Shown here in pieces: positions 1 through 64,000 of a stretch of DNA of 64,000 bases. The position numbers and the translations under genes were made by a program. Origin of the DNA: Candidatus Moraniibacteriota bacterium (GTDB lineage Bacteria > Patescibacteriota > Minisyncoccia > Moranbacterales > UBA1568); NCBI GenBank assembly GCA_052034975.1, contig JBPOIA010000021.1, positions 702-64,701 on the forward strand. The letters are read 5' to 3'. Numbering within the stretch: position 1 is the stretch's first letter; each line of letters begins with the position of its first letter. The notes beneath the pieces are model-generated. The model made no database searches and was not told the DNA's origin. It saw only the letters and a program-made list of their open reading frames with translations.

Positions 1-435
1 CTGGCACTTGGCCTTTGGTTTTTTGAAAGAACGATTTTTTGTTTCTTTTTGTTTTTCTCTCCTGACGTTTATTATATTTTCAGGAGTGAATTTTGTTTTT
101 GTTTTGGTCCTCGTGTTAGGGCGAGGCGGCTCCGGTACATTGCCGGAACACTTGAACAGTGAAAGAGTCCCCTTCACAATTAGGGGGAAATTGTGATGGG
201 AAGTCTTTCACCGTCCGAACGGGTTTGATGGGTCTTGTTTTTAAAGAAATTTCACTTCACAACTTCATTATAGCAGAAAAAAGCGGGTGGGTCAACGCAC
301 AAAGCAGAAAAATCTTTCATTCAAGGCATTTTTTCGCTTCAAAAATCTTGCGCGCGGTCTTTTCGAAAAATACGCCGAAAAAATAAGTCCCGGACTTTCT
401 TCTTTGGCAAAAAAATCCTTTCTTGAAGCCAAAAA

Positions 436-1530
436 TTACTGCGGATTCTTATCTATCACGGCGCGGAGGGCGTTTTTACTGGAACCAATGAACCATTCGT
501 TGCCACGGAGAGCGTAATCAAATGAGAGATTCTTAGCCGCATCGATATTCGTAAACCGCACCGTCTGGGCGTTGTAATTTCCTTCGCGAAACACGGCGCG
601 GCGCGGCGTAATCGTTTCCGGATCATAGAACAGCATCTTAAACGCGTACGGCAACACTGCCTCTTCTTTCATAATCATCTGCGAAAAAGCCGGGTCCTTT
701 ATTGTGAGTGCGAGACCGAGGCGCATTTGTCCGGCATCATTCACTACGTAAATGGAAAACCCTTCGCCGATCAAGTTCAAAAGTTCCGGCTGGATCTCGA
801 GATTGGCGATATATGCCAAACGACTGAGTGCGACGGGATTGTTATTTTGATCGGTTACGATGAATTCGACCGGCTGCTGGATACCGTTTTCCATTATGCG
901 CGCGAAACGCTCACTGAAAATTTTCCGAATGTCTGCCGCAGTAGCGGTTTCGACATCGATCAAAAGATAATTCGGTTTATCGAGAGAAAATGGCGGTACA
1001 GGCTTCTCCTCGGCTTTCGGCTCCTGCTTTTTTTCCGGAATTTCAGGTGTTTTCTGCGTATTTTCAGTATCAGTAGTCTTTCGCATCAGAAAATAATACG
1101 CTCCGGCGCCACCGAGGAGTGCAAGACACAAAAAACCGATTCCGATGATCAAAAAACGCTTCCCTTTATTTTTTGGCTCTATATAAAGCTCTTCGACCGG
1201 ATTCACCGGTGCCAAGCCATCCTTTCTCGTCTCCGCTATCATCTCTTCTTTCAAAGAATCGTACGCCGCCTGCTGCGCCTGCTGTTCAAGGACTTTTCCG
1301 ACTTGTTCCTGCTCGTGTTCTGCGAGAAATGGGCTATTCCCACCCGGCTCCTGGCTAAACGGGCTCGTCGTCGAGGCAGTATCCATCGGGCGGATTTCTA
1401 AAGAAGCATTCCTTCCGCGCGCCGTATCGCGTTTCGGATCGCCCATTATCGTTACGGCATCAAAAAATTCCGGCGGGATATCGGAGGCAAGTTCTTCAGA
1501 GGGTTTCTTTCTTGAAAAAAGCGCTGCCAT
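436..1530 (-). CDS. Hypothetical membrane-anchored protein: single TM helix followed by a large extracytoplasmic domain
   Basis: 382-aa ORF. Hydrophobic segment FLIIGIGFLCLALLGGAGAYYF after a charged N-region. No recognisable catalytic motif. Start probably the internal Met MAALFSRKK. Confidence 0.45.
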   Translation of the reverse strand: MAALFSRKKPSEELASDIPPEFFDAVTIMGDPKRDTARGRNASLEIRPMDTASTTSPFSQEPGGNSPFLAEHEQEQVGKVLEQQAQQAAYDSLKEEMIAETRKDGLAPVNPVEELYIEPKNKGKRFLIIGIGFLCLALLGGAGAYYFLMRKTTDTENTQKTPEIPEKKQEPKAEEKPVPPFSLDKPNYLLIDVETATAADIRKIFSERFARIMENGIQQPVEFIVTDQNNNPVALSRLAYIANLEIQPELLNLIGEGFSIYVVNDAGQMRLGLALTIKDPAFSQMIMKEEAVLPYAFKMLFYDPETITPRRAVFREGNYNAQTVRFTNIDAAKNLSFDYALRGNEWFIGSSKNALRAVIDKNPQ

Positions 1531-1603
1531 ATTTTTTATCAGACAAAAGAGAGGAAAAAATGATTTTCCTCTCTCAGTATACACTACTTTTTTTTCTTCC
1601 GCA

Positions 1604-3718
1604 CTACTCTCCCTGTTCCATCTGGCGGATCGCCTGCTTGCGGGAAAGATTGATGCGGCCCTGAGCGTCGATTTCTTTGACGATCACCGGCACGATATCA
1701 CCGACCCGCACGATGTCTTCCACTTTTTCCACGCGATAATCCGCGAGTTCTGAAATATGGATAAGACCTTCCTGATTCGGCAATACTTCCGCAAACGCAC
1801 CAAAATTCATAATGCGTGTCACTCGTCCCTGAAACAGTTCTCCCGGCTTCACTTCACGGGTAATGTTATTGATCCATTCCACTGCCTCCTTGGCACTCGT
1901 CTCATCAGTCGACGTGATGAAAACCGAGCCGTCGTCCTCGATATCGATGGAGACGCCCGTCTCATCGATGATCTGGTTGATCATCTTCCCACCAGGACCG
2001 ATGACATCGCGAATCTTCTCCGGATTGATATGGAGAGTGATAATGCGCGGAGCGTAGGGAGACATCGTCTTGCGCGGCTCGGGAAGCGCTTCGAGTATTT
2101 TTCCCATAATAAACATCCGGCCTTCTTTGGCTTGTGCAAGCGCTGTTTTGAGCATTTCAGGTGTCAATCCATCGATCTTCACGTCCATCTGCATCGCCGT
2201 AATACCGTCTTTCGTCCCGGCCACCTTGAAATCCATATCGCCATAATGATCTTCGAGTCCCTGGATATCGGTCAGTACCTTGTATTCACCGCCTTTACCG
2301 GTAATAACACCCATCGCGATGCCGGCGACTGGTTTTTTGATCGGTACGCCCGCATCCATAAGCGAAAGCGTCGATCCGCAGGTCGAGGCCATCGAAGACG
2401 AACCGTTGGATTCGAGCACCTCGGAAACGAGAAGAATGGTGTACGGAAATTCTTCTTTAGAAGGCAGCACCGGCACCAACGCTTTTTCGGCCAATGCTCC
2501 GTGTCCGATTTCGCGTCGCCCCGGTCCGCGCATCGGTCGCACTTCACCGACAGAATACGGCGGAAAATTATAGAAGTGCATATAGCGTTTCTTCATATCC
2601 ACTTCCATCGTGTCCACCACCATTTCGTCGCCAGGCGCGCCGAGCGTCGTGACGGTCAGAGCTTGTGTTTCGCCACGCGTAAAGAGTCCGGTGCCGTGCG
2701 TGCGCGGGAGAATACCGACGTTACAGGTAATCGGGCGGATCTCCGTAATACCGCGGCCGTCCGGACGAGCGTCCTTATGAAGGATATTTTCGTGCACCGC
2801 TTCGTCGGAAACCTCTTCCGTAATGATGGACAATAGTTCCGAAAGATTTTTTTGGTCTGGATATTTTTCAGCCGCGTATGCAGAAATTTTTTCATTGATT
2901 TCCGCTATTTTAGCTTCCATCGCCTGTTTCGGGCGGAGATAAAGCGCTTCAGCCAAGCCAGACTGCGTGCAAAACGCCCGAATGTCCGCCTCGAACTCGT
3001 CGGAGCCGCGGAGAAGCGCTGCTTTGCGTTTCTCCTTTCCGGCCTCCTTGCGAATATCTTCGATGAACGAAGCGATTTTTTGGATCGCCTCAAATCCGAA
3101 TTCGAACGCCGCACCCATCTGTTCTTCGGTGATTTCTTTGGCGCCGCACTCGATCATATTGATCTTCTCCTTGGTGCCAGACAAGAGGAGGTCGAGTACG
3201 CTTCCTTCGCGTTCTTCGCTCGAAGGGTTAAGTACGAGTGTCTCGCCCTGCAATCCGACGCGTACAGCGCCGATTGGTCCGTTCCACGGAATATCGGAGA
3301 GGGTGAGTGCCGCCGAAGCTGCGATCATCGCCACAAGATCCGGATCGTTCTCGCCGTCATAGGAAAGTGTCGTCACCACCACTTGCACCTCGTTACGCAT
3401 CCGACTGTCAAACAGCGGGCGAACGGTGCGATCCACCGCGCGACCGGAAAGAATAGCGTCTTCCGACGGACGGCCTTCCCGTTTGATAAAGCGCGAGCCT
3501 TTGATTTTTCCGGCGGCATAATACCGCTCTTCGTAATCCACCATCAAAGGGAAATATCCGGTGATTTTGGACATTTCCTTGCTCATCGTGGCCGCAGCGA
3601 GCACTACGGTGTCGCCATAACGAGCCGTTACCGATCCGCTTGCCTGTTTGGCGAGCGTTCCCGTCGCGATGGTCAATTCACGACCACCAAGCTGCAGAGA
3701 CCATTGTTTCTCTTGCAT
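1604..3718 (-). CDS. pnp: Polynucleotide phosphorylase (PNPase)
   Basis: Two RNase-PH-like regions. C-terminal KH (GPGGKMINQIIDETG) and S1 (GELFQGRVTRIMNFGAFAEV) domains. Start probably at MQEKQ, which aligns with the E. coli PNPase N-terminus. The track ORF extends to 3778. Confidence 0.9.
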   Translation of the reverse strand: MQEKQWSLQLGGRELTIATGTLAKQASGSVTARYGDTVVLAAATMSKEMSKITGYFPLMVDYEERYYAAGKIKGSRFIKREGRPSEDAILSGRAVDRTVRPLFDSRMRNEVQVVVTTLSYDGENDPDLVAMIAASAALTLSDIPWNGPIGAVRVGLQGETLVLNPSSEEREGSVLDLLLSGTKEKINMIECGAKEITEEQMGAAFEFGFEAIQKIASFIEDIRKEAGKEKRKAALLRGSDEFEADIRAFCTQSGLAEALYLRPKQAMEAKIAEINEKISAYAAEKYPDQKNLSELLSIITEEVSDEAVHENILHKDARPDGRGITEIRPITCNVGILPRTHGTGLFTRGETQALTVTTLGAPGDEMVVDTMEVDMKKRYMHFYNFPPYSVGEVRPMRGPGRREIGHGALAEKALVPVLPSKEEFPYTILLVSEVLESNGSSSMASTCGSTLSLMDAGVPIKKPVAGIAMGVITGKGGEYKVLTDIQGLEDHYGDMDFKVAGTKDGITAMQMDVKIDGLTPEMLKTALAQAKEGRMFIMGKILEALPEPRKTMSPYAPRIITLHINPEKIRDVIGPGGKMINQIIDETGVSIDIEDDGSVFITSTDETSAKEAVEWINNITREVKPGELFQGRVTRIMNFGAFAEVLPNQEGLIHISELADYRVEKVEDIVRVGDIVPVIVKEIDAQGRINLSRKQAIRQMEQGE

Positions 3719-3946
3719 ACTAAAACTTTGGCCTCCGCTCAAGCTCATAAACACGCGATTGGAGCCTAAAAGCCACACTCGTGTACCTACAAACCTGAAA
3801 AGGGCCGATAAATTGTTACGTCCCTACTCTACCCCTGTCCACCCTCTTTGTCAAAAGAAATTCCCAAACAAAACATCGTCTGTCATCAGATAGACGAGTA
3901 TTCTGTGAAAAAATACCAAAGAATAAATAATAGGGAACAAAATACC

Positions 3947-4444
3947 TTACAGCAGGAATCGCCGCTTGTTCTCCGAAAGATTGATGAAGTCATCGGCGAT
4001 GTCGAGAAGCTTCGAGGAAGCCGACTCGGCAAACGCAATCACTTCGACACGACAGCCGTGGGTGTTTTGAATATATTCGACGAGCGACACGTAATCGCCA
4101 TCGCCCGAAACGAGCACGATCACATCGAGCTTCGATGCCATCTTGATCGCATCAACCGCGATGCCGACGTCCCAGTCTCCTTTTTTCGAACCGTCCGGAA
4201 ATATCTGCAGATCTTTTGTCTTCACTTCGTATCCGCTTTTTTCCAGTGCTTCAAAAAATTTTTCTTCCGTTGCTTCGACGGTCTTAATGCCATACGCGAT
4301 GGCGCGAATCAACTTGCGGTCATTCGTCGCGGCGTCAAGCACGTTCTTGAAATTCACTTTTTTCCCATAGAGCACTCGGGCGCTGTGATACAGATTGGAA
4401 ATGTCCACCAATACGCCGATTCTCTGTTCTGCAAATTTTGCCAT
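3947..4444 (-). CDS. NYN/LabA-like domain protein (DUF88)
   Basis: 165 aa. Motifs IGVLVDISNLYHSA and VIVLVSGDGDY are typical of the NYN/LabA fold. Confidence 0.65.
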   Translation of the reverse strand: MAKFAEQRIGVLVDISNLYHSARVLYGKKVNFKNVLDAATNDRKLIRAIAYGIKTVEATEEKFFEALEKSGYEVKTKDLQIFPDGSKKGDWDVGIAVDAIKMASKLDVIVLVSGDGDYVSLVEYIQNTHGCRVEVIAFAESASSKLLDIADDFINLSENKRRFLL

Positions 4445-4487
4445 ATACTCCTATAAAAAATACGCCGCAAAGAACACCAAAGGGGCT

Positions 4488-4751
4488 TTACAGCCCCAAA
4501 GTCTTCATCACCGACTTGTACGACTTCTCGTCCGTCTTCTCAAGATACGCGAGTGTCTTTTTGCGCTTCGCCACCATTTTCAACAATCCGCGACGAGAAT
4601 GAAAATCCTTCTTGTTCTTCTTAAGGTGCGCCGTCAAGCGCTTGATCTGTTCGGTAAAAAGGGCGATCTGGTATTCCGGGGAACCGGTATCCTTCTCGTG
4701 ACGTTTAATATTCTTGGTTACTCTTTCCTTCTGCTTGTGCGTCAGCGCCAT
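4488..4751 (-). CDS. rpsO: 30S ribosomal protein S15
   Basis: MALTHKQKERV...HLKKNKKDFHSRRGLLKMVAKRKKTLAYL is the classic S15 sequence. Start taken at MALT; the track ORF extends to 4796. Confidence 0.9.
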   Translation of the reverse strand: MALTHKQKERVTKNIKRHEKDTGSPEYQIALFTEQIKRLTAHLKKNKKDFHSRRGLLKMVAKRKKTLAYLEKTDEKSYKSVMKTLGL

Positions 4752-4930
4752 AGTCTTCTTGTCAGCAAGATGCTCGTCCGTAAAAAATAGGACCAATATC
4801 CGCTCATAAAAAAATTAACGTCACTACTGTAACACGGCTTTTGAAAACTGGCAAGTTTTTGACAAAATAGAAAAGAAATGATTTACTGTTTTGGTCCCGA
4901 TAGGCGGACATTCACAAAAGGAGAGAAGAA

Positions 4931-5260
4931 ATGCCTGAATTGCAGTTGAGCTTGAAAGCGCCCCAGCGGCCACGGTGGCCCGGCATCACCATCCGGAGTT
5001 CCGACCCCCTCGAAAAGCACTCTATCGGCCTGATGAATCTTCAGGGGTCGGCGGCGCTCGAAGCCCTGAAACAGCACCTCCCGAACGGAGAACGCATCGC
5101 CGTCTCGTTCGGTAACGATTACGCTTCTCTGCGGCCGAATTTCCCTATCAAGAGGAACGGCCACGTCGTCCACAAAGGAGAGGATATCATCCTCCCCCGC
5201 AAAGGTGGCCGGATTACGATCGGCATCGGCGGCATCGTCTATGTCGCGAGCGTCATCTGA
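4931..5260 (+). CDS. Hypothetical small protein in a GC-rich island
   Basis: 109-aa ORF preceded by AAAGGAGAG seven nt upstream. A plus-strand intrinsic terminator follows immediately. Competes with a 152-aa minus-strand ORF that lacks such signals. Confidence 0.4.
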   Translation: MPELQLSLKAPQRPRWPGITIRSSDPLEKHSIGLMNLQGSAALEALKQHLPNGERIAVSFGNDYASLRPNFPIKRNGHVVHKGEDIILPRKGGRITIGIGGIVYVASVI

Positions 5261-5282
5261 CGTTCCCAAACACATTCCGACC

Positions 5283-5325
5283 CGAGGAACATATCCCCGG
5301 GTCGCTTTTCTTTTTTTGAAGAATT
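5283..5325 (+). terminator. Rho-independent terminator
   Basis: Stem GACCCG/CGGGTC around loop aggaacatatccc, followed by a TTTTCTTTTTTT run. Confidence 0.5.
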
Positions 5326-5337
5326 TTTGAAAAAGCC

Positions 5338-7788
5338 TCAAAGAATCGTGAATGCCGCAACGCTATCGCTCGGCTGCGACTTCATCACGCGCACACCCTG
5401 CGTCACACGTCCGAGGAGTGGTACGCTCTTAAACGGAATACGGATGATGGTTCCTTTCTGCGACGTCAGGATAAGGTCGTTCTCCACATCGGCCATACTC
5501 GTTATGATCGCGCCGACGATGATCCCGGTCTTATCAGTCACTTTCATCGCCTTGATACCGGATCCGCCACGATGCTGCACCTTGAACTGTTTGAGCTGGC
5601 TGCGCTTGCCATAACCGTTCTGCGACAGGACAAGCAACTCCATATCCTTCATATCCTTGGAAACCACATCCATACCGACGATGACATCGTGTTCGTCCTT
5701 CATTTTCATCCCGCGCACGCCGGCAGCGGTGCGTCCCATCGGGCGCACGTCCGACTCCTTGAAGCGGATTGATTGCCCATCGGCGGTTGTCATCACTACT
5801 TCATCAGTGCCGGTTGTCGCCCTGACCCAGCCGAGTACGTCTCCCTTGTCGAGCGTGATGGCGATAAGTCCACTTCGGCGCACGTTTTCGAACTCCTCGA
5901 TCTTACTCTTCTTGACCGTACCGTTTCTCGTCGCCATAAAGAGGTACTTGTAATCGCCGCTCTTGAACGAGATGACCGCCGTGATGCGCTCGTCTTGCGC
6001 CAGTTGGAGAAAATTCACGATGGCCTGACCCTTCGATGTGCGCGACGATTCTGGAATCTCGTACGCTTTCGTCTGGAATACCTTCCCGGTATTCGTGAAG
6101 AACATCAGATTATCATGCGTCTCGATCGTGAGCACTTTCGCAATGCGGTCCTCTTCTTTGGTCGTCGCACCAATGACGCCCTTGCCGCCACGCTTCTGCA
6201 CGCGATAGACAACCGGATTCATTCGCTTGATATACCCGTCTTCGGTGAGCGTGATGATGGCCTCTTCATTCGGAATGAGATCTTCCTGCTTGAATTCCGA
6301 CACACCGCCCTTCACGACCCGGGTCTTCCGATCATCGCCAAACTTGTCGCGCAGATCGATGAGTTCGCTCTTTACGAGGCCGAGGATCTTTTTCCGGTGC
6401 TTGAGGAGATCTTCGAGGAAGGCGATGAGTTTCAGTTTCTCTTCGAGTTCGTCCTCGATCTTTTTGCGTTCCAGTCCGGCGAGCGTCTGCAGACGCATTT
6501 CCAAAATAGCGGTTGTCTGCCGATCGGAAAGCTTGAAACGCTTCATCAGGTTCGCATGGGCTTCCTCCTTGGTCGGAGACTTCTTGATCGTCTCGATAAT
6601 CTGATCGATATGATCGAGCGCCTTCTTCAAACCCTCCAAAATATGTGCGCGCTCCTTGGCTTTTTCGAGATCATGTTCGGTCCGGCGCACCACCACCCGT
6701 TCACGGTGGCTGATGTAGTGCTCGAGAATCGCTTTCAACGTAAGAATCTGCGGATCGACGCCGTCAACGAGCGCGAGCATATTTACGTTGAAATTCTTTT
6801 GCAGGTCCGTCATCTGATACAGCTGATTGAGCACCTTCTGCGGAAACGCCTCCTTTTTAAGGTCGATGACGATACGCACGCCATCCTTGTCGCTCTCATC
6901 CCGCAAATCCTTGATACCGAGAAGTTTGCCTTCTTTCACGAGTTCCGCGATCTTCATAATGAGTGCGGCTTTGTTCGTGGCATACGTCATTTCCGACACG
7001 ATGATTTGGAATGCACCGGCCTTTGTTTCAACAATTTCCGCCTTGGCACGGGTCACAATCGGCCCCTTACCGGTCGCATACGCCTCACGGATATCGCGCG
7101 TATTGTAAATAATGCCACCGGTCGGGAAATCCGGCCCCTTCACAAACTGCATCAGATCATCCACGTCCGCTTCCGGATGATCGACGAGATGGCAGATGCT
7201 ATCGATAAGCTCATTGAGATTGTGCGGCGGGATATTCGTCGCCATTCCCACCGCAATGCCGACCGTGCCGTTCAAGAGGAGCTGTGGCAACCTGGCCGGC
7301 AACACCGTCGGCTCTTCGTGTACGCCATCAAAGTTCGGAACGAAGTCTACCGTATCCTTGTCGATATCGATAAGCATCTCTTCCGCGATCGATTTCAGTT
7401 TCGCCTCCGTATAGCGGTACGCAGCGGCGCCGTCGCCGTCCATCGAACCGAAGTTTCCTTGTCCCCACACGAGCGGATACCGCATCGAGAAATCCTGTGC
7501 CAACCGCACCATCGTATCGTATACCGCCGTATCGCCGTGCGGATGGTATTTTCCGAGCACCTCGCCGACTACCGTCGCCGATTTTCGGAACTTCGCTGTC
7601 GAACGGAGTCCCGTCGACCACATCGAATAGAGGATGCGACGATGCACCGGTTTCAGTCCGTCACGCACATCGGGAAGCGCGCGCGCCACAATGACGCTCA
7701 TCGCGTAATCGAGGTACGACTGCTTTACCTCTTCCGCTATGGAGCGCGGGTTGATCTGTCCGTCGTGAAAGGCCTGCTTTTCTTGCAT
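5338..7788 (-). CDS. gyrA: DNA gyrase subunit A
   Basis: 816 aa. N-terminal breakage-reunion domain with the QRDR-like segment ...[29 protein letters not shown]-terminal beta-pinwheel repeats. Confidence 0.95.
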
Positions 7789-7823
7789 AGGAATCTTTAC
7801 TCGATCATTTGATACTTCAACTC

Positions 7824-8177
7824 TTATTCACCGGATATGCCTGATTGCTCTTCTTGGCTTTCCTGCGCCTTGAACTGTTCTTCGAAATATTCCCGTCCCG
7901 TCTTCTCGTCGCCTCCACCGCTGCCGAGCGGCGCTGTTTGTTTCATTAGGCTGTCAAGCGAATCGAAGGGATCTTCCGACGGAACCAACTCTTTTCCTTT
8001 TTCAACCGCCTGTGGCAATTCGGTGCTCACGCTTCGGAAACTTTCCCGAAGTGACAGAAACCAAATCCCCACGATAAACGCCATCGAAACGAGCACACAG
8101 AGAAATACATACCGTCTACGGACAACTTCGGGCTGACGCCGGATAGCCTCTACTTTTTCCCATACATTCCATCCCAT
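7824..8177 (-). CDS. Hypothetical small membrane protein
   Basis: 117 aa. One TM helix ([19 protein letters not shown]). Acidic C-terminus. Confidence 0.4.
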
Positions 8178-8192
8178 ATCCCAAGTCCGTTA

Positions 8193-8852
8193 TTACCCTC
8201 CCCGATCAAGGAGTACTACTTCCATATTCTTCCCTTCCAAATCCTTCTTTTTGATGTTGAATCGCGGAAGTGCTTCTTTCGGACAGTTGCCGAGAGTGTT
8301 ACAGAACGCCTTTTCCGTCTCAAGCGGCAAGGTGAGCCCCGGAATCTTATAATGCATCGGGATCACGACATTCGGCTCAATTTTCCGCACGATTTCCGCC
8401 GCGTTCTTCGCCGAAACGGTATCTGCCCCTCCGACCGGTATAAAGAGAATGTCCACGCCGTTCACCTTGTCGAGAAGCTCTGGAGACGGGTCGTGTCCGA
8501 GCGCACCGAGAAAACAGATATGGATCTCTTCGCTCTCAAAAGTAAATATGGTGTTCTGCCCGAGCCTTGCCCCCTCTTCCGCATCGCAAAACGATTGGAA
8601 TCCGAATGCGGAAATTCCTTTGGCGGCATATTCGCCGGGCGCATCGAGAACGATTGGATCGCCTTTTAGATTTTCTTTCACACTCTCCGCATCGCCGTGC
8701 GTCAGAAACACGATACCCGCCTCTCCTTGTGGCGAACGCAAGCCAGAGCCCTTGCCAAGAGGATCGGTCCAAATAACAACATCTTCCGTCGCCCGACCGG
8801 CCGGTTTGGTGCTTATTTTAAAGCAATAATCGCCGTAGTATTGGATATTCAT
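8193..8852 (-). CDS. MBL-fold metallo-hydrolase family protein
   Basis: 219 aa. His/Asp cluster (FLTHGDAES), ICFLGALGHD and VVIPMHY resemble the UPF0173-type beta-lactamase fold. Confidence 0.55.
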   Translation of the reverse strand: MNIQYYGDYCFKISTKPAGRATEDVVIWTDPLGKGSGLRSPQGEAGIVFLTHGDAESVKENLKGDPIVLDAPGEYAAKGISAFGFQSFCDAEEGARLGQNTIFTFESEEIHICFLGALGHDPSPELLDKVNGVDILFIPVGGADTVSAKNAAEIVRKIEPNVVIPMHYKIPGLTLPLETEKAFCNTLGNCPKEALPRFNIKKKDLEGKNMEVVLLDRGG

Positions 8853-8962
8853 ATCAAAAGAATCGTTTCAGGTAACGAATACATTTTATCAAAGATTCCG
8901 GTCTCTGTCGAGCGTATCCGCGTTCAAAAAATCTCATTCCTTCCTCTTCATCAACATAGGGT

Positions 8963-8992
8963 CTTGCCAAAAACAAGGATTTCCCCTATACT
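8963..8992 (+). promoter_or_regulatory. Sigma70-like promoter upstream of rpsA
   Basis: TTGCCA - 17 nt - TATACT. Leaves a ~190-nt leader before the rpsA start. Confidence 0.4.
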
Positions 8993-9181
8993 GGCAAAGC
9001 TTTTGAAAAAAGTGTTTAATTGGCTAACACAACTGAATACGAAGATGTCCCAATCTTCGATTGAGTCGGTTATCCAAACACCCCTTTTCGGTGTTTTTTC
9101 GCTTTTTTAAGCCATTGTACCGGCACATTTTACTTATAATTCAACGGCGGACGTGCCCCGCCTATAACCACACGCTTCCCT

Positions 9182-10333
9182 ATGTCAGAACTAGAAGTAT
9201 CGACGACAACCAATTCACAGATGGAAACCCTTCTCACACAGCATATCGTCGAGATTCCCGAGGTAGGCGACGTCGTGACAGGCACCGTTATCCATGTTTC
9301 GGCCGCCTCCGCGCTCATCGACCTCGGTCCGCTCGGAACCGGCGTTGTTCTTGGTAAAGAAATGCGTGACGGCCTTGGTCCCGAAGGCAGACTGAAAATC
9401 GGTGCCGTCGTGACCGCCACCCTGATGACGTACGAGAACGAGGACGGACATATCGAACTTTCGATCCGTGAGGCCTCTTACGAAAAATCCTGGGAAGACA
9501 TCGAGCAAAAACTCACCAACCGCGAAGTAGTCGCCACCAAAGTCACCGAAGCCAACAAGGGCGGATTGATGGTGGAAATAAACGGTATCGTCGGATTCCT
9601 TCCGGTATCGCAGCTTTCCGGTGAACACTATCCACGCGTCGAAGACGGCGATAAGAACAAAATTCTCGATCTCCTGAAAAAACTCATCGGGCAAGAAATC
9701 CAGGTGCGTATCCTCGATGCCGACCGTGAAGGCGAAAAGCTTATCGTTTCTGAAAAAGCCGCACAAAGCGAGAAGGAACGCGAACTTATCAACCTGCTCC
9801 ACGTCGGTGATGTCATCGAAGGTGAAGTGAGCGGTGTCGTCGATTTCGGTGCGTTCGTAAAATTCTCCCCGCCGATCCGCGAAGACGGCAAGAAGCCGTC
9901 CGAGAAACTTGAAGGTTTGGTGCATATCTCCGAGCTTGCCTGGCAGCTTATCGACGATCCGCGAGAGATGATCAAGACCGGGGATACCGTACAGGCGAAA
10001 ATCATCGGCATCGAAGAAACCCGCATCTCGCTTTCGATAAAAGCGCTCAAGAAAGATCCGTGGGACGAAGTACTTGAAAAATACAAAGTGGGAGATGTCG
10101 TGCCGGGCAAAGTGGATAAAATCAACCACTTCGGTGCATTCGTTTACCTCGACCGCGACATCCACGGTCTTGCACACGTCTCGGAGTTCCAGGAAGTCTA
10201 TCCGGGCAAAAAAATGGAGGAGGTCTTCCGTTCGGGAGAAACGTACAGCTGGACAATTCTTTCCATCGAACCGAAGAGTCACCGAATGGGACTCCTTCCC
10301 ATCAAAGAAGGTGCTAAGAAAAAAGAAGCCTAA
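9182..10333 (+). CDS. rpsA: 30S ribosomal protein S1 (multi-S1-domain RNA-binding protein)
   Basis: 383 aa with four S1-domain repeats (GDVVTGTVIHV..., GGLMVEINGIVGFLP..., GDVIEGEVSGVVDFGAFVKF..., GDVVPGKVDKINHFGAFVYL). Confidence 0.85.
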   Translation: MSELEVSTTTNSQMETLLTQHIVEIPEVGDVVTGTVIHVSAASALIDLGPLGTGVVLGKEMRDGLGPEGRLKIGAVVTATLMTYENEDGHIELSIREASYEKSWEDIEQKLTNREVVATKVTEANKGGLMVEINGIVGFLPVSQLSGEHYPRVEDGDKNKILDLLKKLIGQEIQVRILDADREGEKLIVSEKAAQSEKERELINLLHVGDVIEGEVSGVVDFGAFVKFSPPIREDGKKPSEKLEGLVHISELAWQLIDDPREMIKTGDTVQAKIIGIEETRISLSIKALKKDPWDEVLEKYKVGDVVPGKVDKINHFGAFVYLDRDIHGLAHVSEFQEVYPGKKMEEVFRSGETYSWTILSIEPKSHRMGLLPIKEGAKKKEA

Positions 10334-10338
10334 CATAT

Positions 10339-10372
10339 GAAAACATCCTGCTTCACGCAGGATGTTTTCATA
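10339..10372 (+). terminator. 12-bp perfect hairpin between rpsA and gmk (terminator or attenuator)
   Basis: GAAAACATCCTG cttcacg CAGGATGTTTTC, followed by a weak T-tract. Confidence 0.4.
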
Positions 10373-10385
10373 CAAAACCGAACCT

Positions 10386-10955
10386 ATGAAGAACGTCTTC
10401 ATCATCTCCGGACCGGCCGGATCAGGTAAGGATTCGATCATCGACCGGTTGCTGGAACAGCTCCCTGCCGAACGCGTTGTCACCACCACGACCCGCGCAC
10501 CGCGACCGGGCGAGACAGAAGGTTCGCCCTATTTTTTCCTCTCGCGCGAAGCATTTGAACAAGAGATCCAAAACGGATCATTCGCGGAATACTCAATAAA
10601 CGAGAACGATGCGTATTACGGCGTGACAAAGACAGAGCTCGAACGTTTCTCACAATCAAAAAAAATCGGTATCTGGAGAATAGACTGGAAAGGCGTTTTC
10701 TCAGTCAAAAAAATGTTTCCGGATATCATCGCCATCTTCGTCAGCGCCCCTTTGGAAATTCTCGAACAACGTCTCCGGAAACGTGACGGAGCAGCTCAAG
10801 ACAATCGCTATTTCGAAGAACGAATGGCCTATACGAAAGAATGGCTCAAACACACCGATATCTATGACTACTCGATCGAAAACCGGCAAGGCGAGCTCGA
10901 CAAAGCCGTCGAAGAGACGCGCGCCATCATCGCGCGGCACGCGCTTCTTACCTGA
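10386..10955 (+). CDS. gmk: Guanylate kinase
   Basis: P-loop ISGPAGSGKDS. Motifs TTTRAPRPGE and YGVTK. Start taken at MKNVF after the hairpin; the track ORF starts at 10362. Confidence 0.9.
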   Translation: MKNVFIISGPAGSGKDSIIDRLLEQLPAERVVTTTTRAPRPGETEGSPYFFLSREAFEQEIQNGSFAEYSINENDAYYGVTKTELERFSQSKKIGIWRIDWKGVFSVKKMFPDIIAIFVSAPLEILEQRLRKRDGAAQDNRYFEERMAYTKEWLKHTDIYDYSIENRQGELDKAVEETRAIIARHALLT

Positions 10956-10974
10956 CGTTCCTGTCACGGCATTC

Positions 10975-11928
10975 GTGCGTGGCTTTTTGAAGCGTGTCTC
11001 GCATACCGCAAAAACACGCGCGCTGTGGGAAAAAGAATCACGACTGCTTGTCGCTGTTTCTGGAGGTCCGGACAGTCTCTGTCTCCTCGACACCCTCTTC
11101 CTTCTTTCAAAAAAGTACCCTCTTTCCCTGCATATCGCTCATATGAATTACCGGTTGCGCGGAAAAGAGTCCGATCAAGACGAAGTTCTTGTCCGCCAAC
11201 AGGCTGCCGCCTACGGAATTCCCTGTACCGTGCTTCGCTCGAGAAAAAAACTCTCTTCGGAAGCGGAATTTCGCCAGGCGCGCTATGTCTTTTTCGAAAA
11301 GCTCCGCAAGCGGAAGCGCTGCGACGTGATCGCTGTCGCCCATACCGAAGACGATCAGGCTGAAACATTCCTTCTACGTCTCTTGCGCGGCGCCGGAATC
11401 GATGGCCTCGGTGCGATGCAGCCCAAGAACGGCTTCGTTGTCCGACCGTTCTTGTTTACGCCTCGTGCAGACGTCTTGCGTTTCCTCACAGAACGGACTC
11501 TCAACCCTCGCGAGGATTCGAGCAACAAGAATCAGAATTTTCTACGGAATCGCGTCCGTCTGACACTTCTCCCATTTTTGGAACAATCGTTCCAGCCGAA
11601 CGTAAAAAAACTCCTCGCTCGAAACGCTGCGCTCATCGCCGAAGATGCCGCGCTCATCGAAACGCTCGTTCCGCCACTTGTCTCGCTCGTCATCTCACAA
11701 CGAAACGTTTCTTTTTCCCGCACCGAACTTCTCTCTCATCCGCTTCCGATTATCCGCCGACACCTCCGCGCGATCCTTAAACCGTTTTTCGAGGAGCTTC
11801 CGCCCAGCCGGAGTCTCGTTGATGAGATGATAAAGACCATCCGAAGCGCCAAAAACAAACCGCAACGCCTCGAAACCAGCAGGTTGAAATTAGAGCGGAA
11901 AGGTGATAAAGTGACACTGCTCTTTTGA
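10975..11928 (+). CDS. tilS: tRNA(Ile)-lysidine synthetase
   Basis: PP-loop LLVAVSGGPDSLCL. The track ORF (10783) overlaps gmk. The true start is probably a GTG or TTG just after the gmk stop; the exact codon is uncertain. Confidence 0.8.
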   Translation: MRGFLKRVSHTAKTRALWEKESRLLVAVSGGPDSLCLLDTLFLLSKKYPLSLHIAHMNYRLRGKESDQDEVLVRQQAAAYGIPCTVLRSRKKLSSEAEFRQARYVFFEKLRKRKRCDVIAVAHTEDDQAETFLLRLLRGAGIDGLGAMQPKNGFVVRPFLFTPRADVLRFLTERTLNPREDSSNKNQNFLRNRVRLTLLPFLEQSFQPNVKKLLARNAALIAEDAALIETLVPPLVSLVISQRNVSFSRTELLSHPLPIIRRHLRAILKPFFEELPPSRSLVDEMIKTIRSAKNKPQRLETSRLKLERKGDKVTLLF

Positions 11929-11959
11929 GCACATAATTGGATTATTCTTCCGAAAACAT

Positions 11960-13798
11960 ATGGAAAAAATGCTCAAGAATCTCTCGACTGTCATTCTCTT
12001 GTTTCTCCTTATTTCCGGCATATTCATCCTCTATCAGACACCGGAAAAGAAACCTTCTCCCATATCGCTCTCAGAACTGGTATCGGAAATAAACGATGGC
12101 AAGGTAAAGAAGATCGCTGTCCAGGGCAATACGCTCGACATCGAGCTTGCCGACGGCAGCCGCCAGAAAGGTAGCAAGGAATCCGAAGCGTCGCTCACCG
12201 AAACGCTCGCCAATTACGGAACCGATCGCGAGAAACTCGGAGGCGTACTCATCGACATCAAGGAAGAGTCCGGGGCGAGCTTTTGGCTCGCAGCCACGCT
12301 CCCATTCCTTCTCCCTTTCATTCTTATCTCGGCGTTCATTTGGTTTATGATGCGCCAGGCCCAACGCGGCAACGCTCAGGCACTCTCGTTCGGAACGAGC
12401 CGCGCGCGGATGCTTGATCCGAAAGACAAGAAAAAGCGCATCACGTTCGCCAACGTCGCCGGCGCGATCGAAGCAAAGACCGAGCTCGAAGAAGTGGTCG
12501 AATTCCTGAAACATCCGAAGAAGTTCCTCGCGATGGGTGCGAAAATCCCGAAAGGTGTCCTTCTTCTCGGGCCGCCCGGAACCGGCAAAACCCTGATGGC
12601 CAAGGCCGTCGCGGGCGAAGCCGGCGTGCCGTTCTTCAACATCAGCGGATCGGAATTTGTAGAGATGTTCGTCGGCGTGGGAGCAAGTCGCGTGCGTGAT
12701 CTCTTCAAACAGGCCAAAAAGAACGCTCCGGCCATCGTATTCATCGACGAAATCGACGCTGTCGGCCGTCATCGCGGCGCAGGCCTCGGCGGCGGGCACG
12801 ACGAACGCGAGCAGACTCTCAACCAGATCTTGGTCGAAATGGACGGGTTCGAGACGGATATGAGTGTCATCGTCATCGCTGCCACTAACCGTCCAGATGT
12901 TCTCGACCCGGCGCTCCTCCGGCCAGGACGTTTCGATCGCCGTGTCACGATGGATCTTCCGGATTTGGGCGAGCGCGAACAAATTCTTCAGATTCATACC
13001 AAAAACAAGCCTGTCGAAGAGAATGCTTCTCTCCGTACGCTCGCCGAACGTACGCCTGGATTTTCCGGAGCTGACCTTGCCAATCTCGTGAATGAAGCCG
13101 CTATCCTTGCCACAAGACGCGACAAGAAGATCATCGGGATGCCGGAACTCACCGAATCGATCGAAAAAGTCATTCTCGGCCCGGAACGTCGCAGTCGTAT
13201 CATCAACAAGAAGGAGAAGGAGATCGTCGCCTATCACGAAGGCGGACACGCGCTCGTCGGTGCAAGCCTCGAAAACGCCGATCCGGTACAGAAAATCTCT
13301 ATCATTTCGCGCGGACACGCCGGTGGATACACGCTGGCCGTTCCGACCGAAGACAAGAGTCTCCATTCCTACAAATATTTCGTCGACGAATTAGCTGTTC
13401 TTCTCGGTGGTTATGCGAGCGAAAAACTCATTTTCGGCGATATCACCACTGGCCCGTCAAATGACTTGGAACGCGCGACACAAATGGCGCGTGGAATGGT
13501 GACGCGCTATGGAATGAGCCGCCTCGGCGCGCGGACATTCGGTAAAAAAGAAGAGCTCGTCTTCCTCGGACGTGAAATGCATGAGGAACGAAACTACTCC
13601 GAAAAGACCGCACAAGACATCGATGCCGAGGTCACTCACCTCATCGATGAAGCCTTCCGACGCGCGACCGATATCCTCACCGAGAAACGTCTTCTTCTCG
13701 ACACGCTCGCGAAAACTCTGCTCGAAAAAGAAACGATCGAAAAAGAAGAGTTCGACAAGCTCATCGGTGCACCTTACGCCGCGCCTGCCGAAGCCTAA
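11960..13798 (+). CDS. ftsH: ATP-dependent zinc metalloprotease FtsH
   Basis: N-terminal TM helix. AAA module ([26 protein letters not shown]; second region of homology). Zinc motif HEGGHAL. Confidence 0.95.
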
Positions 13799-13804
13799 TG
13801 CTCT

Positions 13805-14686
13805 ATGGAAAAAACATCTTTCCGAGAACTGGCCCATCGCGCCTGGAATCTTTCGTTCACCGCACCGATCTTCTTCATCTTCGGATGTTTTCTCGCGATC
13901 GCTTCCGTCACTGAAAATTTTTTCCCGGCCAAGACGAGCACGGACATCCAATCGATCAAAGACTTGCTCGCTACTGGACACGTTCCGGAAAATATCCCTT
14001 TTCTGATGGTGATCGCCATTTTCTTGTTCATCATCAGGTCATTCGGCAAAGGCAATCTGATCGTATCGATCGGCGCCTCCGCTTCCAAAGATAAAAGAGG
14101 AATTCCTCTCACGCACCTGTCCATCTGGAAAAATTTTTCCCGAACCCTTCTCCTCGAAGGTACTGTCTTCTTGTTTCTCTCTGGTGCAGCGGCCATTTTG
14201 GTCATTCCGATCTTTCTTGCTTTTCGCTACAATCCGGCCGTGCTGGGAATCGTCGCGCTCGGCGCTCTCATTCTTTTTGCAGCCATCGCCATCATAGCTT
14301 TCTTCGTTCAGGAATTCAGTCTCTTCTACCGACTCCTCTCTCCTCTCAGGCTACGCTCATCGCTCGAAAACGGCGGCGTTCTTTTCAGTCGTCACACATC
14401 CCGATGTCTTTTGTTCGGATTCTTCTCCTTCGCGCTCTTCGTTCTCTTTACTTTTTGCCTAAATCTCGTTATGCTGAATATCGTCACCTTGACGGAATGG
14501 GCGGGCTTTTCCGGACAACAAGCGCTCATTTCCGCGCTTATCGCCCTCCCTATCTTCAGCTGGTGGCACGTTTTTGAACAATCTCTGCGATATCTCTTCT
14601 TCAAGGATCTTGCTGTTCCAAAAACCGAAGAATCCGCGGAAGAGTTCACTCTCAAAGACGGTATGCCGGAAACTCCCACCGCGTAG
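13805..14686 (+). CDS. Hypothetical polytopic membrane protein
   Basis: 293 aa with six or more hydrophobic helices. No motif recognised. Confidence 0.45.
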   Translation: MEKTSFRELAHRAWNLSFTAPIFFIFGCFLAIASVTENFFPAKTSTDIQSIKDLLATGHVPENIPFLMVIAIFLFIIRSFGKGNLIVSIGASASKDKRGIPLTHLSIWKNFSRTLLLEGTVFLFLSGAAAILVIPIFLAFRYNPAVLGIVALGALILFAAIAIIAFFVQEFSLFYRLLSPLRLRSSLENGGVLFSRHTSRCLLFGFFSFALFVLFTFCLNLVMLNIVTLTEWAGFSGQQALISALIALPIFSWWHVFEQSLRYLFFKDLAVPKTEESAEEFTLKDGMPETPTA

Positions 14687-14692
14687 ACTCCC

Positions 14693-14766
14693 GGGCGTAT
14701 AGCTCAGTTGGTTAGAGCGTCACATTGACATTGTGAAGGTCTCTGGTTCGAATCCAGATACGCCCA
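14693..14766 (+). tRNA. tRNA-Val (anticodon GAC)
   Basis: Cloverleaf GGGCGTA/TACGCCC. D-arm GCTCAGTTGGTTAGAGC. Anticodon loop TTGACAT. T-arm GGTTCGAATCC. Confidence 0.85.
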
Positions 14767-14909
14767 CAACAAAATCCAGCGTCTGCCAAAGACGCTGGAT
14801 TTTTTATTCCCAAACGAAGTGAGCGTAACGAAAGCTTGTTTTCGTTACCGAGCGAGTGATGGGAACACAGAAGAAAATACCCTTTATTTTCGTTTTCTGT
14901 TTCCTTATT

Positions 14910-15962
14910 CTACGGTCCGCCCGTTCCATTGTCTGGCGGCGCAGGTGTCGTCGGATTGACACTGACATTGGTCCGCTGCAGCACAGACGGTACAAACCGC
15001 GCCGCCGGCCCGAGCGTCTGTGACAGACTGCCAAGCTCTTGACCGACCTGTCCGTTGACACTCCAAATTTCTCGCTGGATATTGGCCTGTACCTGGCCGA
15101 TGCCCTGCTGAATAAGCCCACTGATCATCCGATTCACCATCGCGGACACCGCACCAGAAAGGAATTCCGCCGGATTCGTTGCGTTTGTAATAATGTTATT
15201 TCCCATATTCTGCACGCTCGTGGTAAGGGCCTCGATCGATCCGGATGGCGTAATGACTTGTCCATTCCGCTCCACCGGACGGAAACCGGAAGACTGTGCC
15301 TTCACCTTCTGCACTTCGATGGATGACGAGAGCTTGCTATAATATGCCTCTTCGGCCATCAATGTGTACCCGTACGGATTATTCGCGGGGTTGGAAAAAA
15401 ACGCATTAAATGCCCGCCAATCCCCTTCCGCGAACATCACTTCCGGACTGGACGTGTACTCATCAAGATTCATCTGCGTATACGACGAACGGTCAGTCGT
15501 TGAACGGCGTGCCTGATCGATCAGATATCCGGAATAGTTCCCCCGGACACCGCTTCCCATATTTCCAACACCGATATAATTCGACGATGATCCCTTGCCG
15601 CGTGTCGTGAGCGTGAAGAAATCGTTCATATAGAGATTCGTTTCCTGGATCGGCTCGCGATACAGGAACGTCTCGTAATTGGTGATGAAGAGCGCTTGTC
15701 CCGTCGCGCCACCACCGATCAGCTGGTTTATCTGGCTGTTTAGGAGCTGTGTCGCAGCGACCTTGAGCGATCCGAGAAGCATCCCTTGCATTTGATCGTA
15801 AATCCGCTCCATCGCCTGCTTCATAATCGCGGCCGCTATGTTGGCTCCCCACTGGTCAGCGCGCGCCACCGGAACCAGCACAAATATGTGCAGCACAAAA
15901 GCACAGAGAATCGCTCCTGAGAGAACGCCTTTTTTCAAAATATATTTTGACGCAGTCATCAT
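14910..15962 (-). CDS. Hypothetical secreted protein
   Basis: Start at ATGATG four nt after the upstream stop. Signal-peptide-like N-terminus (ILCAFVLHIFVLVPVARA). Gly/Ser/Asn-rich mature region. Confidence 0.5.
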   Translation of the reverse strand: MMTASKYILKKGVLSGAILCAFVLHIFVLVPVARADQWGANIAAAIMKQAMERIYDQMQGMLLGSLKVAATQLLNSQINQLIGGGATGQALFITNYETFLYREPIQETNLYMNDFFTLTTRGKGSSSNYIGVGNMGSGVRGNYSGYLIDQARRSTTDRSSYTQMNLDEYTSSPEVMFAEGDWRAFNAFFSNPANNPYGYTLMAEEAYYSKLSSSIEVQKVKAQSSGFRPVERNGQVITPSGSIEALTTSVQNMGNNIITNATNPAEFLSGAVSAMVNRMISGLIQQGIGQVQANIQREIWSVNGQVGQELGSLSQTLGPAARFVPSVLQRTNVSVNPTTPAPPDNGTGGP

Positions 15963-15966
15963 ATTA

Positions 15967-16953
15967 TCAGAGGTCAACGGGAATTTCGGCGATATCGTAT
16001 TTCTCAAGCTTATCGGTGATCTCCTGCGAGAGCTCAAGCACGACCGCAAGGAATCCCTGTGCGCGCGACAATGCCGCGACCTGTCCCAGCGGATCGGTTC
16101 CGTCCGTTTTCAATTCACTCTTGATCTGCGATGAGTACAATGCCATCTTGAGAGCCTTGATATGGATATCAAGCATCGCCTCCGGTACTTCGACGCCGCG
16201 GATCTCCTCGAGCATCTTCTTGCCGCGATCCTCCATCTGATCGAGATACGTCATATCCCCCGCCGAAAGTGCGGACAGCGATTCTCCGGAAAGCGCAGAG
16301 AGGAGACCTTCCAACTCGTCGGCCGTATGGAAAGCTTTCGGAGAATTATTGGCAATCGAGTATGAGAGTACGGTCAGATATTCCAAAATGTCTTCCCGCT
16401 CTTCTTCTTTCCGAGCCTTCTCACTCAGCTTTTTCGATGGTGCCTTCTTTATCTTGATATCCTTGGTATCGACGTCCGGCAGATGAATCTCTTGCGTCGT
16501 ACCGCTCAAAACTCTCTCTACTGTTTCGTTGATCTGATCAAGTGAAAGCGAGTCGCTCTCGGTCGCATCACGCAGAACGGTCGCGATCTCTACCGAAGCC
16601 TTTTCCGTCAGGTTATCTCCGTTTTGAGCAGCAGACGATTGTTTCGTATCCGAAATCGACATCGTCACGATCTTGTCGCCGGGAGCTTTCTTCAGGGGAT
16701 CATATCCGCTCTCTACTTCTACACCGTCACCGTATCCATCACCGTCAGTATCCTTCTTGAATGGATCGGTACCGTAAAGCTTTTCCTCCTCATTGCTCAA
16801 TCCATCTTGATCGGTATCCTGGAAGATATTTTTCCCACTGGTCGCGTCGCTCGCGAACGCAAAAAAAGCCGCGCTCAAAAAAAGCAGGCCAAAAAAAAGA
16901 AACAAGGAAACACGCAGGTTTTTTTCGGAAATTCCCTGAAAAGCATTTCCCAT
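15967..16953 (-). CDS. Hypothetical secreted protein with thrombospondin-type-3-like Ca-binding Asp repeats
   Basis: Signal peptide. DTDQDGLSNEEE and DTDGDGYGDG repeats. Confidence 0.5.
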   Translation of the reverse strand: MGNAFQGISEKNLRVSLFLFFGLLFLSAAFFAFASDATSGKNIFQDTDQDGLSNEEEKLYGTDPFKKDTDGDGYGDGVEVESGYDPLKKAPGDKIVTMSISDTKQSSAAQNGDNLTEKASVEIATVLRDATESDSLSLDQINETVERVLSGTTQEIHLPDVDTKDIKIKKAPSKKLSEKARKEEEREDILEYLTVLSYSIANNSPKAFHTADELEGLLSALSGESLSALSAGDMTYLDQMEDRGKKMLEEIRGVEVPEAMLDIHIKALKMALYSSQIKSELKTDGTDPLGQVAALSRAQGFLAVVLELSQEITDKLEKYDIAEIPVDL

Positions 16954-17246
16954 ATGCGGGATGTCGTTTTTGTATTTTTATACATTGTGAGTATATCATT
17001 TTTTATTTTCTCCGACAACACAAAAATGAATGGTATTTACCCCGAAGTAAGCCGCGGGGTATTCTCCCCCATGTTCCCATCACTCGCTCGGGAATGAAAA
17101 GGAGGATTTATCTCTTGGTAAATAAAAACATCCCTCAAAAATGCCGCGATGTTTCAAAAAATTCTTTTCTCAAGTTTTTCCTATCAAAAAACTGATTCTC
17201 AGTGCTTTTTTCCAAAATATACATTCTTTACATCACAAACAAAAAA

Positions 17247-19250
17247 TTAAACAACGTTTTTATGTTTTGTCAATACTATCAAAGAAGAGGAGGCCATCAA
17301 TCCAAATGATACCCAAAAAAGCAACTGGCCTTGTTGTATATCAAAAAAATAGTGATCAAAAAACATAATCACAAGAATAGATATTACAACAGATTTAGTC
17401 ATAATTGTCAATATTTCTTCTTCTAATGTTCCACGTGGAACATCTTTAAGATTCTCTTTCAAATCTTTTTGCTCAGAATGTTCCACGTGGAACATTTCAT
17501 TGTTTTTATACAAATGTAATATTTTAAAGAAAAATGTTCCACGTGGAACATTTCCTGAAAAAACAACTTTAATAAAAAAGAAAAATGTCGCTAATCCTAT
17601 TATACCAAGTTCCGACAAAACGATCAGGTAAACATTATGTACTGGCTGAAATTGCCATATGAGAAGTTGAGTATCAAAAAATCGATGCATACCATAAACA
17701 GACTGTCCTATACCCATACCTATAATTGGGCTTTCCTGAAAGGAATTCCATACTGATCTCATTAAAAATAGCCTTTCCTCCATAGACTGAACAAAGAAAT
17801 AGTTCCAATTTATTGCTTTAAATAAAGCAATAAATAATACTATCCCTAAAAATACAAACAAATGTTCCACGTGGAACATTTTTATATATTGTGAAAATGT
17901 TCCACGTGGAACATTTTCTAAGTGTTTATTAACGCCTGTTTCAATAAATACTTTCTTCTTAAAAAGTGGTTTATATGCAAAAATGTTCCACGTGGAACAT
18001 TTTTTTGATATCGCATTCAATATAGCCTTCGAAGAATTAAGGATAAAGAATGTTCCACGTGGAACACTTAGGCTCTCAAAAGCCTTGTTACCCATAAAAT
18101 GTTCCACGTGGAACATTTTATAAATACAAAATCCAAGATATATCCCTCCAATAAGAAGGCCAAGAATTGCTGATTTTGAAAATGTACAAATAAGACAAAG
18201 TAGCTGGATAAAAAGTGCCAATCTTAAAAACCATCTATTTTTCAAATGTTCCACGTGGAACATTTGATTATTTCTGTGGAATAGCAGTGGATAAACTGCC
18301 GTTATGAGTATAGTTATCACCAAAAACCCCCCTAATATATTTGGATGAGGAAAAAACGCATAGGATCTGACAAAGGCCTCATTTTCAATAATAACCTTTG
18401 CTATTCCAACATCTGAAACCGAAAAAATGCTTTCTTTCAGAAAAGTAAATCCCAATGATCCTTGCTTTAAAAACTGTAAAATTCCAAAAAATGCTTGAAA
18501 CAAGCCTAAAAATATAAGTATTCTGAGTAAAGGTTCAAATATGTTCCACGTGGAACATATTGATATCTCCTTACAATGTTCCACGTGAAACATTTGATTA
18601 TTTTTTTCAACACCAGGATCTTTCTTTAAAATGTTCCACGTGGAACATTTTTTTGATATCGCATTTAATAGTGCCTTCGAAGAATTAATACTAAAGAATG
18701 TTCCACGTGGAACATTTTGATTTTTATCAATATCAACATCTTCATTAAAAAGTACTGGTTGGTTTTTTATGCCTTCATTATTGAAAAATGTTCCACGTGG
18801 AACAAAATAAAGAATCAGAGTTACATACAAAAGATATCCTTCTGAAAGCTTTGCTAAGGCATAAAAAGCAAGTATTCTATTTTCTGACCAAAAAATAGAG
18901 GCTGTGGACCATAGTATGAACAAAAGTGGAGCAAGTATGAAAAAATAAAAATGTTCCACGTGGAACATTTTCTTCCAATTATGTATTGACAATATATAGT
19001 TTTTATTGTTTAATATAAAAACTATGATAAAAGCTGCCAGTGTCAAATCCGAAAGATACAGTGAGAGGTCGGTATATTCATTAAACTGACCTTCCTCGGT
19101 TAGCGGAAAAAAGGTGAAAACTTTCCGGATCGAGAAGGGGAGTGTAAGAAGGAAAAGTCCGAGCAACCATCGTTCCGAAACAGCTCTCATTGCAGCGGAG
19201 GGTTCTGTCATAAGCGGTCTTTTGGGATTCTTTTCATTATACAGAAACAT
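17247..19250 (-). CDS. O-antigen ligase (Wzy_C) family membrane protein interrupted in-frame by 15 palindromic repeat copies; possibly a pseudogene
   Basis: 719-aa ORF open across an AT-rich repeat array. Wzy_C signature PVHNVYLIVLSELGIIGL and a TFSKSAILGLLIGG segment. The track N-terminus overlaps tRNA-Ala, so the start is placed at an internal Met (MFLYNEK). Confidence 0.5.
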   Translation of the reverse strand: MFLYNEKNPKRPLMTEPSAAMRAVSERWLLGLFLLTLPFSIRKVFTFFPLTEEGQFNEYTDLSLYLSDLTLAAFIIVFILNNKNYILSIHNWKKMFHVEHFYFFILAPLLFILWSTASIFWSENRILAFYALAKLSEGYLLYVTLILYFVPRGTFFNNEGIKNQPVLFNEDVDIDKNQNVPRGTFFSINSSKALLNAISKKCSTWNILKKDPGVEKNNQMFHVEHCKEISICSTWNIFEPLLRILIFLGLFQAFFGILQFLKQGSLGFTFLKESIFSVSDVGIAKVIIENEAFVRSYAFFPHPNILGGFLVITILITAVYPLLFHRNNQMFHVEHLKNRWFLRLALFIQLLCLICTFSKSAILGLLIGGIYLGFCIYKMFHVEHFMGNKAFESLSVPRGTFFILNSSKAILNAISKKCSTWNIFAYKPLFKKKVFIETGVNKHLENVPRGTFSQYIKMFHVEHLFVFLGIVLFIALFKAINWNYFFVQSMEERLFLMRSVWNSFQESPIIGMGIGQSVYGMHRFFDTQLLIWQFQPVHNVYLIVLSELGIIGLATFFFFIKVVFSGNVPRGTFFFKILHLYKNNEMFHVEHSEQKDLKENLKDVPRGTLEEEILTIMTKSVVISILVIMFFDHYFFDIQQGQLLFWVSFGLMASSSLIVLTKHKNVV
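17427..18967. repeat. Array of 15 copies of the perfect palindrome TGTTCCACGTGGAACA (extended AATGTTCCACGTGGAACATT)
   Basis: Copies start at approximately 17427, 17479, 17535, 17863, 17898, 17984, 18051, 18100, 18247, 18542, 18577, 18632, 18699, 18789 and 18952. Two are slightly degenerate. The palindrome is stop-free in all frames. Confidence 0.9.
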
Positions 19251-19330
19251 ACGCTTTTGTGAATGCTTCGCTGATACGGCCATACAGGGTTGACGAAACT
19301 TCCGTGACAGGTATGATACAAGGGTGTCTC

Positions 19331-19403
19331 GGGCCATTAGCTCATCTGGTAGAGCGCATCCATGGCATGGATGAGGTGGCCGGTTCGAGTCCGGCATGGT
19401 CCA
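19331..19403 (+). tRNA. tRNA-Ala (anticodon GGC)
   Basis: Acceptor GGGCCAT with the G3:U70 Ala identity pair. Anticodon loop ATGGCAT. T-arm GCCGGTTCGAGTCCGGC. Confidence 0.85.
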
Positions 19404-19409
19404 CAAAAA

Positions 19410-19440
19410 CAGACGCCTCTTTGGGGCGTTTTTGTTTTAC
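19410..19440 (+). terminator. Intrinsic terminator after tRNA-Ala
   Basis: ACGCC tctttg GGGCGT followed by TTTTTGTTTT. Confidence 0.5.
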
Positions 19441-19560
19441 TTAAAATGAGAGCATTGATACTATGGAAGAAGTATGATAGAGTTCCTCTCTGCCTCCCAT
19501 CGCTCAGTGGGTTCCGGCAGATACGGGACTGATCATCTCTGAGCACAAAAGACGAGAAGC

Positions 19561-19632
19561 GCCCTTGTAGTTCAATGGATAGAACGGGCCCGTCCTAAGG
19601 GTTTGATGTAGGTTCGATTCCTGCCAAGGGCA
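19561..19632 (+). tRNA. tRNA-Arg (anticodon CCT)
   Basis: Acceptor GCCCTTG/CAAGGGC. Anticodon loop GTCCTAA. T-arm GTAGGTTCGATTCCTGC. Two G-U pairs in the anticodon stem. Confidence 0.7.
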
Positions 19633-19717
19633 CTCATTTTATCTCGAGTTCCCGGTCAGATAGACAGGGGCTTCTCAGACGTAAAAGCCGGCTTATACAA
19701 CGTTGTCCACCGATATG

Positions 19718-20050
19718 TCCTCTCATCGCATCGCAAAAGTCAATGAGCTTGTCCGTCAGCAGTTGGCGGAAATTATGGAGCGAGAACTCTCTTTGAAGCA
19801 GGGTGTGTTTGTCACGATTGCAAAGGTTGACACCTCAAAAGACCTCCGCTATACTCGCGTGTCCGTGAGCGTTTTTCCCGAAAGAGAGGTTGGGTACGTG
19901 ACGGAGACGCTAAAGAAAGAGTTGCCGGTATTGCAAAAATCCCTCTTCAGAAAACTCTATATGAAGCCTTCGCCGCGCCTTTCATTCGAGATCGATCGAA
20001 CCGAAGAAAAGGCTGACGAAGTCGAAAGGATCCTCAAGGATCTCTTCTAA
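19718..20050 (+). CDS. rbfA: Ribosome-binding factor A
   Basis: RIAKVNELVRQQLAEIM...DLRYTRVSVSVF is RbfA-like. Start taken at MSSHR. Confidence 0.85.
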   Translation, partial: SSHRIAKVNELVRQQLAEIMERELSLKQGVFVTIAKVDTSKDLRYTRVSVSVFPEREVGYVTETLKKELPVLQKSLFRKLYMKPSPRLSFEIDRTEEKADEVERILKDLF

Positions 20051-20082
20051 TATCCGAAGAGTCAGCATCAAGACATTAGCCT

Positions 20083-21042
20083 ATGCGACATTTTGAAACA
20101 GAATTTCGCTCCCTTGAATACGTCATTTCCAAAGCTACGCGTATTCTCTTCGTGGCACATACCCGACCGGATGCGGATGCCGTCGGCGCGAATCTGGCGC
20201 TCGAAGAATACGCGCGCTCACGCGGCAAGCATACCGATGTCGCCTGTTACGATCCTTTTCCGGATACGCTGAGCAGCCTCGCGGAAAAAACTTTCTTTCA
20301 TCCGGATCAGCTCGACCTCACGAGCTACGATGCCGTTATCGCTTGCGACAGTGTGGATCGCGGCTTCCATACCATCCTCCCGCAACTTGCCGAACAGCAG
20401 GTGGTGGCGCTCATCGATCATCATCCAGACATTTCCATTTCTGGCGACATCGTCATCATCGATCCCGCATATTCGTCCTCATCAGAAATCGTCTACCACT
20501 TCCTTGTTTCCGTTGGTGCGCCTCTAACGAAACCAATGGCAACGATGCTCCTGATGGGAATCCTTTTCGACACCGGTGGATTTCAGCATTCAAATGTTTC
20601 ACCGCGAGTGATGGAGGTGGCCTCGGAGTTGATGCGAAAGGGTGCTCCACTTTCGAAAATCGCACAGATCATCTTTACGCACAAGAATATCGCAGCGCTC
20701 CGACTATGGGGCAAGGCGTTCGAAAAAGCCCGGTTCCGACCGGAAAACGGTATGCTCGTCACCGCTGTCACCGGACAAGACATCAGGGAATGCCGGGCGA
20801 CGGCCGAGGATGTCAACCAGGTCGCCTCCATTCTGAGCACCGTGCCGGACGCCAAATTCGCGCTTGTGCTTTCGGAACGAGATGATCGTACCATCCGTGC
20901 CAGTCTGCGCTCGATGGAACACCATCAGGTGGATGTCTCTGCCATCGCACACCGTTTCGGCGGCGGAGGACACACGCTTGCCAGCGGCTTCGAATTGCCG
21001 GGAAAAATTATAGAAACAGAAAACGGATTTGCAATCGCCTAG
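20083..21042 (+). CDS. nrnA: DHH-family oligoribonuclease / pAp phosphatase NrnA
   Basis: DHH motifs I-IV (HTRPDADAVG, IACDSVD, LIDHHPD, ILFDTGGF). DHHA1 motif GGGGH. Confidence 0.85.
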   Translation: MRHFETEFRSLEYVISKATRILFVAHTRPDADAVGANLALEEYARSRGKHTDVACYDPFPDTLSSLAEKTFFHPDQLDLTSYDAVIACDSVDRGFHTILPQLAEQQVVALIDHHPDISISGDIVIIDPAYSSSSEIVYHFLVSVGAPLTKPMATMLLMGILFDTGGFQHSNVSPRVMEVASELMRKGAPLSKIAQIIFTHKNIAALRLWGKAFEKARFRPENGMLVTAVTGQDIRECRATAEDVNQVASILSTVPDAKFALVLSERDDRTIRASLRSMEHHQVDVSAIAHRFGGGGHTLASGFELPGKIIETENGFAIA

Positions 21043-21108
21043 GTTCTCCATTTTCCCAAAAAAGATTTATCAATGCTTTTTTCGACGAACGGATATCGGA
21101 AGAAAATT

Positions 21109-21693
21109 ATGGATAAGCAAGCGGCACTCGATGCGCTGAACAAAAAAATGATACGGGAATGCGCCTGTACACTGAAAAATCAGTGTCTGCAAGCCGTTCC
21201 GGGCGACGGCAGCGCTGAAGCGGAGATCCTTTTTGTCGGCGAAGCCCCGGGAAAAAATGAGGACGAACAGGGAAAGCCGTTCGTTGGTGCGGCAGGGAAA
21301 TTCCTCTCGGAGATGCTTTTGAGCATCGGTCTCGGGCGTGAAGACATCTATATAACGAATGTCGTGAAATACCGCCCGCCGAATAATCGCGATCCGAACC
21401 CCGAAGAGATCGAATCCTGTATGCCTTGGCTCCACGAGCAGATACGAGTCATCCAGCCACGCGTCATTGTCACGCTCGGTCGGCATGCACTCGAGCATTT
21501 CGTGCCTGGGAAAAAAATTTCTGAAGCGCACGGCCGAGCGTTCCGGCGGATATTCCCAGATATCGGCGAACAGGTTTTTTTTGCGCTGTACCATCCGGCG
21601 GCCGCACTGTATAACGGCGGTATGCGGAAAACTCTGCTGGATGATTTCAAAAAGATTCCCAAAATGATCGAAAAAATCAAAAGAGAGAAATAA
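21109..21693 (+). CDS. Uracil-DNA glycosylase, family 4
   Basis: ECACTLKNQC (Fe-S Cys pattern), GEAPGKNEDEQGKPFVGAAGK and ITNVVKYRPP are family-4 UDG motifs. Start taken at MDKQ; the track ORF starts at 21073. Confidence 0.8.
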   Translation: MDKQAALDALNKKMIRECACTLKNQCLQAVPGDGSAEAEILFVGEAPGKNEDEQGKPFVGAAGKFLSEMLLSIGLGREDIYITNVVKYRPPNNRDPNPEEIESCMPWLHEQIRVIQPRVIVTLGRHALEHFVPGKKISEAHGRAFRRIFPDIGEQVFFALYHPAAALYNGGMRKTLLDDFKKIPKMIEKIKREK

Positions 21694-21705
21694 TCTTTCG
21701 GACCT

Positions 21706-22332
21706 ATGTTCAAACTGACACGCCAAGAGCTCTCGATACTGCGCCCGCTCACCACTCCACGTAAGGTGCAGGATTTTTTGGAACAACTCCCGAGCAACTT
21801 GTCGCGATACAGCGATTCGTGCTCTTCACCGCGTATGGCGCTCCGCAAAGGACGTGCGCACTGTATTGAAGGGGCGTTCATCGCGGCGACGGCATTCTGG
21901 TTAAACAAGAGAGAGCCACTCCTCCTCGACCTCAAAGCTCAGTCGCCGGACTTCGATCATGTCGTAACCCTTTTCAAAGAAAATGGTCTTTGGGGTGCTG
22001 TGAGCAAAAGCAATCATCCCGTGCTTCGCTACCGTGATCCTATCTATCGCACCGTGCGAGAACTGGCTCTTTCATACTTTCACGAATATATTCTGCCTGA
22101 AACGGGAGAAAAGACGCTTCGCAGCTTTTCCCGCCCATTCTCGCTCAAACGTTTCGGAAAAGACTGGGTTACTTCCGAACAACACCTGTGGGATATCGCT
22201 TTCGCGCTTGATCAATCGCCGCATTGTCAAATCTTTCCCAAAGGAACAGAAAAACGCCTCAGGAAAGCCTCGAAAATAGAACGGCAAGCGGTACGTATGA
22301 AAGAATGGAAGCTTTCTGATCCGGGAACATAA
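21706..22332 (+). CDS. Hypothetical protein with a possible transglutaminase/papain-like Cys-His-Asp core
   Basis: GRAHCIEGAFIAATAF ... DFDHVV ... WGAVS matches a TGase-like catalytic-triad order. Weak call. Confidence 0.4.
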   Translation: MFKLTRQELSILRPLTTPRKVQDFLEQLPSNLSRYSDSCSSPRMALRKGRAHCIEGAFIAATAFWLNKREPLLLDLKAQSPDFDHVVTLFKENGLWGAVSKSNHPVLRYRDPIYRTVRELALSYFHEYILPETGEKTLRSFSRPFSLKRFGKDWVTSEQHLWDIAFALDQSPHCQIFPKGTEKRLRKASKIERQAVRMKEWKLSDPGT

Positions 22333-22354
22333 AATCCTTTTCTCAAGCCAAAAA

Positions 22355-22382
22355 AAAACAGCTTAAATGCTGTTTTTTGCTT
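22355..22382 (+). terminator. Intrinsic terminator
   Basis: CAGC ttaaat GCTG followed by TTTTTTGCTTT. Confidence 0.5.
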
Positions 22383-22411
22383 TATATAAGCAATTTATTT
22401 CATATTTACTC

Positions 22412-22441
22412 TTGACGAAAACAGAAAAATATGCTAGTATA
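22412..22441 (+). promoter_or_regulatory. Sigma70-like promoter for the 3D-domain gene
   Basis: TTGACG - 17 nt - TAGTAT. A GC hairpin (GCCTC...GAGGC) sits in the ~60-nt leader. Confidence 0.5.
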
Positions 22442-22507
22442 TACGGTTGGCTGAAATGCTAGCCTCTCGTCTCTTCGGAGGCGGAAGTTTATTCCTAATC
22501 ATACGCT

Positions 22508-23059
22508 ATGGGTGCACGAAAAGGATTTCTTTTCGCGATAGCTGTACTGATAAGCATTCTCTCCACGATAAACACCGCGCAGGCTCAGGTTGAGAACGAA
22601 CTGCCGCTTTCCTCCGGATATGATTACCGGAACGATCCGTATCTCCTTGAATGGACCTTCGTGATCGAGAACCGGAACGGCCATTCCGTACTGACGGAAA
22701 CCGAATCCCGCGAAAACAAAACGCTGTCTCGCTGGAAGGAAAAGCAGGCTCGCCTGTGGAAAAGTCTGCCGACCGAACCGTTTATCATCAACGCGTCTGC
22801 CTATACGGCGGCGGCCGATGAATGCGGTAAGAGCGACGGTGTCACGGCTTCGGGATTGAAAGTAGCTGAAAACCGAACGCTTGCCTGTCCGCCCGCGTTT
22901 CCGTTTGGAACAAAAATCGCTATCGAGGGTATGGGCGAATATCGCTGCGAAGATCGCGGCGGGGCTATCAAAGGCAACAAGATCGACATCTATATGGAAA
23001 CCAAAAAAGAGGCCTTTTCTTTCGGTCGCCGGAACCTGGTTGCCGAAGTTGTGAAATAA
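22508..23059 (+). CDS. Secreted 3D-domain (MltA/YuiC-like) cell-wall-binding / lytic transglycosylase-like protein
   Basis: Signal peptide. C-terminal 3D domain with three conserved Asp (SAYTAAADECGKSDG ... GTKIAIEGMGEYRCEDRGGAIKGNKIDIYM). Confidence 0.7.
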   Translation: MGARKGFLFAIAVLISILSTINTAQAQVENELPLSSGYDYRNDPYLLEWTFVIENRNGHSVLTETESRENKTLSRWKEKQARLWKSLPTEPFIINASAYTAAADECGKSDGVTASGLKVAENRTLACPPAFPFGTKIAIEGMGEYRCEDRGGAIKGNKIDIYMETKKEAFSFGRRNLVAEVVK

Positions 23060-23146
23060 AGGCACAAGAATCCCCCTTTGCCGGGGGATTTTTGATTGAC
23101 GCAGCAGGACCTATTTGATAGGCTTTGAGAGTGTTATTCAACGAAT

Positions 23147-23217
23147 GGTCGCGTGGCCGAGTGGTGAGGCACGGGTCTGCAAAACCCTTTACCCCGGTTC
23201 AATTCCGGGCGCGACCT
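23147..23217 (+). tRNA. tRNA-Cys (anticodon GCA)
   Basis: Acceptor GGTCGCG/CGCGACC. Anticodon loop CTGCAAA. T-arm CCCGGTTCAATTCCGGG. Confidence 0.8.
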
Positions 23218-23267
23218 CAAAACATGGTGTACTCGGAATATTTATATACTTACTCGTATACCAAAAT

Positions 23268-23738
23268 ATGAAACCGAGGAGCTGGACCAAGAACGATTTA
23301 AAAATAGCCGTCAAGAAATCAAAAAGTGTTCGGCAGGTTCTTTTTTGTCTCGGGTTGATTCCTGCTGGTGGAAACTATACGCAAATACAAAAATTTCTGT
23401 CGCTATACAATATAAGCACACGACACTTTACTGGACGCGGTTGGAGCAAGGGCCTACGCGGCATAGGGAAACCAAAAATCGATTTGAATGACATCTTGGT
23501 ACGAAACAGCAGTTTTCAAAGTTTCAAGCTAAAGAAAAGATTGTTCAATGCAAAACTGAAACCTCAACACTGCGAAGAGTGCGGGTGGAAGAAAAAATCT
23601 GAAGACGGGAGACTTCCACTTGAATTGGACCACATCAATGGTGATAGCTCGGACAATCGACTAGAAAACCTCCGTGTTCTTTGCCCGAATTGCCATAGTT
23701 TAAAACCGACACATCGTGGAAGAAACCGAAAAAGATAA
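23268..23738 (+). CDS. HNH endonuclease (homing-endonuclease-like)
   Basis: AT-rich ORF. C-terminal HNH motif HCEECGW...ELDHINGDSSDNRLENLRVLCPNCH. The track ORF (23115) runs through tRNA-Cys; start taken at MKPRSW. Confidence 0.75.
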   Translation: MKPRSWTKNDLKIAVKKSKSVRQVLFCLGLIPAGGNYTQIQKFLSLYNISTRHFTGRGWSKGLRGIGKPKIDLNDILVRNSSFQSFKLKKRLFNAKLKPQHCEECGWKKKSEDGRLPLELDHINGDSSDNRLENLRVLCPNCHSLKPTHRGRNRKR

Positions 23739-23749
23739 AGAATAAACAA

Positions 23750-23834
23750 GGGTCAGTGGCGAAATTGGCATACGCACGGCACTTAAGATGCTGCGCCGAA
23801 AGGCTTGTGGGTTCGAGTCCCACCTGACCCACCA
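23750..23834 (+). tRNA. tRNA-Leu (anticodon TAA), long variable arm, CCA encoded
   Basis: Acceptor GGGTCAG/CTGACCC. Anticodon loop CTTAAGA. Variable arm GCCGAAAGGC. T-arm GTGGGTTCGAGTCCCAC. ACCA at the 3' end. Confidence 0.85.
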
Positions 23835-23928
23835 AAATTTTTCTTGCTTTTTTTTGTCTTTTTTGTTATACCGATACATCGCCCGCTGGCGATATTTCAT
23901 CACACGCACTTTAAAAAAAGGAGTCTCT

Positions 23929-24684
23929 ATGAAACCTCTTGCGGCGGTTCTGGTCTTCGCATCTGTCATTTCATCGATAGCCACATCCTCTGTCCAAGCA
24001 GAGAAATTGCCGGGAGAAGTTATCGAAATGAAGCAGCGGTTTTCCCAAGAAGTCGGCTCTGTCCTGGTTGAAGAAGAGCGCGAAAAGGCCCTCCTGCAAC
24101 AGGTGACGCGGATTTTTTCTTCCGAACAAGGAACATCATTTCGGGCTTCACAATATTTTCTCTTGGCTGATCGCAATCCGAATTCCCAGATTGTGGCTCT
24201 CATATTTTTTGACGAAAAAACGGGGGAGTCACACATTATCGGCATACACAAAACCTCGACCGGCAACCCGAACCGTGTCGGGTTTTACGAAACGCCGGTG
24301 GGTGTTTTCAAGAACACTCCTGCTCATATGAGCTACCGGGCACTGGGCACCAAAAACAAAAAAGGGTGGCGCGGTTTTGGGGCGAAAGGAAGTCGGGTAT
24401 GGGATTTGGGCTGGCAGGAAAGCCGTCACCCAAAAGGCGGGCCGATCCATATCCGCCTCTTGGTCCACGCGACTGATCCGGATTTTGGCGAACCGAAACT
24501 CGGCACGCCGGACTCCAAAGGATGCATCCGCATTTCCGCAAAACTCAACCGGTTCCTCGATTATTACGGCATCCTCGATAGCGCCTATGAAGAAAACGTG
24601 CGTGGAAAACACGTTCTCCTCCGACATCGCGAACCAGCGGCATTTGCCGGAAGCTTTATTGTTGTCGTCGATTCCCGCGGGTGA
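23929..24684 (+). CDS. Secreted L,D-transpeptidase (YkuD-fold) family protein
   Basis: AAAGGAG RBS. Signal peptide. Catalytic motif HATDPDFGEPKLGTPDSKGCIRIS (H...S.GC[IV]R). Confidence 0.65.
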   Translation: MKPLAAVLVFASVISSIATSSVQAEKLPGEVIEMKQRFSQEVGSVLVEEEREKALLQQVTRIFSSEQGTSFRASQYFLLADRNPNSQIVALIFFDEKTGESHIIGIHKTSTGNPNRVGFYETPVGVFKNTPAHMSYRALGTKNKKGWRGFGAKGSRVWDLGWQESRHPKGGPIHIRLLVHATDPDFGEPKLGTPDSKGCIRISAKLNRFLDYYGILDSAYEENVRGKHVLLRHREPAAFAGSFIVVVDSRG

Positions 24685-24715
24685 TCCATCGCATAAAAAA
24701 TTTCAAGCGTCTCCG
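24685..24715 (+). terminator. Intrinsic terminator
   Basis: AAGCGTCTC cgatac GAGACGCTT followed by TTTTTTCTTT. Confidence 0.55.
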
Positions 24716-24869
24716 ATACGAGACGCTTTTTTTCTTTGATTTTTCCGACCAGGCTAACTCATTGATCGGTGTTGGGAAAGAATTTTTTAAATGGCAAGAA
24801 CAAGCCCTAAACAGAGCTTGTTTTTGCTTGAGCGGAGCAGTGGCTACGGTAAGAACTGAATCTAAACGA

Positions 24870-24960
24870 ATAATTCATATGTAACATAATTTATATTATA
24901 TTTAACATATGTGACATATTGACTTATTTGTACACATATGTTAACATCTAGACATATGAA
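24870..24960 (+). promoter_or_regulatory. Promoter with four ACATATGT-type palindromic operator repeats upstream of and overlapping the toxin-antitoxin operon
   Basis: CATATG cores at approximately 24876, 24906, 24935 and 24953. Putative -35 TTGACT and -10 TAACAT 17 nt apart lie between them. Confidence 0.5.
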
Positions 24961-25216
24961 TACAACAAACTACCAATCAGAAGATCTTCTTTCTACAACC
25001 CAAGTAGCTAAAATTTTGGGTGTCAGCCGTTTTGCGGTGTTTCAAAGAATTAAACGCGGGTCGCTTTTGGCTAAAAAAATTGGCAGAAACTACCTCATTC
25101 GCTACGGCGATTTGATGGGAAACCTCAACGAAAAAGATAAACAAACAATCGAACAGGCCGTCAAACAAGCTGTTGAAGAATATGGCGAGGCCTTCAAATT
25201 GCTTGGCAAGGAATAG
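24956..25216 (+). CDS. Excisionase/MerR-type HTH DNA-binding protein, putative antitoxin
   Basis: LSTTQVAKILGVSRFAVFQRIKRGSL HTH. Ends three nt before the Doc gene. Start taken at MNTTNYQ, possibly leaderless. Confidence 0.6.
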   Translation: MNTTNYQSEDLLSTTQVAKILGVSRFAVFQRIKRGSLLAKKIGRNYLIRYGDLMGNLNEKDKQTIEQAVKQAVEEYGEAFKLLGKE

Positions 25217-25218
25217 AT

Positions 25219-25656
25219 ATGAAGTATCTCTCGGTTTCTGAAATTGAATATGTGGCCCATACGCTTGCCAAAGAATTAATGTCTTGGAACGAACCAATTC
25301 CTGATTTTCAAAGCAGATATCCAAATAAACTCGAGGCTTGTTTAGCTGCGCCTCGGCAAACTTTTGATAAAAAGCAACTTTATCCAAGAATTTACAGGAA
25401 GGGCTCAATTTTATTTTATCTTATAATCAAGGATCATCCTTTTCAAAATGGAAATAAACGTATAGCCGTCATGACGTTACTTTACTTTCTTCATAAAAAT
25501 GGGAAATGGTTGAAAATCGACAATCAGCAACTTTATAACTTTGCTAAATGGATCGCGGCAAGCGACCCGACCGTTAAAGAGCAAGTGTTAGGGGCTATAT
25601 ATGAAATTTTAAGAAAATATTCTGTTACACGAGAAAATCCTGAAGAAAAAAATTAG
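25219..25656 (+). CDS. doc: Doc (death-on-curing) / Fic-family toxin
   Basis: Doc signature HPFQNGNKR (Hx[FY]x[DN]GNKR). Confidence 0.75.
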   Translation: MKYLSVSEIEYVAHTLAKELMSWNEPIPDFQSRYPNKLEACLAAPRQTFDKKQLYPRIYRKGSILFYLIIKDHPFQNGNKRIAVMTLLYFLHKNGKWLKIDNQQLYNFAKWIAASDPTVKEQVLGAIYEILRKYSVTRENPEEKN

Positions 25657-25703
25657 ATATAAATTAAAAACCACCCAAATCGGGGTGGTTTTAAATTACT
25701 TTG

Positions 25704-25775
25704 AGCGGGTAACGGGAGTCGAACCCGTATCTTAACCTTGGCAAGGTCACATAATAGCCGCTATACGATACCCGC
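25704..25775 (-). tRNA. tRNA-Gly (anticodon GCC)
   Basis: Reverse complement GCGGGTA...TGACC TTGCCAA GGTTA...ACGGGTTCGACTCCCGT TACCCGC. The D-stem is weak, so this may be divergent. Confidence 0.6.
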
Positions 25776-25853
25776 TTATGCCTCGCTCCGACGAGGAAGA
25801 TCGTCTAAAACGCATTGCTCACTATAACTGAAAAACCTCTCTTTGGCAACCGG

Positions 25854-25925
25854 TGGGACTGGCAGGGATCGAACCTGCGACCAAGCGGTTATGAGCCGCG
25901 CGCTCTACCACTGAGCTACAGTCCC
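25854..25925 (-). tRNA. tRNA with CAT anticodon (elongator Met, or Ile2 via TilS lysidinylation)
   Basis: Reverse complement GGGACTG TA GCTCAGTGGTAGAGC ... CTCATAA ... GCAGGTTCGATCCCTGC CAGTCCC. G1-C72 is paired, so this is not the initiator. Confidence 0.65.
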
Positions 25926-25973
25926 TCGGGGTCGAAACGGGTCTTTTGAACCACCCTTGACCCATATTCTGTG

Positions 25974-26045
<72 letters not shown>

Positions 26046-26096
26046 GTACTTTTGTACTTCGCTGATTGTAAAAGAAATGTCTCTAAAAATCAACTG

Positions 26097-26170
26097 TGGA
26101 CGATGCTGGACTCGAACCAGCGGCCCTCTCGGTGTAAACGAGATGCTCTAACCAACTGAGCTAATCGTCC
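26097..26170 (-). tRNA. tRNA-Val (anticodon TAC)
   Basis: Reverse complement GGACGAT TA GCTCAGTTGGTTAGAGC A TCTCG TTTACAC CGAGA ... GCTGGTTCGAGTCCAGC ATCGTCC. Confidence 0.85.
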
Positions 26171-26271
26171 GACAGATTCACTCGATACAAGTTTCTTTCA
26201 TTCTATCAAACAAAAAACCCTTCTTGAAAGGGTTCTGATGTCTAGGCCTCATCCATCCTTGTTTCGTTTTG

Positions 26272-26355
26272 TGCCCAGGAGAGGACTCGAACCTCCAATC
26301 CCTTGCGAGAACTAGCACCTCAAGCTAGCGCGTATACCAATTCCGCCACCTGGGC
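26272..26355 (-). tRNA. tRNA-Leu (anticodon GAG), long variable arm
   Basis: Reverse complement GCCCAGG TG GCGGAATTGGTATACGC G CTAGC TTGAGGT GCTAG + long arm + GGAGGTTCGAGTCCTCT CCTGGGC. Confidence 0.8.
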
Positions 26356-26396
26356 ATCATCGCCGACGACATCCGTACGACGGCAAAATTTTGAAA

Positions 26397-26846
26397 CTAC
26401 TTCTCGGCCGGAACTTCTTCGGCTGTCGGAACCTCTTCTTCGGTCGGGGCGACAGCTGGTTCGGTCGGCAACTCTTCCACAAGGCCGCTTTTCACGGCGA
26501 CCTCTTTCAGTTTCTTGCTCAATACCCTGACGGACTTCGTGCGGACGAAATACAGCTTGGCACGGCGGGTCCGGGTGCGTTTGACGAATTCGATTTTCTC
26601 GATCTGCGGTGAACTGAGCGGGAGGATCAACTCCACGCCGACACCGGAAGAAACCTTGCGGACGGTGATGGTCTTCGATGAACTCTGGCCGCCGTTTATG
26701 GCGATGATGGTTCCCTGAAAGGCCTGGATGCGTTCCTTGCCACCTTCTTTGATCCGACGATGGATCTTGATGACATCGCCAGCGCGCAGCTCCGTGTCCG
26801 TTACCGGCTTCCGCTGCTTCAGATTGAAAGAAATGAGTTTCTGGTG
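26397..26846 (-). CDS. rplS: 50S ribosomal protein L19 with a Glu/Pro-rich C-terminal extension
   Basis: MHQKLI...GDVIKIHRRIKEGGKERIQAFQGTIIAI...RRAKLYFVR is L19. About 35 extra C-terminal residues (PTEPAVAPTEEEVPTAEEVPAEK). Confidence 0.85.
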   Translation of the reverse strand, partial: HQKLISFNLKQRKPVTDTELRAGDVIKIHRRIKEGGKERIQAFQGTIIAINGGQSSSKTITVRKVSSGVGVELILPLSSPQIEKIEFVKRTRTRRAKLYFVRTKSVRVLSKKLKEVAVKSGLVEELPTEPAVAPTEEEVPTAEEVPAEK

Positions 26847-27027
26847 CATAAGATTTCCGCGACTTAACATTATTGAAAAACGAAACGGCCGGCTTGGCCG
26901 AAACGAAAGAAAAGCTTGTGATTATCCCAAAAAGAGGCTTTTCAAGGCCTCACCATCATAGCTCGTCTCTTTCATTTCGTCAACCCCACACCAAAGAAAA
27001 CGTCGGGCGCACAGATACTATCCCGCC

Positions 27028-28041
27028 CTATAAGCCATCTGTTTCCTGAAACAATTTCAAGGTCTGCGTAGGATCAATCTCTTGAAGAACTTTCCGAAAA
27101 TCTTCCGGCAGAGGATCGGAAAAAGCATACGTTCGGTCAAAAAGTTCCCATTCCAACCGCCACGCGTGAAGCAATTGCCGTGACGGAAAAAAGGTTTTTT
27201 CACGACGGATGGATTTGAATACATAGAGCTTGTCCCCGACAACCGGGTGCCCAAGCGAAGCGAGGTGGACGCGAATCTGGTGTGTCCGGCCGGTATGTGG
27301 AAACGCGAGTACGAGATCGAATTCCCCGTATCGTGCCAAAACGCGATATTCTGTCACGGCATACCGAATCGTCGCGGAATCGTCTTCTTTTTGGGCGATA
27401 CGACGCTTGAGTTCGCCGGAGCGTCTGATGAGCGGTTTATCAATCACTCCGGAACATTCCGGCATATGCCCGTACACGAGCGCGATATAGGTCTTTTTTA
27501 CGGCCCGCTTCTGGAATTGTTCTTTGAGTGCCGAAAAGCTGGCTGCTGTTTTCGGAATGACAACGATGCCTGATGTTTCGCGGTCCAGTCTGTGTACGAT
27601 ACCCGGACGCGTGGCGTCTTCTCCGACATCGCGAATATCCGGAAAATGCACCTTGAGCCAATCCGTAAGTGTGTCGCCGGTTTGTCGGCGGGCTGGATGC
27701 ATCTGAACGCCGGCCGGCTTGGACAGAACAAGGAGTAAGTCGTTTTCAAAGATGACTCGGGGAGCGAGCTGTCCGATATCCGAAAGCACTTCCGATGATT
27801 CCGATCGAAAGATCTCTTCGTTTATATCGATGCGATCCGCTCCACGGACAAGGGTGCCGGGCTTTGCCGGAGCACCATTAAGAAACACTTTCTTTTCCCT
27901 GATGCAACGCGTCACGAAAGCGCGAGAAAAAACACCTTGGCCGTATTCCTCGTCGAGAAGCGTATGAAGCGCCTTGTCCAAACGAACGTCTTGTATGGCG
28001 CGCGGAACGATGAAAAGAAATTTTTGGAAATTCGGTTGCAT
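27028..28041 (-). CDS. RluA-family pseudouridine synthase (RluD-like)
   Basis: S4-like N-terminus. Catalytic motif HRLDRETSGIVVIPKT. Confidence 0.8.
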   Translation of the reverse strand: MQPNFQKFLFIVPRAIQDVRLDKALHTLLDEEYGQGVFSRAFVTRCIREKKVFLNGAPAKPGTLVRGADRIDINEEIFRSESSEVLSDIGQLAPRVIFENDLLLVLSKPAGVQMHPARRQTGDTLTDWLKVHFPDIRDVGEDATRPGIVHRLDRETSGIVVIPKTAASFSALKEQFQKRAVKKTYIALVYGHMPECSGVIDKPLIRRSGELKRRIAQKEDDSATIRYAVTEYRVLARYGEFDLVLAFPHTGRTHQIRVHLASLGHPVVGDKLYVFKSIRREKTFFPSRQLLHAWRLEWELFDRTYAFSDPLPEDFRKVLQEIDPTQTLKLFQETDGL

Positions 28042-28227
28042 ATGGCTGGTTTCAGTATACACAAAAAACAAGATTTCTTTTTAGCGCATTCTCGCGGAAG
28101 AAGCAAATTGGCCCGATTTTTTAATACAAAAATTGTGTTTTGATATGAAAAAAGTACACTATATATTGTTGAAAATGTGTTTTTCTTATCATTTTTGGGT
28201 CGTTTTTGAGGCTTAAACAGGGGCTAT

Positions 28228-28258
28228 TTGACAGGGTGTTTTTCGCCCCTTATCATAG
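28228..28258 (+). promoter_or_regulatory. Sigma70-like promoter for the peroxiredoxin gene
   Basis: TTGACA - 17 nt - TATCAT. Confidence 0.45.
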
Positions 28259-28301
28259 TGTGGCGATACGTCGCAAAAATAATTTCATCACACAAAAAAG
28301 T

Positions 28302-28922
28302 ATGCATCAAGACACCTGTTGCGGGGGAGGTTGCGGTTCATCGAACACGCTGCCACGGATCGGGGAAACCGTCCCTGATTTCGGGATGGATCTCTATCAG
28401 AATAACGAATTTCGCACGGCTCATTTTTCAGATTACCGCGGAAAGTGGGTCATCGTCTTTTTCTATCCGGCAGACTTCACGTTCATCTGCCCGACGGAGC
28501 TCGAAGATATGGCTGCTCGTTATGAAGACTTTCAGAAGCTTGGCGCGGAAGTACTCTCTGTCAGCACTGACACGAAATTCACGCACAAGGCCTGGCACGA
28601 TCACTCACCAGCCATAAAGAAAATCACCTATCCGATGGTAGCGGATCCATCCGGGGAAATTTCCCGGGGCTTCGGCGTCTACATCGAGGAGGGCGGTGAT
28701 CGCGGTCTCGCGCTTCGCGGCAGTTTCATCATCGATCCGGACGGGGTGCTTCAAGCGTATGAAGTACACGCCAATAACGTCGGGCGGAGCGCCGGAGAGC
28801 TTTTCCGCAAACTGGAAGCCGCTCGCTTTGTCCGCGAGCATGGCGGTGAAGTTTGCCCAGCCAATTGGAAACCGGGATCAAAGACACTCAAACCCGGTAT
28901 CGACCTCGTGGGCAAGATATAA
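28302..28922 (+). CDS. Peroxiredoxin (AhpC/Prx family) with a Cys-rich N-terminal extension
   Basis: Peroxidatic motif FYPADFTFICPTEL. Motif KAWH. N-terminal MHQDTCCGGGCGSS. An intrinsic terminator follows the stop (AAGGGGGC ttgt GCCCCCTTT). Confidence 0.8.
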   Translation: MHQDTCCGGGCGSSNTLPRIGETVPDFGMDLYQNNEFRTAHFSDYRGKWVIVFFYPADFTFICPTELEDMAARYEDFQKLGAEVLSVSTDTKFTHKAWHDHSPAIKKITYPMVADPSGEISRGFGVYIEEGGDRGLALRGSFIIDPDGVLQAYEVHANNVGRSAGELFRKLEAARFVREHGGEVCPANWKPGSKTLKPGIDLVGKI

Positions 28923-28997
28923 ACTCTCCTCAAAACGAAATCAAGGGGGCTTGTGCCCCCTTTGCTGTCTCTACTCAAAAAATAACATCTCTCTCTT

Positions 28998-29597
28998 ATG
29001 TCCACTTCCTACGCTCCAAAATCATACGCTGCACTTCTCGGTTTGACGGGTTTTTCCGAAACGCTTCTCACGAACCACTTCACGCTCTACGAGGGCTACG
29101 TCAACAATACCAATCGGCTCTCCGAACGCCTCGCGAAACTTAGAGAAGAAGGGGAAACCGGCACGCCGGAATACGCCGAGCTCAAGCGTCGTTTCGGTTG
29201 GGAATGGAACGGGATGCGTCTTCACGAGTGCTATTTTGAGAACCTCACCAAAACGCCGCTCTCTCTCAACAAGGAAAGCACCTTATCTCAGGGTATCGTC
29301 GCCTCTTTCGGCAGTTTCGAGATGTGGGAAAAGGATTTCCGTGGAACCGGAGCGATGCGCGGCATCGGCTGGGTGCTTCTCGTGAAAGATCCTGAAACGG
29401 ACCACCTCTTCAACGTTTGGATCAACGAGCACGATCTCGGCCATCTCGCCGGAACCGTGCCGATCATCGTAATGGATGTTTTCGAACACGCGTATATGCT
29501 TGATTATGGGCTGAAGCGTGCCGAATACATCGATGCTTTTTTCCGATCGCTCGACTGGAATGCGGCAGAAAAAAGATTCTCGGGACAGGCACACTGA
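28998..29597 (+). CDS. Fe/Mn-family superoxide dismutase
   Basis: C-terminal metal-ligand motif DVFEHAYMLDYG (D-x-[WF]-E-H-A-Y). N-terminal helical region. Confidence 0.7.
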   Translation: MSTSYAPKSYAALLGLTGFSETLLTNHFTLYEGYVNNTNRLSERLAKLREEGETGTPEYAELKRRFGWEWNGMRLHECYFENLTKTPLSLNKESTLSQGIVASFGSFEMWEKDFRGTGAMRGIGWVLLVKDPETDHLFNVWINEHDLGHLAGTVPIIVMDVFEHAYMLDYGLKRAEYIDAFFRSLDWNAAEKRFSGQAH

Positions 29598-29616
29598 ATC
29601 GTAAAAAGAAACATCT

Positions 29617-32232
29617 ATGACATTCTCTCAAGTGAAAAAACGGGATGGGGAAATCGTTCGCTTCGAGCGCTCTCGTATCGAGGAAGCGATCGTCGCCGCC
29701 TGCGATGCGGTCGGGGAAACCGACAAATCATTCGTTACGAAGATGACAGACCACATCGTCTCCGATCTCGCGCAGACACACGACGGCAAGAGCGAGTTTC
29801 ACGTCCCGTCGGTCGAACAAATCCAGGACTTCGTGGAAAAGCATCTGGTCCGCGAGAACCGCTATGAGATCGCCAAGGCCTATATCCTCTACCGCGAAAA
29901 ACGGGCCGAGGAACGAGAGGAACGCAAAGAGAAACTGGTAGAGCAATTCGAGAAGCACTCTATGAGTGTCATCAAGGCCGATGGATCGAAAGAGCTCTTC
30001 GACGTCGAGAAAATCCGGGCCGTTTTCGGGCGCGCGGTGAAGGGTTATGAGCCGTCCTGCCGGTTCGAAGACCTGCTCGAAACATTCAAAAAAAACATTG
30101 TCGATGAGATCAAGACGTCCGACATCAACAAGCTCCTCGTTAAAACCTGCATCGACCTCGTAACCGTGGAAAACACCCTCTGGCAGAACGTCGCGGCGCG
30201 CATCTTCCTCGGCAACCTCTATAAACACGCTTGCCGCAACAGGAGTATCGGTCACGAGAAACTCTACACGCCCGAAGCGTATCTCTCCCTCTTTAAGACT
30301 TATGTCGAAGAAGGGCTCTATTCAAAGGATTTCTTCACTCATTACAGCGAGGAAGATATCCTGGAAGCCGGGAAGCATCTCTCGATGGAAACGGACCTGT
30401 CTTATGAATATACGACTGTCGTCTCGTTCGCCAAACGGTATCTGCTTAATCCGAACAAGGTCACCCGCGAACTGCCACAGGAGATGTATATGTCCGTGGC
30501 ACTCTTCCTTGCCATTCCTGAACCGAAAGAAGGTCGGCTCGCGTTTGCGCTCCGGATCTACGAACACTGTTCTCGGCAGCGCATCTCGCTCCCGACGCCG
30601 ACTCTTCTCAATGCGAGAACAAATTACCATCAGCTCTCCTCGTGCTTCAAGATCAACGTGGATGATGATTTGCGTGCCATCTATCACGCGATCGAAAATA
30701 TGGCGCAAATCTCGAAATTCGGCGGGGGAGTAGGCGTCTATCTCGGCAATATCCGTGCTCGCGGCAGCGCTATCCGCGGCGTCTACGGAATGTCCGGTGG
30801 TGCCAATCCATGGATCAAAGTCATCAACGATACGGCCATCGCTGTCAATCAGCTCGGTTCGCGACTCGGTGCCATTTCCGTCACGCTCGACATCTGGCAT
30901 CACGACATCTACGATTTCCTCGACCTGCAGACCGAAACAGGAGATATCCGCTCGAAAGCATTCGACATCTTTCCGGCCGTTTCTGTCCCGGATCTTTTTA
31001 TGCGCCGACTCAAAGAGGATAAGGAGATCACACTCTTCGATCCGCACGAAGTGGAGCATCTCTATCAAAAACGCTTGCAAGATCATTTCGGAGAGGAGTT
31101 TGATGCGTTCTATCTTGCGCTTGAACAGGACGATCGGCTCAAACTGAAAAAATCCGTCCGTGCCAAAGATCTCTTCAAGGCGTTCTTGAAGACAGTCGTC
31201 GAGACCGGGATGCCCTACGTATTCTTCCGCGACACGGTGAACCGTTTGAACCCGAACAAGCACAGCGGTCACATCTATTCCACACAACTCTGCACGGAGA
31301 TCTGTCAGAATACTTCTCCATCAAAATTCATTGAAGAGACGATCGAGGACGGCACCATCATTATTCGATATGAGCCGGGCGATCTCGTCGTCTGTAATCT
31401 TGCCTCGATCAATGTAGCGGCCGTGCACACGCCGGAAATGATGGAAAGTGTTTTCCCGGTGGTCATGCGCCTCCTCGACAATGTCATCACACTCAATTAT
31501 TACCCGATCAAGGAAGCCGAGCGCACCGCACTCCGGTACCGGAGTGTCGGGCTCGGATATTTGGGTCTCGCAGAATTTCTCGCCGTCAACAAGCTCGCCT
31601 ACGATAGCGAGACGGCCAGGACACGGGTGAACGAGCTTTTCTCTCGATATGCCTATCACACCTATCGCGCATCGGTCGACCTCGCTTTAGAGCGTGGCGC
31701 CTATCCGCTCTATCCGGGCAGCGAATACGAAAAAGGTCTTCTCCTCGGGAAACCGGCCGAATGGTTCGTAAAAAACACTGAGGATGGGGCCCTTTGGGAA
31801 AAGCTCTTCGCGGATATGAAAGTCTCCGGTGTGCGGTTTGGTTATCACACCGCTCCGGCGCCCAATACGTCGACAGCGGGCGTCGTCGGCACCACGGCCG
31901 CACTCCTGCCGATCTACAAGAAGTTTTTCGTCGAAACCAATCTCTCCGCCCCGACCATCCGCGTCGCACCGAAGCTCTCGAAAGACAATTTCTGGTACTA
32001 CAAAGAGTACATCAATATGGATATGAACGACGTGATCGATATGATCGCCGTCATCTATCGCTGGATCGATCAGTCGATCTCGTTCGAATGGATGATCGAT
32101 CCGTCGCGCGTCAGTCCCGCCCAACTCTACGAATACTATATGAAATCGTGGGGAGAAGGCATCAAGACGGTCTACTATGTCCGCAGCCTTTCCGGTGAAG
32201 TGAAGGACGGATGTGTCAGCTGCAGCGGATAG
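29617..32232 (+). CDS. nrdA: Ribonucleoside-diphosphate reductase large subunit (class I) with N-terminal ATP-cone
   Basis: 871 aa. ATP-cone (VKKRDGEIVRFERSRIEEAI). Catalytic-core motifs (NLASINVA, SNLCTEI-like CTEICQNT). C-terminal Cys pair CVSCSG. Confidence 0.85.
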   Translation: MTFSQVKKRDGEIVRFERSRIEEAIVAACDAVGETDKSFVTKMTDHIVSDLAQTHDGKSEFHVPSVEQIQDFVEKHLVRENRYEIAKAYILYREKRAEEREERKEKLVEQFEKHSMSVIKADGSKELFDVEKIRAVFGRAVKGYEPSCRFEDLLETFKKNIVDEIKTSDINKLLVKTCIDLVTVENTLWQNVAARIFLGNLYKHACRNRSIGHEKLYTPEAYLSLFKTYVEEGLYSKDFFTHYSEEDILEAGKHLSMETDLSYEYTTVVSFAKRYLLNPNKVTRELPQEMYMSVALFLAIPEPKEGRLAFALRIYEHCSRQRISLPTPTLLNARTNYHQLSSCFKINVDDDLRAIYHAIENMAQISKFGGGVGVYLGNIRARGSAIRGVYGMSGGANPWIKVINDTAIAVNQLGSRLGAISVTLDIWHHDIYDFLDLQTETGDIRSKAFDIFPAVSVPDLFMRRLKEDKEITLFDPHEVEHLYQKRLQDHFGEEFDAFYLALEQDDRLKLKKSVRAKDLFKAFLKTVVETGMPYVFFRDTVNRLNPNKHSGHIYSTQLCTEICQNTSPSKFIEETIEDGTIIIRYEPGDLVVCNLASINVAAVHTPEMMESVFPVVMRLLDNVITLNYYPIKEAERTALRYRSVGLGYLGLAEFLAVNKLAYDSETARTRVNELFSRYAYHTYRASVDLALERGAYPLYPGSEYEKGLLLGKPAEWFVKNTEDGALWEKLFADMKVSGVRFGYHTAPAPNTSTAGVVGTTAALLPIYKKFFVETNLSAPTIRVAPKLSKDNFWYYKEYINMDMNDVIDMIAVIYRWIDQSISFEWMIDPSRVSPAQLYEYYMKSWGEGIKTVYYVRSLSGEVKDGCVSCSG

Positions 32233-32417
32233 GCGTAATGGAAAAGTAAAAAAGTAAGTGATTTTCATTCAAAACCGACTCTCTAGCGCCGTTTGTCCGC
32301 CAGCGCGGCCGACCTGACGGTTACGCTCAAAACTTTTTCGCTTCGCGAAAAAGACCGTGCTTTTGAGCGTAAAGTCGCGCCAAAGAATCGTTTTGAAAGA
32401 AAATAAAGAAAAATAAT

Positions 32418-33458
32418 ATGACCAATATACACGCCAACAAGCTGTTCAATCCGGCCGGAAATGACGACGTGGCTGTCCGTACGATCATCAAAGGCTCGAC
32501 GACGGGACTCTTTAACCTGAACGCAACCAAATACCCGTGGGCCAAATCGCTCTACCAGGTGATGGTCGGAAACTTTTGGGTGCCGGAAAAGGTTTCTGGA
32601 CTCAAGGACGATGCCCGGATGTTCCATACCGAGCTTTCACCCGAGGAACAGCGCGCCTACAAAGGCATTCTCTCGTTCCTCATCTTCCTCGACTCCATCC
32701 AGACCGTGAATCTTCCACATTTCGCGGATTACGTCACGTCGCCGGAAGTGAATCTTATTCTCTCGATCCAGGCCTATCAGGAAGCTATCCATTCGCAATC
32801 CTACGCTACCATCCTCGAATCGGTCGTGGAAAGCAAGGAGCGCGACGAAATCTACTATTTTTGGCGCGACGATGCAATCCTCCTCGATCGCAACAAATAC
32901 ATTGGGGCCATCTACCAGGATTTCATCGATCACCCCTCTGATAAGAGTTTCTTCCGCGGTATCGTCGCGAATTTCCTCCTCGAGTCGGTCTATTTCTACA
33001 ACGGATTCGCGTTCTTCGACACTTTGGTCGACCATATGAAGATGCTCGCCACTGGAAGAATGATCGCATACATCCGACGCGATGAACTGACGCACATTAC
33101 CATCTTCTCTAATCTGATCCGCGAAATCCGACGCGAATTTCCCGATATTTATGACGAATCGATCGTCCGTGAAATGATGAATGTCGCCGTCCTGCAAGAA
33201 ATCGAGTGGAGTCGGCACATCCTCGGCAACCGCATCCCGGGGTTAAACGGGGAAACGACCGAGATCTATACCAAGTGGCTCGCCAACAACCGACTCGCGA
33301 TGCTCAATATCGATCCGCTCTACCCGGAAGCGGTCAATAACCCCTACAAGCATCTCGAGCGCCTACAAGACACGAACAGCGACAAAGGAAATTTCTTCGA
33401 AACCACCGTCGTCAATTACACCCAGTCTTCCAGTCTCAACGGAAGTTGGGACTTCTAG
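32418..33458 (+). CDS. nrdB: Ribonucleoside-diphosphate reductase small subunit (ferritin-like, class I)
   Basis: Di-iron ligand helices (ESVYFYNGFAFF, EAIHSQSY, RDELTHITIF). Confidence 0.85.
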   Translation: MTNIHANKLFNPAGNDDVAVRTIIKGSTTGLFNLNATKYPWAKSLYQVMVGNFWVPEKVSGLKDDARMFHTELSPEEQRAYKGILSFLIFLDSIQTVNLPHFADYVTSPEVNLILSIQAYQEAIHSQSYATILESVVESKERDEIYYFWRDDAILLDRNKYIGAIYQDFIDHPSDKSFFRGIVANFLLESVYFYNGFAFFDTLVDHMKMLATGRMIAYIRRDELTHITIFSNLIREIRREFPDIYDESIVREMMNVAVLQEIEWSRHILGNRIPGLNGETTEIYTKWLANNRLAMLNIDPLYPEAVNNPYKHLERLQDTNSDKGNFFETTVVNYTQSSSLNGSWDF

Positions 33459-33659
33459 AACGGTCGACACTTCTTTCACTTCGAAAAATGAAATTTGGTG
33501 TGGTATAATAGAATCACATCGTCTTTCTTTATGCCCGGTAGTAGAATTTCGACCGGCATCAATAAAAACTCAGACAAAACAGGAGCTCACATAAATTCTA
33601 TCAAGCCGGACTTTCGATAATGTCTTGAAAGAAAAATTGTCGAAGTTTCACTACCGGGT

Positions 33660-34523
33660 ATGCGCAAAAACAAAACATTCATTCGAACGCTTCTGTTTTT
33701 CTTCGCGACGGCCGGTTTTCTCTTCGCTCTTCAAGCCGATGCCCAGAGCCAAGGACTCCAATATACGCTTTTGGAAAAGATTCCGGGCGTTCCAAGCGTC
33801 GGAAGCGACCTTAAGAGCTACGTCGAGGGCATCTATCGGATGGCGCTCATCATCGTCACGCTCTCCGCGGTTCTGATGCTTTCCATCGGCGGTTTTATGT
33901 ATCTCACAAGCGCTGGCAATACCTCGTCGGCCGCGACAGCTAAAGGCATCATCTGGGACTCCATCATCGGCCTCGCCATCGCGCTCGTCGCCTGGCTTAT
34001 CTTAAATGTCATCAATCCCGATCTCGTCAATGTCACCTTAAACGGCTTGTCGGTAACGAGTGTCGGGATGCAACCGACCGGACCGGCTCCGACGCCGGGC
34101 ATCGGCGCCGGGTGCAGCGGATATTCCGTCGTCGGCATCTCTAGTAGCCAGTGTAACGACGCTTCACAGAAACTCGCCGACATTCTTGCCTGTATGCGCG
34201 GCCATTACCCAAGCGCACAAATAACCAGTATTTCCGACAGCGGAGGATTCTCGACCTGCAAGAACAACTACAGCTCTCCGCCCTGCGCCCATAGCCGAAC
34301 ATCCTGCCACTATGGCGGCGGAGCGACACAGACCGGCAGCGAGTGCCAACAATCCCTCGCTGCGGACATTTCCATCAGAAACAGCGGCGGACAGGTAGAT
34401 CTCTCCATCGCCCAGGCCGTCAAATCGGCCGCCTCCGCCTGCGGAGCGCGCGTCAATGACGAGTCCGCAGGAGCCCATCCGCATATCCATATCAGCGCTC
34501 CCAGTAGCTGCTGTTCGCTCTAA
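33660..34523 (+). CDS. T4SS-pilin-like (TrbC/VirB2-type) membrane protein fused to a Cys-rich C-terminal domain
   Basis: Signal peptide. Pilin-like hydrophobic pair ...ALIIVTLSAVLMLSIGGFMYLTSAGN...AKGIIWDSIIGLAIALVAWLIL. C-terminal ~130 aa carry about 10 Cys plus H-rich AHPHIH, a possible metallopeptidase-like fold. Confidence 0.5.
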   Translation: MRKNKTFIRTLLFFFATAGFLFALQADAQSQGLQYTLLEKIPGVPSVGSDLKSYVEGIYRMALIIVTLSAVLMLSIGGFMYLTSAGNTSSAATAKGIIWDSIIGLAIALVAWLILNVINPDLVNVTLNGLSVTSVGMQPTGPAPTPGIGAGCSGYSVVGISSSQCNDASQKLADILACMRGHYPSAQITSISDSGGFSTCKNNYSSPPCAHSRTSCHYGGGATQTGSECQQSLAADISIRNSGGQVDLSIAQAVKSAASACGARVNDESAGAHPHIHISAPSSCCSL

Positions 34524-34543
34524 GCTTCTCTCTTCGAATTGCT

Positions 34544-35683
34544 ATGAAAAGGGTCTTTTATGTGTCTTTGGGTATTCTCGTGTTGACGCTTATCTTTTTG
34601 GCTGCGTACAACTTCATTTTTCGCCATAATGCGAATGATCCGATAGCCGATAAGGAGAAAAAAGAGGATATCAAGGAAGAATCAGCGAGCGAGAATGCCC
34701 GCTCAGCGGAAAAGATCCTAAGTGTCATCAACGAAACCGTCCTTGGTGCCACAAGCGGTGACGACACACTCTATTACTATTCGCTCGATGACCAGTCGCT
34801 CAAAAAAGCTTCCTTGGAAGGCAAAGACAAGGAGATCCTGATGAGCAATCTTCCGGGCACACCAGCCAGGATCCTTTGGTCGCCGAAACGCGACCGTGCC
34901 TTGTTGCTGCTCAGCCAGTCCGGCGGGACGGCTCTTTGGTATTTTGCCGATTTTCAGATCAAGACCCTCGTTCCGCTCAAACCCGAAATGTCGAGACTCT
35001 CCTGGGACAACATCGGCGATCGGATCATCTACCAGTATACCGACACCAAGACCGGCGCCCGTTCTCTTAACACAGCCGCCCCAGATGGAAGCGGTTGGAA
35101 GAGGCTCGCCGACCTGAAAGACCAGGATTCTTTCTTTGCTCCCGTGCCGAAAAGCACCCTGATCTCATTTTGGAATCGTTCCAATGCCCTCGAAAAAACG
35201 TTTTTTGAGACCATCGGTATCACCGGCGAGAATCGACGTGTCCTTCTTACCGAAAAATTCGGAGCGGATTATCTGTGGTCACCGAACGGCAACCGGGTCC
35301 TCGTAAGCACCAGCGACCAAAAGGGCGGTCACTCGCTCCTTCTCAGTGTTATGAATCAGAACGGCGGGGAATTCAAGAATCTTTCCATCCCGACATTCGT
35401 AGCAAAAACCGTCTGGTCAAAAAACGGATCAGTTCTCTATTATGCTCTCCCCGGATCGCTTCCGGAGAACGCCGTCCTCCCCAACGATTATTTTGGCCGA
35501 CCTCTGTACACAAAAGACACTTTTTGGAAGATAGATTTGGAAAACGGAAAAAAAACACGCCTCCTCGACCTGGACGAAGTCTCGCAGGGCTTTGACAGCA
35601 CAGACCTCTTTCTCTCGTCGTCCGAGGACGCACTCTTCTTTACCGATCGGCAAACGAAACGTCTCTATCGTATCGACTTGTGA
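34544..35683 (+). CDS. Membrane-anchored TolB-like beta-propeller protein
   Basis: N-terminal TM helix. Repeated WSP[NK]G/LYY propeller blades (LWSPKRDRALLL, WSPNGNRVLV, WSKNGSVLYY). Confidence 0.55.
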   Translation: MKRVFYVSLGILVLTLIFLAAYNFIFRHNANDPIADKEKKEDIKEESASENARSAEKILSVINETVLGATSGDDTLYYYSLDDQSLKKASLEGKDKEILMSNLPGTPARILWSPKRDRALLLLSQSGGTALWYFADFQIKTLVPLKPEMSRLSWDNIGDRIIYQYTDTKTGARSLNTAAPDGSGWKRLADLKDQDSFFAPVPKSTLISFWNRSNALEKTFFETIGITGENRRVLLTEKFGADYLWSPNGNRVLVSTSDQKGGHSLLLSVMNQNGGEFKNLSIPTFVAKTVWSKNGSVLYYALPGSLPENAVLPNDYFGRPLYTKDTFWKIDLENGKKTRLLDLDEVSQGFDSTDLFLSSSEDALFFTDRQTKRLYRIDL

Positions 35684-36936
35684 TCTTCAAAAGTTTTTCC
35701 GGCCGGTTCGTTTTCCACGAATCGGTTTTTTGTTGTCGTGAAGATCAGCGCGATCAGGAGCCAAAACGAAAACGCCGAATCGGTTCCGAAATACGGGGTA
35801 TCCACAAGGCCAGAAACCAAAAAAAGAACGAGAAGCGAACCGAGAATCTTTAGAAGTGCCCGGATCTCTCCGTTAGATGTTTCTTTGTATGTCCGGTACA
35901 GACAGATGAAGGCTCGTAAAAGCAGAAGCAGGAACCCGATAAGCCCGAGGAATCCGGTTTCAAGCCATACGGCCAAAAACAAATTGTGCGGCTCAGGAAC
36001 CGCCCATTCGAGATATGGGGGAAAGTATTTCTGATATGACAGGTACTCTTCCTGAAACCGACCGAGACCGATACCAAGCACCGGGTGATCGGCGAGGACG
36101 CTTCCTGCTGCGTGCCAGATCATCACTCGTGAGGCAAGCGAGGAGCGTTCGTCAAAGGAGATGAGTGAGTGCCATTTTTCAGTCCCTCGCTCAAAAAACA
36201 CTGCCACCAAGCAAAAAAGTATGAGAACTATCGCGATACCGCCTTTTCCTCGACGTCCGGACGTGAAGAAAAATACCAAGAGAGAGAGAAGAGTCGCCAC
36301 CCAAACACCGTATGAGCGTGTCAGAAAAATAGCGGCAATCACGAGTGCGCCCGAAACCATAAAGAGGGCCTTTTGGCGAATCGCCGCTTGAACAGAAAAA
36401 GCTTGTTCCAAAAAATATGCGGCCAAAGGGACGCCCGGAGCGAGAAAGAGTGCCAGAAAATTTGGCGAAGAAAACCAGGCCTCTAAGCGTCCGTCGTATG
36501 TCATTCGCCCGTCAAAGAAAAACCACAAGCTTCCGATCGACGAAGATACGGTAACGAAAAGCCATGCCAAAAGAGATCGCTTCACGGCTGTGCGCGACAA
36601 CGGTACAAGAAGAATGAGCACAGCCATCAAGGTCGGAAAGAAGAACCAGGTCTTGAAAAGTCCGAGCGATTTGAACGAGAGCGGATGGACAAAAAGAGAA
36701 AGGAGCGTACCGAACAGAAATAAGGCAGTAGCGAAAATTGCCCAACGATCAGGAGACGAGTTTTGTCCGTGCCAATAAGATCCTTGGACGCCCAAAAACA
36801 GCACGAGGAGAAGAATCACTCCTCCTTCGGGCGTATAGAGAGGCAAGCCGAAAACATCCGTTTTCAGCCGAGCAAAAGGAAGCAAAAGAAACATTCCGGC
36901 GACACAAAAAGAAAGGAGTCTCAATGCGAGCGGCAT
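35665..36936 (-). CDS. O-antigen ligase (Wzy_C) family membrane protein
   Basis: Polytopic. Wzy_C signature EPHNLFLAVWLETGFLGL. Confidence 0.7.
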   Translation of the reverse strand: MPLALRLLSFCVAGMFLLLPFARLKTDVFGLPLYTPEGGVILLLVLFLGVQGSYWHGQNSSPDRWAIFATALFLFGTLLSLFVHPLSFKSLGLFKTWFFFPTLMAVLILLVPLSRTAVKRSLLAWLFVTVSSSIGSLWFFFDGRMTYDGRLEAWFSSPNFLALFLAPGVPLAAYFLEQAFSVQAAIRQKALFMVSGALVIAAIFLTRSYGVWVATLLSLLVFFFTSGRRGKGGIAIVLILFCLVAVFFERGTEKWHSLISFDERSSLASRVMIWHAAGSVLADHPVLGIGLGRFQEEYLSYQKYFPPYLEWAVPEPHNLFLAVWLETGFLGLIGFLLLLLRAFICLYRTYKETSNGEIRALLKILGSLLVLFLVSGLVDTPYFGTDSAFSFWLLIALIFTTTKNRFVENEPAGKTFEDHKSIR

Positions 36937-38222
36937 AAGCGCGTTTCCGTATGATTATGGAACGATCCGGCAAAGGCAATGAGAAACAGGAAGAGCGGTA
37001 AGACGTGCACCGAAAAAATCGGTGTCTCAAAAAGCGAATGTACCGAAAAGATGGTGAGCGATAAGAGTGTGGCTAAGGCGAACAGGTCTTTTTCTTTCCT
37101 CCATCTCCGGGCAGAGCGCAGAATGGCTGTTCCGAGCAATCCGAGAAAAAAGAAGAGTCCGAGAAGGCCCGTTTCTGCTGCCACATCAAGATAGAGGTTG
37201 TGCGCGTAAATCGGCTCACGATACGAGGCGCTCGGTTTTACGATGATCGGATAATTTCCGAGACCGACTCCTCCAAACGGACGTTCGGCGACAAACGCCG
37301 CCGCCTCTTTCCAGAGGCGCAGCCGCTCACTGTTCGAACCGTCTTCCAAAGAAAAACTCGAGACGAAACGTGCCCCGAAAGGACCCGAAAACACGGCAGC
37401 AACGATCAGGGCCAAGAAAATACCCGCGAGAAATTTTTTTCCTTTTTCTCGCCATTCCGCCAAACGAGGGGCCGTCATACCGAAACATACGGCGGCGGAC
37501 AGAGCCAGACCAACGTAACCCCCGCGGGAAAATGTCAGAAAGTCGGCAAGTAAGAGGAGGCTCGTTGCAAACAAAGCTGTTTGCGATCGTTCCTTCAAAA
37601 ATAACGCAAAAGCGAACGGGAACGCGAGACCGAAATAAAACGCCGCGATGTGCGGATCGGGGAAAAACGCCGTCGCGCGCAAAAAGGTCTCTCCGGAAAG
37701 ATTAACGAGAAGACTCGGGTACGCCGCCACGGCTTCTCCAAAAGCATTTCCAAGAAAGAACGGGAGGATTGTCTCCGTCCACACCGAAAAGACTTTTTCG
37801 ACACCGAAAACGAACTGCGAAAAAAACTGTACGATGGCAACGAGAGCTGCCGCAGAAGCGCCGACAAGAAGAAACCGTATGAGACGAAGCCGCGACTTCT
37901 CATCGCGGAACTGATCAAAAAAAACGAGAAGGAGCGGAAAGAATGTCCAAAGAAACACGTTTTTCCGAAAAGCCCACTCCTTGTTTTCCGCCCAAAAGAC
38001 CGACGCACTTATGAAAAAAATAAACGATGCGGCGAAAGCGAGCATTGTCGGATCCGGCAGGTACAGTGATCGCCGACAAAGACTTGCCGCTGCCCAACAA
38101 AAAACGATCAGGAGTGATCCTATTCGGACAATCGCGAGATCCACCCCTTCGGTGGGCGACAGTGCCCATTGAAATGGGAGAGCGAGAAGAAAAATAGGGA
38201 GAAGGATACGCATATGTTTCAT
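36921..38222 (-). CDS. O-antigen ligase (Wzy_C) family membrane protein, second paralogue
   Basis: Signature YAHNLYLDVAAETGLLGL. Start taken at MKHMRILLP with an ATGA overlap of the upstream GT2 stop. The track ORF extends to 38420. Confidence 0.65.
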   Translation of the reverse strand: MKHMRILLPIFLLALPFQWALSPTEGVDLAIVRIGSLLIVFCWAAASLCRRSLYLPDPTMLAFAASFIFFISASVFWAENKEWAFRKNVFLWTFFPLLLVFFDQFRDEKSRLRLIRFLLVGASAAALVAIVQFFSQFVFGVEKVFSVWTETILPFFLGNAFGEAVAAYPSLLVNLSGETFLRATAFFPDPHIAAFYFGLAFPFAFALFLKERSQTALFATSLLLLADFLTFSRGGYVGLALSAAVCFGMTAPRLAEWREKGKKFLAGIFLALIVAAVFSGPFGARFVSSFSLEDGSNSERLRLWKEAAAFVAERPFGGVGLGNYPIIVKPSASYREPIYAHNLYLDVAAETGLLGLFFFLGLLGTAILRSARRWRKEKDLFALATLLSLTIFSVHSLFETPIFSVHVLPLFLFLIAFAGSFHNHTETRLCRSH

Positions 38223-39019
38223 CGACCGTATCGAAAAAATCGGAAAATCCGCAAGACGATATACTCCCGCCATGGCCGATACTTTTTGAAATACCGCTCT
38301 TGGGACCGATAATAGTGCTTTTTCTGTTCTCGGGACGAATGTTGGCTCGTTCCACCGAAGTGCAGAAGCGAAAACCTTGAAAGCCTTCTCTTGTATCCAG
38401 CCCGTGAGACGCGCTGACAAAAATCAACGTCTTCAAAATACAGAAAAAAATCCTCGTCAAACCCGGAAAGCTCCAAAAAAAGGCTTTTCCGAACAAACAA
38501 CGCGGCACCGCTTACCCAATCCGTTTCCCGATCATCCTCGTTTCCGGATAGCTGCTCGTTCTTCTTCTGAAAAAACTTTCCGGCCAAGATTTTTCCCAGC
38601 GTCGGCCACCGACCGAAGCTCCACCGTTCCGCTTCGCCGGAAGGGCGGAATAGCCTCATTCCCAATACGCCCAAAGCCGGGTCTTTTTCGAATGCTTCGC
38701 GAATACCTTCGAGACACTGTTCTCGGAAGCACGTATCCGGATTGAGGAACCCGATGATTTTTCCCGAAGCTCTCCGTGCGCCGATGTTCGCCGCGACACC
38801 GAAACCCTGGTTCTCTTTATTTTGGAGAAGAAGAAATCCGTATTTTTCCCGAAGACGCTCTACGAGGTCCCGTTCTAAGACGTCATTGTTGGACACAATG
38901 ATCTCGAAAGGTCCGCTGTTCCGATTTTCATATGAAAAAAGGCTTTTCAGGGCGTCTTCGAGACGTCGCGCACTACGATAATTGACGTAAATGAGAGAAA
39001 TGTTCGGATGATCGCCCAT
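38219..39019 (-). CDS. Family-2 glycosyltransferase
   Basis: ISLIYVNYRSARRL, GFGVAANIGARRASGKIIGFLNPDT and an ED motif give a GT-A fold. Confidence 0.8.
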   Translation of the reverse strand: MGDHPNISLIYVNYRSARRLEDALKSLFSYENRNSGPFEIIVSNNDVLERDLVERLREKYGFLLLQNKENQGFGVAANIGARRASGKIIGFLNPDTCFREQCLEGIREAFEKDPALGVLGMRLFRPSGEAERWSFGRWPTLGKILAGKFFQKKNEQLSGNEDDRETDWVSGAALFVRKSLFLELSGFDEDFFLYFEDVDFCQRVSRAGYKRRLSRFSLLHFGGTSQHSSREQKKHYYRSQERYFKKYRPWREYIVLRIFRFFRYGR

Positions 39020-39857
39020 AGAATTTTTCGTAGGCCCGGAATACGAAGGCGGCCTCTTTCCTTCCGAGAAGTCGGTCCATCCGGTTTTTTATCCTCCGTA
39101 TTGTACCATAGAGAGCTCCATACGGACGGATGAACCAGGGTGAGTGTTTTTCGAAGAATAAAAGTCCGGAATAAACGAGGTAGAAGGTCTTTTCGTTGCT
39201 TTTTCGGCTTTTTTCCTGATGATGCACGTGAGCACGCGGCACAACCAGGCAGCGAAATCCGGCTTTTCTCGCGCGCCAGCAAAAGTCAGCATCTTCGTAA
39301 TAAAGGAAGAATCGCTCATCGAGAAATCCTATCTTTTCGATCACCTCTCGCCTGATGAAGAGCGCGCAACCGGTCAAAAATCTACTTTCATACGCGTCTT
39401 GTCGCAAAAGTCTTTTTGGAGGGGTGGTGTGCTCGGTGCGCATCCGAAGAAAATCCACTCTTCCGGCGCCGAACCATATCTTTTCCGATCCGTCCTCAAA
39501 AATAAGCGGGCTGAACAGTCCGGCGTCGGGATACCGCTTCGCGGCAGCAACCAAAAAATCGAGCGTATCATTTTCGGAAGAGGCGTCGGAGTTGAACAGC
39601 CAGACGCTGTCGGCACCACGGGCAAACGCCTCACGCATCCCGATGTTCATTCCGCCGGCAAACCCCTTGTTTTCTCCGTTCGCGACGAAAACGAAAGACG
39701 GGAAACCCTTCTTGGCGACCAAGAACGAATCATCCGTCGATCCGTTATCCGCAACGATGATTTCCTTGTCTTCGTATCGGAGTTCCGAAAGGGAGCGTAG
39801 GCACTTCAAAAGACAGTCCGCGCCGTTGTAATTGAGAACAATGATGGCGACTTTCAT
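38973..39857 (-). CDS. Family-2 glycosyltransferase
   Basis: VAIIVLNYNGADCL...IIVADNGSTDDS, GFAGGMNIG and DxD give a GT-A fold. Confidence 0.8.
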   Translation of the reverse strand: MKVAIIVLNYNGADCLLKCLRSLSELRYEDKEIIVADNGSTDDSFLVAKKGFPSFVFVANGENKGFAGGMNIGMREAFARGADSVWLFNSDASSENDTLDFLVAAAKRYPDAGLFSPLIFEDGSEKIWFGAGRVDFLRMRTEHTTPPKRLLRQDAYESRFLTGCALFIRREVIEKIGFLDERFFLYYEDADFCWRARKAGFRCLVVPRAHVHHQEKSRKSNEKTFYLVYSGLLFFEKHSPWFIRPYGALYGTIRRIKNRMDRLLGRKEAAFVFRAYEKFYGRSSEHFSHLRQLS

Positions 39858-39888
39858 AACATAGCGATACTGACGCCCCGATCAAACG

Positions 39889-41355
39889 CTAGGGCACCAT
39901 TGTTTCAAAACGCTCCGCGTCTGCGAGAGATTCTTCGCGTTTCGAGGAAAAGATACTCAGGAGCTCGTCTTGCGTCACCGCACGAGAAAGCCATAACGCG
40001 AAGATGTAGGTAAAAACGGCGGCGGCGCCTGCGATCAGAAACGCCTGATTTTGAAGAAAAAACAGCGTCACCGCCATCGCCGCACCCGAAACGAAGATTC
40101 GACCGGTGTTTTCGAACGATGGGGCGAAACGGATATGTCTGTATGCGAGCGTGCCGGTCAGAAGCACGACCAACATTTCCGTCAGAAGCGACGCCCAGGC
40201 CGCTCCGGTATACGAATATCGCTCGATAAGAAAGATGTTCAGAATGATATTGAATGCCGCTGCTATCATCAAGGTCTGCATCAGCCTCTTCTGAGCGTTC
40301 CCCACCACAAGCAACATATTGAAGTAGTGTCCGAAGAATATGAAGCTGAGCGCAAAAATGAGGATTCGGAGAACCGGGGCGGACTCCTGAAAGCCCGTTC
40401 CGCTCACGATGCGTACGATATCCCCGGCCAAGAACCATGTCCCGATGATAAGTGGGGTGACAATAAGAAGAAACACCTTGAAGGTTTTGTTCGCGATTTC
40501 CTCAAACTGCCTCCGATCGGTGAAGATGAACCGCGACAGGAGGGGGAGGATAAGCCCGGCTAACATCGCCGGAAAGAAAATGAGATTTTCCATTATCTTG
40601 TACGCCACGTTGTAAATGCCGACGTGAGCGTTCGATTGCATCACCGACAAAAGGATGGTGTCCATCTTGAAATAGGCGAATGTGATGATGGCTGTCATTC
40701 CCATCGGCCAAGATTCTCGAAGAAAAGATTTCCAGTGTGCCGTATCGATATGGAGAGAAAATATCGCGTACCGGCGGCAGAGGATGAACGCTAAAAGAGC
40801 GTTGAATGAGAGAGAGACGAGAAGCGTCGCGGCCACCGCAAGAAATCCGAGATCTTCCTTTATGACGAGCGCGACCATTCCCACCTGGAGGAGCTTCCCA
40901 AGAAATTCAATGATCGCCACCTTGTCCATTGCCAGGCGTTTCTGAAAAATACCGTTTAAAGTGACGGAGAGCGTGGAAAAGAGGATGGCAAAAGCGGCAA
41001 TCAGGATACCCGTCTTCACGTCTCCAGAATAATCGAAGAAAAAAAGGATGAGCGGCGAAAGGGCAACGAGCGCCGTGGAAGAGAGAAATCTCAACGTGAT
41101 GATGCTTCCGAGAATCTTCTGTTCATCCGCGCCCTCGCGCGATATTTCTCGCGCCATCATCGGAGCAAGGCCCAGGTCGGCCAAAGCCGAAAAAAAGGCA
41201 AAAAACGCCAATATGGTGGCATATTTCCCGAAGCCATCCTGCCCGAGATACCCGGTAATCAGGCGAATCGAGAGAAGCGAGAGCACCACCGTCGAAAACA
41301 CCTTCAAGAAGGAATTGAGAACTACAATATAGGCGATTTTTCTCGCGACAGCCAT
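39889..41355 (-). CDS. Wzx-type polysaccharide flippase (MOP superfamily)
   Basis: About 12 TM helices. N-terminus LSIRLITGYLGQDGFGKYATILAFFAF is typical of Wzx/RfbX. Confidence 0.75.
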   Translation of the reverse strand: MAVARKIAYIVVLNSFLKVFSTVVLSLLSIRLITGYLGQDGFGKYATILAFFAFFSALADLGLAPMMAREISREGADEQKILGSIITLRFLSSTALVALSPLILFFFDYSGDVKTGILIAAFAILFSTLSVTLNGIFQKRLAMDKVAIIEFLGKLLQVGMVALVIKEDLGFLAVAATLLVSLSFNALLAFILCRRYAIFSLHIDTAHWKSFLRESWPMGMTAIITFAYFKMDTILLSVMQSNAHVGIYNVAYKIMENLIFFPAMLAGLILPLLSRFIFTDRRQFEEIANKTFKVFLLIVTPLIIGTWFLAGDIVRIVSGTGFQESAPVLRILIFALSFIFFGHYFNMLLVVGNAQKRLMQTLMIAAAFNIILNIFLIERYSYTGAAWASLLTEMLVVLLTGTLAYRHIRFAPSFENTGRIFVSGAAMAVTLFFLQNQAFLIAGAAAVFTYIFALWLSRAVTQDELLSIFSSKREESLADAERFETMVP

Positions 41356-41377
41356 TGGATTTTTTGAATATCGTGCG

Positions 41378-41881
41378 CTAGATAGCCGGGGATTCATCGG
41401 CGACCGGCTTCGGACGCACCATTATCTTTCGTTCGGTTCCCTTGCCGACGCTTTCCGTAAATACACGGGTGTCCGTATGCAGATACGAATGGATGATCTT
41501 CCGCTCATAGGGAAGCATCGGGCGCAAGGCGACGGAAATATTGTTCAGCAAGACTTCATCAACCGCTTTCTTTGCCTCGCGTTCCAGCGTGGATTTCTTT
41601 TCCATAAAATAATCGTTCACGTCGATGATGACGTTTATGGATTCGCCGGTCTGCTTGCGAAACAATGATCGTACTAGATGCTGGACCGCTGCCAGATTCG
41701 CCCCGTACTGACCAATAAGAAAATGCTGATTCTCTTCTACCCGTACGGAGCACAGGAGCGTTTCTTGGGTTTCTTCAAGAGGGGAAATTTCGATATGGCG
41801 TATCTGAAAATCCATCTTCTCAAGAAGTTTCATCACGATGTCCTTCAGAATATCTGCGTTGGATGTTTCCATACGATTCAT
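41378..41881 (-). CDS. Jag/KhpB-like RNA-binding protein (KH + R3H)
   Basis: Conserved position downstream of yidC. R3H-like YERKIIHSYL. KH-like N-half. Confidence 0.65.
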   Translation of the reverse strand: MNRMETSNADILKDIVMKLLEKMDFQIRHIEISPLEETQETLLCSVRVEENQHFLIGQYGANLAAVQHLVRSLFRKQTGESINVIIDVNDYFMEKKSTLEREAKKAVDEVLLNNISVALRPMLPYERKIIHSYLHTDTRVFTESVGKGTERKIMVRPKPVADESPAI

Positions 41882-41882
41882 C

Positions 41883-42608
41883 TTACGCCTGTTTCGGCTT
41901 AAAAATATACATCTGCTGAAAAATCATAAACAGGGTCGAGAACAGCCAGTACAAGGACAGGGCGGCCGGAAACGTCGCGCCGATAAAGAGCGTCAACCCG
42001 GGACCAAGATAGAGCATCTGCTTATTCATTATAGCCGCAAAATCCGGCTCATCGGAAGCGGATGATGCCGATGAAGTAGCTTTTTGGCTCTGTAAAAGCA
42101 TTTTTGTCTGATAATACTGGGCGGCAGCCGAGAGAATTGCAAAAACGTAACTTGGCTTCGTAAGATCGACTATGTTCATAAAAAGATGCCCGATATTTCC
42201 AGGATTGGAGATAAAGGCGTACAAATCAGCCTGATTCACGACTAAACCGGCCTGGGAAATGTTCATAATCACCCGGTAAATAGCGATGAGGAAAACGAGC
42301 TGGATGATGAGCGGAAGGCAGCCGGAGAACGGGTTTACCTTGTTCTCCTTATAGAAATCCATTATGGCGCGCGTCTGTTTTTCCTTATCGTCCTTGTGTT
42401 TTTTCTGGATTTCCTTTATTTTCGGCTGAATTTCCTGCATTTTCTTCTGCGACTCTATCTGTTTTTTGGAAAGTGGGATGAATAATGTCTTGATGACGAG
42501 GGTCGTAAGAATGATAGCTATACCAAAATCCTGTCCGGGAACGGTATTATAGAAGAATATGAGGATATTATAGAGTGGCTGATAGATGAATATGTCGAAA
42601 AGGGCCAT
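41883..42608 (-). CDS. yidC: Membrane protein insertase YidC (short Oxa1-type)
   Basis: LYNILIFFYN, IIL[TL]TLVIKTLFIPLS and NPFSGCLPLIIQ are YidC core motifs. Confidence 0.85.
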   Translation of the reverse strand: MALFDIFIYQPLYNILIFFYNTVPGQDFGIAIILTTLVIKTLFIPLSKKQIESQKKMQEIQPKIKEIQKKHKDDKEKQTRAIMDFYKENKVNPFSGCLPLIIQLVFLIAIYRVIMNISQAGLVVNQADLYAFISNPGNIGHLFMNIVDLTKPSYVFAILSAAAQYYQTKMLLQSQKATSSASSASDEPDFAAIMNKQMLYLGPGLTLFIGATFPAALSLYWLFSTLFMIFQQMYIFKPKQA

Positions 42609-42619
42609 ATCTCTTTGTA

Positions 42620-42961
42620 TTAATTCGGATAAATTTGTCTTAAAAACCCATTAAAAACCTGTTGAATAGCCTCTTTTGTCCTATTTCTTGGCCTCTTCGT
42701 AAGAAAAAAAACAATATCTACTCCCTCAGAGGGACCTTTCTGAAAAAGTATCCTTAGCGTTTCTGAAAAAGTGCGCTTCAAACGATTCCTCTCGACAGCG
42801 GTCGGAACATACTTCTTACTCAAAGAAAACCCGACTTTTGGCTTATTTTCAGTATTTTTAACGTATCGGCAGCCTATTTCTTCAAAAAAAAGGGGTCTTC
42901 CGCTACGAAATACCCTATCGAAATCCTCCTTTTTTTTCAACCGGAATCCCTTTTTTAGCAT
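42620..42961 (-). CDS. rnpA: Ribonuclease P protein component
   Basis: LKKKEDFDRVF...VGFSLSKKYVPTAVERNRLKRTFSE matches the RnpA RNR motif region. Confidence 0.85.
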   Translation of the reverse strand: MLKKGFRLKKKEDFDRVFRSGRPLFFEEIGCRYVKNTENKPKVGFSLSKKYVPTAVERNRLKRTFSETLRILFQKGPSEGVDIVFFLTKRPRNRTKEAIQQVFNGFLRQIYPN

Positions 42962-42964
42962 ATT

Positions 42965-43105
42965 TTAAGCTACCGAAAGCTTTTTTCTTCCGGAAGCACG
43001 TCGACGGGCGATCACTTTTTTCCCGCCTTTCGTGCTCATTCGCTTCAAAAATCCATGGCGACGCGAGCGCTTACGGGTTTTCGGCTGATATGTTCTCTTT
43101 GGCAT
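42965..43105 (-). CDS. rpmH: 50S ribosomal protein L34
   Basis: Not in the ORF track. Reverse complement translates to [46 protein letters not shown]. Confidence 0.9.
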
Positions 43106-43290
43106 ATCATTTTGAAATAAATTGATTTAGCTCTGATAGTTTATGTAGTGTATCTAAAAAAGAGAGAAAAGTCAATTTATAAGGAAAAAGTGCACTTATT
43201 CACTTCTTATCCACTTTTTTAGCATCTTTTAGCTTCGCTACGAAGGTTTTTATCTGTTATAATGAGTTTTGCTGTTGATAATTTTCCTCT
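43106..43290. other. Putative oriC segment upstream of dnaA
   Basis: DnaA-box matches CTTATCCAC (~43208) and TGTTGATAA (~43275). Conserved rpmH|dnaA junction. Confidence 0.5.
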
Positions 43291-44709
43291 ATGACGAACG
43301 AGGAGCTTTGGAAAGCCGTTTTAGGACAAATTGAACTTTCCATATCGAAAGCGAATTTTATCACGTGGTTCAAGAATACCGCTATTTTAAATCGTCAAAA
43401 TGGGTTAGTGACCATTGGTGTTCCAAATGGATTTGCAAAGGAATGGCTCGAAAATAAGTATAATCACTACATCTTGAAAGCCTTAAAAAGCCTTGATTCT
43501 GATATAAATGAGATCCGTTGTATTCTTTCTATTGAAAAACCTCTCTCTCAAGGCATCGACTCTGTTAAAAATACCACTCCTTTAAAGTCGTCTGATGTTG
43601 CAACCGGCTTCGTAAGAAAAAAGCTCCTGGAAAAGCCTATTTTTACCGATCAACAACAAAGTACGCCGGCATTTCATGAAACAAACCTCAATACCCGGTA
43701 CACTTTTGAGAATTTTATTGTAGCTGAAAACAATGAGCTCGCTCGGGCAGCCTGCTACGCCGTTTCCCAAAATCTCGGTGCCGCCTATAACCCGCTTTTC
43801 ATCTACGGCGGTGTTGGTTTAGGAAAAACACACCTTCTCCAATCCATCGGGAATGAAGTTATCAAAAATCATCCAGAAAAACGCATTAAATATATCACTT
43901 CCGAGCGCTTTACCACGGAATTAGTGGATTCTATTAAAAATCAAAAAATCGACCGCTTTAAGGAATATTATCAACAGATGGATCTTTTAATTATTGATGA
44001 TGTACAATTCCTTTCTGGGAGAGAAAAGACTCAGAATGAGTTTTTCCATATCTTTAATTCCCTTTATCAGATCAATAAGCAGATTGTCATTTCAAGTGAC
44101 CGACCACCAAAATCCATCCCTACTCTTGAGGAGCGCCTCCGTTCCCGCTTTGAAGGCGGAATGATCACGGATATTAGCCGCCCGACCGTAGAGACAAGAA
44201 TTGCTATCTTAGAGGCAAAAATAGCCGAAAAGGGCTTTCTTCTCGATACCCCAGCTATCCGATTTATCGCGGAAAATATCACTCAAAACATTCGAGAACT
44301 TGAGGGGGCGTTAAACCGGGTGATGGCTTTTTGTGAATTTCATAAGATTCCACCCACTCTTGAAACAACCCAAAAAATCCTCCATCAGCTTATTCAAAAT
44401 AACAAGAAAACTCTTCAAATAGACGATGTTTTTTCTGTCATCACGGAATATTATACTCTCACTAAAGATGATCTCGTCCGGAAAGGAAGAAAAAAAGAAA
44501 TTTCCCATCCGCGACAAGTGATGATGTACATCTTACGAAAAGAACTTGAGATGCCTTTTTCCGCTATTGGGGAATATCTCGGGGGGCGCGATCATACAAC
44601 CGCACTCCATGCATTTGAAAAAATAGAGAAAGGAAAAGAAGAAAATTTACGATTAAAAGAAGAACTTTCTCTCCTTTATGAAAGATTATATTATTCTCAG
44701 AGTGGATAA
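43291..44709 (+). CDS. dnaA: Chromosomal replication initiator DnaA
   Basis: AAA+ Walker A GGVGLGKTHLL. Sensor motifs. C-terminal DnaA-box-binding HTH (...HTTALHAFEKIE...). Confidence 0.95.
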   Translation: MTNEELWKAVLGQIELSISKANFITWFKNTAILNRQNGLVTIGVPNGFAKEWLENKYNHYILKALKSLDSDINEIRCILSIEKPLSQGIDSVKNTTPLKSSDVATGFVRKKLLEKPIFTDQQQSTPAFHETNLNTRYTFENFIVAENNELARAACYAVSQNLGAAYNPLFIYGGVGLGKTHLLQSIGNEVIKNHPEKRIKYITSERFTTELVDSIKNQKIDRFKEYYQQMDLLIIDDVQFLSGREKTQNEFFHIFNSLYQINKQIVISSDRPPKSIPTLEERLRSRFEGGMITDISRPTVETRIAILEAKIAEKGFLLDTPAIRFIAENITQNIRELEGALNRVMAFCEFHKIPPTLETTQKILHQLIQNNKKTLQIDDVFSVITEYYTLTKDDLVRKGRKKEISHPRQVMMYILRKELEMPFSAIGEYLGGRDHTTALHAFEKIEKGKEENLRLKEELSLLYERLYYSQSG

Positions 44710-44949
44710 GGTTGTATAAATAAAAGAAAGAGGTGTATAAGAGTTTAATAAGAAAAAGAAAAAAGGGTATATTTTATTAAAAAAGAAAAATATTTCTTTT
44801 TATCCTTATAAAGTGTGGATTTTTATAAGAGATATCAAGGACTTCTTTTTATAAAAATCCTAAAAATAAAGCTTAAACTAACTTTATTCAGATATTCACC
44901 GAAGTAATGATAATAATAATTTCTTAATATATATACTCTATTATTTTTT
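44710..44949. other. AT-rich dnaA-dnaN intergenic region; probable DNA-unwinding element with DnaA-box variants
   Basis: Over 75% AT. Carries TTATCCTTAT and AAGTGTGGATTTTTA (ATCCACA core). Confidence 0.45.
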
Positions 44950-46098
44950 ATGAAACTTATCTGTACTCAAGAAAATCTTCAAAAAGCCCTTTCTTACCTA
45001 GAGCGTGTTGTTGGAAAACAAAGTACTCTTCCGATCCTGAGTAATTTTCTTTTAGAGACTGAAAATGGGAGATTAAAGATTTCTGCGACAAATCTTGAAA
45101 TTGGAGTGATTGTCTATATAGGGGCGAAAATAGAACAAGAAGGAAAAATAGCCATTCCAGCAAAATTATTAATGAATTTTATTTCTAATCTTCCTTATAG
45201 TGATGTTGTGGAGCTCTCTACGGAGAATTTTGTAATACATATAACCACCCCAACTCATCAAATGAAAATAAAAGGATTAAATGGGAAGGATTTTCCTATT
45301 ATTCCACAATATAAAAAGGAATATTTTTTCTCTTTTCCGGCACAAAAACTAAAAAATGCGCTTACAAGGGTACTTTTCTGTGCGAGTATAAATGAAGCTC
45401 GATTAGAACTTACGGGAGCACATATCTTCTTTTTTCAGGATTCTATCCATCTTGCAGCAACGGATAGTTTTCGGCTTGCGGAAGAAATTATCCCTTTTAC
45501 GGAATATGGTGAAGGATATCTTTCTTTCTTACAAAATACCCCATCACTCATACTCCCTCTTCATACACTTCAGGAAATTTCTAGAGTGATCACTCCTGAA
45601 AGTAATGAGGTAAAGATAGCACTTGAAGAAAATCAGATATTTTTCGAAGTCGATGGTGTACAAATCATCTCACGGATTATTAATGGAAAATATCCAGAAT
45701 ATAAACAAATTATCCCACAACAATTTACTCTCCAAATCATCTTTCAGAAAGAGATTTTTCAGCGCGCGATAAAGATAGCGAGTGCCCTCTCAATGTATAA
45801 CGAAAACGAGATAACCCTTTCTTTTGATCCGAGAAATTCACAATGTACAGTCACTTCGGTATCAAAAGAAGTCGGGGAAAATGTCACGACACTCCCAATA
45901 GAATTTTTTGAAGGAAAAACGCCGCTTACAATAACATTTAATCCACGATACGTGCTGGAAGGAATAAATGCTCTTGGAGGAGAAAAAATACTTTTTCTTG
46001 CGAATACAGAAGCAACCCCTGCGGGTATGCGAATGATGAAAGGGGAGCGCGAACCAGAACAGAATTATCTTTATATTCTGATGCCGATCAGGAAATAA
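44950..46098 (+). CDS. dnaN: DNA polymerase III beta sliding clamp
   Basis: MKLICTQENLQKALSYLERVV...LPILSNFLLE N-terminus. Three-domain length. Confidence 0.9.
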   Translation: MKLICTQENLQKALSYLERVVGKQSTLPILSNFLLETENGRLKISATNLEIGVIVYIGAKIEQEGKIAIPAKLLMNFISNLPYSDVVELSTENFVIHITTPTHQMKIKGLNGKDFPIIPQYKKEYFFSFPAQKLKNALTRVLFCASINEARLELTGAHIFFFQDSIHLAATDSFRLAEEIIPFTEYGEGYLSFLQNTPSLILPLHTLQEISRVITPESNEVKIALEENQIFFEVDGVQIISRIINGKYPEYKQIIPQQFTLQIIFQKEIFQRAIKIASALSMYNENEITLSFDPRNSQCTVTSVSKEVGENVTTLPIEFFEGKTPLTITFNPRYVLEGINALGGEKILFLANTEATPAGMRMMKGEREPEQNYLYILMPIRK

Positions 46099-46107
46099 AT
46101 AGAGTCT

Positions 46108-46395
46108 ATGCGGACGCTAAAGGAACTTCTTCCACAAAAAAAGAACATTTTACCGACTCAGGATATAGATGAAAAAACAATATTTCATATCTTAAAGAAA
46201 GTTATTATCGAGGAATATGGTATTCGGGGGAGCGAGAATATTCTCCCGAGCAGGTATAAGGAAAAAAAGCTTTTTCTGACGTTTCGAAGCTCATTATGGG
46301 CGAACGAAGTGTGGGTACAGAGAGAATCTCTTCGCCAAAGAATAAACACAATACTCGGGAGCGAAGCGGTAAAAGAAATTAAAGTGTTTGGATAA
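46108..46395 (+). CDS. DUF721/DciA-like small protein
   Basis: C-terminal pattern LFLTFRSSLWANEVWVQRESLRQRINTILGSEAVKEIKVF is typical of DUF721. Conserved position next to dnaN. Confidence 0.55.
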   Translation: MRTLKELLPQKKNILPTQDIDEKTIFHILKKVIIEEYGIRGSENILPSRYKEKKLFLTFRSSLWANEVWVQRESLRQRINTILGSEAVKEIKVFG

Positions 46396-46442
46396 AGCAT
46401 CATTTTTTGATCCAACGGATGCGGTATAATAAGGAAGAGAAT

Positions 46443-48956
46443 ATGGATTTTTTTAAGAGAAAAAGAGTGATGCCATCAGACACCCTGAAAAAAGGGAAAG
46501 TTTGGTTTTGGATGAAAAGAGGAATAATTTCCGTTTTTCTTCTCGGATCCGTCGTCACGATAAGCGCGTTCGCATATATAGCGAAAGATCTTCCGAGCCC
46601 GGGCAGTGTAAATAAACGCGTCATCATCGAATCGACGAAGATTTATGATCGGACCGGCAACCATCTTCTTTATGAAGTACACGGGGAAGAAAAACGAACG
46701 ATCATCCCATTCGAACAAATGCCGGAAGTCGTACGTGCCGCCACGCTCGCGCTGGAAGATCAGGATTTTTACAATCACCACGGGATAAAGATCACCTCCA
46801 TCATCCGTTCGATTTTAAAGGATCTTGTGCAGTTTAGTAAATCACAAGGAGGATCGACCATCACTCAGCAGTTCGTCAAAAACTCCCTTCTCTCAAACGA
46901 GAAGACCATCATTAGAAAGATTAAGGAAGTCATTCTTTCGCTTGAGATGGAGACAAAGTTCTCAAAAGACGAGATTCTCGCGATGTATCTTAATGAAATC
47001 CCGTATGGCTCGAATGCCTACGGCATTGAAGCGGCTACGCAGACGTTTTTCGGAAAGCCGGCTCGGGAGCTTACGCTCGACGAGGCCGCGCTTCTCGCCG
47101 CGCTTCCACAGGCGACGACATATTATTCGCCCTATGGATCACACATCGATGCACTCATCGCAAGAAAAAACCACACGCTCCGGACGATGGCAAAACTTGG
47201 ATATATCACCGAAGAGCAGGCCGAACAGGCAGTGGAGGTGAAGACGTTGGAAAAGATCAGTCCGCAGAAAGATATCATCGCTGCACCGCACTTCGTGATG
47301 TATATCAAGGATATCCTCCAGCAGCGGTATGGCGACAAGGCTATTGAGGAAGGGGGTTTAAAGGTCATTACGACACTTGATTGGGAAAAGCAACAAATCG
47401 CCGAACAGGCCGTCCGCGAGGGCGTGGAGAAGAACACAAAATGGAAAGCGGAAAATGCCGCGCTCGTGGCTATCGACCCGAAAACTGGTCAAATCCTCGC
47501 GATGGTCGGCTCGAAGGATTATTTCGACAAATCGATCGACGGACAGGTAAATGTGGCTATCCGTGATCGTCAGCCGGGATCATCGTTCAAGCCGTATGTT
47601 TATCTCACCGCGTTCACGAAGGGATATCTGCCGGAGACGATGCTCTACGACGTGAAGACGCAGTTCGAGACAGCGGAAGGAAAAAGTTACGAACCGAACA
47701 ATTATGACGGAAAATTTCACGGACCGTTGCCGATGAAGAAAGCGCTTGGAGGGTCGCTTAACGTTCCAGCAGTGAAAACACTTTATCTTGTCGGCGTAAA
47801 AGATGCCACCACGCTCGCAAAAAATCTCGGGATTACCGGACTGAATGACCCGAGTCGGCTCGGGCTCTCGCTCGTACTGGGCGGTGGGGAAGTGAAACTC
47901 CTCGATCATGTGAGTGCGTATGCCACGCTCGCGCAGGGCGGTGTGAAACATCAGAAATCCGCCATTCTCCGCATCGAGGACACGAAGGGAGCCGTTCTCG
48001 AGGAATTTAAGCCGGATGCCGGCGAACGTGTTGTCGAGGAGAAGTATGTCGCGATGCTGGATTCGGTGCTCTCGAACAACGAGAATCGGGCGTGGGTATT
48101 TGGCGATAAGAGTCCGCTCCTATTCGAGAGCCGGTCGGTTGCCGCGAAAACAGGGACGACGAACGAATTTCGCGACGGCTGGACGATCGGGTATACGCCG
48201 TCCTTGGCTGTTGGCGTTTGGGCGGGGAACAATGATAACTCACAGATGGTTGAGGGTGCCGATGGCGTCAATGTCGCCGCGCCTATCTGGAGGACGTTCC
48301 TTGATAAGGCGCTCGCGAACTATGCCATCGAGGAGTTTCCGAAATACAACCCCGACGACGAGATTGGTGACGGGGAAGGAAAGACGAATAAGCCGATGCT
48401 GGCCGGAAAGCTTGAGGAGAAAGAGGATGTGAAGGTTTGCGAGATCCCAGGGAAGGATGATAAGTATTGTCTGGCGAACAAGTATTGCCGCGATAAGGAC
48501 GTCGAGAAAAAGGATTTCATCAGTCCGCACGATATCCTCTATTATGTGAATCGCGACGAGCCCCGTGGTCCGGTGCCGGATAAGCCGGAGCGCGACCCGC
48601 AGTATAAGAATTGGGAGGAGGCGGTGAAGGATTGGTACAAGAAGCAGAAAGGCATCATATTCGCCGATCCGCCGAAAGACGATTGTGACAAGGATGATTT
48701 TGAGAAGTATCTTCCGAAAGTGGAGCTTACGGTTCCCGGAAGCGTTTCTTCCTCGTCGCTTCCTCTTAGTGCGGACATCGACGCGCCGTACGGTACCAAG
48801 AGCGTAAAATATACCGTCGAAGGACACGATGCCGGCTCCGGCGGATCGTATGACGTGTCGAGCTATAACGGTTCAACGATCACGGTGAAGGTAGAGGTGG
48901 AGGACGATAACGGGAACGAAACCTCCGACCAGAAATCCGTCAGTGTGAGTTTTTAG
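46443..48956 (+). CDS. Class-A penicillin-binding protein (bifunctional transglycosylase/transpeptidase) with C-terminal extension
   Basis: GT51 motifs (EDQDFYNHHGI, RKIKE). TP motifs SSFKP, SLN and KTGTT. GGAAGAG RBS. About 150 aa of acidic/Cys-containing C-terminal tail. Confidence 0.85.
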   Translation: MDFFKRKRVMPSDTLKKGKVWFWMKRGIISVFLLGSVVTISAFAYIAKDLPSPGSVNKRVIIESTKIYDRTGNHLLYEVHGEEKRTIIPFEQMPEVVRAATLALEDQDFYNHHGIKITSIIRSILKDLVQFSKSQGGSTITQQFVKNSLLSNEKTIIRKIKEVILSLEMETKFSKDEILAMYLNEIPYGSNAYGIEAATQTFFGKPARELTLDEAALLAALPQATTYYSPYGSHIDALIARKNHTLRTMAKLGYITEEQAEQAVEVKTLEKISPQKDIIAAPHFVMYIKDILQQRYGDKAIEEGGLKVITTLDWEKQQIAEQAVREGVEKNTKWKAENAALVAIDPKTGQILAMVGSKDYFDKSIDGQVNVAIRDRQPGSSFKPYVYLTAFTKGYLPETMLYDVKTQFETAEGKSYEPNNYDGKFHGPLPMKKALGGSLNVPAVKTLYLVGVKDATTLAKNLGITGLNDPSRLGLSLVLGGGEVKLLDHVSAYATLAQGGVKHQKSAILRIEDTKGAVLEEFKPDAGERVVEEKYVAMLDSVLSNNENRAWVFGDKSPLLFESRSVAAKTGTTNEFRDGWTIGYTPSLAVGVWAGNNDNSQMVEGADGVNVAAPIWRTFLDKALANYAIEEFPKYNPDDEIGDGEGKTNKPMLAGKLEEKEDVKVCEIPGKDDKYCLANKYCRDKDVEKKDFISPHDILYYVNRDEPRGPVPDKPERDPQYKNWEEAVKDWYKKQKGIIFADPPKDDCDKDDFEKYLPKVELTVPGSVSSSSLPLSADIDAPYGTKSVKYTVEGHDAGSGGSYDVSSYNGSTITVKVEVEDDNGNETSDQKSVSVSF

Positions 48957-49007
48957 CTTTCAGTAAAGAAAACACCCCCGAGAAGGGGCGTTTTCTTGTT
49001 AAGGCGA

Positions 49008-50015
49008 CTAGAGACGTTTTCGCAGGTGAGGGAAGATTTTCTTGAGGATGAGATAAGAAACATCCGTTCCCTTGCCCTCCACGAGCGGCTTTTCGTTCAT
49101 ATTGTAGAACGGGTGCGGATTGATTTCGAGGATGACGTACGGGGCTTTTTCTGACGAGATGTCTTTTGAAAGAAGATCGAGGCCTCCATACGTGAGTCCT
49201 GCCGACTCGACCGCTTTAACGGCGATTTTTTTGAGTGCCGGATGCATCCGTTCGGTCATATCGATAGATCGCCCGCCATCCGACATATTGAGGTTGTTCC
49301 TGAATTTAAAGAAGCGACCTTTTTCCAGCACGGACGAAAGCGTCAAACCGGACTTTTTCAATGAGGTCTTGGCAACGGCATCGAGCCGTATCTCGAATCC
49401 TTTCATCCGGGTCTTATTGAAGGCAGTGATGAGGTTTCGTATGGAGGAGGAACCGTCGCCGGTGACGCCGGCGGGAATCTTCTGCACGCAAGAGATGACA
49501 CGACCATCAAGGACGAGTACGCGGTATTCGTTTCCGAGGAACATTTCTTCGACGAGAAACGAGATATTCTTTCTTTTTCCGTATGCGAGGAGAGCGTGCT
49601 GGGCCGCGGATCGAAGTTCTCGTTCGGATTCGATGCCCCAAGTCACACCTTTTCCGAGTGACCCATCGAGCGGTTTTGCGATGAGCGGATAGGAGAGCTT
49701 CGCTTCGCGGATTCTTCGTACAGCGTCAGCATATGATACCGCAGAGATACCGCGCGGTGTTCGGATACCGACGGTATCAAGCACGGCCTTCGTAAGGGTT
49801 TTTTGTTTTGTGAAGTTTCCCATATTGCGTTTTATAGGGAGGTTGCTCTTGTAACAAAACACCGTCTTTCCTTTGTGGAGGAGTTTGATGAAACGCACGT
49901 TGCCGTCAGAGAGAACAGTCGCTTCGACACCGAGTTCGAGAGCTCTCTTTATGAAGGAGCGGAACCCGCCGTGTTTCGTGTAGTGATTGACATCTTCCAT
50001 CTTCATTTTTTGCAT
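49008..50015 (-). CDS. RimK-like ATP-grasp ligase (alpha-L-glutamate ligase family)
   Basis: IAKPLDGSLGKGV, EYRVLVLDGRVIS and ILEINPHP are ATP-grasp core motifs. Confidence 0.7.
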   Translation of the reverse strand: MQKMKMEDVNHYTKHGGFRSFIKRALELGVEATVLSDGNVRFIKLLHKGKTVFCYKSNLPIKRNMGNFTKQKTLTKAVLDTVGIRTPRGISAVSYADAVRRIREAKLSYPLIAKPLDGSLGKGVTWGIESERELRSAAQHALLAYGKRKNISFLVEEMFLGNEYRVLVLDGRVISCVQKIPAGVTGDGSSSIRNLITAFNKTRMKGFEIRLDAVAKTSLKKSGLTLSSVLEKGRFFKFRNNLNMSDGGRSIDMTERMHPALKKIAVKAVESAGLTYGGLDLLSKDISSEKAPYVILEINPHPFYNMNEKPLVEGKGTDVSYLILKKIFPHLRKRL

Positions 50016-50024
50016 AGGAAAAAA

Positions 50025-51431
50025 TTATTTGCTTATATCGACGAGGAACCTACGGAGATGTTTCCGTCCGATGATGACCGGGTATTCAAGATGAGAGCGG
50101 TCGATAACCGATACCCGCGCCGGAATCTCAACGGTGTCCATAATGAAAGAGATCCGTATCTTCGGCCGCATCGAGAACCCATTCGATGAATAAACGAAAG
50201 AAACGCCGTCAAGGTCCGGATGTGCCCCCTTATACTGCACATCATAGCGGTCGGAGAGGGCGGTAAGATCGGCGCGTTCTCTCGCTTCTGGCTTCGGAAT
50301 CGTTTCAAAAAAATCAAGCACGTCGCTGAAGCCGAGTTCGCGGGCAAGTTCGGTGTCGATGGAGGTGGAGTCGGCGCCGGTGTCGATCTTGGCCTGTGTT
50401 TCGATTTCCTTGCCATCCTTGCCGATGAGCTTCACTTTTTCGACCGAACCGACGACGCGTTTGCCGGAAAGTTCCTCGATTTCCTCTTCGATCTCTCCGC
50501 CGAAGAGATTCTGTCCGACGCGCACGCCGCGCTCAGTGGTTTTGATGGAGAGTCCGGAGACGCGCTTCAACCGGTCGCGCAGACCGGAGAGGTTGGCGAG
50601 CTGGATGGAGAGTCCGGGACGTGCGTTTAATTCCAAAATAACCGGTCCTTGCTCACGATCGATCGAAATGTCCGCACCGAGAAACCCGAGTCCGGAAATC
50701 TCTTGGGCGCGCACCGACATTTGCAAAATATCTTTCCAATAAGGAATCTTGATACCCGAAAGGGCCAAGCGCGTGCCGGGCACGTACTCGATAACATGAC
50801 TTTTACCGAGGATGGCGCTTGTCGTCGTGCCGGTAGCCAGGTCGATGCCGACACCGATCGCTCCTTGCTGCAAGTTGGCCTTGCCGTCGGACTCTTTGGT
50901 CGGAAGGCGAAGCATCGCCATCACGGGGACGCGATTGAAGACGATGACACGGATGTCGGGGATGCCGCGATACGCGTAGGGCTTGAAAAGCTTGAGCAGT
51001 TTCAACCGTTCCTCAAAAAAAGCGGTATCGGGAATATTTGCGAGCGAGAATGATCCGTCGAGGATGTTCTGGATATGGATCTTGATATCCTCGATCGTCA
51101 CCATCGATCCGTCAGCTTTGACCCAGGCGTCATCGCGCCCCTTCTTGCGCGCGTAGACGACCAAGATGCCCTCGCCGCCAAATCCGCGGTTGGGTTTGAG
51201 CGCGAAGCTCGATGGCAGCGTCGACCAGTCGAATTCGTCAAGCTCGGTATGGTTTCTGATCTTCGCGACGAGACCCGGCGTAGCGAGGCCGTTTTTCTTG
51301 AGTGTGCGCTTCGAGAGCAGCTTGTCATCAGCAAGACGCTTCCCGCGCTCTCGGTTGTACGGGCGGGTATATTCTAGGTTGCGCGCGTTCATACCGAGTA
51401 GCCCGCGGCTTTTTTTGAGGAAGTCGAACAT
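50025..51431 (-). CDS. ATP-grasp ligase (sugar-transfer-associated type) fused to a C-terminal retropepsin-like (putative ATP-dependent zinc protease, DUF785-like) domain
   Basis: N-half ALKPNRGFGGEGILVV ... ILELNARPG. C-half AKIDTGADSTSID with an aspartyl-protease-like DTG. Confidence 0.65.
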   Translation of the reverse strand: MFDFLKKSRGLLGMNARNLEYTRPYNRERGKRLADDKLLSKRTLKKNGLATPGLVAKIRNHTELDEFDWSTLPSSFALKPNRGFGGEGILVVYARKKGRDDAWVKADGSMVTIEDIKIHIQNILDGSFSLANIPDTAFFEERLKLLKLFKPYAYRGIPDIRVIVFNRVPVMAMLRLPTKESDGKANLQQGAIGVGIDLATGTTTSAILGKSHVIEYVPGTRLALSGIKIPYWKDILQMSVRAQEISGLGFLGADISIDREQGPVILELNARPGLSIQLANLSGLRDRLKRVSGLSIKTTERGVRVGQNLFGGEIEEEIEELSGKRVVGSVEKVKLIGKDGKEIETQAKIDTGADSTSIDTELARELGFSDVLDFFETIPKPEARERADLTALSDRYDVQYKGAHPDLDGVSFVYSSNGFSMRPKIRISFIMDTVEIPARVSVIDRSHLEYPVIIGRKHLRRFLVDISK

Positions 51432-51473
51432 AGAAAGATGTCTGAGAGAACCGGAAAATGAAAGGCTCCGGAA

Positions 51474-52154
51474 TCACTTAATATACTGGAAGATCTTTCG
51501 GAAGCGGAGGTACTCCGAAATGCGAAGCCCCGTCCATTTTCCGAGGGAGAAATTGATGACAAACGTCAACAGGATGATCCACGGGTAGTCGAGGATAAGC
51601 GCGGTGAATGTGTCCCAGCTGATGAGGAAATATCCGGCGACGGAAATGATAAGCGTTTCGAGCGCGAGCAGGAATGCGACCTTATTGCCTTTCTCTATCT
51701 GAGTTGCGACGAATTTTTCCGCGAGCGTGATCATAATAAGGAGCGGGAAAATGGAAATGGATGCCAGCCCGGTGCGCTGGAACGATCCGCCGAAGATGAG
51801 GATACCGAGAATGGCGAACGACACGATAGAAAGAGTGAGAGCCACTCGCGGAAGATAAAGGAGACGAAAATAGCGCAGGATATAGCGCGATACCATTCCG
51901 ACCAGTATGACGGAAACGAAAATAGCGATGCCGTATTTGAGACCGTTCGGATCAAACGCGAGCAAAGCGAACGTAATGATGGACGGCGTATAGATGCCGA
52001 ACGCCTTGATGCCGATCACTTGGCGGAAGAAGGCGACGAGCGTCGCAACGACGGGAAGCATCAGAAGAAGCGTAATCGTCTGGAGTGGTACGCCGTGGAG
52101 GACGGCGAAGGTGATGAAGGGATGGTATTGCATAAAAATAAATCCAAAATTCAA
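51474..52154 (-). CDS. Seven-transmembrane protein of the ATP-grasp/7TM module
   Basis: 226 aa. Seven predicted helices. No soluble domain. Confidence 0.6.
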   Translation of the reverse strand: MNFGFIFMQYHPFITFAVLHGVPLQTITLLLMLPVVATLVAFFRQVIGIKAFGIYTPSIITFALLAFDPNGLKYGIAIFVSVILVGMVSRYILRYFRLLYLPRVALTLSIVSFAILGILIFGGSFQRTGLASISIFPLLIMITLAEKFVATQIEKGNKVAFLLALETLIISVAGYFLISWDTFTALILDYPWIILLTFVINFSLGKWTGLRISEYLRFRKIFQYIK

Positions 52155-52242
52155 ATTACAAATGTTAAACGAAGAATGATTATGAAAGTTTTTACGACCC
52201 GGTTACGTAAACGCTAAACACGAGGAGCGGCGGTGACGTTGG

Positions 52243-52743
52243 TTATTTGGGTTTCATCATTTTTATAGCCTCCATCTTTCTCCGGCTCGCGTGGCAGACC
52301 GCGAGCGCGAGCGCATCGGCGACATCATCGGGCTTCGGAATAGCCGACAGGCGGAGAACACTCTTTACCATCAGCTGCATTTGTGCCTTATCTGCGCGTC
52401 CGTAGTTAGTAAGCGCTTGTTTTACCTGTAATGGAGTATAACCGTATATTTTAACACCAAAACGCTCCAAAGTCAAGAGGATAACGCCACGGGCCTGAGC
52501 GACGGAAATCGCGGTTTTTTGGTTGTTGAAGAAAAAGAGTTCTTCGACGGCGGCCTCAGCCGGCTTGAATTTCTTTAAGAGAATTTCAAGATCGTCCGCA
52601 ATCTCGGCGAGACGCTTTTCGAGAGGCAGATCTTTGGAAGTCGAGATATGCCCGTAGTGTTTCGGCAGGAGCATTCCACCTTTCGATTCTATTACGCCCC
52701 AGCCGACGGTCGCTGTGCCGGGATCGATGCCCAAGATGTACAT
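52243..52743 (-). CDS. ruvC: Holliday junction resolvase RuvC
   Basis: MYILGIDPGTATVGWGVIE. Catalytic D/E pattern. Confidence 0.9.
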   Translation of the reverse strand: MYILGIDPGTATVGWGVIESKGGMLLPKHYGHISTSKDLPLEKRLAEIADDLEILLKKFKPAEAAVEELFFFNNQKTAISVAQARGVILLTLERFGVKIYGYTPLQVKQALTNYGRADKAQMQLMVKSVLRLSAIPKPDDVADALALAVCHASRRKMEAIKMMKPK

Positions 52744-52755
52744 AGTCTTGACTGA

Positions 52756-53475
52756 TTATGAAGCGATGTTGTCCCACAGGGTCTGGATGTCCGGATGGTC
52801 TTCGAGGAACTCTTTAAGCTTCTCGAATTTTTCGAGATTGTCGGCGGAGAGGGTGATGGTCTGAGTTGGAAGATAGCCGAGCTCGGCGGACTTCGGGATA
52901 AGATTTTTGGTCTCGAAATAGGCGCGGACTTTCTGGAGGTCTTCCGACTTCGTCAATACGAGCAAGACGTCGTTTTCAGCGCGAAAGTCGTCGGCACCCG
53001 ATTCGATGGCCTCAGCCTCGATCTGGTCGGCAGAAAATTGTTCGGCGGGGAAGACGATGATACCGACGCGTCGGAAGAGAAATGATACTGCTCCGCTTGG
53101 AACGAACTTCCCGCCGTTTTTCGTGAGGATGGTCTTGATGTCACCGACGGTACGGTTTTTGTTATCAGTCATTCCTTCGATAAGGAGTGCGACCTGGCCC
53201 GGGCCATAGCCTTCGTAGAGCACCTCTTCGATAACCGCGCCATCCTTGAGCTCGCCCGTACCTGTTTTGATGGCACGTTCGATGTTGTCTTTCGGCATAT
53301 TCACGCCGCGCGCCCGATCGATGGCGAGGCGGAGCTTGAAATTCATAGCTGGATCGCCGCCTTCGCGCGCCGCGATGGAGATGAGTCGGCCGTATTTGGT
53401 GAAGACTGCCGCACGCTTCGCGTCGTTCAATCCTTTATGGTGTTTGATGCCTGCCCAGTGGGAATGTCCTGACAT
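52756..53475 (-). CDS. YebC/PmpR-family transcriptional regulator
   Basis: MSGHSHWAGIKHHKG...KRAAVFTKYGR is an invariant N-terminus. Confidence 0.9.
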   Translation of the reverse strand: MSGHSHWAGIKHHKGLNDAKRAAVFTKYGRLISIAAREGGDPAMNFKLRLAIDRARGVNMPKDNIERAIKTGTGELKDGAVIEEVLYEGYGPGQVALLIEGMTDNKNRTVGDIKTILTKNGGKFVPSGAVSFLFRRVGIIVFPAEQFSADQIEAEAIESGADDFRAENDVLLVLTKSEDLQKVRAYFETKNLIPKSAELGYLPTQTITLSADNLEKFEKLKEFLEDHPDIQTLWDNIAS

Positions 53476-53528
53476 AATGAAGAGGGAAACCGGTTCAAAG
53501 ATACGCTACCAAGGAAAGAATCAGCCGG

Positions 53529-54101
53529 TCAGGCGACCTTGCCGGAGCCGATGGTCGCGGCGAGATGATGAAGAGCGTCTGCGTCGCGCTCCTTCGCGAT
53601 GCGCATAACGAGATCCTTGACAGAGGAAGGATCGGCCACCTGGCGGAAGACGAAACGCGTTTCTTCGCCGGCCGTCTGGACGATGACGTCGCCGAAATCG
53701 AGGATAGTCGGAAGGAGACCCTCGACTTCGCTTGTGACGTCTTGGATGCGCTGAAAGTGGAGCTCGCTTATATGGCGGACGAAGAGTCCTTTCTGCTCGA
53801 TGTTCACGACGCGCTCGTTCGTAATGATCCACACGTCGAAATAGTAGTCGATCCAAATGAGGAATCCGTACAGCCAGGCGAAGATGAAAAATGTATTCTG
53901 GACGAAGATGAAGAATCGCCAATTGTCGCCGCGGAGCATATCGGGGAAAAGTGTCGGAACAAACAAGAAACTGCCGACGAGGATAGCCGAGAAGAGGATG
54001 ACGATAAAGAGGTGAGAGAAGAGGTTGAACCAGTGCCGATGGATGATGCGGAGCACTTGTTCGTTCTCACGTTGTCCGGGGAAATGATAGCGACCTGGCA
54101 T
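53529..54101 (-). CDS. Membrane protein with bacterial PH (YdbS/YdbT-like) domain
   Basis: Two TM helices, then ITNERVVNIEQKGLFVRHISELHFQRIQDV. Confidence 0.5.
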   Translation of the reverse strand: MPGRYHFPGQRENEQVLRIIHRHWFNLFSHLFIVILFSAILVGSFLFVPTLFPDMLRGDNWRFFIFVQNTFFIFAWLYGFLIWIDYYFDVWIITNERVVNIEQKGLFVRHISELHFQRIQDVTSEVEGLLPTILDFGDVIVQTAGEETRFVFRQVADPSSVKDLVMRIAKERDADALHHLAATIGSGKVA

Positions 54102-54110
54102 AAAGAAACG

Positions 54111-54329
54111 TTAAAGGTTTTTTGGAAGGAGCGTGTCGAAGGGAAGCGAGAAGAAGATGATGGCGTTTGTGAAAAGGAGAACAAGGAGCACCGAGACGAA
54201 GAGAATCGTGCCGAACACGGCGGCCGGACGCGAAAGCGAATAACGGAGAATATGGAACAGGACAAAAAGGCCGACGGTTACGTAGCTGAAAAAGAGAAGC
54301 GTATAAAGGAGACCGAACAGAGGTTTCAT
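54111..54329 (-). CDS. Hypothetical small membrane protein
   Basis: 72 aa. Two hydrophobic helices. May be co-transcribed with the bPH protein. Confidence 0.3.
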   Translation of the reverse strand: MKPLFGLLYTLLFFSYVTVGLFVLFHILRYSLSRPAAVFGTILFVSVLLVLLFTNAIIFFSLPFDTLLPKNL

Positions 54330-54359
54330 AGTTTCTTGTTTGTTTTGCCTTCTCCTATT

Positions 54360-55370
54360 CTACAACAATTTGTCCTGATGGTCTTCCGGGACGTCGAGTC
54401 CCAAGTGTTTGTAGGCGGCGGGAGTGACAATACGACCGCGTGGTGTGCGGGCAAGAAAACCGAGTTGAATAAGATAAGGCTCGTAGACATCCTCGATGGT
54501 TTGGATCTCTTCGCCGGTGACGGCGGCAAGGGACTGGACGCCTGCTGGTCCGCCTTTGAATGTGCCAATGAGGGCGTTTAAAATGTGCCGATCAGTCGGT
54601 TCGAGGCCAAGCGTGTCGATTTCATAGAGATCGAGGGCCTTTCGGGCGATTTCCCCGGTGATGGTGTCGATATCCTGTATCTGGGCGTAATCACGGACGC
54701 GTTTCAAGATGCGGTTGGCGACACGGGGCGTCTGGCGGCTTGAGCGGGCGATCTCCGCTGCGCCATCGGTATCGATGCCGATATTGAGGATGTGCGAGGA
54801 ACGGGAGACAATCCGCTCGATTTCTTCCGGTGTGTAGAACTCGAGGCGGTGTGTTGAGCCGAAGCGATTGCGGAGCGGGTTGGAGAGCGAACCGAGACGG
54901 GTGGTGGCACCGATCAGTGTGAAATGAGGCAGATCAAGCTGGATGGTGCGCGCGGCGGGACCTTTGCCGATGATGATGTCGAGCTTGTAATCTTCCATCG
55001 CTGGATAGAGGACTTCCTCAATCGTTTTATTCAGCCGGTGGATTTCGTCGATAAAGAGCACATCGCCGTTTTCGAGGTTCGTGAGAATGGATCCGAGATC
55101 CCCGACGCGCTCGATGGCCGGTCCGGAGGTTATCTTGATGTGTACGCCCATCTCTTTGGCAATAATGTGGGCAAGTGTTGTTTTTCCGAGACCCGCCGGA
55201 CCATAAAGGAGAACGTGGTCGATAGTCTCACCACGCTTCTTGGCGGCTTGGATGAAAATGCCGAGATTACGCTTTATTTTTTCTTGCCCGACGTATTCGG
55301 AAAACGCCTGCGGACGCAGGGTATTATCGAGATTTTGTTCATCGAGCGGTTGCGGATCGGTACTGATCAT
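54360..55370 (-). CDS. ruvB: Holliday junction branch-migration helicase RuvB
   Basis: Walker [17 protein letters not shown]. Walker [10 protein letters not shown]. Sensor motifs. The track ORF extends to 55418. Confidence 0.9.
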
Positions 55371-55522
55371 AAGAGACAAAAAGCGAGAATCTTTAATAAT
55401 TGTACCATCCATCCGCACCAGCTACAAACCAAAAAACGTGAAAGAAGAGCCTTTTCTTGAAGCTGAGAAAAAGCGATTCGAGCGGCGGTCTTGTGGAGCG
55501 AAACAACGTACGAAACGCCGTC

Positions 55523-55552
55523 TTGACAAAAAAATCAAGCTATGCTACTATC
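55523..55552 (+). promoter_or_regulatory. Orphan sigma70-like promoter
   Basis: TTGACA - 17 nt - TACTAT. No plus-strand CDS downstream for 4.6 kb. Confidence 0.45.
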
Positions 55553-55557
55553 AAAAG

Positions 55558-55772
55558 TCGCTTCATTGAAAAAAGCTCCCCGGGGCTGTTTCACCTGTAG
55601 ACAATTGGGGATTTCTATCTTTTGTCCTCAATCCGGGAATAATGGTCAAGATCGGGTAGGGTGGTTTCGGCTGCGCTATACCTCGACCGTATTCCTTTTC
55701 CCGTGCTCCTATGTATGGGTTTTGTCTACAGATGAAACGATCCCAAAAAAAGACCCTCGGAGGGTCTTTTTT
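55558..55772 (+). ncRNA. Candidate small structured RNA (6S-like?) between the promoter and an intrinsic terminator
   Basis: 10-bp long-range pairing CTGTAGACAA...TTGTCTACAG closes a ~140-nt domain. Ends at GACCCTCGGAGGGTC followed by TTTTTT. No ORF. Confidence 0.3.
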
Positions 55773-55778
55773 CTTTGT
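55744..55778. terminator. Bidirectional intrinsic terminator (A-run, hairpin, T-run)
   Basis: AAAAAAA GACCCTC gga GGGTC TTTTTT. Serves the candidate sRNA on the plus strand and the PilB-like gene on the minus strand. Confidence 0.7.
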
Positions 55779-55795
55779 TTCTCAAAGAGGCTACT

Positions 55796-58700
55796 TTATA
55801 GGTCGGTGACGCGACGGACTTCTTCGAGTGTCGTTTTGCCTTCAAGGACGGAAAGGATACCGTCCTGTGCGATTGTGATCATCCCGCCTTTAATCGCTTG
55901 TTCTTCTATCTCGTGAGTCAGGGCATTCCTCGCGATCAAGTCCTTCATCACATTATCGACGAGGAGCGCTTCGGAAAGCATCACTTGCCCTTTGTATCCG
56001 GTGCCATTGCAAGCGGCACAGCCGGACCCCTTTGAAAGAGCGCGTTGTTTCGGGAGGGTGATACCGGACGTTTCCGGAAGCGAAGCGAGAACACGTTCGA
56101 TGACGGAGGATTCTTCCGTGGATGGCTCGGCCGGTTTTTTACAGTGTTCGCAGACGCGGCGCACGAGACGTTGTGCCAGGAAAAGATCGCCCGCATTCGC
56201 GAGATCATCTCCGGATACGCCCATTTTGAGGAGTCGCGTTACGGTGCCGGCGGCGGAGTTGGCATGGAGGGTTGAGAGTACCAGGTGTCCGGTGCTCGCG
56301 GCTTGGACGGCGATTTGGGCGGTTTCATCATCGCGAATTTCGCCGATCATCAGGATGTCCGGATTTTGACGAAGGAGTGAGCGGAGCGCGGTCACGAACG
56401 TATAACCCTCAGCATCATTCACTTGTGTTTGGAGCAACCCTTTCATCTGGTATTCGATCGGATCCTCGACAGTGATGATCTTGATTTCCGGTCGGTTGAG
56501 CCGTGCGAGGATGCTATAGAGTGTTGTTGTCTTGCCGGAACCGGTCGGTCCGGTATTCAGTATCACGCCGTTCGGTTTTTTGATTGCCGTGAGAATTCTT
56601 TCTAAGTTCTGCTTGCGGATGCCGAGGGTTTCGAGATCGAGCTTCGAGACGGATTGGTTCAAGAGCCGCATCACAACCGTCTCACCGAAACCGCCGGAGA
56701 TGAGCGAAAGACGGACATCGACGGTGCCGCTCGCTGCCTGCTCGATTGGTTCCTCGAGCGTGATAGAGAAGCGATTGTCGGTGATACCGGCGCGCTCGCT
56801 CGTTTTGAGTCCGACGAGCGCCTTGATTTCACCGACAAAACTCGGATATTCGTTGAGAGGGAAACTCGCCACGGTCTGCAGGATGCCGTCGATGCGGAAA
56901 CGCGCCTCGAATGTTTCTGCCGCCGGTTCGATATGGATATCTCCCGCCTGGAGCGCGAGTGCGGCGGCGAAGATTGTTTGGAGACGCAGCTTGGAATCGA
57001 CGCTTGCGGCATAAGCGGCGAAATCCGGAAGGGAAGCGATATGTTTCACGGTCTCATCCATACAGGTCTTCGGAACATAGGAAGCGCGCGAAAGATCGCT
57101 CAGCATAATGTCGAGATAGATATTCTTCAGAATTTCGACCTGGTCGGTGACGCGCCAAACCTCCTCAAGTGTCGTGATACCGGCAAGGGTTTTCAGGATG
57201 CCGTCCTGGGTCATCGTGACCATCCCGTTTTCGAGCGCCGCCTTGAAGATCTCCTGTTCTGTACCACGTTCGTTGATGATTTCGATGATGTCCGGTGTCA
57301 TCGCGAATACTTCGAAAATCCCGACCCGTCCGCGGTAGCCGGTAAAATGACATTCCGAACACCCCACGGCTTTCCAAAGGGCATCGACGTTCTTTGGGAG
57401 AGGAATTTTTGCTTTGGGCGAAATGACGGTAACGAGTCGCATAATGGAATCGAGCGTCTCTTTGGTTGGTTGGTAGGAGACGCGGCATTTCGGACAGAGT
57501 CGGCGCACGAGGCGCTGAGCGATAACGATATTGAGGGACGACGATATGAGCGACGGTTTCACACCGAGCTCGATAAGTCGTGGAATAGCTGCCGGTGCGT
57601 TGTTGGCATGGAGAGTCGAAAGGACGAGGTGGCCGGTGAGCGCCGCATTGACGGCGATATCCGCCGTTTCGTCGTCGCGGATTTCTCCGACCAAGATGAC
57701 GTCCGGATCCTGCCGGACAATGGCCCGGAGCGCGGTCGCGAACGTATAGGACTTGTCTTTGGAGACTTCGGTCTGGACGATGCCGGAGAGTGAATATTCG
57801 ATCGGGTCCTCGACGGTGATGATCTTTGTCCCCGGTTGGTTGATGCGGGAAAGGAGGGTATAGAGCGTCGTCGTTTTTCCGGAACCGGTTGGTCCGGTAT
57901 TCAGGATCATCCCATGAGGCTTTTCGGTCTGACCGATGACCTCTTCTCGGGTCAGTCCGGTGAGACCGAGGTCGTTGATGTCTACAACGATGTCTTCTCC
58001 CGAGAGAAGACGCATATTGATGCTTTCGCCGTGTTTGCCGGGAATGCTGTTGACACGCACGTCAACGCGTTTGTTTTCGAGTTCGATGAAGAAGTGTCCG
58101 TCTTGGGCCTTGTCGCGGATATTGAGGCGCATCTTACCGATCATTTTGATGCGGGAGAGAAGGAGCCGATAGACTTCGACAGGAAGCGTGCCAATGTCTT
58201 GGAGTACGCCGTCGATGCGATAGCGCAGGCGAGTATGCTCTTCTTCCGGTTCGATGTGAATATCGCTTGCGTCGAGTTTCCGTGCGCCGGCAAGGATGAT
58301 CTCCATCGCGCGAGAAGTCGTGACCGGATGACTTTCTTTCAGGTGCATCAGTTCGCCGAATTCGGCTTCGAAGCGTTCCAGGTCCTGTCCGCCCAAAGAG
58401 ACGCGCACAAGATCGAGATTGTCGATGAATGTCCGCTTGGAGTAATTTTTCCATGCGTGTTCGATGGCCGGACGCGAGACGACATAGAGCTCTTTTTCCC
58501 AGCCTTTTTCGCGGCAGATATTTTCGATGAAAGAAAGCGTTTCCTGATTCGTAGGATCAGTGAGGGCGAAGAAAACTTGCGCGGATTTTTTTTGAAACAG
58601 GATGAGTCCAAACTTCCGAGCATCATTTTCCGGCACCAAAAGCACATCCTCGACCTCCAAAGGAAAAAGAGAGAGGTCGATGTAGGGAAGCCCGTGTTTT

Positions 58701-58819
58701 TGAGCCAGACGAGCAGCCTCTTCTTCGATCGAGACCTGTCGCATTTTTTGCAGGACGTCCTCGGTTTTTTGGCTTTTCTCGTCCGGGAGAGGGGCGCCTT
58801 GAGGAGAAACCTTTACCAT
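55796..58819 (-). CDS. Tandem-fused double PilB/GspE-type secretion ATPase (two complete N-domain + ATPase + Cys4 units in one polypeptide)
   Basis: Walker A twice (LNTGPTGSGKTTTLYTLLSR and LNTGPTGSGKTTTLYSILAR). Motif VEDPIEY twice. Two tetra-Cys motifs (CPKC...CSEC and CEHC...CAAC). Two GspE_N-like regions. Confidence 0.8.
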   Translation of the reverse strand: MVKVSPQGAPLPDEKSQKTEDVLQKMRQVSIEEEAARLAQKHGLPYIDLSLFPLEVEDVLLVPENDARKFGLILFQKKSAQVFFALTDPTNQETLSFIENICREKGWEKELYVVSRPAIEHAWKNYSKRTFIDNLDLVRVSLGGQDLERFEAEFGELMHLKESHPVTTSRAMEIILAGARKLDASDIHIEPEEEHTRLRYRIDGVLQDIGTLPVEVYRLLLSRIKMIGKMRLNIRDKAQDGHFFIELENKRVDVRVNSIPGKHGESINMRLLSGEDIVVDINDLGLTGLTREEVIGQTEKPHGMILNTGPTGSGKTTTLYTLLSRINQPGTKIITVEDPIEYSLSGIVQTEVSKDKSYTFATALRAIVRQDPDVILVGEIRDDETADIAVNAALTGHLVLSTLHANNAPAAIPRLIELGVKPSLISSSLNIVIAQRLVRRLCPKCRVSYQPTKETLDSIMRLVTVISPKAKIPLPKNVDALWKAVGCSECHFTGYRGRVGIFEVFAMTPDIIEIINERGTEQEIFKAALENGMVTMTQDGILKTLAGITTLEEVWRVTDQVEILKNIYLDIMLSDLSRASYVPKTCMDETVKHIASLPDFAAYAASVDSKLRLQTIFAAALALQAGDIHIEPAAETFEARFRIDGILQTVASFPLNEYPSFVGEIKALVGLKTSERAGITDNRFSITLEEPIEQAASGTVDVRLSLISGGFGETVVMRLLNQSVSKLDLETLGIRKQNLERILTAIKKPNGVILNTGPTGSGKTTTLYSILARLNRPEIKIITVEDPIEYQMKGLLQTQVNDAEGYTFVTALRSLLRQNPDILMIGEIRDDETAQIAVQAASTGHLVLSTLHANSAAGTVTRLLKMGVSGDDLANAGDLFLAQRLVRRVCEHCKKPAEPSTEESSVIERVLASLPETSGITLPKQRALSKGSGCAACNGTGYKGQVMLSEALLVDNVMKDLIARNALTHEIEEQAIKGGMITIAQDGILSVLEGKTTLEEVRRVTDL

Positions 58820-58939
58820 ATTCGTTTTCGTGTCGGTTTTCCATCATTGTACCGTAAGATACGGGAGTGAGCAAAGAAAAAGCCACCCGAGAAACGAGTG
58901 GCGAAAGGGTTCCTTGTATCGGTCGGCATTCGCGAGAGA

Positions 58940-60073
58940 TCATTTTTCCGCAAGTGTTCCGATGACGATATGCTCCGCCTCGTCGAGGCTGTTGGCGTCG
59001 AGAGTGAAACGGAAGACGTCGTTTTCCAGGTGGCCGTTCGGAAAACGTTTGGCAAATGCAGCAAGGGCCTCTGGCGAAATGGCGCGTGCGATGCCGAGGA
59101 TACGAGCATTCGTCTCGGGCGAGAGAATAAGGAAGAGGCTGGCGGCGGAATAATTACCTCGGATTTTCTCGAGCACGAGCGGCAGGTCTTCGGCACGAGC
59201 GCGCGACTGCACCAAATCTTCGATAGAGACTTGTGCCCAAATGAGTTTCAGGTCATCGTTCCATTTAAGCTGCGACATCACCCGCCCCCAGAGTTTGAGA
59301 AGATGGAGCGGTTGAGTTTTATACAGTGAGCGGACGATTTTTTGCTGGTCGGCGCCCTGGTCCATCAAACGCGAAGCGGTATGGAGAGCCCGAGGAGTCG
59401 TGTTTTTTTTCTGAAAACTCTCTGTCGCTGAAATGATTCCGGTAAGCAGACACTCATACACTCGGCTGTCCAAGAGGGCCGGATCGGCCTTCTCGAGTAT
59501 TTCCGCGAGTATTTCCGAGACGGACGAAGCGGTGATATCCATCAGGTTTACCTGGCCGAACAGCTCGTTGTCCGGATGATTGTCGAGATTCACGACCGGC
59601 ACCTCATAGAAGATATCCGGATTGTTTTCGTAGATTTGCCCGAGCCGCTCTTTGTCGGGCGACCCAATGACGATCACGAGATCGAATTTGAATTGTGCCG
59701 GAACGAAGGAAAAGTCCCGTGGATCGATGGCACCGTGATCCGGTGTGAGATAGATGCGGAGCTCGTGACCAGCTTCTTCCGTGCGAACGTTCGAGATGCG
59801 GTTGCGCTCCGTGTTGAACGAGAGGATGAAATCCCGTGCACCGGAAAGCGATGAGAGAAGACTTTTCGGTTCGGTGAGAAAGGCGAGTGACTCCTTGTCT
59901 TTGAGGATATTCTCTCCGGCGACAGAAACCTCTCTTCCGGAATTTTCAAGGAAAAGCGCGAGCGCGAACGCGGTTGAAAGCGCGTCTCGGCTCGGGTAGC
60001 TGGGCAAGAGGATGAGCGGGGAAGCCGTCTTTTTCAGGAGTTCTCGGAATTGTTGGGCTGGCGAGAGCGACAT
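58940..60073 (-). CDS. DHH-family (NrnA-like) paralogue with degenerate catalytic motifs
   Basis: DLVIVIGSPD and LLTGIISATESFQ resemble NrnA motifs II/IV. The DHH position reads NHP (LDNHPDN) and GGGH reads NGH. Confidence 0.45.
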   Translation of the reverse strand: MSLSPAQQFRELLKKTASPLILLPSYPSRDALSTAFALALFLENSGREVSVAGENILKDKESLAFLTEPKSLLSSLSGARDFILSFNTERNRISNVRTEEAGHELRIYLTPDHGAIDPRDFSFVPAQFKFDLVIVIGSPDKERLGQIYENNPDIFYEVPVVNLDNHPDNELFGQVNLMDITASSVSEILAEILEKADPALLDSRVYECLLTGIISATESFQKKNTTPRALHTASRLMDQGADQQKIVRSLYKTQPLHLLKLWGRVMSQLKWNDDLKLIWAQVSIEDLVQSRARAEDLPLVLEKIRGNYSAASLFLILSPETNARILGIARAISPEALAAFAKRFPNGHLENDVFRFTLDANSLDEAEHIVIGTLAEK

Positions 60074-60212
60074 AGATGGAAGATTTCTAATACTTCATTC
60101 CTAGTCTCCCAACGAAGAAAGGAAGTCCTCAAAAATAGCAAGGATAACAGAATGTGTCAAATATTGCTTTTTTCTCGCCAAAAACCGCCTTTTGCGCTAG
60201 GATGAAGGCGTT

Positions 60213-60692
60213 ATGGAAAATATTTTCACTACCCACTCCGCCGAAGAGACACGCGTGCTTGGCAAAAAAATCGCACAGGAATTGGCGCCGGAGACACTCC
60301 TATGTCTTCGTGGTGATCTCGGCTCTGGCAAGACGACATTTACACAAGGACTACTTGAAGGTTTGGGCGCGGCGCGGCCGTATGTGAGCCCGACGTTTGT
60401 CATTATGAAAGAATATGCGTTGCCGAAAGCCACGACGACCGGCATCAAACGCGTCTATCACTGTGACGCTTACCGGGTGCACGAAAAGGACTTTGAAACA
60501 CTCGGTTTCGCCGAATGGTGTGCCGACCCGGAAGGACTGGTCATCCTCGAATGGCCCGAACGCGTGAAGAATATCATTTCGCCAAAAGCGATGTGTATCT
60601 CTCTCATCGCGAAAAGCGAGATCGATCGAGAGATTAGCATAGAAAACACTCAGAAACCCTCGTTTATCACAGAGAAGACGTTTTTCATATGA
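60213..60692 (+). CDS. tsaE: tRNA t6A37 biosynthesis protein TsaE (YjeE)
   Basis: P-loop LRGDLGSGKTTFTQGL. Length ~160 aa. Confidence 0.8.
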   Translation: MENIFTTHSAEETRVLGKKIAQELAPETLLCLRGDLGSGKTTFTQGLLEGLGAARPYVSPTFVIMKEYALPKATTTGIKRVYHCDAYRVHEKDFETLGFAEWCADPEGLVILEWPERVKNIISPKAMCISLIAKSEIDREISIENTQKPSFITEKTFFI

Positions 60693-63310
60693 AGAACAAG
60701 CCGAAGAAATTGGTGCTTTTGGACGGAAACGCGCTCATCCACCGGGCGTACCATGCGTTGCCGCCGCTTACGGCCAAGGGTGGTGAAGTGGTGAATGCCG
60801 TGTACGGATTTGCGATGACGCTTCTCTCCGTCTTAGAAAAATGGAAGCCCGATTATATCGCGGCGTCATTCGACCTTTCCGGACCGACGTTTCGCGATGA
60901 GCTGTACGAGGACTACAAGGCGACCCGGCAGAAAGCGCCGGACGATCTCTACGCGCAGATTCCCCGTGTGAAAGAGGTGGTACAGGCGTTCAATATTCCG
61001 ATTTACGAAAAGAAAGGCTTTGAGGCGGACGATTGTGTGGGAACGCTCGCGCGCCAAGCGGAAAAGGAAAACGTCGAAACGATCATCGTGACGGGCGATA
61101 ACGACACGCTCCAGCTTGTGACGCCGCTCACCAAAGTGTTCTCCATCCGCAAAGGCATCAAGGACCTCGTGCTCTACGACGAGGAAGCGGTGCAAAAAAA
61201 ATACGGATTCGCGCCGGCGCGGCTTATCGAATACAAAGGACTTGCCGGAGACCAGTCCGACAATATTCCGGGCGTCAAAGGTGTCGGCGAAAAAACAGCG
61301 ACGGATTTGGTGCAACAATATGGCACACTCGAAAACCTTTACGCGCACCTCGGTGACGTAAAGGAATCCGTACGAAAAAAACTCGAAGCGGACAAAGAAA
61401 ATGCCTTTCTTTCGCGGACACTCGGCACGATCGATACTCAGGCGCCGGTCGCGCTCGATCTTCACGCGGCCGTTACGCACGAATACGACCGAGGGAAGGT
61501 CGAGGAGCTTTTCCGGAACCTTGGATTTTTTAGTTTGCTCAAGCGGTTGCCCGGAAGTACGAGTGAACAGTCAGGACAAGATGGCAAGGAACTGCGGAAA
61601 GGAAAAGGAGGGAGCAGAAAACTGAAAGATGTCGGAGAATTGGAGAGATGGTTGGAACAGAACAAAGGAAGCGGGACAGCGGTATGGATCGCGCGCGGAG
61701 AAGCGTCCCTCTTCGGAGGAGCCGGCATCAAGGAGGTCCGTCTTGCTGTGACGGAAGATGCGGAAGTCTTCATTCAATGGAACGAGGAAGCGAAAAGTGT
61801 TCTGAAATCATTCTTTGAGAACGAGAAACGGTCGAAGATCCTCTATGATGCGAAAAGTATGATGCATCTTCTTGCACAGGAGCAGATCATACTCAATGGC
61901 GTGGCCCGCGATACGATGCTCCTTGCCTACCTTCTCGATTCCGGCGGCGAAGTGTCATTTGAATCGCTGATACTTAGGGAATTGCCCGCGGCATTCTCAG
62001 TCGATGCGCCGGCGAGCACCCTCTACGCGCTCAATACGAAGCTCGGAACGGAGATAAAGCGCGTATCGAAAGAGCAAACGAACGGAAAAACGCTTTTGGA
62101 CGTGTACGGAAACATCGAACTGCCGCTCGTACCGGTCTTGTTTCGGACGGAACAAAACGGTATCCGGCTCAACAAAAAAAAGTTTTCCGTTCTCTCGGAA
62201 GAGCTTTCCGTGGAGCTTGCGGCGCTTGAAAAAGATATCTACGCATTGGCTGGTCGCGGATTCAACATCAACTCCCCGAAGCAGCTTGCGGAAATTCTTT
62301 TTGAAGACCTGCATATTCCGACGACCAACATCAAAAAAACCAAAACCGGCATTTCTACGGCGGCCTCGGAATTGCAAAAACTTGCCGCGTATCCGATCGT
62401 GCAAAAGATAGAGCAATATCGCGAATTATTCAAATTAAAAACGACGTACCTCGATGTTTTGCCGGGACTAGTCGATACGGATGCGCGCTTGCATACGACG
62501 TTTCACCAGACCGTGGCCGCAACGGGACGCCTGTCCTCGTCGGATCCAAATCTGCAGAATATTCCCGCCAGAAATACATGGAGCGAGCGGATTCGCGGCG
62601 CGTTCGAGGCCGAAGAAGGCTTTCGGCTTGTCGGTGCGGATTATTCGCAGATCGAACTCCGCGTGATGGCACATATGTGCAAAGATAAGGCGCTGACCGA
62701 GGCATTTATGCGCGGAGAGGATGTTCATACGAAAACCGCCGCAGTGGTGTATAAGGTAAAACCAGAAGAAGTGACGCCTGATATGCGCCGACAGGCGAAG
62801 GTGTTTAATTTCGGTATTATGTACGGGATGGGGAGTTTCGGTCTCGCGCAAGCGGCGCAGATCGACCAAAAAGAAGCGGCACAGTTTATCGCGGCGTATT
62901 TCAAAAAGTTTTCCGGTGTCAAAAAATTTATGGAAGAGATGAAACGTATGGCGCGGGAACAAGGGTACGTGGAAACGGAAACCGGCCGTCGCCGCTACGT
63001 GCCGGAAATCACCAGTCAAAATATTCAAGTGGCACGAGCCGCGGAACGGGTAGCGATCAATATGCCGATCCAGGGGTTAGCGGCCGATATTATGAAGCTC
63101 TCGATGCTTGCCGCGCAAAAAATCGTCGAGGCCTACGGGAAAGACGCGCGAATGGTGCTCCAAATACACGACGAGCTCATCTTCGAGGTCTGTAAGGATA
63201 GAGCAGAGGGGTTTGCGGAAGAGATACGCGAGGTGATGGAACGCGCCTACCCGCTTTGCGTGCCGCTCGAAGCGGTTGTGGCGATCGGAAAAAATTGGGG
63301 AGAAATCTAG
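60689..63310 (+). CDS. polA: DNA polymerase I
   Basis: 5' nuclease domain (LVLLDGNALIHRAYHA, GDNDTLQL). Pol motifs A (DYSQIELRVMAH), B (RRQAKVFNFGIMYG) and C (QIHDELIFE). Exo I residues are not conserved. Confidence 0.9.
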   Translation: MKNKPKKLVLLDGNALIHRAYHALPPLTAKGGEVVNAVYGFAMTLLSVLEKWKPDYIAASFDLSGPTFRDELYEDYKATRQKAPDDLYAQIPRVKEVVQAFNIPIYEKKGFEADDCVGTLARQAEKENVETIIVTGDNDTLQLVTPLTKVFSIRKGIKDLVLYDEEAVQKKYGFAPARLIEYKGLAGDQSDNIPGVKGVGEKTATDLVQQYGTLENLYAHLGDVKESVRKKLEADKENAFLSRTLGTIDTQAPVALDLHAAVTHEYDRGKVEELFRNLGFFSLLKRLPGSTSEQSGQDGKELRKGKGGSRKLKDVGELERWLEQNKGSGTAVWIARGEASLFGGAGIKEVRLAVTEDAEVFIQWNEEAKSVLKSFFENEKRSKILYDAKSMMHLLAQEQIILNGVARDTMLLAYLLDSGGEVSFESLILRELPAAFSVDAPASTLYALNTKLGTEIKRVSKEQTNGKTLLDVYGNIELPLVPVLFRTEQNGIRLNKKKFSVLSEELSVELAALEKDIYALAGRGFNINSPKQLAEILFEDLHIPTTNIKKTKTGISTAASELQKLAAYPIVQKIEQYRELFKLKTTYLDVLPGLVDTDARLHTTFHQTVAATGRLSSSDPNLQNIPARNTWSERIRGAFEAEEGFRLVGADYSQIELRVMAHMCKDKALTEAFMRGEDVHTKTAAVVYKVKPEEVTPDMRRQAKVFNFGIMYGMGSFGLAQAAQIDQKEAAQFIAAYFKKFSGVKKFMEEMKRMAREQGYVETETGRRRYVPEITSQNIQVARAAERVAINMPIQGLAADIMKLSMLAAQKIVEAYGKDARMVLQIHDELIFEVCKDRAEGFAEEIREVMERAYPLCVPLEAVVAIGKNWGEI

Positions 63311-63335
63311 AAAAATAAAATGAAGCAAAGAAAAT

Positions 63336-63372
63336 GCAAATAAAAAAACCGGCCGTGTGGCCGGTTTTTTGG
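63336..63372. terminator. Bidirectional intrinsic terminator between polA and the convergent small ORF
   Basis: AAAAAAA CCGGCC gtgt GGCCGG TTTTTTGGTTT. Confidence 0.7.
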
Positions 63373-63374
63373 TT

Positions 63375-63626
63375 TCAATGGAGAACGTCGGGGCTTTTGA
63401 GGAGCTCGCCGAGCCGTTCGTGCACTTTTCGTATCTTTTCCTGTGCGTCCGGATCGCTCTTGATAGAAGGATTTTCCCGGATCGCTTTCTCGATATGATC
63501 AGTGACCTCGTTGAGTTCGTCGAGATCAAGGTGTTCGATCTGCTCCATAATGGCCGAAGTCTGCGCCTTTTTTTCCAACGCTTCTTTGTTGGGATTTACC
63601 ACGCCCTCGAGGCTTTCAAAAGCCAT
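63375..63626 (-). CDS. Hypothetical small acidic protein
   Basis: 83-96-aa ORF convergent with polA. Helical, charged. No motif. Confidence 0.3.
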   Translation of the reverse strand: MAFESLEGVVNPNKEALEKKAQTSAIMEQIEHLDLDELNEVTDHIEKAIRENPSIKSDPDAQEKIRKVHERLGELLKSPDVLH

Positions 63627-63770
63627 AGCTTTGTTTTTAACGATTAAAAAAAGAACGGGGTACACCCGCTCTTCACCCTTCTAGTATAGCAGAAAAACCA
63701 CCCAAAGTCAACGAAGAAATGTTTGATACAATGAAAGTATCAGAATCAAAATCAAAGCGTATGCCTGAAT

Positions 63771-64000
63771 TACCGGAAGTGCAAACCGTGGTGAATCAGT
63801 TAAGCGAGAAGATCGTCGGCAAGACGGTTGCCGGTTTTCGAAGTGACTGGAAGAAAAATGTCTTCCCGTCATCGGCCGCGTTCGTGCGCCGGACAAAGGG
63901 GACAAGTGTCGTCCGCGTGCGCCGTCTTGGCAAACACATCGTCATCGATCTCAATAACGGATACTCGATCGTGATTCATCTCAAGATGACAGGACATCTT
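63771..64000 (+). CDS. mutM: Formamidopyrimidine-DNA glycosylase (Fpg/MutM), 5' part only; runs off the window end
   Basis: MPELPEVQTVVNQL N-terminus; the catalytic Pro2/Glu3 is invariant. Confidence 0.75.

Follow-up and report, generated by a model that had tools for sequence, protein, structure and literature searches.

In model bacteria, the parS sites of chromosomal ParABS systems often lie inside coding sequences, as for example within spo0J in Bacillus subtilis, and are spread over several genes and tens to hundreds of kilobases. On the F plasmid, sopC is composed of twelve repeats of 43 bp; each includes a 16-bp inverted repeat to which SopB, a ParB-family protein, binds. Short palindromic DNA is also found in frame inside open reading frames (ORFs) in the case of the Rickettsia palindromic elements (RPEs), which are tolerated as protein surface loops; RPEs and REPs, which are regarded as mobile, occur scattered over numerous loci and are longer or imperfect. 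The published parS sequences and their consensus, TGTTNCACGTGAAACA, have been compiled together with site numbers, which range from 2 to 22 per chromosome, with parS1-4 in Pseudomonas aeruginosa, 10 sites in B. subtilis, 21 in Streptomyces coelicolor and 22 in Myxococcus xanthus (PMC7022226, Table 1). These sites are characteristically located in the ori domain (PMC7022226), while sopC has been discussed separately (PMC3597684). parS/ParB centromeres have been well studied in cultured model bacteria; for the Candidate Phyla Radiation (CPR) we found no paper, and a literature search combining parS or ParB with Patescibacteria, CPR, Moranbacteria or Saccharibacteria returned no relevant description.

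In a 64-kb stretch of DNA from a Candidatus Moraniibacteriota bacterium (hereafter, the window), the 16-bp core TGTTCCACGTGGAACA occurs 15 times within a single ORF, at about 10 sites per kb, 14 of the copies being exact and one (18577-18592) being the single-mismatch variant TGTTCCACGTGAAACA (Table 1; the expected number was obtained from shuffled sequence). Letter for letter, this 16-mer is the parS site of Pseudomonas putida and P. aeruginosa and falls within the consensus TGTTNCACGTGAAACA, the copies in the array matching the palindrome TGTTNCACGTGNAACA; the ParAB systems of P. putida and B. subtilis both recognize it. The original prediction, made from the sequence of the window, had described 15 copies of the longer 20-mer AATGTTCCACGTGGAACATT in 1.5 kb and none elsewhere in the window. 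Both the total and this restriction were confirmed, since the core is absent from the window outside 17427-18967 even when up to two mismatches are allowed, but the proposed division into 13 exact and two near-exact copies had to be revised: the 20-mer is exact in 10 copies, carries one mismatch in three and two mismatches in two. We consider it likely that this array, in which 15 canonical parS sites are very densely packed into 1.54 kb at a distance of about 24 kb from oriC, is the centromere of the chromosome. It is best read as a compact centromere inside a gene, and not as a REP/RPE-like mobile element.

Table 1. Features of the palindrome array, its host gene and the origin region (window coordinates)
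Feature	Position	Strand	Basis or remark
Host gene, Wzy_C (O-antigen-ligase-like) polytopic membrane protein, 654 aa	17247..19211	-	PF04932
parS-type 16-bp palindrome array, n=15	17427..18967	.	15 found vs 0.03 expected
Palindrome starts	17427, 17479, 17535, 17863, 17898, 17984, 18051, 18100, 18247, 18542, 18577, 18632, 18699, 18789, 18952		
Loop C, residues ~554-597, 3 sites	17427..17550	-	Hydrophilic; pLDDT <50 at 555-594
Loop B, residues ~366-450, 5 sites	17863..18115	-	Hydrophilic; pLDDT <50 at 369-447
Two-site + spacer 90-nt module, copy 1	17980..18069	.	92% identical to 18628-18717 (repeat family D2)
Single site, residue 317, transmembrane-helix boundary, read MFHVEH	18247..18262	-	Column kept in 58/60 sequences
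Loop A, residues ~136-225, 5 sites	18542..18804	-	Hydrophilic; pLDDT <50 at 141-222
Two-site 90-nt module, copy 2	18628..18717	.	Duplicate of 17980-18069
Single site, residue 82, transmembrane-helix boundary, read MFHVEH	18952..18967	-	FHVE-phase column in 57/60 sequences
Motif TGTCAAT (codons L-S-I), ~20 nt upstream of first site	18985..18991	-	Ser codon TCA in 55/55 orthologues
tRNA-Ala(GGC), syntenic landmark at 5' end of host gene	19331..19404	+	
yidC-dnaA intergenic region, probable oriC	42609..43290	.	Gene identities, skew switch
dnaA	43291..44709	+	Pfam domains; 24.3 kb from array
dnaN	44950-46098		Pfam domains; after dnaA

The location of the array is that expected of chromosomal parS. 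In the window, yidC and jag stand with dnaA, dnaN and the cumulative GC-skew minimum, at about 45-46 kb, some 24 kb from the array, and in two relatives in which both features are on one contig, the array lies 22.1 and 36.6 kb from dnaA. Two weak DnaA-box-like 9-mers were found in the yidC-dnaA intergenic region, at 43207 and 43273; the corresponding scan was weakly enriched (16 boxes found against 8.9 expected, five of them around dnaA) and is taken here as no more than supporting evidence. The same palindrome, variation at the same degenerate position (see below), origin proximity and multiple sites per chromosome are thus features shared with chromosomal ParABS clusters. Unlike the clusters of model species, the sites occupy conserved in-frame loop positions in one ORF, are inherited across a whole candidate class and are not adjacent to parAB. 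The array is also reminiscent of sopC, which acts as one centromere, as both gather at least 10 ParB-family sites in 0.5-1.5 kb. However, sopC is a regular, non-coding and plasmid-borne tandem array with a sequence of its own, whereas here the sites are irregularly spaced (35-328 bp between palindromes), protein-coding and of the chromosomal parS type, in a chromosomal context which includes dnaA, gyrA, ftsH and tRNAs.

The maximal minus-strand ORF (17247-19406, 719 aa) remains open across the whole array. Its first 65 codons overlap the tRNA-Ala gene on the opposite strand and alignments with homologues begin only at about residue 16 of the 654-aa form; the ATG at 19211 is therefore the likely start of the gene. 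The protein matches Pfam Wzy_C over residues 453-544 (41.8 bits against a gathering cut-off of 31.7, E = 1.2e-10) and has more than 100 homologues, with 26 invariant columns in an alignment of 24 of them. Its polytopic nature is supported by hydropathy segments and by an AlphaFold2 model in which the transmembrane core helices reach pLDDT values of 70-90; a Foldseek search of this model against the PDB gave no match at E <= 0.001, the long disordered loops probably interfering. At 17-19 kb the GC content falls to 0.32, from about 0.50 in the flanks (32% for the Wzy_C-family ORF); once the palindromes are masked, it is 0.21-0.37 along the gene save for the first 120 nt, at 0.49. The O-antigen-ligase-like assignment, the AT-rich surroundings and the uninterrupted ORF with its palindromes read in three frames, all put forward in the original prediction, were borne out by these data.

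Within this ORF, all 15 copies are in frame, six being read as MFHVEH, six as VPRGT and three as CSTWN, a placement that TGTTCCACGTGGAACA permits, being free of stop codons in all three phases. Apart from two single sites at helix boundaries, they are grouped in loops A, B and C, which are mostly unaligned in site-free Wzy_C homologues. The comparison with insert-free proteins that had been suggested at the outset thus maps the inserts to loops by hydropathy, alignment and AlphaFold2 alike, and the insertions that carry these grouped sites, for the most part missing from site-free homologues, are predicted to be disordered. Of the two isolated sites, the one at residue 82 is among the most conserved positions in the family, and the one at residue 317 falls in a short low-confidence linker of the AlphaFold2 model (residues 314-322).

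Among 80 species-level loci from Moranbacteria and relatives, 59 have at least three sites (range 3-17). Allowing one mismatch, 517 sites were counted across 143 kb of the orthologous genes, and none in 1.13 Mb of flanks from the 80 loci. Gene neighborhood synteny is kept among relatives, a single intact ORF is retained in 57 of the 59 orthologues, and core sites occupy a common alignment column, in a common phase, in 50-58 of 60 homologues, positions and phases being common to orthologues with only 30-44% protein identity (67-87% for the DnaA homologues compared with the DnaA of the window). An assembly artefact was rejected because the same architecture is seen in dozens of assemblies obtained independently in different studies. 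In one relative (L179), the syntenic slot between the TSP3 gene and tRNA-Ala contains no Wzy ORF, yet 16 exact sites are present in 812 bp, flanked by the same pair of tRNA-Ala and tRNA-Arg genes.

These distributions bear directly on the main inference of the original prediction, namely a frame-preserving palindromic element of the RPE/REP/MITE type which would have proliferated inside the gene. Many identical palindromes, in frame in three phases and within insertions relative to other Wzy_C proteins, are what such an element could leave behind. However, unlike RPEs and REPs, every copy stands at one orthologous locus, with none outside the gene in the window or in the 1.13 Mb of flanks, and at positions that are orthologous across distant species; the unit is only 16-20 bp long and perfect, and its sequence is that of parS. 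In addition, no transposase-family Pfam match was obtained among the 40 window ORFs of at least 150 aa that were scanned. Mobility is thus largely refuted and retains very little credit, while the dense DNA-binding-site array that had been named as an alternative is favored by the evidence. Intragenic repeats comparable to the 90-nt module of the window occur in 46 of the 59 orthologues, some of them 92-99% identical. The best reading is that sites are added to the array or lost from it when site-bearing modules are duplicated or converted, and not by transposition.

Such duplicated modules, the variable copy number and the fast evolution of the host protein could also suggest that the repeats are a substrate for recombination or phase variation, diversifying or switching a surface-polysaccharide enzyme. 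This is very unlikely in our view, as the ORF is so rarely interrupted and the core sites keep their position and phase, whereas recombination needs no perfectly conserved 16-mer matching a known protein-binding site. Moreover, the gene-less array of L179 leaves nothing to vary.

Codon usage allowed us to distinguish selection on the DNA from selection on the encoded peptides. The exact palindrome codons account for 154 of 164 occurrences of FHVE (1.3% expected from codon usage), 163 of 164 of VPRGT (0.27% expected) and 121 of 124 of STWN (0.43% expected), that is, 94-99% exact encoding overall against 0.3-1.3% expected, while conserved residues outside the palindromes use mixed codons. The main site variants are found at position 5 and/or 12 (C/T, G/A), the known degenerate position of parS. 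In one orthologue (L010), all 14 sites are TGTTTCACGTGAAACA and only two phases are used, because this variant reads TGA in the third; the peptides change along with the DNA, to FHVKH and VSRET. This locus also bears out the earlier remark that the absence of stop codons from the palindrome matters. Collectively, these sequence comparisons show that selection acts on the DNA word and not on the passenger peptides, the sites being conserved beyond coding need and varying mainly where parS itself is degenerate. MFHVEH, VPRGT and CSTWN could have been functional protein motifs with the palindrome as a by-product, since they recur at conserved positions of the family. This explanation is refuted by the codon analysis and has next to no probability left: one DNA word in three phases gives three unrelated peptides, synonymous codons hardly ever replace those of the palindrome, disorder is predicted for the segments, the peptides of L010 follow the DNA variant and L179 keeps its sites without an ORF.

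The same 16-mer was further investigated in 138 viral and metagenome loci picked solely for clustered copies of it. Within the stored stretches, a ParA-like gene was found in 60 and a ParB-like gene in 44 of these loci, typically 1-2 kb from the sites, and several clusters adjoin dnaA or yidC, including on Patescibacteria-like contigs; the clustered motif is thus associated with parAB in independent genomes. Three loci from other uncultured bacteria (L146, L223 and L224) have 22 sites with a 44-bp period adjoining yidC-parA, the L146 array also adjoining dnaA, and in two more (L206 and L166) a 1.5-kb stretch upstream of parAB holds 14 sites. Like the Moranbacteria array, they consist of dense copies of the 16-mer, at a similar or higher density (9-25 sites per kb). 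Unlike it, they appear non-coding, with no single long ORF spanning them (two overlapping frames are open in the L146 array), and they adjoin par genes, whereas the Moranbacteria array is inside a conserved ORF and away from any par gene seen. Both contigs holding the L146-type 22-site array end inside the array. Among viral contigs scanned for paired sites, 18 had 2-5 sites each, none with a Wzy gene or a large array.

In the window and within 10 kb on either side of the 80 orthologous loci, a search by motif regular expressions and phmmer retrieved no ParA or ParB gene, the probes being the B. subtilis Spo0J and Soj sequences, validated on other loci (E-values of 1e-10 to 1e-112, mostly below 1e-40). 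This result, along with the constant tie of the array to one glycan-related gene, would be consistent with the binding of another protein, such as a Noc- or KorB-type ParB paralogue or a CACGTG-reading regulator, in control or silencing of the glycan gene or in nucleoid occlusion. ParB-family paralogues have indeed diverged to other sites. We nevertheless regard this as unlikely: the sites are exact canonical parS with most variants at the degenerate position, they are origin-proximal, and like clusters elsewhere flank parAB. Furthermore, the array outlives the gene in L179, and regulating that gene therefore cannot be its purpose.

If the array is a centromere, each 16-bp palindrome would be the predicted loading site for one ParB dimer, which, once bound to CTP, would close to a clamp at parS and then slide onto the adjoining DNA. 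Since the clamp would leave its site in this manner, many adjacent sites should raise ParB loading and may give rise to one compact partition complex near the origin. This complex would mark the origin for segregation, via ParA if present, and for SMC loading. In Moranbacteria and related Patescibacteria, the fast-evolving Wzy_C gene houses the sites in frame, at two helix boundaries and in three loop insertions predicted to be disordered; its product would tolerate the passenger peptides while selection works on the DNA. Two observations weigh against this reading: no ParA or ParB gene was retrieved from the window or the flanks searched, and one parS is enough in model species (PMC7022226), against 15 sites here.

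A centromere of this kind would be compact and point-like, with its sites at one locus, and common to 59 of the 80 sampled species-level genomes. It would illustrate that the same bases can serve both a cis-acting chromosome element and a protein-coding gene over long evolutionary time, selection for a DNA word dictating three different passenger peptides. In fragmented Patescibacteria MAGs, the array could provide a simple means of recognizing the origin region, and it could be used as a natural test case for the relation between parS multiplicity and ParB clamp loading. The locus also points to a systematic source of error in annotation and assembly, since gene callers misplace the start of the ORF and some assemblies are interrupted within arrays of this type.

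It is conceivable, although we hold it to be improbable, that in this class of ultrasmall bacteria the centromere came to reside in the gene of a polytopic membrane protein because this serves a function. For example, transcription and translation coupled to membrane insertion of the Wzy-like protein could hold the ParB-parS complex, and the origin with it, at the envelope; segregation might then be membrane-anchored and ParA perhaps dispensable. Another possibility is that ParB occupancy gates the expression of the surface-glycan enzyme in step with the cell cycle. Under such a functional capture, the AT-rich spacers and the TGTCAAT motif would be parts of one composite element. This motif was recovered from 42 of 59 orthologues, where 5.5 would be expected to have it.

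Recounting upheld the 15 palindromes in about 1.5 kb reported in the original prediction: the 16-bp core TGTTCCACGTGGAACA is exact in 14 copies and has a single mismatch in one, and of the extended 20-mers 10, rather than the 13 claimed, are exact. Shuffling predicts 0.03 copies of the core, and none was found elsewhere in the window even at 2 mismatches, in agreement with the first reading. As had also been noted, the array region is AT-richer than its surroundings (32% vs ~50% GC) and the reading frame stays open across it, with all three phases of the palindrome translated (MFHVEH six times, VPRGT six times and CSTWN three times). With the palindromes masked, the host gene has a GC content of 21–37%, its first 120 nt excepted (49%).

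A full-text literature search with the 16-mer returned chromosome-partition papers only. In Pseudomonas putida and P. aeruginosa, TGTTCCACGTGGAACA serves as parS, and it conforms to the general chromosomal parS consensus TGTTNCACGTGAAACA (PMC7022226; PMC4368675). Such sites are centromere-like, are bound by ParB and, as a rule, are found in the fifth of the chromosome closest to the origin (PMC7022226). The window, identified as chromosomal by gyrA, ftsH, polA, ruvABC and other housekeeping genes, carries jag along with yidC, dnaA and dnaN, a cumulative GC-skew minimum at ~45 kb and a mild enrichment of DnaA-box-like 9-mers around dnaA. The array lies 24.3 kb from dnaA. In relatives with dnaA and the array gene on one contig, the distance between the two is 22.1 kb in one case (JBPPMJ010000002.1) and 36.6 kb in the other (JBAQEZ010000003.1, a 767-kb contig whose orthologue carries 17 exact sites); in the stored stretches centred on dnaA (16.6 and 21.4 kb), neither relative has any.

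The evidence best supports reading the array as a chromosomal centromere, very dense and embedded in a gene; we infer that ParB is encoded in these genomes and binds the array, and that having many sites is of benefit. Each 16-mer would be a loading point for ParB dimers, which in the CTP-clamp model would then slide onto flanking DNA; a large number of adjacent sites should focus loading on a single partition complex close to oriC. The main caveat is the ParB gap: no ParA or ParB gene was found anywhere in the window.

Hundreds of homologues of the host protein occur in Patescibacteria (Moranbacteria/Moraniibacteriota, Parcubacteria and Minisyncoccota). Their identity to it is only 30–43%, yet FHVEH, VPRGT and STWN peptides are numerous, and in a 60-sequence alignment the site peptides share column and phase (for example, five positions at 57, 53, 57, 58 and 58 of the 60). 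Scanning one genome per species gave 80 orthologous loci, 59 of them with at least three in-gene sites (maximum, 17 exact). Across 143 kb of gene DNA there were 517 sites with at most one mismatch, vs none in 1.13 Mb of flanking DNA. Synteny is conserved: the gene is flanked by rbfA-DHH-udg and, at its opposite end, by TSP3-ftsH-tilS-rpsA-MBL-gyrA. The mobile palindromic element favored in the original prediction fits this distribution and synteny poorly. In one relative (L222), six exact sites lie just upstream of the annotated start (10001) of an orthologue called as only 425 aa in the deposited MAG annotation, so the gene caller probably misplaced the start at the array.

Codon choice was analyzed in 59 orthologues, with codon usage in the same genes as expectation. 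FHVE is encoded exactly as TTCCACGTGGAA in 154 of 164 cases (1.3% predicted), and exact palindrome codons specify VPRGT in 163 of 164 (0.27% expected) and STWN in 121 of 124 (0.43% expected). Away from the sites, synonymous codons are mixed at conserved residues (mean top-codon share 0.57), and DnaA homologues are 67–87% identical to the window protein vs at most 44% for the host protein. The 16-mers are thus invariant islands in a fast-evolving gene, and their codons indicate that selection targets the DNA, not the peptide; functional peptide repeats, in which the encoded segments themselves would matter, fit poorly. The commonest site variants, TGTTTCACGTGGAACA (n = 36) and TGTTTCACGTGAAACA (n = 34), both alter the known degenerate position of parS.

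The Pfam assignment of the host protein, Wzy_C, agrees with its description as O-antigen-ligase-like. Since the first 65 codons of the maximal ORF overlap the opposite-strand tRNA-Ala, the likely start is the ATG at 19211 (654 aa). Array sites coincide with hydrophilic stretches or with the ends of helices. Residues 136–225, 366–450 and 554–597 mostly have no aligned counterpart in Wzy_C homologues free of sites or in the window's two palindrome-free paralogues, and AlphaFold2 pLDDT, 70–90 in the helical core, is <50 in the site-bearing stretches (residues 141–222, 314–322, 369–447 and 555–594), which answers affirmatively the question, raised earlier, of whether the inserts map to loops. A single intact ORF is retained in 57 of 59 orthologues, so this is a genuine gene, in which the peptides encoded by the palindromes are passengers. 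Near the first parS, a TGTCAAT motif coding for L-S-I is conserved at the nucleotide level (42 of 59 orthologues vs 5.5 expected; Ser codon TCA in 55/55) and may be a further site of protein binding or of regulation.

Within the window gene, a 90-nt module carrying two sites occurs twice (92% identity). Intragenic repeats of their own are present in 46 of 59 orthologues, some of them with 92–99% identity; copy number therefore shifts through local duplication or conversion, around a core of sites that is conserved. In a Moraniibacteriota relative (L010), a 172-nt three-site module is duplicated (98% identity) and all 14 sites have been converted to TGTTTCACGTGAAACA, one phase of which reads TGA, the sites being confined to the other two phases. 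This suggests that the array evolved in concert as a whole, possibly tracking an altered ParB specificity.

The array also occurs without the gene. On a metagenome contig from a close relative (L179; FtsH and RpsA 78% identical to those of the window), 16 exact sites in 812 bp of non-coding DNA (35% GC) occupy the expected slot of the Wzy-like gene, between the TSP3 gene and tRNA-Ala/tRNA-Arg/rbfA, with no ORF >92 aa and no detectable Wzy remnant. Array function is thus separable from coding function, and AT-richness belongs to the array locus, not the gene. Collectively, distribution, synteny, codons and this gene-less array also fit poorly with binding by a protein other than ParB and with the recombination or phase-variation substrate considered in the original prediction, and likewise with the mobile element and peptide repeats. 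While the site and its presumed reader are already known, the crowding of ~10 sites per kb into the loops of a single conserved ORF, the inheritance of this array across a candidate class and its decoupled, ORF-less version are new; no prior description of a gene-embedded parS array was found in the searchable literature.

Searching metagenomes for three exact sites in close succession retrieved 120 loci, only 10 of them Wzy orthologues. With 18 viral loci, 138 were selected by motif only, among which a ParA-like gene is present in at least 60 and a ParB-like gene in at least 44, typically no more than 1–2 kb away from the sites; many contigs are short, which makes both counts minimum values. 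Several clusters adjoin dnaA or yidC, including four on contigs strongly similar to the window's proteins (L102, L138, L192 and L211), one of which, L138, is a Wzy orthologue only ~2.2 kb from dnaA. Centromere position relative to oriC thus varies within the group. In an uncultured bacterium (L146), a large non-coding array of at least 22 sites with a ~44-bp period flanks parA (gyrA-gyrB-dnaN-dnaA / rnpA-yidD-yidC-parA); both available contigs end inside it, indicating that assemblies break there. Similarly, in a high-GC organism (GC 0.63; L206 and L166), 14 exact sites in ~1.5 kb lie immediately upstream of parA-parB; this array is non-coding, its long open frames on both strands existing only because the palindrome lacks stop codons.

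Positions of the arrays and neighboring features
Feature	Locus	Position	Strand	Remark
parS-type array	window	17427–18967		
Maximal host ORF	window	17247–19406	minus	open through whole array
TGTCAAT	window	18985–18991	minus	~20 nt upstream of first parS
tRNA-Ala/tRNA-Arg	window	19331–19633		directly upstream of parS gene; maximal ORF call overlaps tRNA-Ala
tRNA cluster	window	25703–26355	minus	Gly, Met, Phe, Val, Leu
Wzy_C paralogues	window	35665–36936; 36921–38420		palindrome-free
Glycosyltransferase/flippase cluster	window	35665–41397		
yidC	window	41883–42608		
AT-rich island	window	42000–47000		GC 0.35–0.41 vs ~0.50
dnaA	window	43291–44709		
dnaN	window	44950–46098		
1007-aa ORF	window	55796–58819		
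5–6-site cluster	L102	13583–13822		~0.3–2 kb from dnaA/yidC
5–6-site cluster	L192	10707–11008		~0.3–2 kb from dnaA/yidC
5–6-site cluster	L211	43–321		~0.3–2 kb from dnaA/yidC
5–6-site cluster	L138	11835–12461		~0.3–2 kb from dnaA/yidC
Converted array	L010	10233–11836		
Six sites	L222	9651–9971		
Gene-less array	L179	8113–8924		
Non-coding array	L146 (= L223, L224)	12271–13964		
Non-coding array	L206	2201–3783		
Non-coding array	L166	2211–3764		

The second AT-rich island covers the yidC-dnaA intergenic region and dnaA and dnaN themselves, so that both origin-related loci of the window, this island and the parS gene, are compositionally unlike the remainder. The glycosyltransferase/flippase cluster containing the two paralogues adjoins jag-yidC-dnaA and is also found beside dnaA in two relatives. 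Elsewhere in the window, five tRNA genes are clustered, and the 1007-aa ORF matches T2SSE (PilB-like ATPase) twice and resembles a secretion ATPase in tandem or fused form.

Follow-up and report, generated by a model that had tools for sequence, protein, structure and literature searches.

What does a 425-nt gap between two minus-strand genes encode, when a promoter on the opposite strand opens into it? The question was raised by a 64,000-nt stretch of DNA (the window), in which the gap separates ruvB from a pilB-like gene (Table 1). The original prediction, made from the sequence of this stretch, proposed that the promoter and a terminator bracket about 215 nt encoding a small structured RNA reminiscent of 6S RNA. 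Judged from the nearest relatives of its RuvB, which belong to metagenome-assembled genomes of Candidatus Moranbacteria/Moraniibacteriota (84% identity), the host of the window is a CPR/Patescibacteria bacterium, Candidatus Moranbacteria. The CPR/Patescibacteria account for a large share of bacterial diversity and possess tiny genomes with few recognisable regulators; to our knowledge, hardly anything is known of non-coding RNAs in this group.

The 425-nt gap was found to be the site of the RNA gene. Its strand (+) is antisense to both neighbours, the gene being divergent from ruvB and convergent with the pilB-like gene, the stop codon of which lies at 55796. The RNA gene is co-directional with replication, with dnaA/oriC located approximately 12 kb away. 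No same-strand gene that the RNA might regulate is present downstream in the annotation of the window, and no gene for a candidate RNA-binding protein was found linked to the RNA locus.

Table 1. Features of the RNA gene and its neighbours, in window coordinates (core position n corresponds to window position 55581+n; core numbering is given for the paired segments)
Feature	Position	Strand	Core numbering	Description
Promoter	55523–55551	+		-35 TTGACA at 55523–55528; 17-nt spacer; -10 TACTAT at 55546–55551; TG at 55543–55544
5' leader	55557–55581	+		Small hairpin GCUU...AAGC (fold); sequence and length not conserved
Conserved RNA core	55582–55744	+		163 nt; four-way junction; covariance model R1 and covariation
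P1, 5' strand	55586–55604	+	5–12/152–159 and 14–23/141–150 (both strands)	P1a 55586–55593; P1b 55595–55604 (CTGTAGACAA); one unpaired base between
P2 hairpin	55605–55631	+	24–31/43–50	8-bp stem 55605–55612/55624–55631; 11-nt loop UUCUAUCUUUU at 55613–55623, near-invariant
P3 long arm	55635–55696	+	P3a 54–59/110–115; P3b 64–66/104–106; P3c/d 73–84/89–101	P3a 55635–55640/55691–55696; P3b 55645–55647/55685–55687; P3c/d 55654–55665/55670–55682
P3 internal loop	55648–55653 opposite 55683–55684	+		Conserved, asymmetric; (C/A)AGAY.. versus UC
P3 tip	55666–55669	+		UUCG
P4 hairpin	55700–55719	+	119–125/132–138	Stem 55700–55706/55713–55719; loop UCCUAU; 7–8 bp
P1, 3' strand	55722–55740	+	see P1, 5' strand	TTGTCTACAG at 55722–55731; P1a' 55733–55740
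Intrinsic terminator	55746–55773			GACCCUC-GGA-GAGGGUC stem plus A/U pairs; T run on +, A run upstream
ruvB	54360–55370	-		Pfam RuvB_N, AAA_lid_4, RuvB_C; divergent neighbour of the RNA gene
pilB-like gene	55796–58819	-		1007 aa; tandem-duplicated PilB/GspE-type ATPase; Pfam T2SSE twice

Conservation and distribution of the element

A search by blastn/nhmmer with the intergenic region against 80 ruvB-centred loci, one genome per species, detected the element in each of the 46 Moranbacteria-type loci; in every case it lies upstream of ruvB and is encoded on the other strand. Among the 12 closest copies, a core of approximately 165 nt displayed a mean column identity of 78%. The core is as conserved as the flanking proteins, whereas the leader and terminator sequences lacked such conservation.

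A covariance model, R1, was built from the core. It scored 170.3 bits on the plus strand of the window versus 25.7 bits on the minus strand, and confirmed all Moranbacteria loci, complete copies scoring 61–194 bits. Weak matches were obtained in four deeper relatives (L047, L049, L065 and L066), and no match was obtained in Saccharibacteria and the other loci that make up the rest of L048–L080.

In addition, a pattern composed only of RNA features (P1b plus the P2 loop) was scanned over a metagenome collection, yielding 120 loci and one match on a viral contig. Approximately 110 of these metagenome copies were confirmed with R1. In 93 of the 121 pattern-found loci ruvB was divergently adjacent, 83–770 nt from the pattern, and a further 22 ended too near the RNA to show their upstream neighbour. 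Five of the 121 had no model hit and represent chance matches (L120, identical to L201, together with L123, L169 and L194). One locus, L161, carries a real copy of the RNA with an unrelated 402-aa ORF, devoid of any Pfam hit, at the place where ruvB would be expected. A phage origin was rejected, the sole viral-contig match being a duplicate of a metagenome locus that has no model hit and hence a chance match. In total, the element is conserved in more than 140 loci, and as far as sampled the family appears to be confined to Moranbacteria.

Secondary structure and covariation

The fold of the core, obtained with RNAalifold on 12 sequences and extended by hand on a wider alignment, is a four-way junction in which a closing stem P1, a hairpin P2, a long arm P3 and a second hairpin P4 meet (Table 1). 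P1 consists of 18 bp with one unpaired position; compensatory changes were found at all six of six pairs in P1a, and three pairs of P1b swap UA/CG with AU/GC. The 10-bp long-range pairing of CTGTAGACAA with TTGTCTACAG, which had been pointed out in the original prediction as closing the structured domain, corresponds to this latter helix: it is present in the minimum-free-energy fold and it covaries.

The P2 stem was paired in 100% of the cells in an alignment of 97 sequences, with compensatory changes at 6 of its 8 pairs. Its loop is similarly constrained, as CTATCTTTT was found in 42 of 45 homologues that had been located via ruvB, independently of any RNA pattern; the loop sequence differs in the most distant homologues, L047 and L065. 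The P3 arm comprises approximately 20 bp, and its P3c/d segment holds conserved tandem G-U pairs (U-G/G-U). Over the 97 sequences, pairing amounted to 85.5% in P3a, 87.7% in P3b and 96.9% in P3c/d, with compensatory changes in all three segments. Insertions of 20–130 nt were observed at two sites only, namely the gap between P3a and P3b and the P3 tip. P4 showed compensatory changes at every pair, and its loop sequence is kept only within the close clade.

Two alignments of different kinds were in good agreement with this structure. The first, a model-based one, comprised 45 genome sequences; 96.4% of its cells were able to pair and 28 of 41 pairs had changed on both sides; none of 500 shuffles was as good, and when the partners were slid by 1–3 columns the pairing fell to 42–49%. 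Folding with covariation over homologous loci, a check put forward together with the original prediction, was also conducted on 97 distinct sequences aligned with MAFFT without regard to structure, and here the four-way junction was recovered with 91.8% of the cells paired and compensatory changes at 34 of 51 pairs, every helix being supported by covariation. A mutual-information scan with APC correction likewise returned the proposed helices as its top pairs; it added two covarying pairs that extend P1a, rendering P1 nearly continuous, and one that extends P4, and it revealed no pseudoknot or loop-loop covariation.

The strand of the RNA could be determined from the pairs themselves. Several conserved pairs are G-U in 77–96 of the 97 sequences, and such pairs would be A-C mismatches on the other strand; the RNA is therefore the plus strand. 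The minimum free energy of the plus strand was -86.9 kcal/mol (z = -6.3; none of 200 shuffles was equally stable), and the minus strand folded at -72.7 kcal/mol (z = -4.8). The window's own minimum-free-energy fold matched the comparative model.

Approximately 30 positions are invariant. Most of them cluster in loops and close to the junction, namely in the loop of P2, the internal loop of P3 together with its flanking G-C pairs, P1b and the junction itself. Two readings of the P3 internal loop as a known motif, both attempted by eye, were discarded: the non-bulged strand is UC where a K-turn requires GA, and the UAUGG of the 11-nt tetraloop receptor is not conserved in the clade of the window.

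Non-coding nature of the core

It had been stated in the original prediction that the region contains no ORF longer than 60 aa. This proved to be wrong, as a mechanically called ORF of 124 aa spans the region on the plus strand (55542–55916), with its ATG inside the promoter. The frame, however, is not conserved, and therefore the conclusion that the region is non-coding stands. A stop-free frame over the core was present in only 62 of the 97 sequences, anchor-to-anchor distances were spread over the three residues modulo 3 (47/27/23 and 46/34/17 for two such distances among the 97 sequences), and conceptual translations shifted frame between close relatives. Protein coding was rejected for the 124-aa ORF and for all other frames alike, given that the anchor distances are not multiples of three and stops are frequent. 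The core thus has no conserved reading frame and is non-coding.

These results bear on the view that there is no RNA gene at all, and that the region consists only of the terminator or 3' UTR of the pilB-like gene together with the promoter region of ruvB, or else of the 124-aa ORF. This view could draw on the position of the bidirectional terminator, 23 nt beyond the pilB-like stop, and on the mere existence of the ORF. Nevertheless, it is scarcely tenable: the 163-nt core is conserved like the flanking proteins and the leader and terminator sequences are not, the covariation with its G-U pairs sets the plus strand, which is antisense to both neighbours, and the ORF frame is not conserved. 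In particular, the alternative that had been named along with the original prediction, of a mere 3' UTR/terminator zone of the pilB-like gene, was refuted by the covariation on the plus strand and by the conservation of the core.

Promoter, leader and terminator

The promoter TTGACA-17-TACTAT, which is of the sigma-70 type, was confirmed at the predicted site. In the window it matches the consensus at 10 of 12 positions and additionally carries a TG extension (TGcTACTAT, 55543–55551), from which transcription would start at around 55557. The -35 and the TG-extended -10 were invariant in the alignment of the 12 closest copies. Among the 94 homologues with enough upstream sequence, on which all of the following promoter and terminator counts are based, a promoter matching at least 9 of 12 positions was present at the equivalent place in 92, and a perfect TTGACA occurred together with the TG extension in 91; a control scan in the opposite orientation found a promoter in only 9. 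The interval separating the -10 from the core ranged from 18 to 111 nt, with the mode and median near 40 nt. The leader varied in length from about 25 to about 110 nt among close relatives in the 12-copy alignment.

The intrinsic terminator with its T run was also present where it had been predicted. Its core GACCCTCGGAGGGTC at 55753–55767 stands between an A run on the 5' side and a T run on the 3' side, with 12 pairs over 55746–55772 and a hairpin energy of -14.2 kcal/mol in the window. Being symmetrical and bidirectional, the terminator can serve the convergent pilB-like gene as well. In the 12 closest copies the terminator sequence was different in every genome, while the stem and the T run were retained. 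A separate terminator hairpin, defined as one of -8 kcal/mol or lower followed by a T run and located 20–60 nt past the core, was found in 51 of the 94 homologues, as compared with 6 in shuffled controls and 12 when the orientation was reversed. P1 was directly followed by a run of four or more T in 23 of the 94. Taken together, 65 homologues have either a hairpin terminator or P1 with a T run, and 29 have neither.

Within a 3.5-kb region, 3 promoter-like sites were counted versus 2.0 expected, and 9 terminator-like sites versus 4.6 expected. Consensus matches alone, for promoter and terminator alike, are hence not beyond chance, and it is the comparative data that give them significance.

These analyses demonstrated that 55523–55773 on the plus strand is a gene in its own right, with a structured non-coding RNA of approximately 215 nt as its predicted product. 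The central claim of the original prediction, that of a small structured non-coding RNA with a transcription unit of its own, is strongly supported by the presence of the element in more than 140 loci, covariation in all helices, a conserved promoter and terminator on the plus strand and the lack of a conserved frame. The best reading of the locus is that the RNA would be strongly expressed and abundant, because a perfect -35 occurs together with a TG-extended -10 in 91 of the 94 promoters, and because the gene points in the direction of replication, at a distance of about 12 kb from dnaA/oriC.

Comparison with known RNA families

The Rfam/Infernal search suggested along with the original prediction was run and assigned no family to the core. 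The scans with cmscan and Rfam 15 (4227 families) covered the whole 64-kb window at the gathering score and 55300–55900 (601 nt) at E<=10, and for the relatives, 10 short homologous loci at E<=1 and 140 kb of sequence at the gathering score. They returned only tRNAs and terminator look-alikes, the latter including those near the core at 55742–55802. In the window and the 10 homologous loci, the core matched none of the models of SRP, tmRNA, RNase P and Y RNA, in line with the failure of the original prediction to recognise consensus elements of the first three, and none of those of known ribozymes and riboswitches. Likewise, there was no match of the core to raiA, OLE, ROOL, GOLLD, HEARO or other Rfam motif families. 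A full-text literature search found no such motif described in Moranbacteria, Parcubacteria or Patescibacteria, or beside ruvB. The RNA family is thus new, being absent from Rfam 15 and not found in the literature.

The resemblance to 6S RNA was considered separately. 6S RNA is a rod of approximately 200 nt in which a central bubble, for the most part unstructured, separates a closing stem from an apical one; the 5' strand of this bubble stays open and acts as the template of product RNA, and in B. subtilis 6S-1 RNA a small hairpin (3'-CB) forms on the 3' bubble strand; sequence identity among 6S RNAs is limited (PMC8876501). The present RNA is similar in being a stand-alone RNA of comparable predicted length (about 215 nt) with a strong promoter and a lineage-wide occurrence, in having a P1 of about 18 bp and a P3 of about 20 bp with internal loops around a centre, and in carrying a hairpin, P4, on the 3' side of that centre as B. 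subtilis 6S-1 does. In contrast, the 5' central position is occupied by the covarying 8-bp hairpin P2 instead of an open template, the overall architecture is a four-way junction and not a rod, and the loop and junction sequences are far more conserved. The 6S models gave no match at E<=10 over the 601 nt, nor at E<=1 in the 10 homologous loci. Membership of the 6S family, to which the original prediction had drawn an analogy, is accordingly not supported, given the lack of a model match and the conserved P2 at the position of the 5' bubble, and a loose resemblance remains.

A functional analogue of 6S RNA could be conceived apart from such membership. The RNA would then mimic an open promoter, with P1 and P3 as the arms and P2 and P4 in the bubble, and would sequester the sigma-70 holoenzyme until freed by product-RNA synthesis. 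The size is about right for this role, the centre lies between imperfect arms of about 18 and 20 bp, and the hairpin on the 3' side is as in B. subtilis 6S-1 (PMC8876501). The very strong and conserved promoter is what an abundant RNA should have, and the presence of the RNA is lineage-wide. Moreover, neither the 64-kb window nor 140 kb of related loci, all from one genomic region, yielded a canonical 6S RNA. However, a 5' central strand that forms an 8-bp hairpin, 100% paired and with six covarying pairs, the four-way junction in place of a rod, a degree of loop and junction conservation atypical of 6S RNAs, and the absence of a 6S match even at E<=10 in the window, as well as in 10 homologues, all speak against it. 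We hence regard a 6S-like function as unlikely.

Closer parallels exist in kind, if not in family, with orphan bacterial RNAs such as the raiA motif RNA and OLE RNA, which are also independently transcribed, multi-helix RNAs with many invariant nucleotides and strong covariation, restricted to lineages and lacking an obvious antisense action. The present RNA differs from them in having no match in Rfam 15 and in its CPR host, and it is much smaller than OLE. We know of no counterpart in those families to a fixed position next to ruvB.

Proposed mode of action

Among the functions considered, the reading we favour, with a confidence slightly above even, is that of a conserved structured RNA acting in trans through its fold via a conserved partner, most likely a protein. 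The RNA would act by its three-dimensional fold and not by long antisense pairing, a role suggested because the stems covary, the loop and junction nucleotides are invariant and the insertions are peripheral. Since P1 and P2 abut without a linker, coaxial stacking of the two is expected, and P3 and P4 would then stack as well. With the helices stacked in this way, the P2 loop and the internal loop of P3 would come to lie next to each other, each being about 8–9 bp from the junction; the UCU of the former and the invariant AGA of the latter are complementary, making a loop-loop contact plausible. The compact core thus formed would present its invariant nucleotides to the conserved cellular partner, most likely a protein, and the RNA would be part of an abundant housekeeping or regulatory ribonucleoprotein.

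No covariation in support of the proposed docking of the P2 loop with the P3 internal loop was found: the P2 loop does not vary and so offers no changes by which the contact could be judged, and the bases on either side of AGA change with no compensating partner. As a separate matter, the near-invariant, single-stranded P2 loop could serve as a base-pairing seed too.

An RNA that regulates by base pairing would employ the P2 loop (CUAUCUUUU), and perhaps the pyrimidine-rich J3/4, as seeds for purine-rich sites in mRNAs (AAAAGAUAG). Its attractions are the near-invariant 11-nt loop exposed on a stable stem and the stand-alone gene with its own terminator, together with the number of matches to AAAAGATAG at one mismatch or fewer, which was 37 in the window versus 19.9 in shuffles. 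A-rich codons, however, are the simplest explanation for this excess, and neither of the two exact matches is situated at an obvious start site. Complementarity of the P2 loop to the ruvB leader or start region is not conserved either, the longest match averaging 4.8 nt as against 4.5 nt for shuffled motifs, with 66 of 200 controls equalling it. The conserved structure outside the loop is far above what the presentation of a seed needs, and the loop differs in the distant L047 and L065. Such a base-pairing role therefore appears rather unlikely.

A ligand-sensing or catalytic RNA, namely an aptamer resembling a riboswitch but working in trans, or a ribozyme, would use the junction to join the two conserved loops. 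RNAs of this kind typically combine invariant nucleotides in loops and junctions with covarying stems and with insertions that vary at the periphery, as is seen here, and the two conserved loops are equidistant from the junction on adjacent arms. In architecture only, the RNA is comparable to the natural hairpin ribozyme and to four-way-junction riboswitch aptamers such as SAM-I, which likewise have four helices at a junction with short linkers and conserved terminal and internal loops on adjacent arms at a similar distance from the junction; it differs from them in that no model matches, no cleavage site or expression platform is present, and the docking is, in the present case, a prediction. 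The failure of any known ribozyme or riboswitch model to match, the absence of a downstream same-strand gene for regulation and the lack of either cleavage-site logic or an expression platform make this possibility quite doubtful.

We consider it very likely that the RNA is important to Moranbacteria cells, because it is lineage-wide, is driven by a near-perfect promoter and displays a strictness of loop and junction conservation comparable to that of riboswitches; there is a small chance that its function is mechanistically new. The family alignment of more than 140 sequences, together with the covariation-backed structure and the search model, can be used for Rfam curation, for annotation and for experiments in enrichment cultures.

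Linkage to ruvB

The position of the RNA gene relative to its two neighbours was unequal. The pilB-like gene was found at 40 of 43 genome loci, on the side of the RNA opposite ruvB, and often 0.4–1.9 kb of other sequence lay between it and the RNA. On the other side, ruvB was immediately preceded by ruvA in 25 loci from outside the Moranbacteria but in no Moranbacteria locus, so that the RNA gene stands where ruvA is found in other phyla. A generic role in trans does not account for this strict linkage to ruvB.

An element tied to ruvB could be imagined, either as a divergent transcript that controls ruvB or as an RNA that interacts with RuvAB, for example as a four-way-junction decoy. Such a role would fit the four-way junction of the fold, the location of the gene at the usual place of ruvA and the finding that ruvB adjoins the RNA in every sufficiently long locus except the one with the inserted ORF, while the other neighbour, the pilB-like gene, is often 0.4–1.9 kb off or absent. 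On the contrary, the distance to the ruvB start codon is spread over 83–770 nt, there is no complementarity to the ruvB leader, and RuvA, as a matter of general knowledge, recognises DNA junctions, which an RNA junction of A-form geometry whose hairpin arms are closed imitates poorly. The conserved local synteny of the group can alone account for the linkage. A direct tie to ruvB is thus very improbable, and the trans-acting structured RNA with a conserved partner remains our preferred reading.

A bolder proposal, to which we attach only a slim chance, is that of a previously unrecognised housekeeping RNA class exclusive to one CPR lineage, be it the RNA part of a ribonucleoprotein, a ligand sensor or a docked ribozyme resembling the hairpin ribozyme, that is coupled to Holliday-junction processing or DNA uptake. 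It would have replaced ruvA beside ruvB and become fixed between the pilus ATPase gene and ruvB across the whole radiation, and it could modulate or partner RuvB. The linkage to ruvB, in a lineage in which the ruvA-ruvB operon is split, offers a concrete and testable hypothesis. In one Moranbacteria contig, ruvA was located 11 kb away.

Genomic surroundings of ruvB and the RNA gene

Comparison of the ruvB-centred loci (L001-L080, one genome per species) revealed that Moranbacteria have a split version of the usual ruvA-ruvB operon. Upstream of ruvB, ruvA was absent from all Moranbacteria loci examined in this set, and it directly abutted ruvB in 25 of the non-Moranbacteria loci. As listed in the table, a ruvA-like gene was located approximately 11 kb away in one Moranbacteria contig, the metagenome locus L172, and ruvB of the window is followed downstream by four minus-strand genes including yebC and ruvC.

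Read by eye, the DNA upstream of ruvB contains a candidate promoter that could be ruvB's own, and this element was not listed by the promoter scan because its -35 hexamer is too weak. In close relatives, the ruvB -10 instead appears to abut the -35 of the RNA gene, as TGTTACACT on the minus strand.

On the other side of the RNA gene, the pilB-like gene was shown to encode a protein of 1007 aa in which two complete T2SSE ATPase modules are fused in tandem; at the same position, relatives carry either the fused two-module form or a single module of approximately 570-600 aa.

Among the confirmed RNA copies with enough upstream sequence, only the metagenome locus L161 was found to have the RNA and yet no adjoining ruvB. 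Its place is taken by an ORF of 402 aa, for which no Pfam match was obtained and which may represent an insertion.

Positions of the features in the window, or in the locus named
Feature	Position	Strand	Remark
72-aa ORF, bPH_2 protein, yebC, ruvC	within 52243-55370	-	downstream of ruvB
Candidate ruvB promoter	55397-55427	-	TTGTAG, 17 nt, TG-extended TACAAT
pilB-like gene	55796-58819	-
ruvA-like gene	L172 13774-14184
402-aa ORF	L161 37-1245	-	in place of ruvB
Likely replication origin	42000-46100
dnaA	43291-44709	+	at cumulative GC skew minimum
dnaN	44950-46098	+	at cumulative GC skew minimum
Long ORFs covering 36001-38000	35665-36936; 36921-38420	-
tRNA clusters	14.7 kb; 19.3-19.6 kb; 23.1-23.8 kb; 25.7-26.4 kb		run of five in the last

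Insertions within P3 of the RNA family

In the long arm P3 of the four-way junction, insertions of 50-130 nt were identified between the helices P3a and P3b in L013, L014, L015, L017, L042, L097, L100, L105, L107, L112, L125, L153, and L164, and part of these look like extra hairpins. In a separate group, for example L036, L082, L090, and L118, the UUCG tip is replaced by a hairpin of approximately 20 nt.

Likely replication origin and composition of the window

AT-rich DNA (GC 0.35-0.40 in the window composition) adjoins dnaA and dnaN in the interval that is likely the replication origin. Relative to replication, the RNA gene lies in the co-directional orientation, and both of its neighbours, ruvB and the pilB-like gene, in the head-on one.

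The AT skew was unusually high (0.335) at 36001-38000, being at most 0.17 elsewhere in the window; a search for a tandem repeat in this segment identified none. GC was lower (0.40) at 16-20 kb, and 10 tRNA genes are grouped as small clusters within 14693-26355.

Follow-up and report, generated by a model that had tools for sequence, protein, structure and literature searches.

The minus-strand gene described here, a tandem PilB/GspE-type ATPase gene, lies between a gene for a degenerate DHH protein of the NrnA family and ruvB in the 64-kb window, that is, the whole stretch of DNA analysed (Table 1). The original prediction presented it as a single continuous 1007-aa reading frame with two ATPase units, and translation gives exactly such a frame at 55796-58819, with 0 N bases, 0 internal stops and a single terminal stop.

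Table 1. Coordinates of the tandem ATPase gene, its domains and its neighbours in the window
Feature	Position	Strand	Basis or remark
Degenerate NrnA-family DHH protein, 377 aa, conserved upstream partner gene	58940..60073	-	
Terminator-like hairpin upstream of the tandem pilB start, after the DHH-like gene	58882..58902	-	consensus match only
Tandem PilB/GspE-type ATPase gene	55796..58819	-	1007 aa + stop
N1 domain (MshEN/GspE_N), aa 42-127	58439..58696	-	PF05157, E = 3.1e-9, single stretch
Unit 1 N2 domain, aa 172-283, including Arg fingers R255, R270	57971..58306	-	self-alignment, AF2 secondary structure
Unit 1 catalytic domain, aa 284-559	57143..57970	-	motifs invariant in 71 family members; PilB/PilF core fold
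Unit 1 motifs			Walker A 309-316, Asp box 337-341, E379, His box 395-404, Cys442/445/487/490
Inter-unit linker, aa 560-612	56984..57142	-	family consensus, AF2 pLDDT
Unit 2 N2 domain, aa 613-731, Arg fingers R703, R718	56627..56983	-	six-residue insertion relative to unit 1
Unit 2 catalytic domain, aa 732-1007	55799..56626	-	motifs conserved in family
Unit 2 motifs			Walker A 757-764, Asp box 785-789, E827, His box 843-852, Cys890/893/934/937
Palindromic hairpin AAAAAAGACCCTC-CGA-GAGGGTCTTTTTT	55746..55772	.	A-run/T-run flanks, consensus match only
ruvB, conserved downstream neighbour	54360..55418	-	translation; RuvB Pfam domains in syntenic loci

Both flanks correspond to what had been predicted for them. 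The supposed bidirectional terminator is a palindromic hairpin located 24 nt after the tandem pilB stop codon and terminator-like on both strands, while Rfam and tRNA scans of the 377-nt gap before ruvB found nothing. The upstream 377-aa protein, described earlier as a degenerate DHH paralogue, scores below threshold in Pfam DHH (18.6 bits) and matches NrnA-type proteins in the PDB profile search with E = 1e-30; it possesses a conserved insertion and has lost the catalytic motifs, and because of this loss a nuclease role is unlikely. In 65 of the 73 species with enough flanking sequence the DHH-like gene immediately precedes the tandem gene on its strand; it also lies upstream of single-unit PilBs, and ruvB follows the tandem gene on the same strand at a distance of no more than 2.1 kb in 56 of 66 species. 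The conserved order is DHH-like gene, tandem pilB and ruvB, with ruvC, yebC, polA, fpg and holA nearby.

The absence of pilC, pilM and pilin genes from the window, also noted in the original prediction, was reproduced by tblastn, by a prepilin-motif scan and by Pfam scans of ORFs of at least 180 aa, which detected none of pilC, pilM, pilN, pilO, pilT, pilD and pilin genes in the 64 kb. In five related loci with Pfam annotation, the genes called up to about 10 kb away include no pilus genes, and no second T2SSE gene occurs in the window or within 10 kb of the tandem gene in 80 genomes. Since neither the window nor the annotated loci contain pilus genes, the connection of the tandem ATPase with pili is based on homology and on the neighbour of one relative (see below). 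Across CPR bacteria, genes for type IV pili are widely distributed (PMC6744442).

Pfam search of the whole protein resulted in two separate T2SSE (PF00437) stretches with E = 2e-223 and a score of 741 bits against the curated cut-off of 24.9, and self-alignment of the two halves (aa 172-559 and aa 613-1006) gave 45% identity with E = 3e-117. Both units possess the Walker A motif GPTGSGKT, the Asp box VEDPIEY, the Walker B/catalytic Glu motif GEIRD, the His box TGHLVLSTLH and two CxxC pairs, in agreement with the Walker A, VEDPIEY/His-box and tetra-cysteine motifs named in the original prediction. The claim of two full units, each with a GspE_N-like region, holds for the ATPase units themselves but not for the N-terminal region: the N1 domain (GspE_N/MshEN) was found by Pfam in the whole 1007-aa protein only at aa 42-127, and unit 2, which is preceded by a linker of about 52 aa, differs in this respect from GspE/PilB-type ATPases, where N1 belongs to the ATPase unit. 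The layout is N1-N2-CTD-linker-N2-CTD, and because unit 2 consists of the N2 and catalytic domains with no N1, the tandem protein is equal to 1.8 PilBs and not to two full-length PilBs.

The inter-unit linker contains a motif conserved in the tandem family consensus (Q..L..IY.eLMpS.LSR) and a short disordered stretch (about aa 568-577, AF2 pLDDT below 50), and then enters the unit 2 N2 domain through a strand and two helices (aa 579-612, pLDDT about 86). A profile alignment pairs it with the unit 1 linker between N1 and N2, but confidence is low upstream of N2, and the homology of these two linkers is only suggestive. An internal start at Met572, which would yield a separate unit 2, was considered and set aside, as this residue is not conserved in the wider tandem family.

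In comparison with family models unit 1 alone scored 474.5 with PilB, 467 with GspE and 195 with the PilT family model, and unit 2 alone scored 392, 413 and 166, respectively. Since both units fit the PilB and GspE models far better than the PilT family model, the protein is assigned by its sequence to the extension type (PilB/GspE) and not to the retraction type. The whole protein reached 858 against the cut-off of 675.65 for PilB (TIGR02538) and 870 against 630.25 for GspE (TIGR02533); these NCBIfam equivalog cut-offs are passed only as the sum of two units, neither of which reaches the PilB or GspE cut-off alone. In the Foldseek search against PDB each unit was 41-42% identical to solved PilB/PilF cores with TM-scores up to 0.93 (normalised to target), and only single-unit PilB, PilF and GspE were retrieved. 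The 12 closest solved relatives are all single-unit chains.

The tandem architecture is widely distributed. More than 120 protein clusters of 1004-1009 aa from NCBI, JGI, ENA and Logan assemblies align with the protein at 54-71% identity and 100% coverage, and about 13 representative clusters at 50% identity share the same architecture down to 40% identity. The carriers of the approximately 1007-aa form are mostly Candidatus Moranbacteria, together with other Patescibacteria; the Patescibacteria with the tandem gene are ultra-small bacteria. A genome scan with the junction alignment of 6 close tandem sequences as a query returned 300 genome hits, and the best 80 species-level genomes all span the junction of units 1 and 2: in about 70 of these species a single frame of 1006 codons or more is free of stops, the remaining ones show contig-end cuts or frameshifts elsewhere and never at the junction, and a gene split at the unit junction was seen in 0 of the 80. 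Over 5626 bp that include the tandem gene, Logan SRR34217541, a second assembly, matches at 100% identity. The possibility that two ordinary adjacent pilB genes lost the stop codon between them in sequencing or assembly, which came from the caveat of the original prediction itself and gained no supporting point, is practically negligible in view of the in-frame junction and conserved linker motif in these clusters from four data sources, the junction in the 80 species genomes, the identical second assembly, and a unit 2 that has neither an N1 domain nor a start codon conserved across the wider family. Sequencing error at the junction is ruled out by this comparative evidence, and the tandem ATPase gene is genuine and vertically conserved in Candidatus Moranbacteria and related Patescibacteria.

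Residue conservation was followed in 71 members of the tandem family at twelve residues mapped from Geobacter PilB (PilB_Gm), where the roles of residues and the motif definitions, as well as the correspondence of R255/R270 to R271/R286, were taken from PMC5424180. The equivalents of R271, R286, E357, E395, D398, T411, H413, H420 and R455 are present in 71/71 members in both units, while T327 is kept in 71/71 in unit 1 and 68/71 in unit 2, and E400 in 70/71 and 62/71, respectively. The position of R257 is occupied by His (His242) in unit 1 in 68/71 members and by Arg683 in unit 2, and this replacement may alter inter-unit communication of unit 1. The four Cys are invariant in each unit (C442/C445/C487/C490 and C890/C893/C934/C937) and form the tetracysteine zinc-binding motif, and both units show the Walker A, Asp box, atypical Walker B with catalytic Glu and His box that characterize PilT/VirB11-like ATPases. 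Pore-loop acids are kept in both units, in unit 2 as D830 and E832.

The conservation of Walker B and Arg fingers in each half, which the original prediction proposed to check, is seen in these family members: both units have the Walker A Lys, the Asp-box Glu, the catalytic Glu, the two His of the His box and the two Arg fingers in 71/71. Because each unit keeps the residues needed to bind and hydrolyse ATP, both are predicted to be active. F1/V1 ATPases contain non-catalytic subunits, and by this parallel one unit might be a catalytically dead scaffold or regulatory module left by a degenerate duplication; the mean pairwise catalytic-domain identity in the family is slightly lower for unit 2 than for unit 1 (62% and 68%), His replaces the R257-equivalent Arg in unit 1, and in the unrelated tandem protein P0137 the Walker A Lys of the first unit is changed to Thr. 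Against this stands the invariance of the key catalytic residues and Arg fingers in both units, so that a dead half, the second route by which the original prediction might have failed, appears very improbable and was rejected on motif conservation. Unit 1 and unit 2 are 38% identical in their N2 domains and 50% in catalytic domains, and together with the N1 domain missing from unit 2 and the His242/Arg683 difference this N2 divergence provides modest evidence for specialisation of the units.

The tandem gene would have originated by internal duplication of the N2-CTD module in an ordinary single-unit PilB, whose gene would already have been positioned behind the degenerate DHH (NrnA-like) gene. 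The single-unit relatives P0147 and P0156 share this DHH-like gene as their upstream neighbour, and an N_methyl pilin gene follows P0156; on the basis of these neighbours the descent of the tandem gene in situ from a single PilB linked to pili is proposed. Among other tandem proteins, the units of P0126 are 74% identical to each other and those of P0125 57%, P0137 represents a further case, and P0002 is a diverged triple with three units in 1460 aa, known as a single sequence from one contig. The tree of units was constructed by a fast distance method, and from its topology together with the pairwise identities the tandem fusion is judged to have arisen several times independently.

The explanation that accounts best for the observations as a whole, and which is held with somewhat better than even confidence, is a conserved tandem PilB that originated by N2-CTD duplication and works as a three-chain, six-unit ring on the PilC trimer. 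Three chains would close into a single ring, (u1-u2)x3, in which the two kinds of unit alternate over six positions; this ring would correspond to the ordinary PilB hexamer and carry only three N1 anchoring domains. According to a published model, the PulF/PilC trimer presents six alternating Cyto1/Cyto2 domains, and every one of them contacts a single N2D in the ATPase hexamer (PMC10790770). Such a ring would dock onto the PilC trimer with the two cytoplasmic domains of a PilC protomer each facing one N2, and tandem ATPase and PilC chains would then pair one to one. Pilin polymerisation would be driven by ATP turnover around this ring, as in other type IV pili, and the resulting pili would serve host attachment and/or DNA uptake. 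The trimer of covalent dimers as a pseudo-hexamer with asymmetric specialisation, the preferred model, is plausible, and the unit copy numbers of 2 in the tandems and 3 in the triple are both divisors of six. AlphaFold2 predictions of single chains, aimed at an intramolecular N2D:CTD "packing unit" in the full-length protein (pTM 0.49) and in a CTD1-linker-N2D2 construct (pTM 0.63), provided confident domains and no confident inter-unit geometry.

These predictions, which give no confident in-ring packing, also agree with another arrangement, where six chains form a stacked double ring, with unit-1 modules in one ring and unit-2 modules in a second ring beneath it, so that only the N1-bearing unit-1 ring touches the membrane platform and the second ring regulates it or adds power. 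This arrangement resembles the tandem ATPases KaiC, p97/NSF and ClpB and is consistent with two complete ATPase modules in one chain and with the N1 anchoring domain on unit 1 only, and the disordered linker stretch of roughly 10-20 residues could allow either geometry. However, to our knowledge no stacked ring exists for any PilT/VirB11-like ATPase, and the closest solved relatives listed above offer no precedent. In published models the N2 domain and pore-loop acids face PilC, while in a buried second ring there would be no obvious need for the unit 2 N2, D830 and E832, which are kept under selection. Furthermore, the triple would imply three stacked rings, while six units in one ring result from 2 x 3 as well as from 3 x 2. 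According to these considerations the stacked arrangement is regarded as rather improbable.

The conserved gene order, with recombination genes near the tandem pilB, raises the question of a different job, in which the tandem ATPase with its DHH-like partner and recombination neighbours would power a competence-type DNA-uptake filament instead of an adhesive or twitching pilus, or would serve another export task. The ComGA model matches each unit below its cut-off, CPR bacteria are thought to use pili and competence proteins for DNA uptake (PMC6744442), and in Saccharibacteria TM7x one pilus locus includes the recAX operon (PMC12206443). On the other hand, gene order in related small genomes can persist with no functional link, terminator-like hairpins separate pilB from ruvB and the DHH-like gene from pilB, the DHH-like protein without its catalytic motifs is unlikely to be a nuclease, and no comEC or comEA was seen in the 64-kb window. 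This different job is doubtful, although it deserves some weight.

In the literature no description was found of tandem, fused or duplicated PilB or GspE, of Moranbacteria PilB, or of DHH with PilB, in a search that covered a minority of subscription journals, and databases annotate the tandem family only as "GspE/PulE family protein"; the tandem PilB fusion of Patescibacteria is apparently undescribed. In Patescibacteria a central part in attaching to hosts and acquiring DNA is ascribed to type IV pili. In PilB-family motors the C2, C3 or sequential mode of ATP use and the coupling of six ATPase subunits to PilC are open questions, and in other ring ATPases such questions were approached by engineering covalently linked subunits in which individual sites can be mutated. 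Covalent dimers, and one covalent trimer, occur naturally in this lineage and lend themselves to structural and mutational study of PilB motors; both units of the dimers look active and have already begun to diverge. The finding also points to an unstudied conserved partner gene, that of the degenerate NrnA-like protein.

A broader proposal, which is tentative and estimated at clearly less than even, states that covalently linked PilB motors arose repeatedly, as doubles and at least one triple, that each forms a single six-unit ring whose units divide labour, and that the dead NrnA-like protein is a PilB cofactor. If this is true, the double would be a three-fold ring matched one-to-one to trimeric PilC, and the triple would have two-fold symmetry in keeping with the C2 catalytic cycle; the units would have begun to divide labour, with the membrane anchor on one only and a differing R257-equivalent sensor; and PilB in Patescibacteria would have a hitherto unrecognised cofactor in the conserved NrnA-like protein, which is catalytically dead. 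These proteins would then be natural asymmetric motors in which to test the number and spatial pattern of active sites that drive pilus extension.

Among known systems, GspE (Vibrio EpsE/GspE, PDB 1P9R, 4KSR, 4PHT) has in common with the tandem protein N1, N2, the catalytic domain and the four-Cys zinc motif, and the GspE HMM score is comparable to that of PilB; the tandem architecture sets the protein apart. Because Patescibacteria are reported to have no outer-membrane secretin, with PilQ not found (PMC6744442), a classical type II secretion system is unlikely. Within the same machine, a precedent for change in the number of repeats per chain is given by PilC/GspF versus TadB+TadC, the same component existing as a two-repeat chain or as separate chains, where the PilC/GspF platform is a ring of six domains built from three two-domain units (PMC10790770; PMC6668835). 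It concerns the membrane platform and not the ATPase, and a fused ATPase is not mentioned in either of these papers (PMC10790770; PMC6668835).

PilB itself (G. metallireducens, PDB 5TSG/5TSH/6OLJ; Thermus PilF core 5IT5) shares with each unit the N2 and catalytic fold, the catalytic and inter-unit sensing residues (with His at the R257 equivalent in unit 1) and the tetracysteine motif, and shares with unit 1 the MshEN/GspE_N domain. It is a single-unit chain, while the tandem proteins contain two, rarely three, units per chain, and the tandem gene differs further by the missing N1 of unit 2, by per-unit scores below the PilB equivalog cut-off and by the absence of a pil operon. In the PilB-type ATPase PilF of Thermus thermophilus (PDB 6F8L, 913 aa), the great length likewise stems from multiplication of domains within the chain; in the search against solved structures PilF matches as one stretch. 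PilF multiplies only its N-terminal GSPII/MshEN-like domains and has one ATPase unit, while here the ATPase unit is doubled and N1 remains single. Two ATPase modules per chain are also present in the tandem ring ATPases KaiC, p97/NSF and ClpB and in engineered covalently linked ClpX; all of these belong to ATPase families distinct from PilB, and in the natural examples the modules form stacked rings and do not alternate within one ring. Covalent linkage in such ATPases allows unequal subunits.

In the 1007-aa protein the T2SSE domain (PF00437) is found by Pfam in two separate stretches (whole-protein E = 2e-223), and alignment of the two halves to each other (unit 1, aa 172-559; unit 2, aa 613-1006), a check proposed earlier, gave 45% identity over 395 columns (E = 3e-117). 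Both halves share the GPTGSGKT (Walker A), VEDPIEY (Asp box) and TGHLVLSTLH (His box) motifs, and each contains GEIRD (the atypical Walker B end with the catalytic Glu) and two CxxC pairs; the Walker A, VEDPIEY, His-box and cysteine motifs claimed for each unit in the original prediction were thus all recovered. The prediction of two ATPase units in one ORF also holds, but not that of a GspE_N region in each, as the GspE_N/MshEN domain (N1) occurs in a single copy at aa 42-127 (Pfam). Unit 2 has just an N2 domain and a catalytic domain (CTD), and a linker of about 52 residues (aa 560-612) leads into it, which gives the layout N1-N2-CTD-linker-N2-CTD. The observation is genuine except for the absent second N1 domain.

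Features of the tandem pilB locus and of the surrounding window
Feature	Position	Strand	Details
Tandem PilB/GspE-type ATPase gene	55796-58819	-	1007 codons, single terminal stop, zero ambiguous bases
DHH-like gene	58940-60073	-	377 aa; also at loci L002, L004-L007, L009, L091
Palindromic hairpin	55746-55772		A and T runs on either side
Non-coding gap, pilB to ruvB	55419-55795		377 nt
Promoter-like site in the gap	55523-55551	opposite	
Canonical DHH/DHHA1 (NrnA-like) gene	20083-21042	+	DHH and GGGH intact
T4SS_pilin (PF18895) ORF	33660-34523	+	287 aa; E = 2.7e-6
Replication-origin neighbourhood	41883-46098		
yidC	41883-42608	-	
dnaA	43291-44709	+	
dnaN	44950-46098	+	
Wzy_C and glycosyltransferase genes	17247-19406; 35665-41397	-	
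ATP-grasp and 7TM_transglut genes	49008-52154	-	

When 5.8 billion proteins were searched, more than 120 clusters matched over about 100% of their length (1004-1009 aa) at 54-71% identity, derived from NCBI, JGI, ENA and Logan assemblies; members with a name fall within Candidatus Moranbacteria/Moraniibacteriota, Patescibacteria or Minisyncoccota, and their annotation goes no further than "GspE/PulE family protein" or "PilB". About 13 representatives (978-1018 aa) in a library clustered at 50% identity have the same architecture down to 40% identity, and next in the ranking below them are ordinary PilBs, about 550 aa long. One genome per species was then scanned with a query spanning the junction, which gave 300 confirmed hits. 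Among the best 80 of these the junction was covered in all and split in none, and about 70 carried both units in one frame that runs for at least 1006 codons with no stop; the others were cut by contig ends or frameshifted elsewhere in the gene. A second assembly (Logan, SRR34217541) is identical across 5626 bp. The suggestion that a lost stop had joined two adjacent pilB genes is refuted by these clusters, genomes and second assembly, and in the assemblies compared neither a stop nor a frameshift falls at the junction. A motif is also conserved within the linker, reading Q..L..IY.eLMpS.LSR among close family members and GD..YIE.LY among distant ones, which argues for selection on the fused state.

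In the complete Moraniibacteriota genome CP064994.1 (locus L052, 8493-11512) a frame change interrupts the tandem gene within unit 1, not at the junction, and reflects either a pseudogene or an error of assembly. The DHH/tandem-pilB/ruvB locus of Moranbacteria type is also present in many ENA third-party MAGs titled "uncultured Bdellovibrionales" (L014, L015, L020, L022 and about 25 other loci), these titles probably being taxonomic mislabels.

The residues whose roles McCallum et al. (PMC5424180) describe in Geobacter PilB (PilB_Gm) were mapped by motif spacing, with M. xanthus PilB aligned as a check on the unit 2 mapping, and conservation was counted in a 71-sequence family alignment.

Functional residues of PilB_Gm and their equivalents in the two units
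PilB_Gm	Role	Unit 1	Unit 2
R271, R286	Phosphate sensors ("Arg fingers")	R255, R270	R703, R718
T327	Walker A region	T311	T759
E357	Asp box, Mg coordination	E341	E789
E395	Catalytic Glu	E379	E827
D398, E400	Pore loop	D382, E384	D830, E832
T411, H413, H420	His box	T395, H397, H404	T843, H845, H852
R455	Inter-unit contact	R439	R887

All tabulated residues are kept in 71/71 sequences save T759 (68/71), E384 (70/71) and E832 (62/71); the Walker B/catalytic Glu and Arg fingers, singled out for inspection in each half, are thus invariant (E379/E827, R255/R270, R703/R718, all 71/71). Both units look catalytically competent by this comparison, and the reading of one half as a pseudogene or degenerate copy is refuted by the retention of catalytic residues in both units across the 71 sequences. 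The sole systematic difference between the units at functionally described positions concerns Geobacter PilB R257, which in the open ATP-analogue interface is salt-bridged to the Asp-box Glu (PMC5424180); at the equivalent position unit 1 carries His242 (68/71) and unit 2 carries Arg683 (71/71). The catalytic domain is somewhat better kept in unit 1 (mean pairwise identity 68% versus 62%), and between units the N2 domains are more diverged (38% identity) than the catalytic domains (50%). Each unit has 41-42% identity to solved PilB/PilF cores with TM-score up to 0.93, two units per chain being absent from the solved structures matched. By HMM scores both units group with extension ATPases (PilB/GspE), far from PilT; the PilB and GspE "equivalog" cut-offs are passed by the whole protein only as a two-unit sum, each unit alone falling below them.

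The tandem gene lies outside any pilus operon, in the strongly conserved order tsaE (divergent), DHH-like gene, tandem pilB, ruvB, small gene, bPH_2-domain gene, yebC and ruvC, with polA, fpg and holA near this block. Of 73 species having enough flank, 65 have the DHH-like gene directly upstream of tandem pilB on its strand, and ruvB follows within 2.1 kb downstream in 56/66 species. Both predicted flanks, a terminator-like hairpin and a degenerate DHH gene, are in place; the gap before ruvB contains several hairpins and a promoter-like site, with no Rfam or tRNA match. The predicted lack of pilC, pilM and pilin genes in the window agrees with tblastn with an ATPase unit and a prepilin-motif scan, which found no further pilus gene, and with Pfam, by which the larger ORFs are housekeeping genes only. 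The T4SS_pilin match, barely above the cut-off, is to type IV secretion, not the type IV pilus.

Elsewhere in the window, G+C falls to 35-40% in the origin neighbourhood and the GC-skew sign flips near 46-48 kb, dnaA lying about 11 kb from tandem pilB. Three Wzy_C (O-antigen-ligase-like) membrane proteins, two family-2 glycosyltransferases and one polysaccharide flippase are encoded in two regions, and G+C is low (about 40%) at 16-20 kb. Two ATP-grasp (RimK/ATPgrasp_ST) genes and a 7TM_transglut membrane protein gene share synteny with relatives at the ruvC end of the conserved block.

By profile match to PDB 4LS9 (E = 1e-30) the DHH-like protein is a member of the NrnA family, with most catalytic motifs gone: DxD retains one Asp, motif II has Gly in place of Asp, DHH mostly reads D-N-H, and motif IV Asp and GGGH are lost, while an insertion of about 50 residues (TPE.G.IDPRDFSF.PA) is well conserved. 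Since the window also encodes an intact DHH/DHHA1 protein, the pilB-adjacent gene is a diverged paralogue and not the sole DHH enzyme of the cell. It may be an unrecognised PilB partner. The same DHH-like gene precedes single-unit PilBs in related lineages (P0147, P0156), and also the triple-unit P0002 (L007); in P0156 the gene after pilB carries an N_methyl prepilin signal. Therefore, the tandem gene descended in situ from an ordinary PilB that this protein already accompanied and that, in one lineage at least, was linked to a pilin.

In a neighbour-joining (distance) tree of single units, which has no usable support values, unit-2 modules of the main family cluster together, unit-1 modules fall among ordinary single-unit PilBs of related bacteria, and the two units of P0126 and of P0125 are mutually closest (74% and 57% identity, respectively; 40-52% in the main family). 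These patterns indicate tandem fusion at least three times among these PilBs, P0126 and P0125 (L008) being independent, more recent duplications; P0125 adjoins ruvB and has no DHH-like gene upstream. P0137 (L010:10001-13144) is a further independent tandem and unrelated fusion, where PilC-like T2SSF repeats are joined to two T2SSE units, the first with Walker A GSGTT (Lys to Thr), in a Planctomycetota-like context (sulfatases, ECF sigma factor, BatA/MoxR). P0002 (L007:10001-14383; 1460 aa) comprises N1 and three N2-CTD units, the middle one resembling unit 3 in its linker and N2 (72% identity) and unit 1 in its catalytic domain (64%), a chimera as would be expected from unequal crossing-over between units; its copies have diverged to 68% DNA identity and hence are not an assembly artefact.

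These data establish, at the sequence level, a conserved covalent tandem of two PilB-type units with intact catalytic machinery in both. As a reasonable but unproven model we infer that three chains would form one six-unit ring with alternating units 1 and 2, a pseudo-hexamer equivalent to that of PilB but having three N1 domains. A stacked double ring of tandem chains would be the chief structural alternative. For PilT-like ATPases the single six-unit ring is the only known form, joined by "packing units" of an N2 domain and the neighbouring CTD (PMC5424180), and both units retain N2 and the pore-loop acids, which indirectly supports the six-unit ring, as do the copy numbers seen, two and three, both divisors of six. 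Indirect support also comes from an experimental and modelling study in which the GspF/PilC platform is proposed as a trimer whose six alternating Cyto1/Cyto2 domains each bind one N2 domain of the ATPase hexamer in 6:3 stoichiometry (PMC10790770), so that a tandem chain would pair 1:1 with a PilC chain; speculatively, the greater N2 divergence would be expected if each N2 adapts to a different Cyto domain. AlphaFold runs on the full chain (pTM 0.49) and on a construct from the unit 1 CTD to the unit 2 N2 domain (pTM 0.63) yielded confident domains with no confident placement of the units, and weigh neither for nor against this idea. The output is presumably type IV pilin polymerisation, pilus genes being widespread and enriched in CPR bacteria (PMC6744442). 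The recombination/repair neighbourhood is compatible with a role in DNA uptake, and, as a parallel case, recAX lies within one pilus locus in Saccharibacteria (PMC12206443).

Fused ATPases are not mentioned in a recent review of PilB and its cofactors (PMC11656802), a broad type IV filament survey (PMC6668835) or a recent Patescibacteria pilus study (PMC12206443), and targeted full-text searches, incomplete in coverage, returned no description of such fusion. The sequences are already public and the ATPase fold and chemistry are ordinary; the unexpected part is the recurrent natural covalent linkage of PilB, including a triple, and the conserved degenerate NrnA-like partner. The units belong to the GspE/PilB-type subgroup of the PilT/VirB11-like ATPase superfamily, and, in contrast to every characterised member, the tandem protein has two ATPase units per chain; such natural tandems and the triple would make motor symmetry and motor-platform coupling directly testable.
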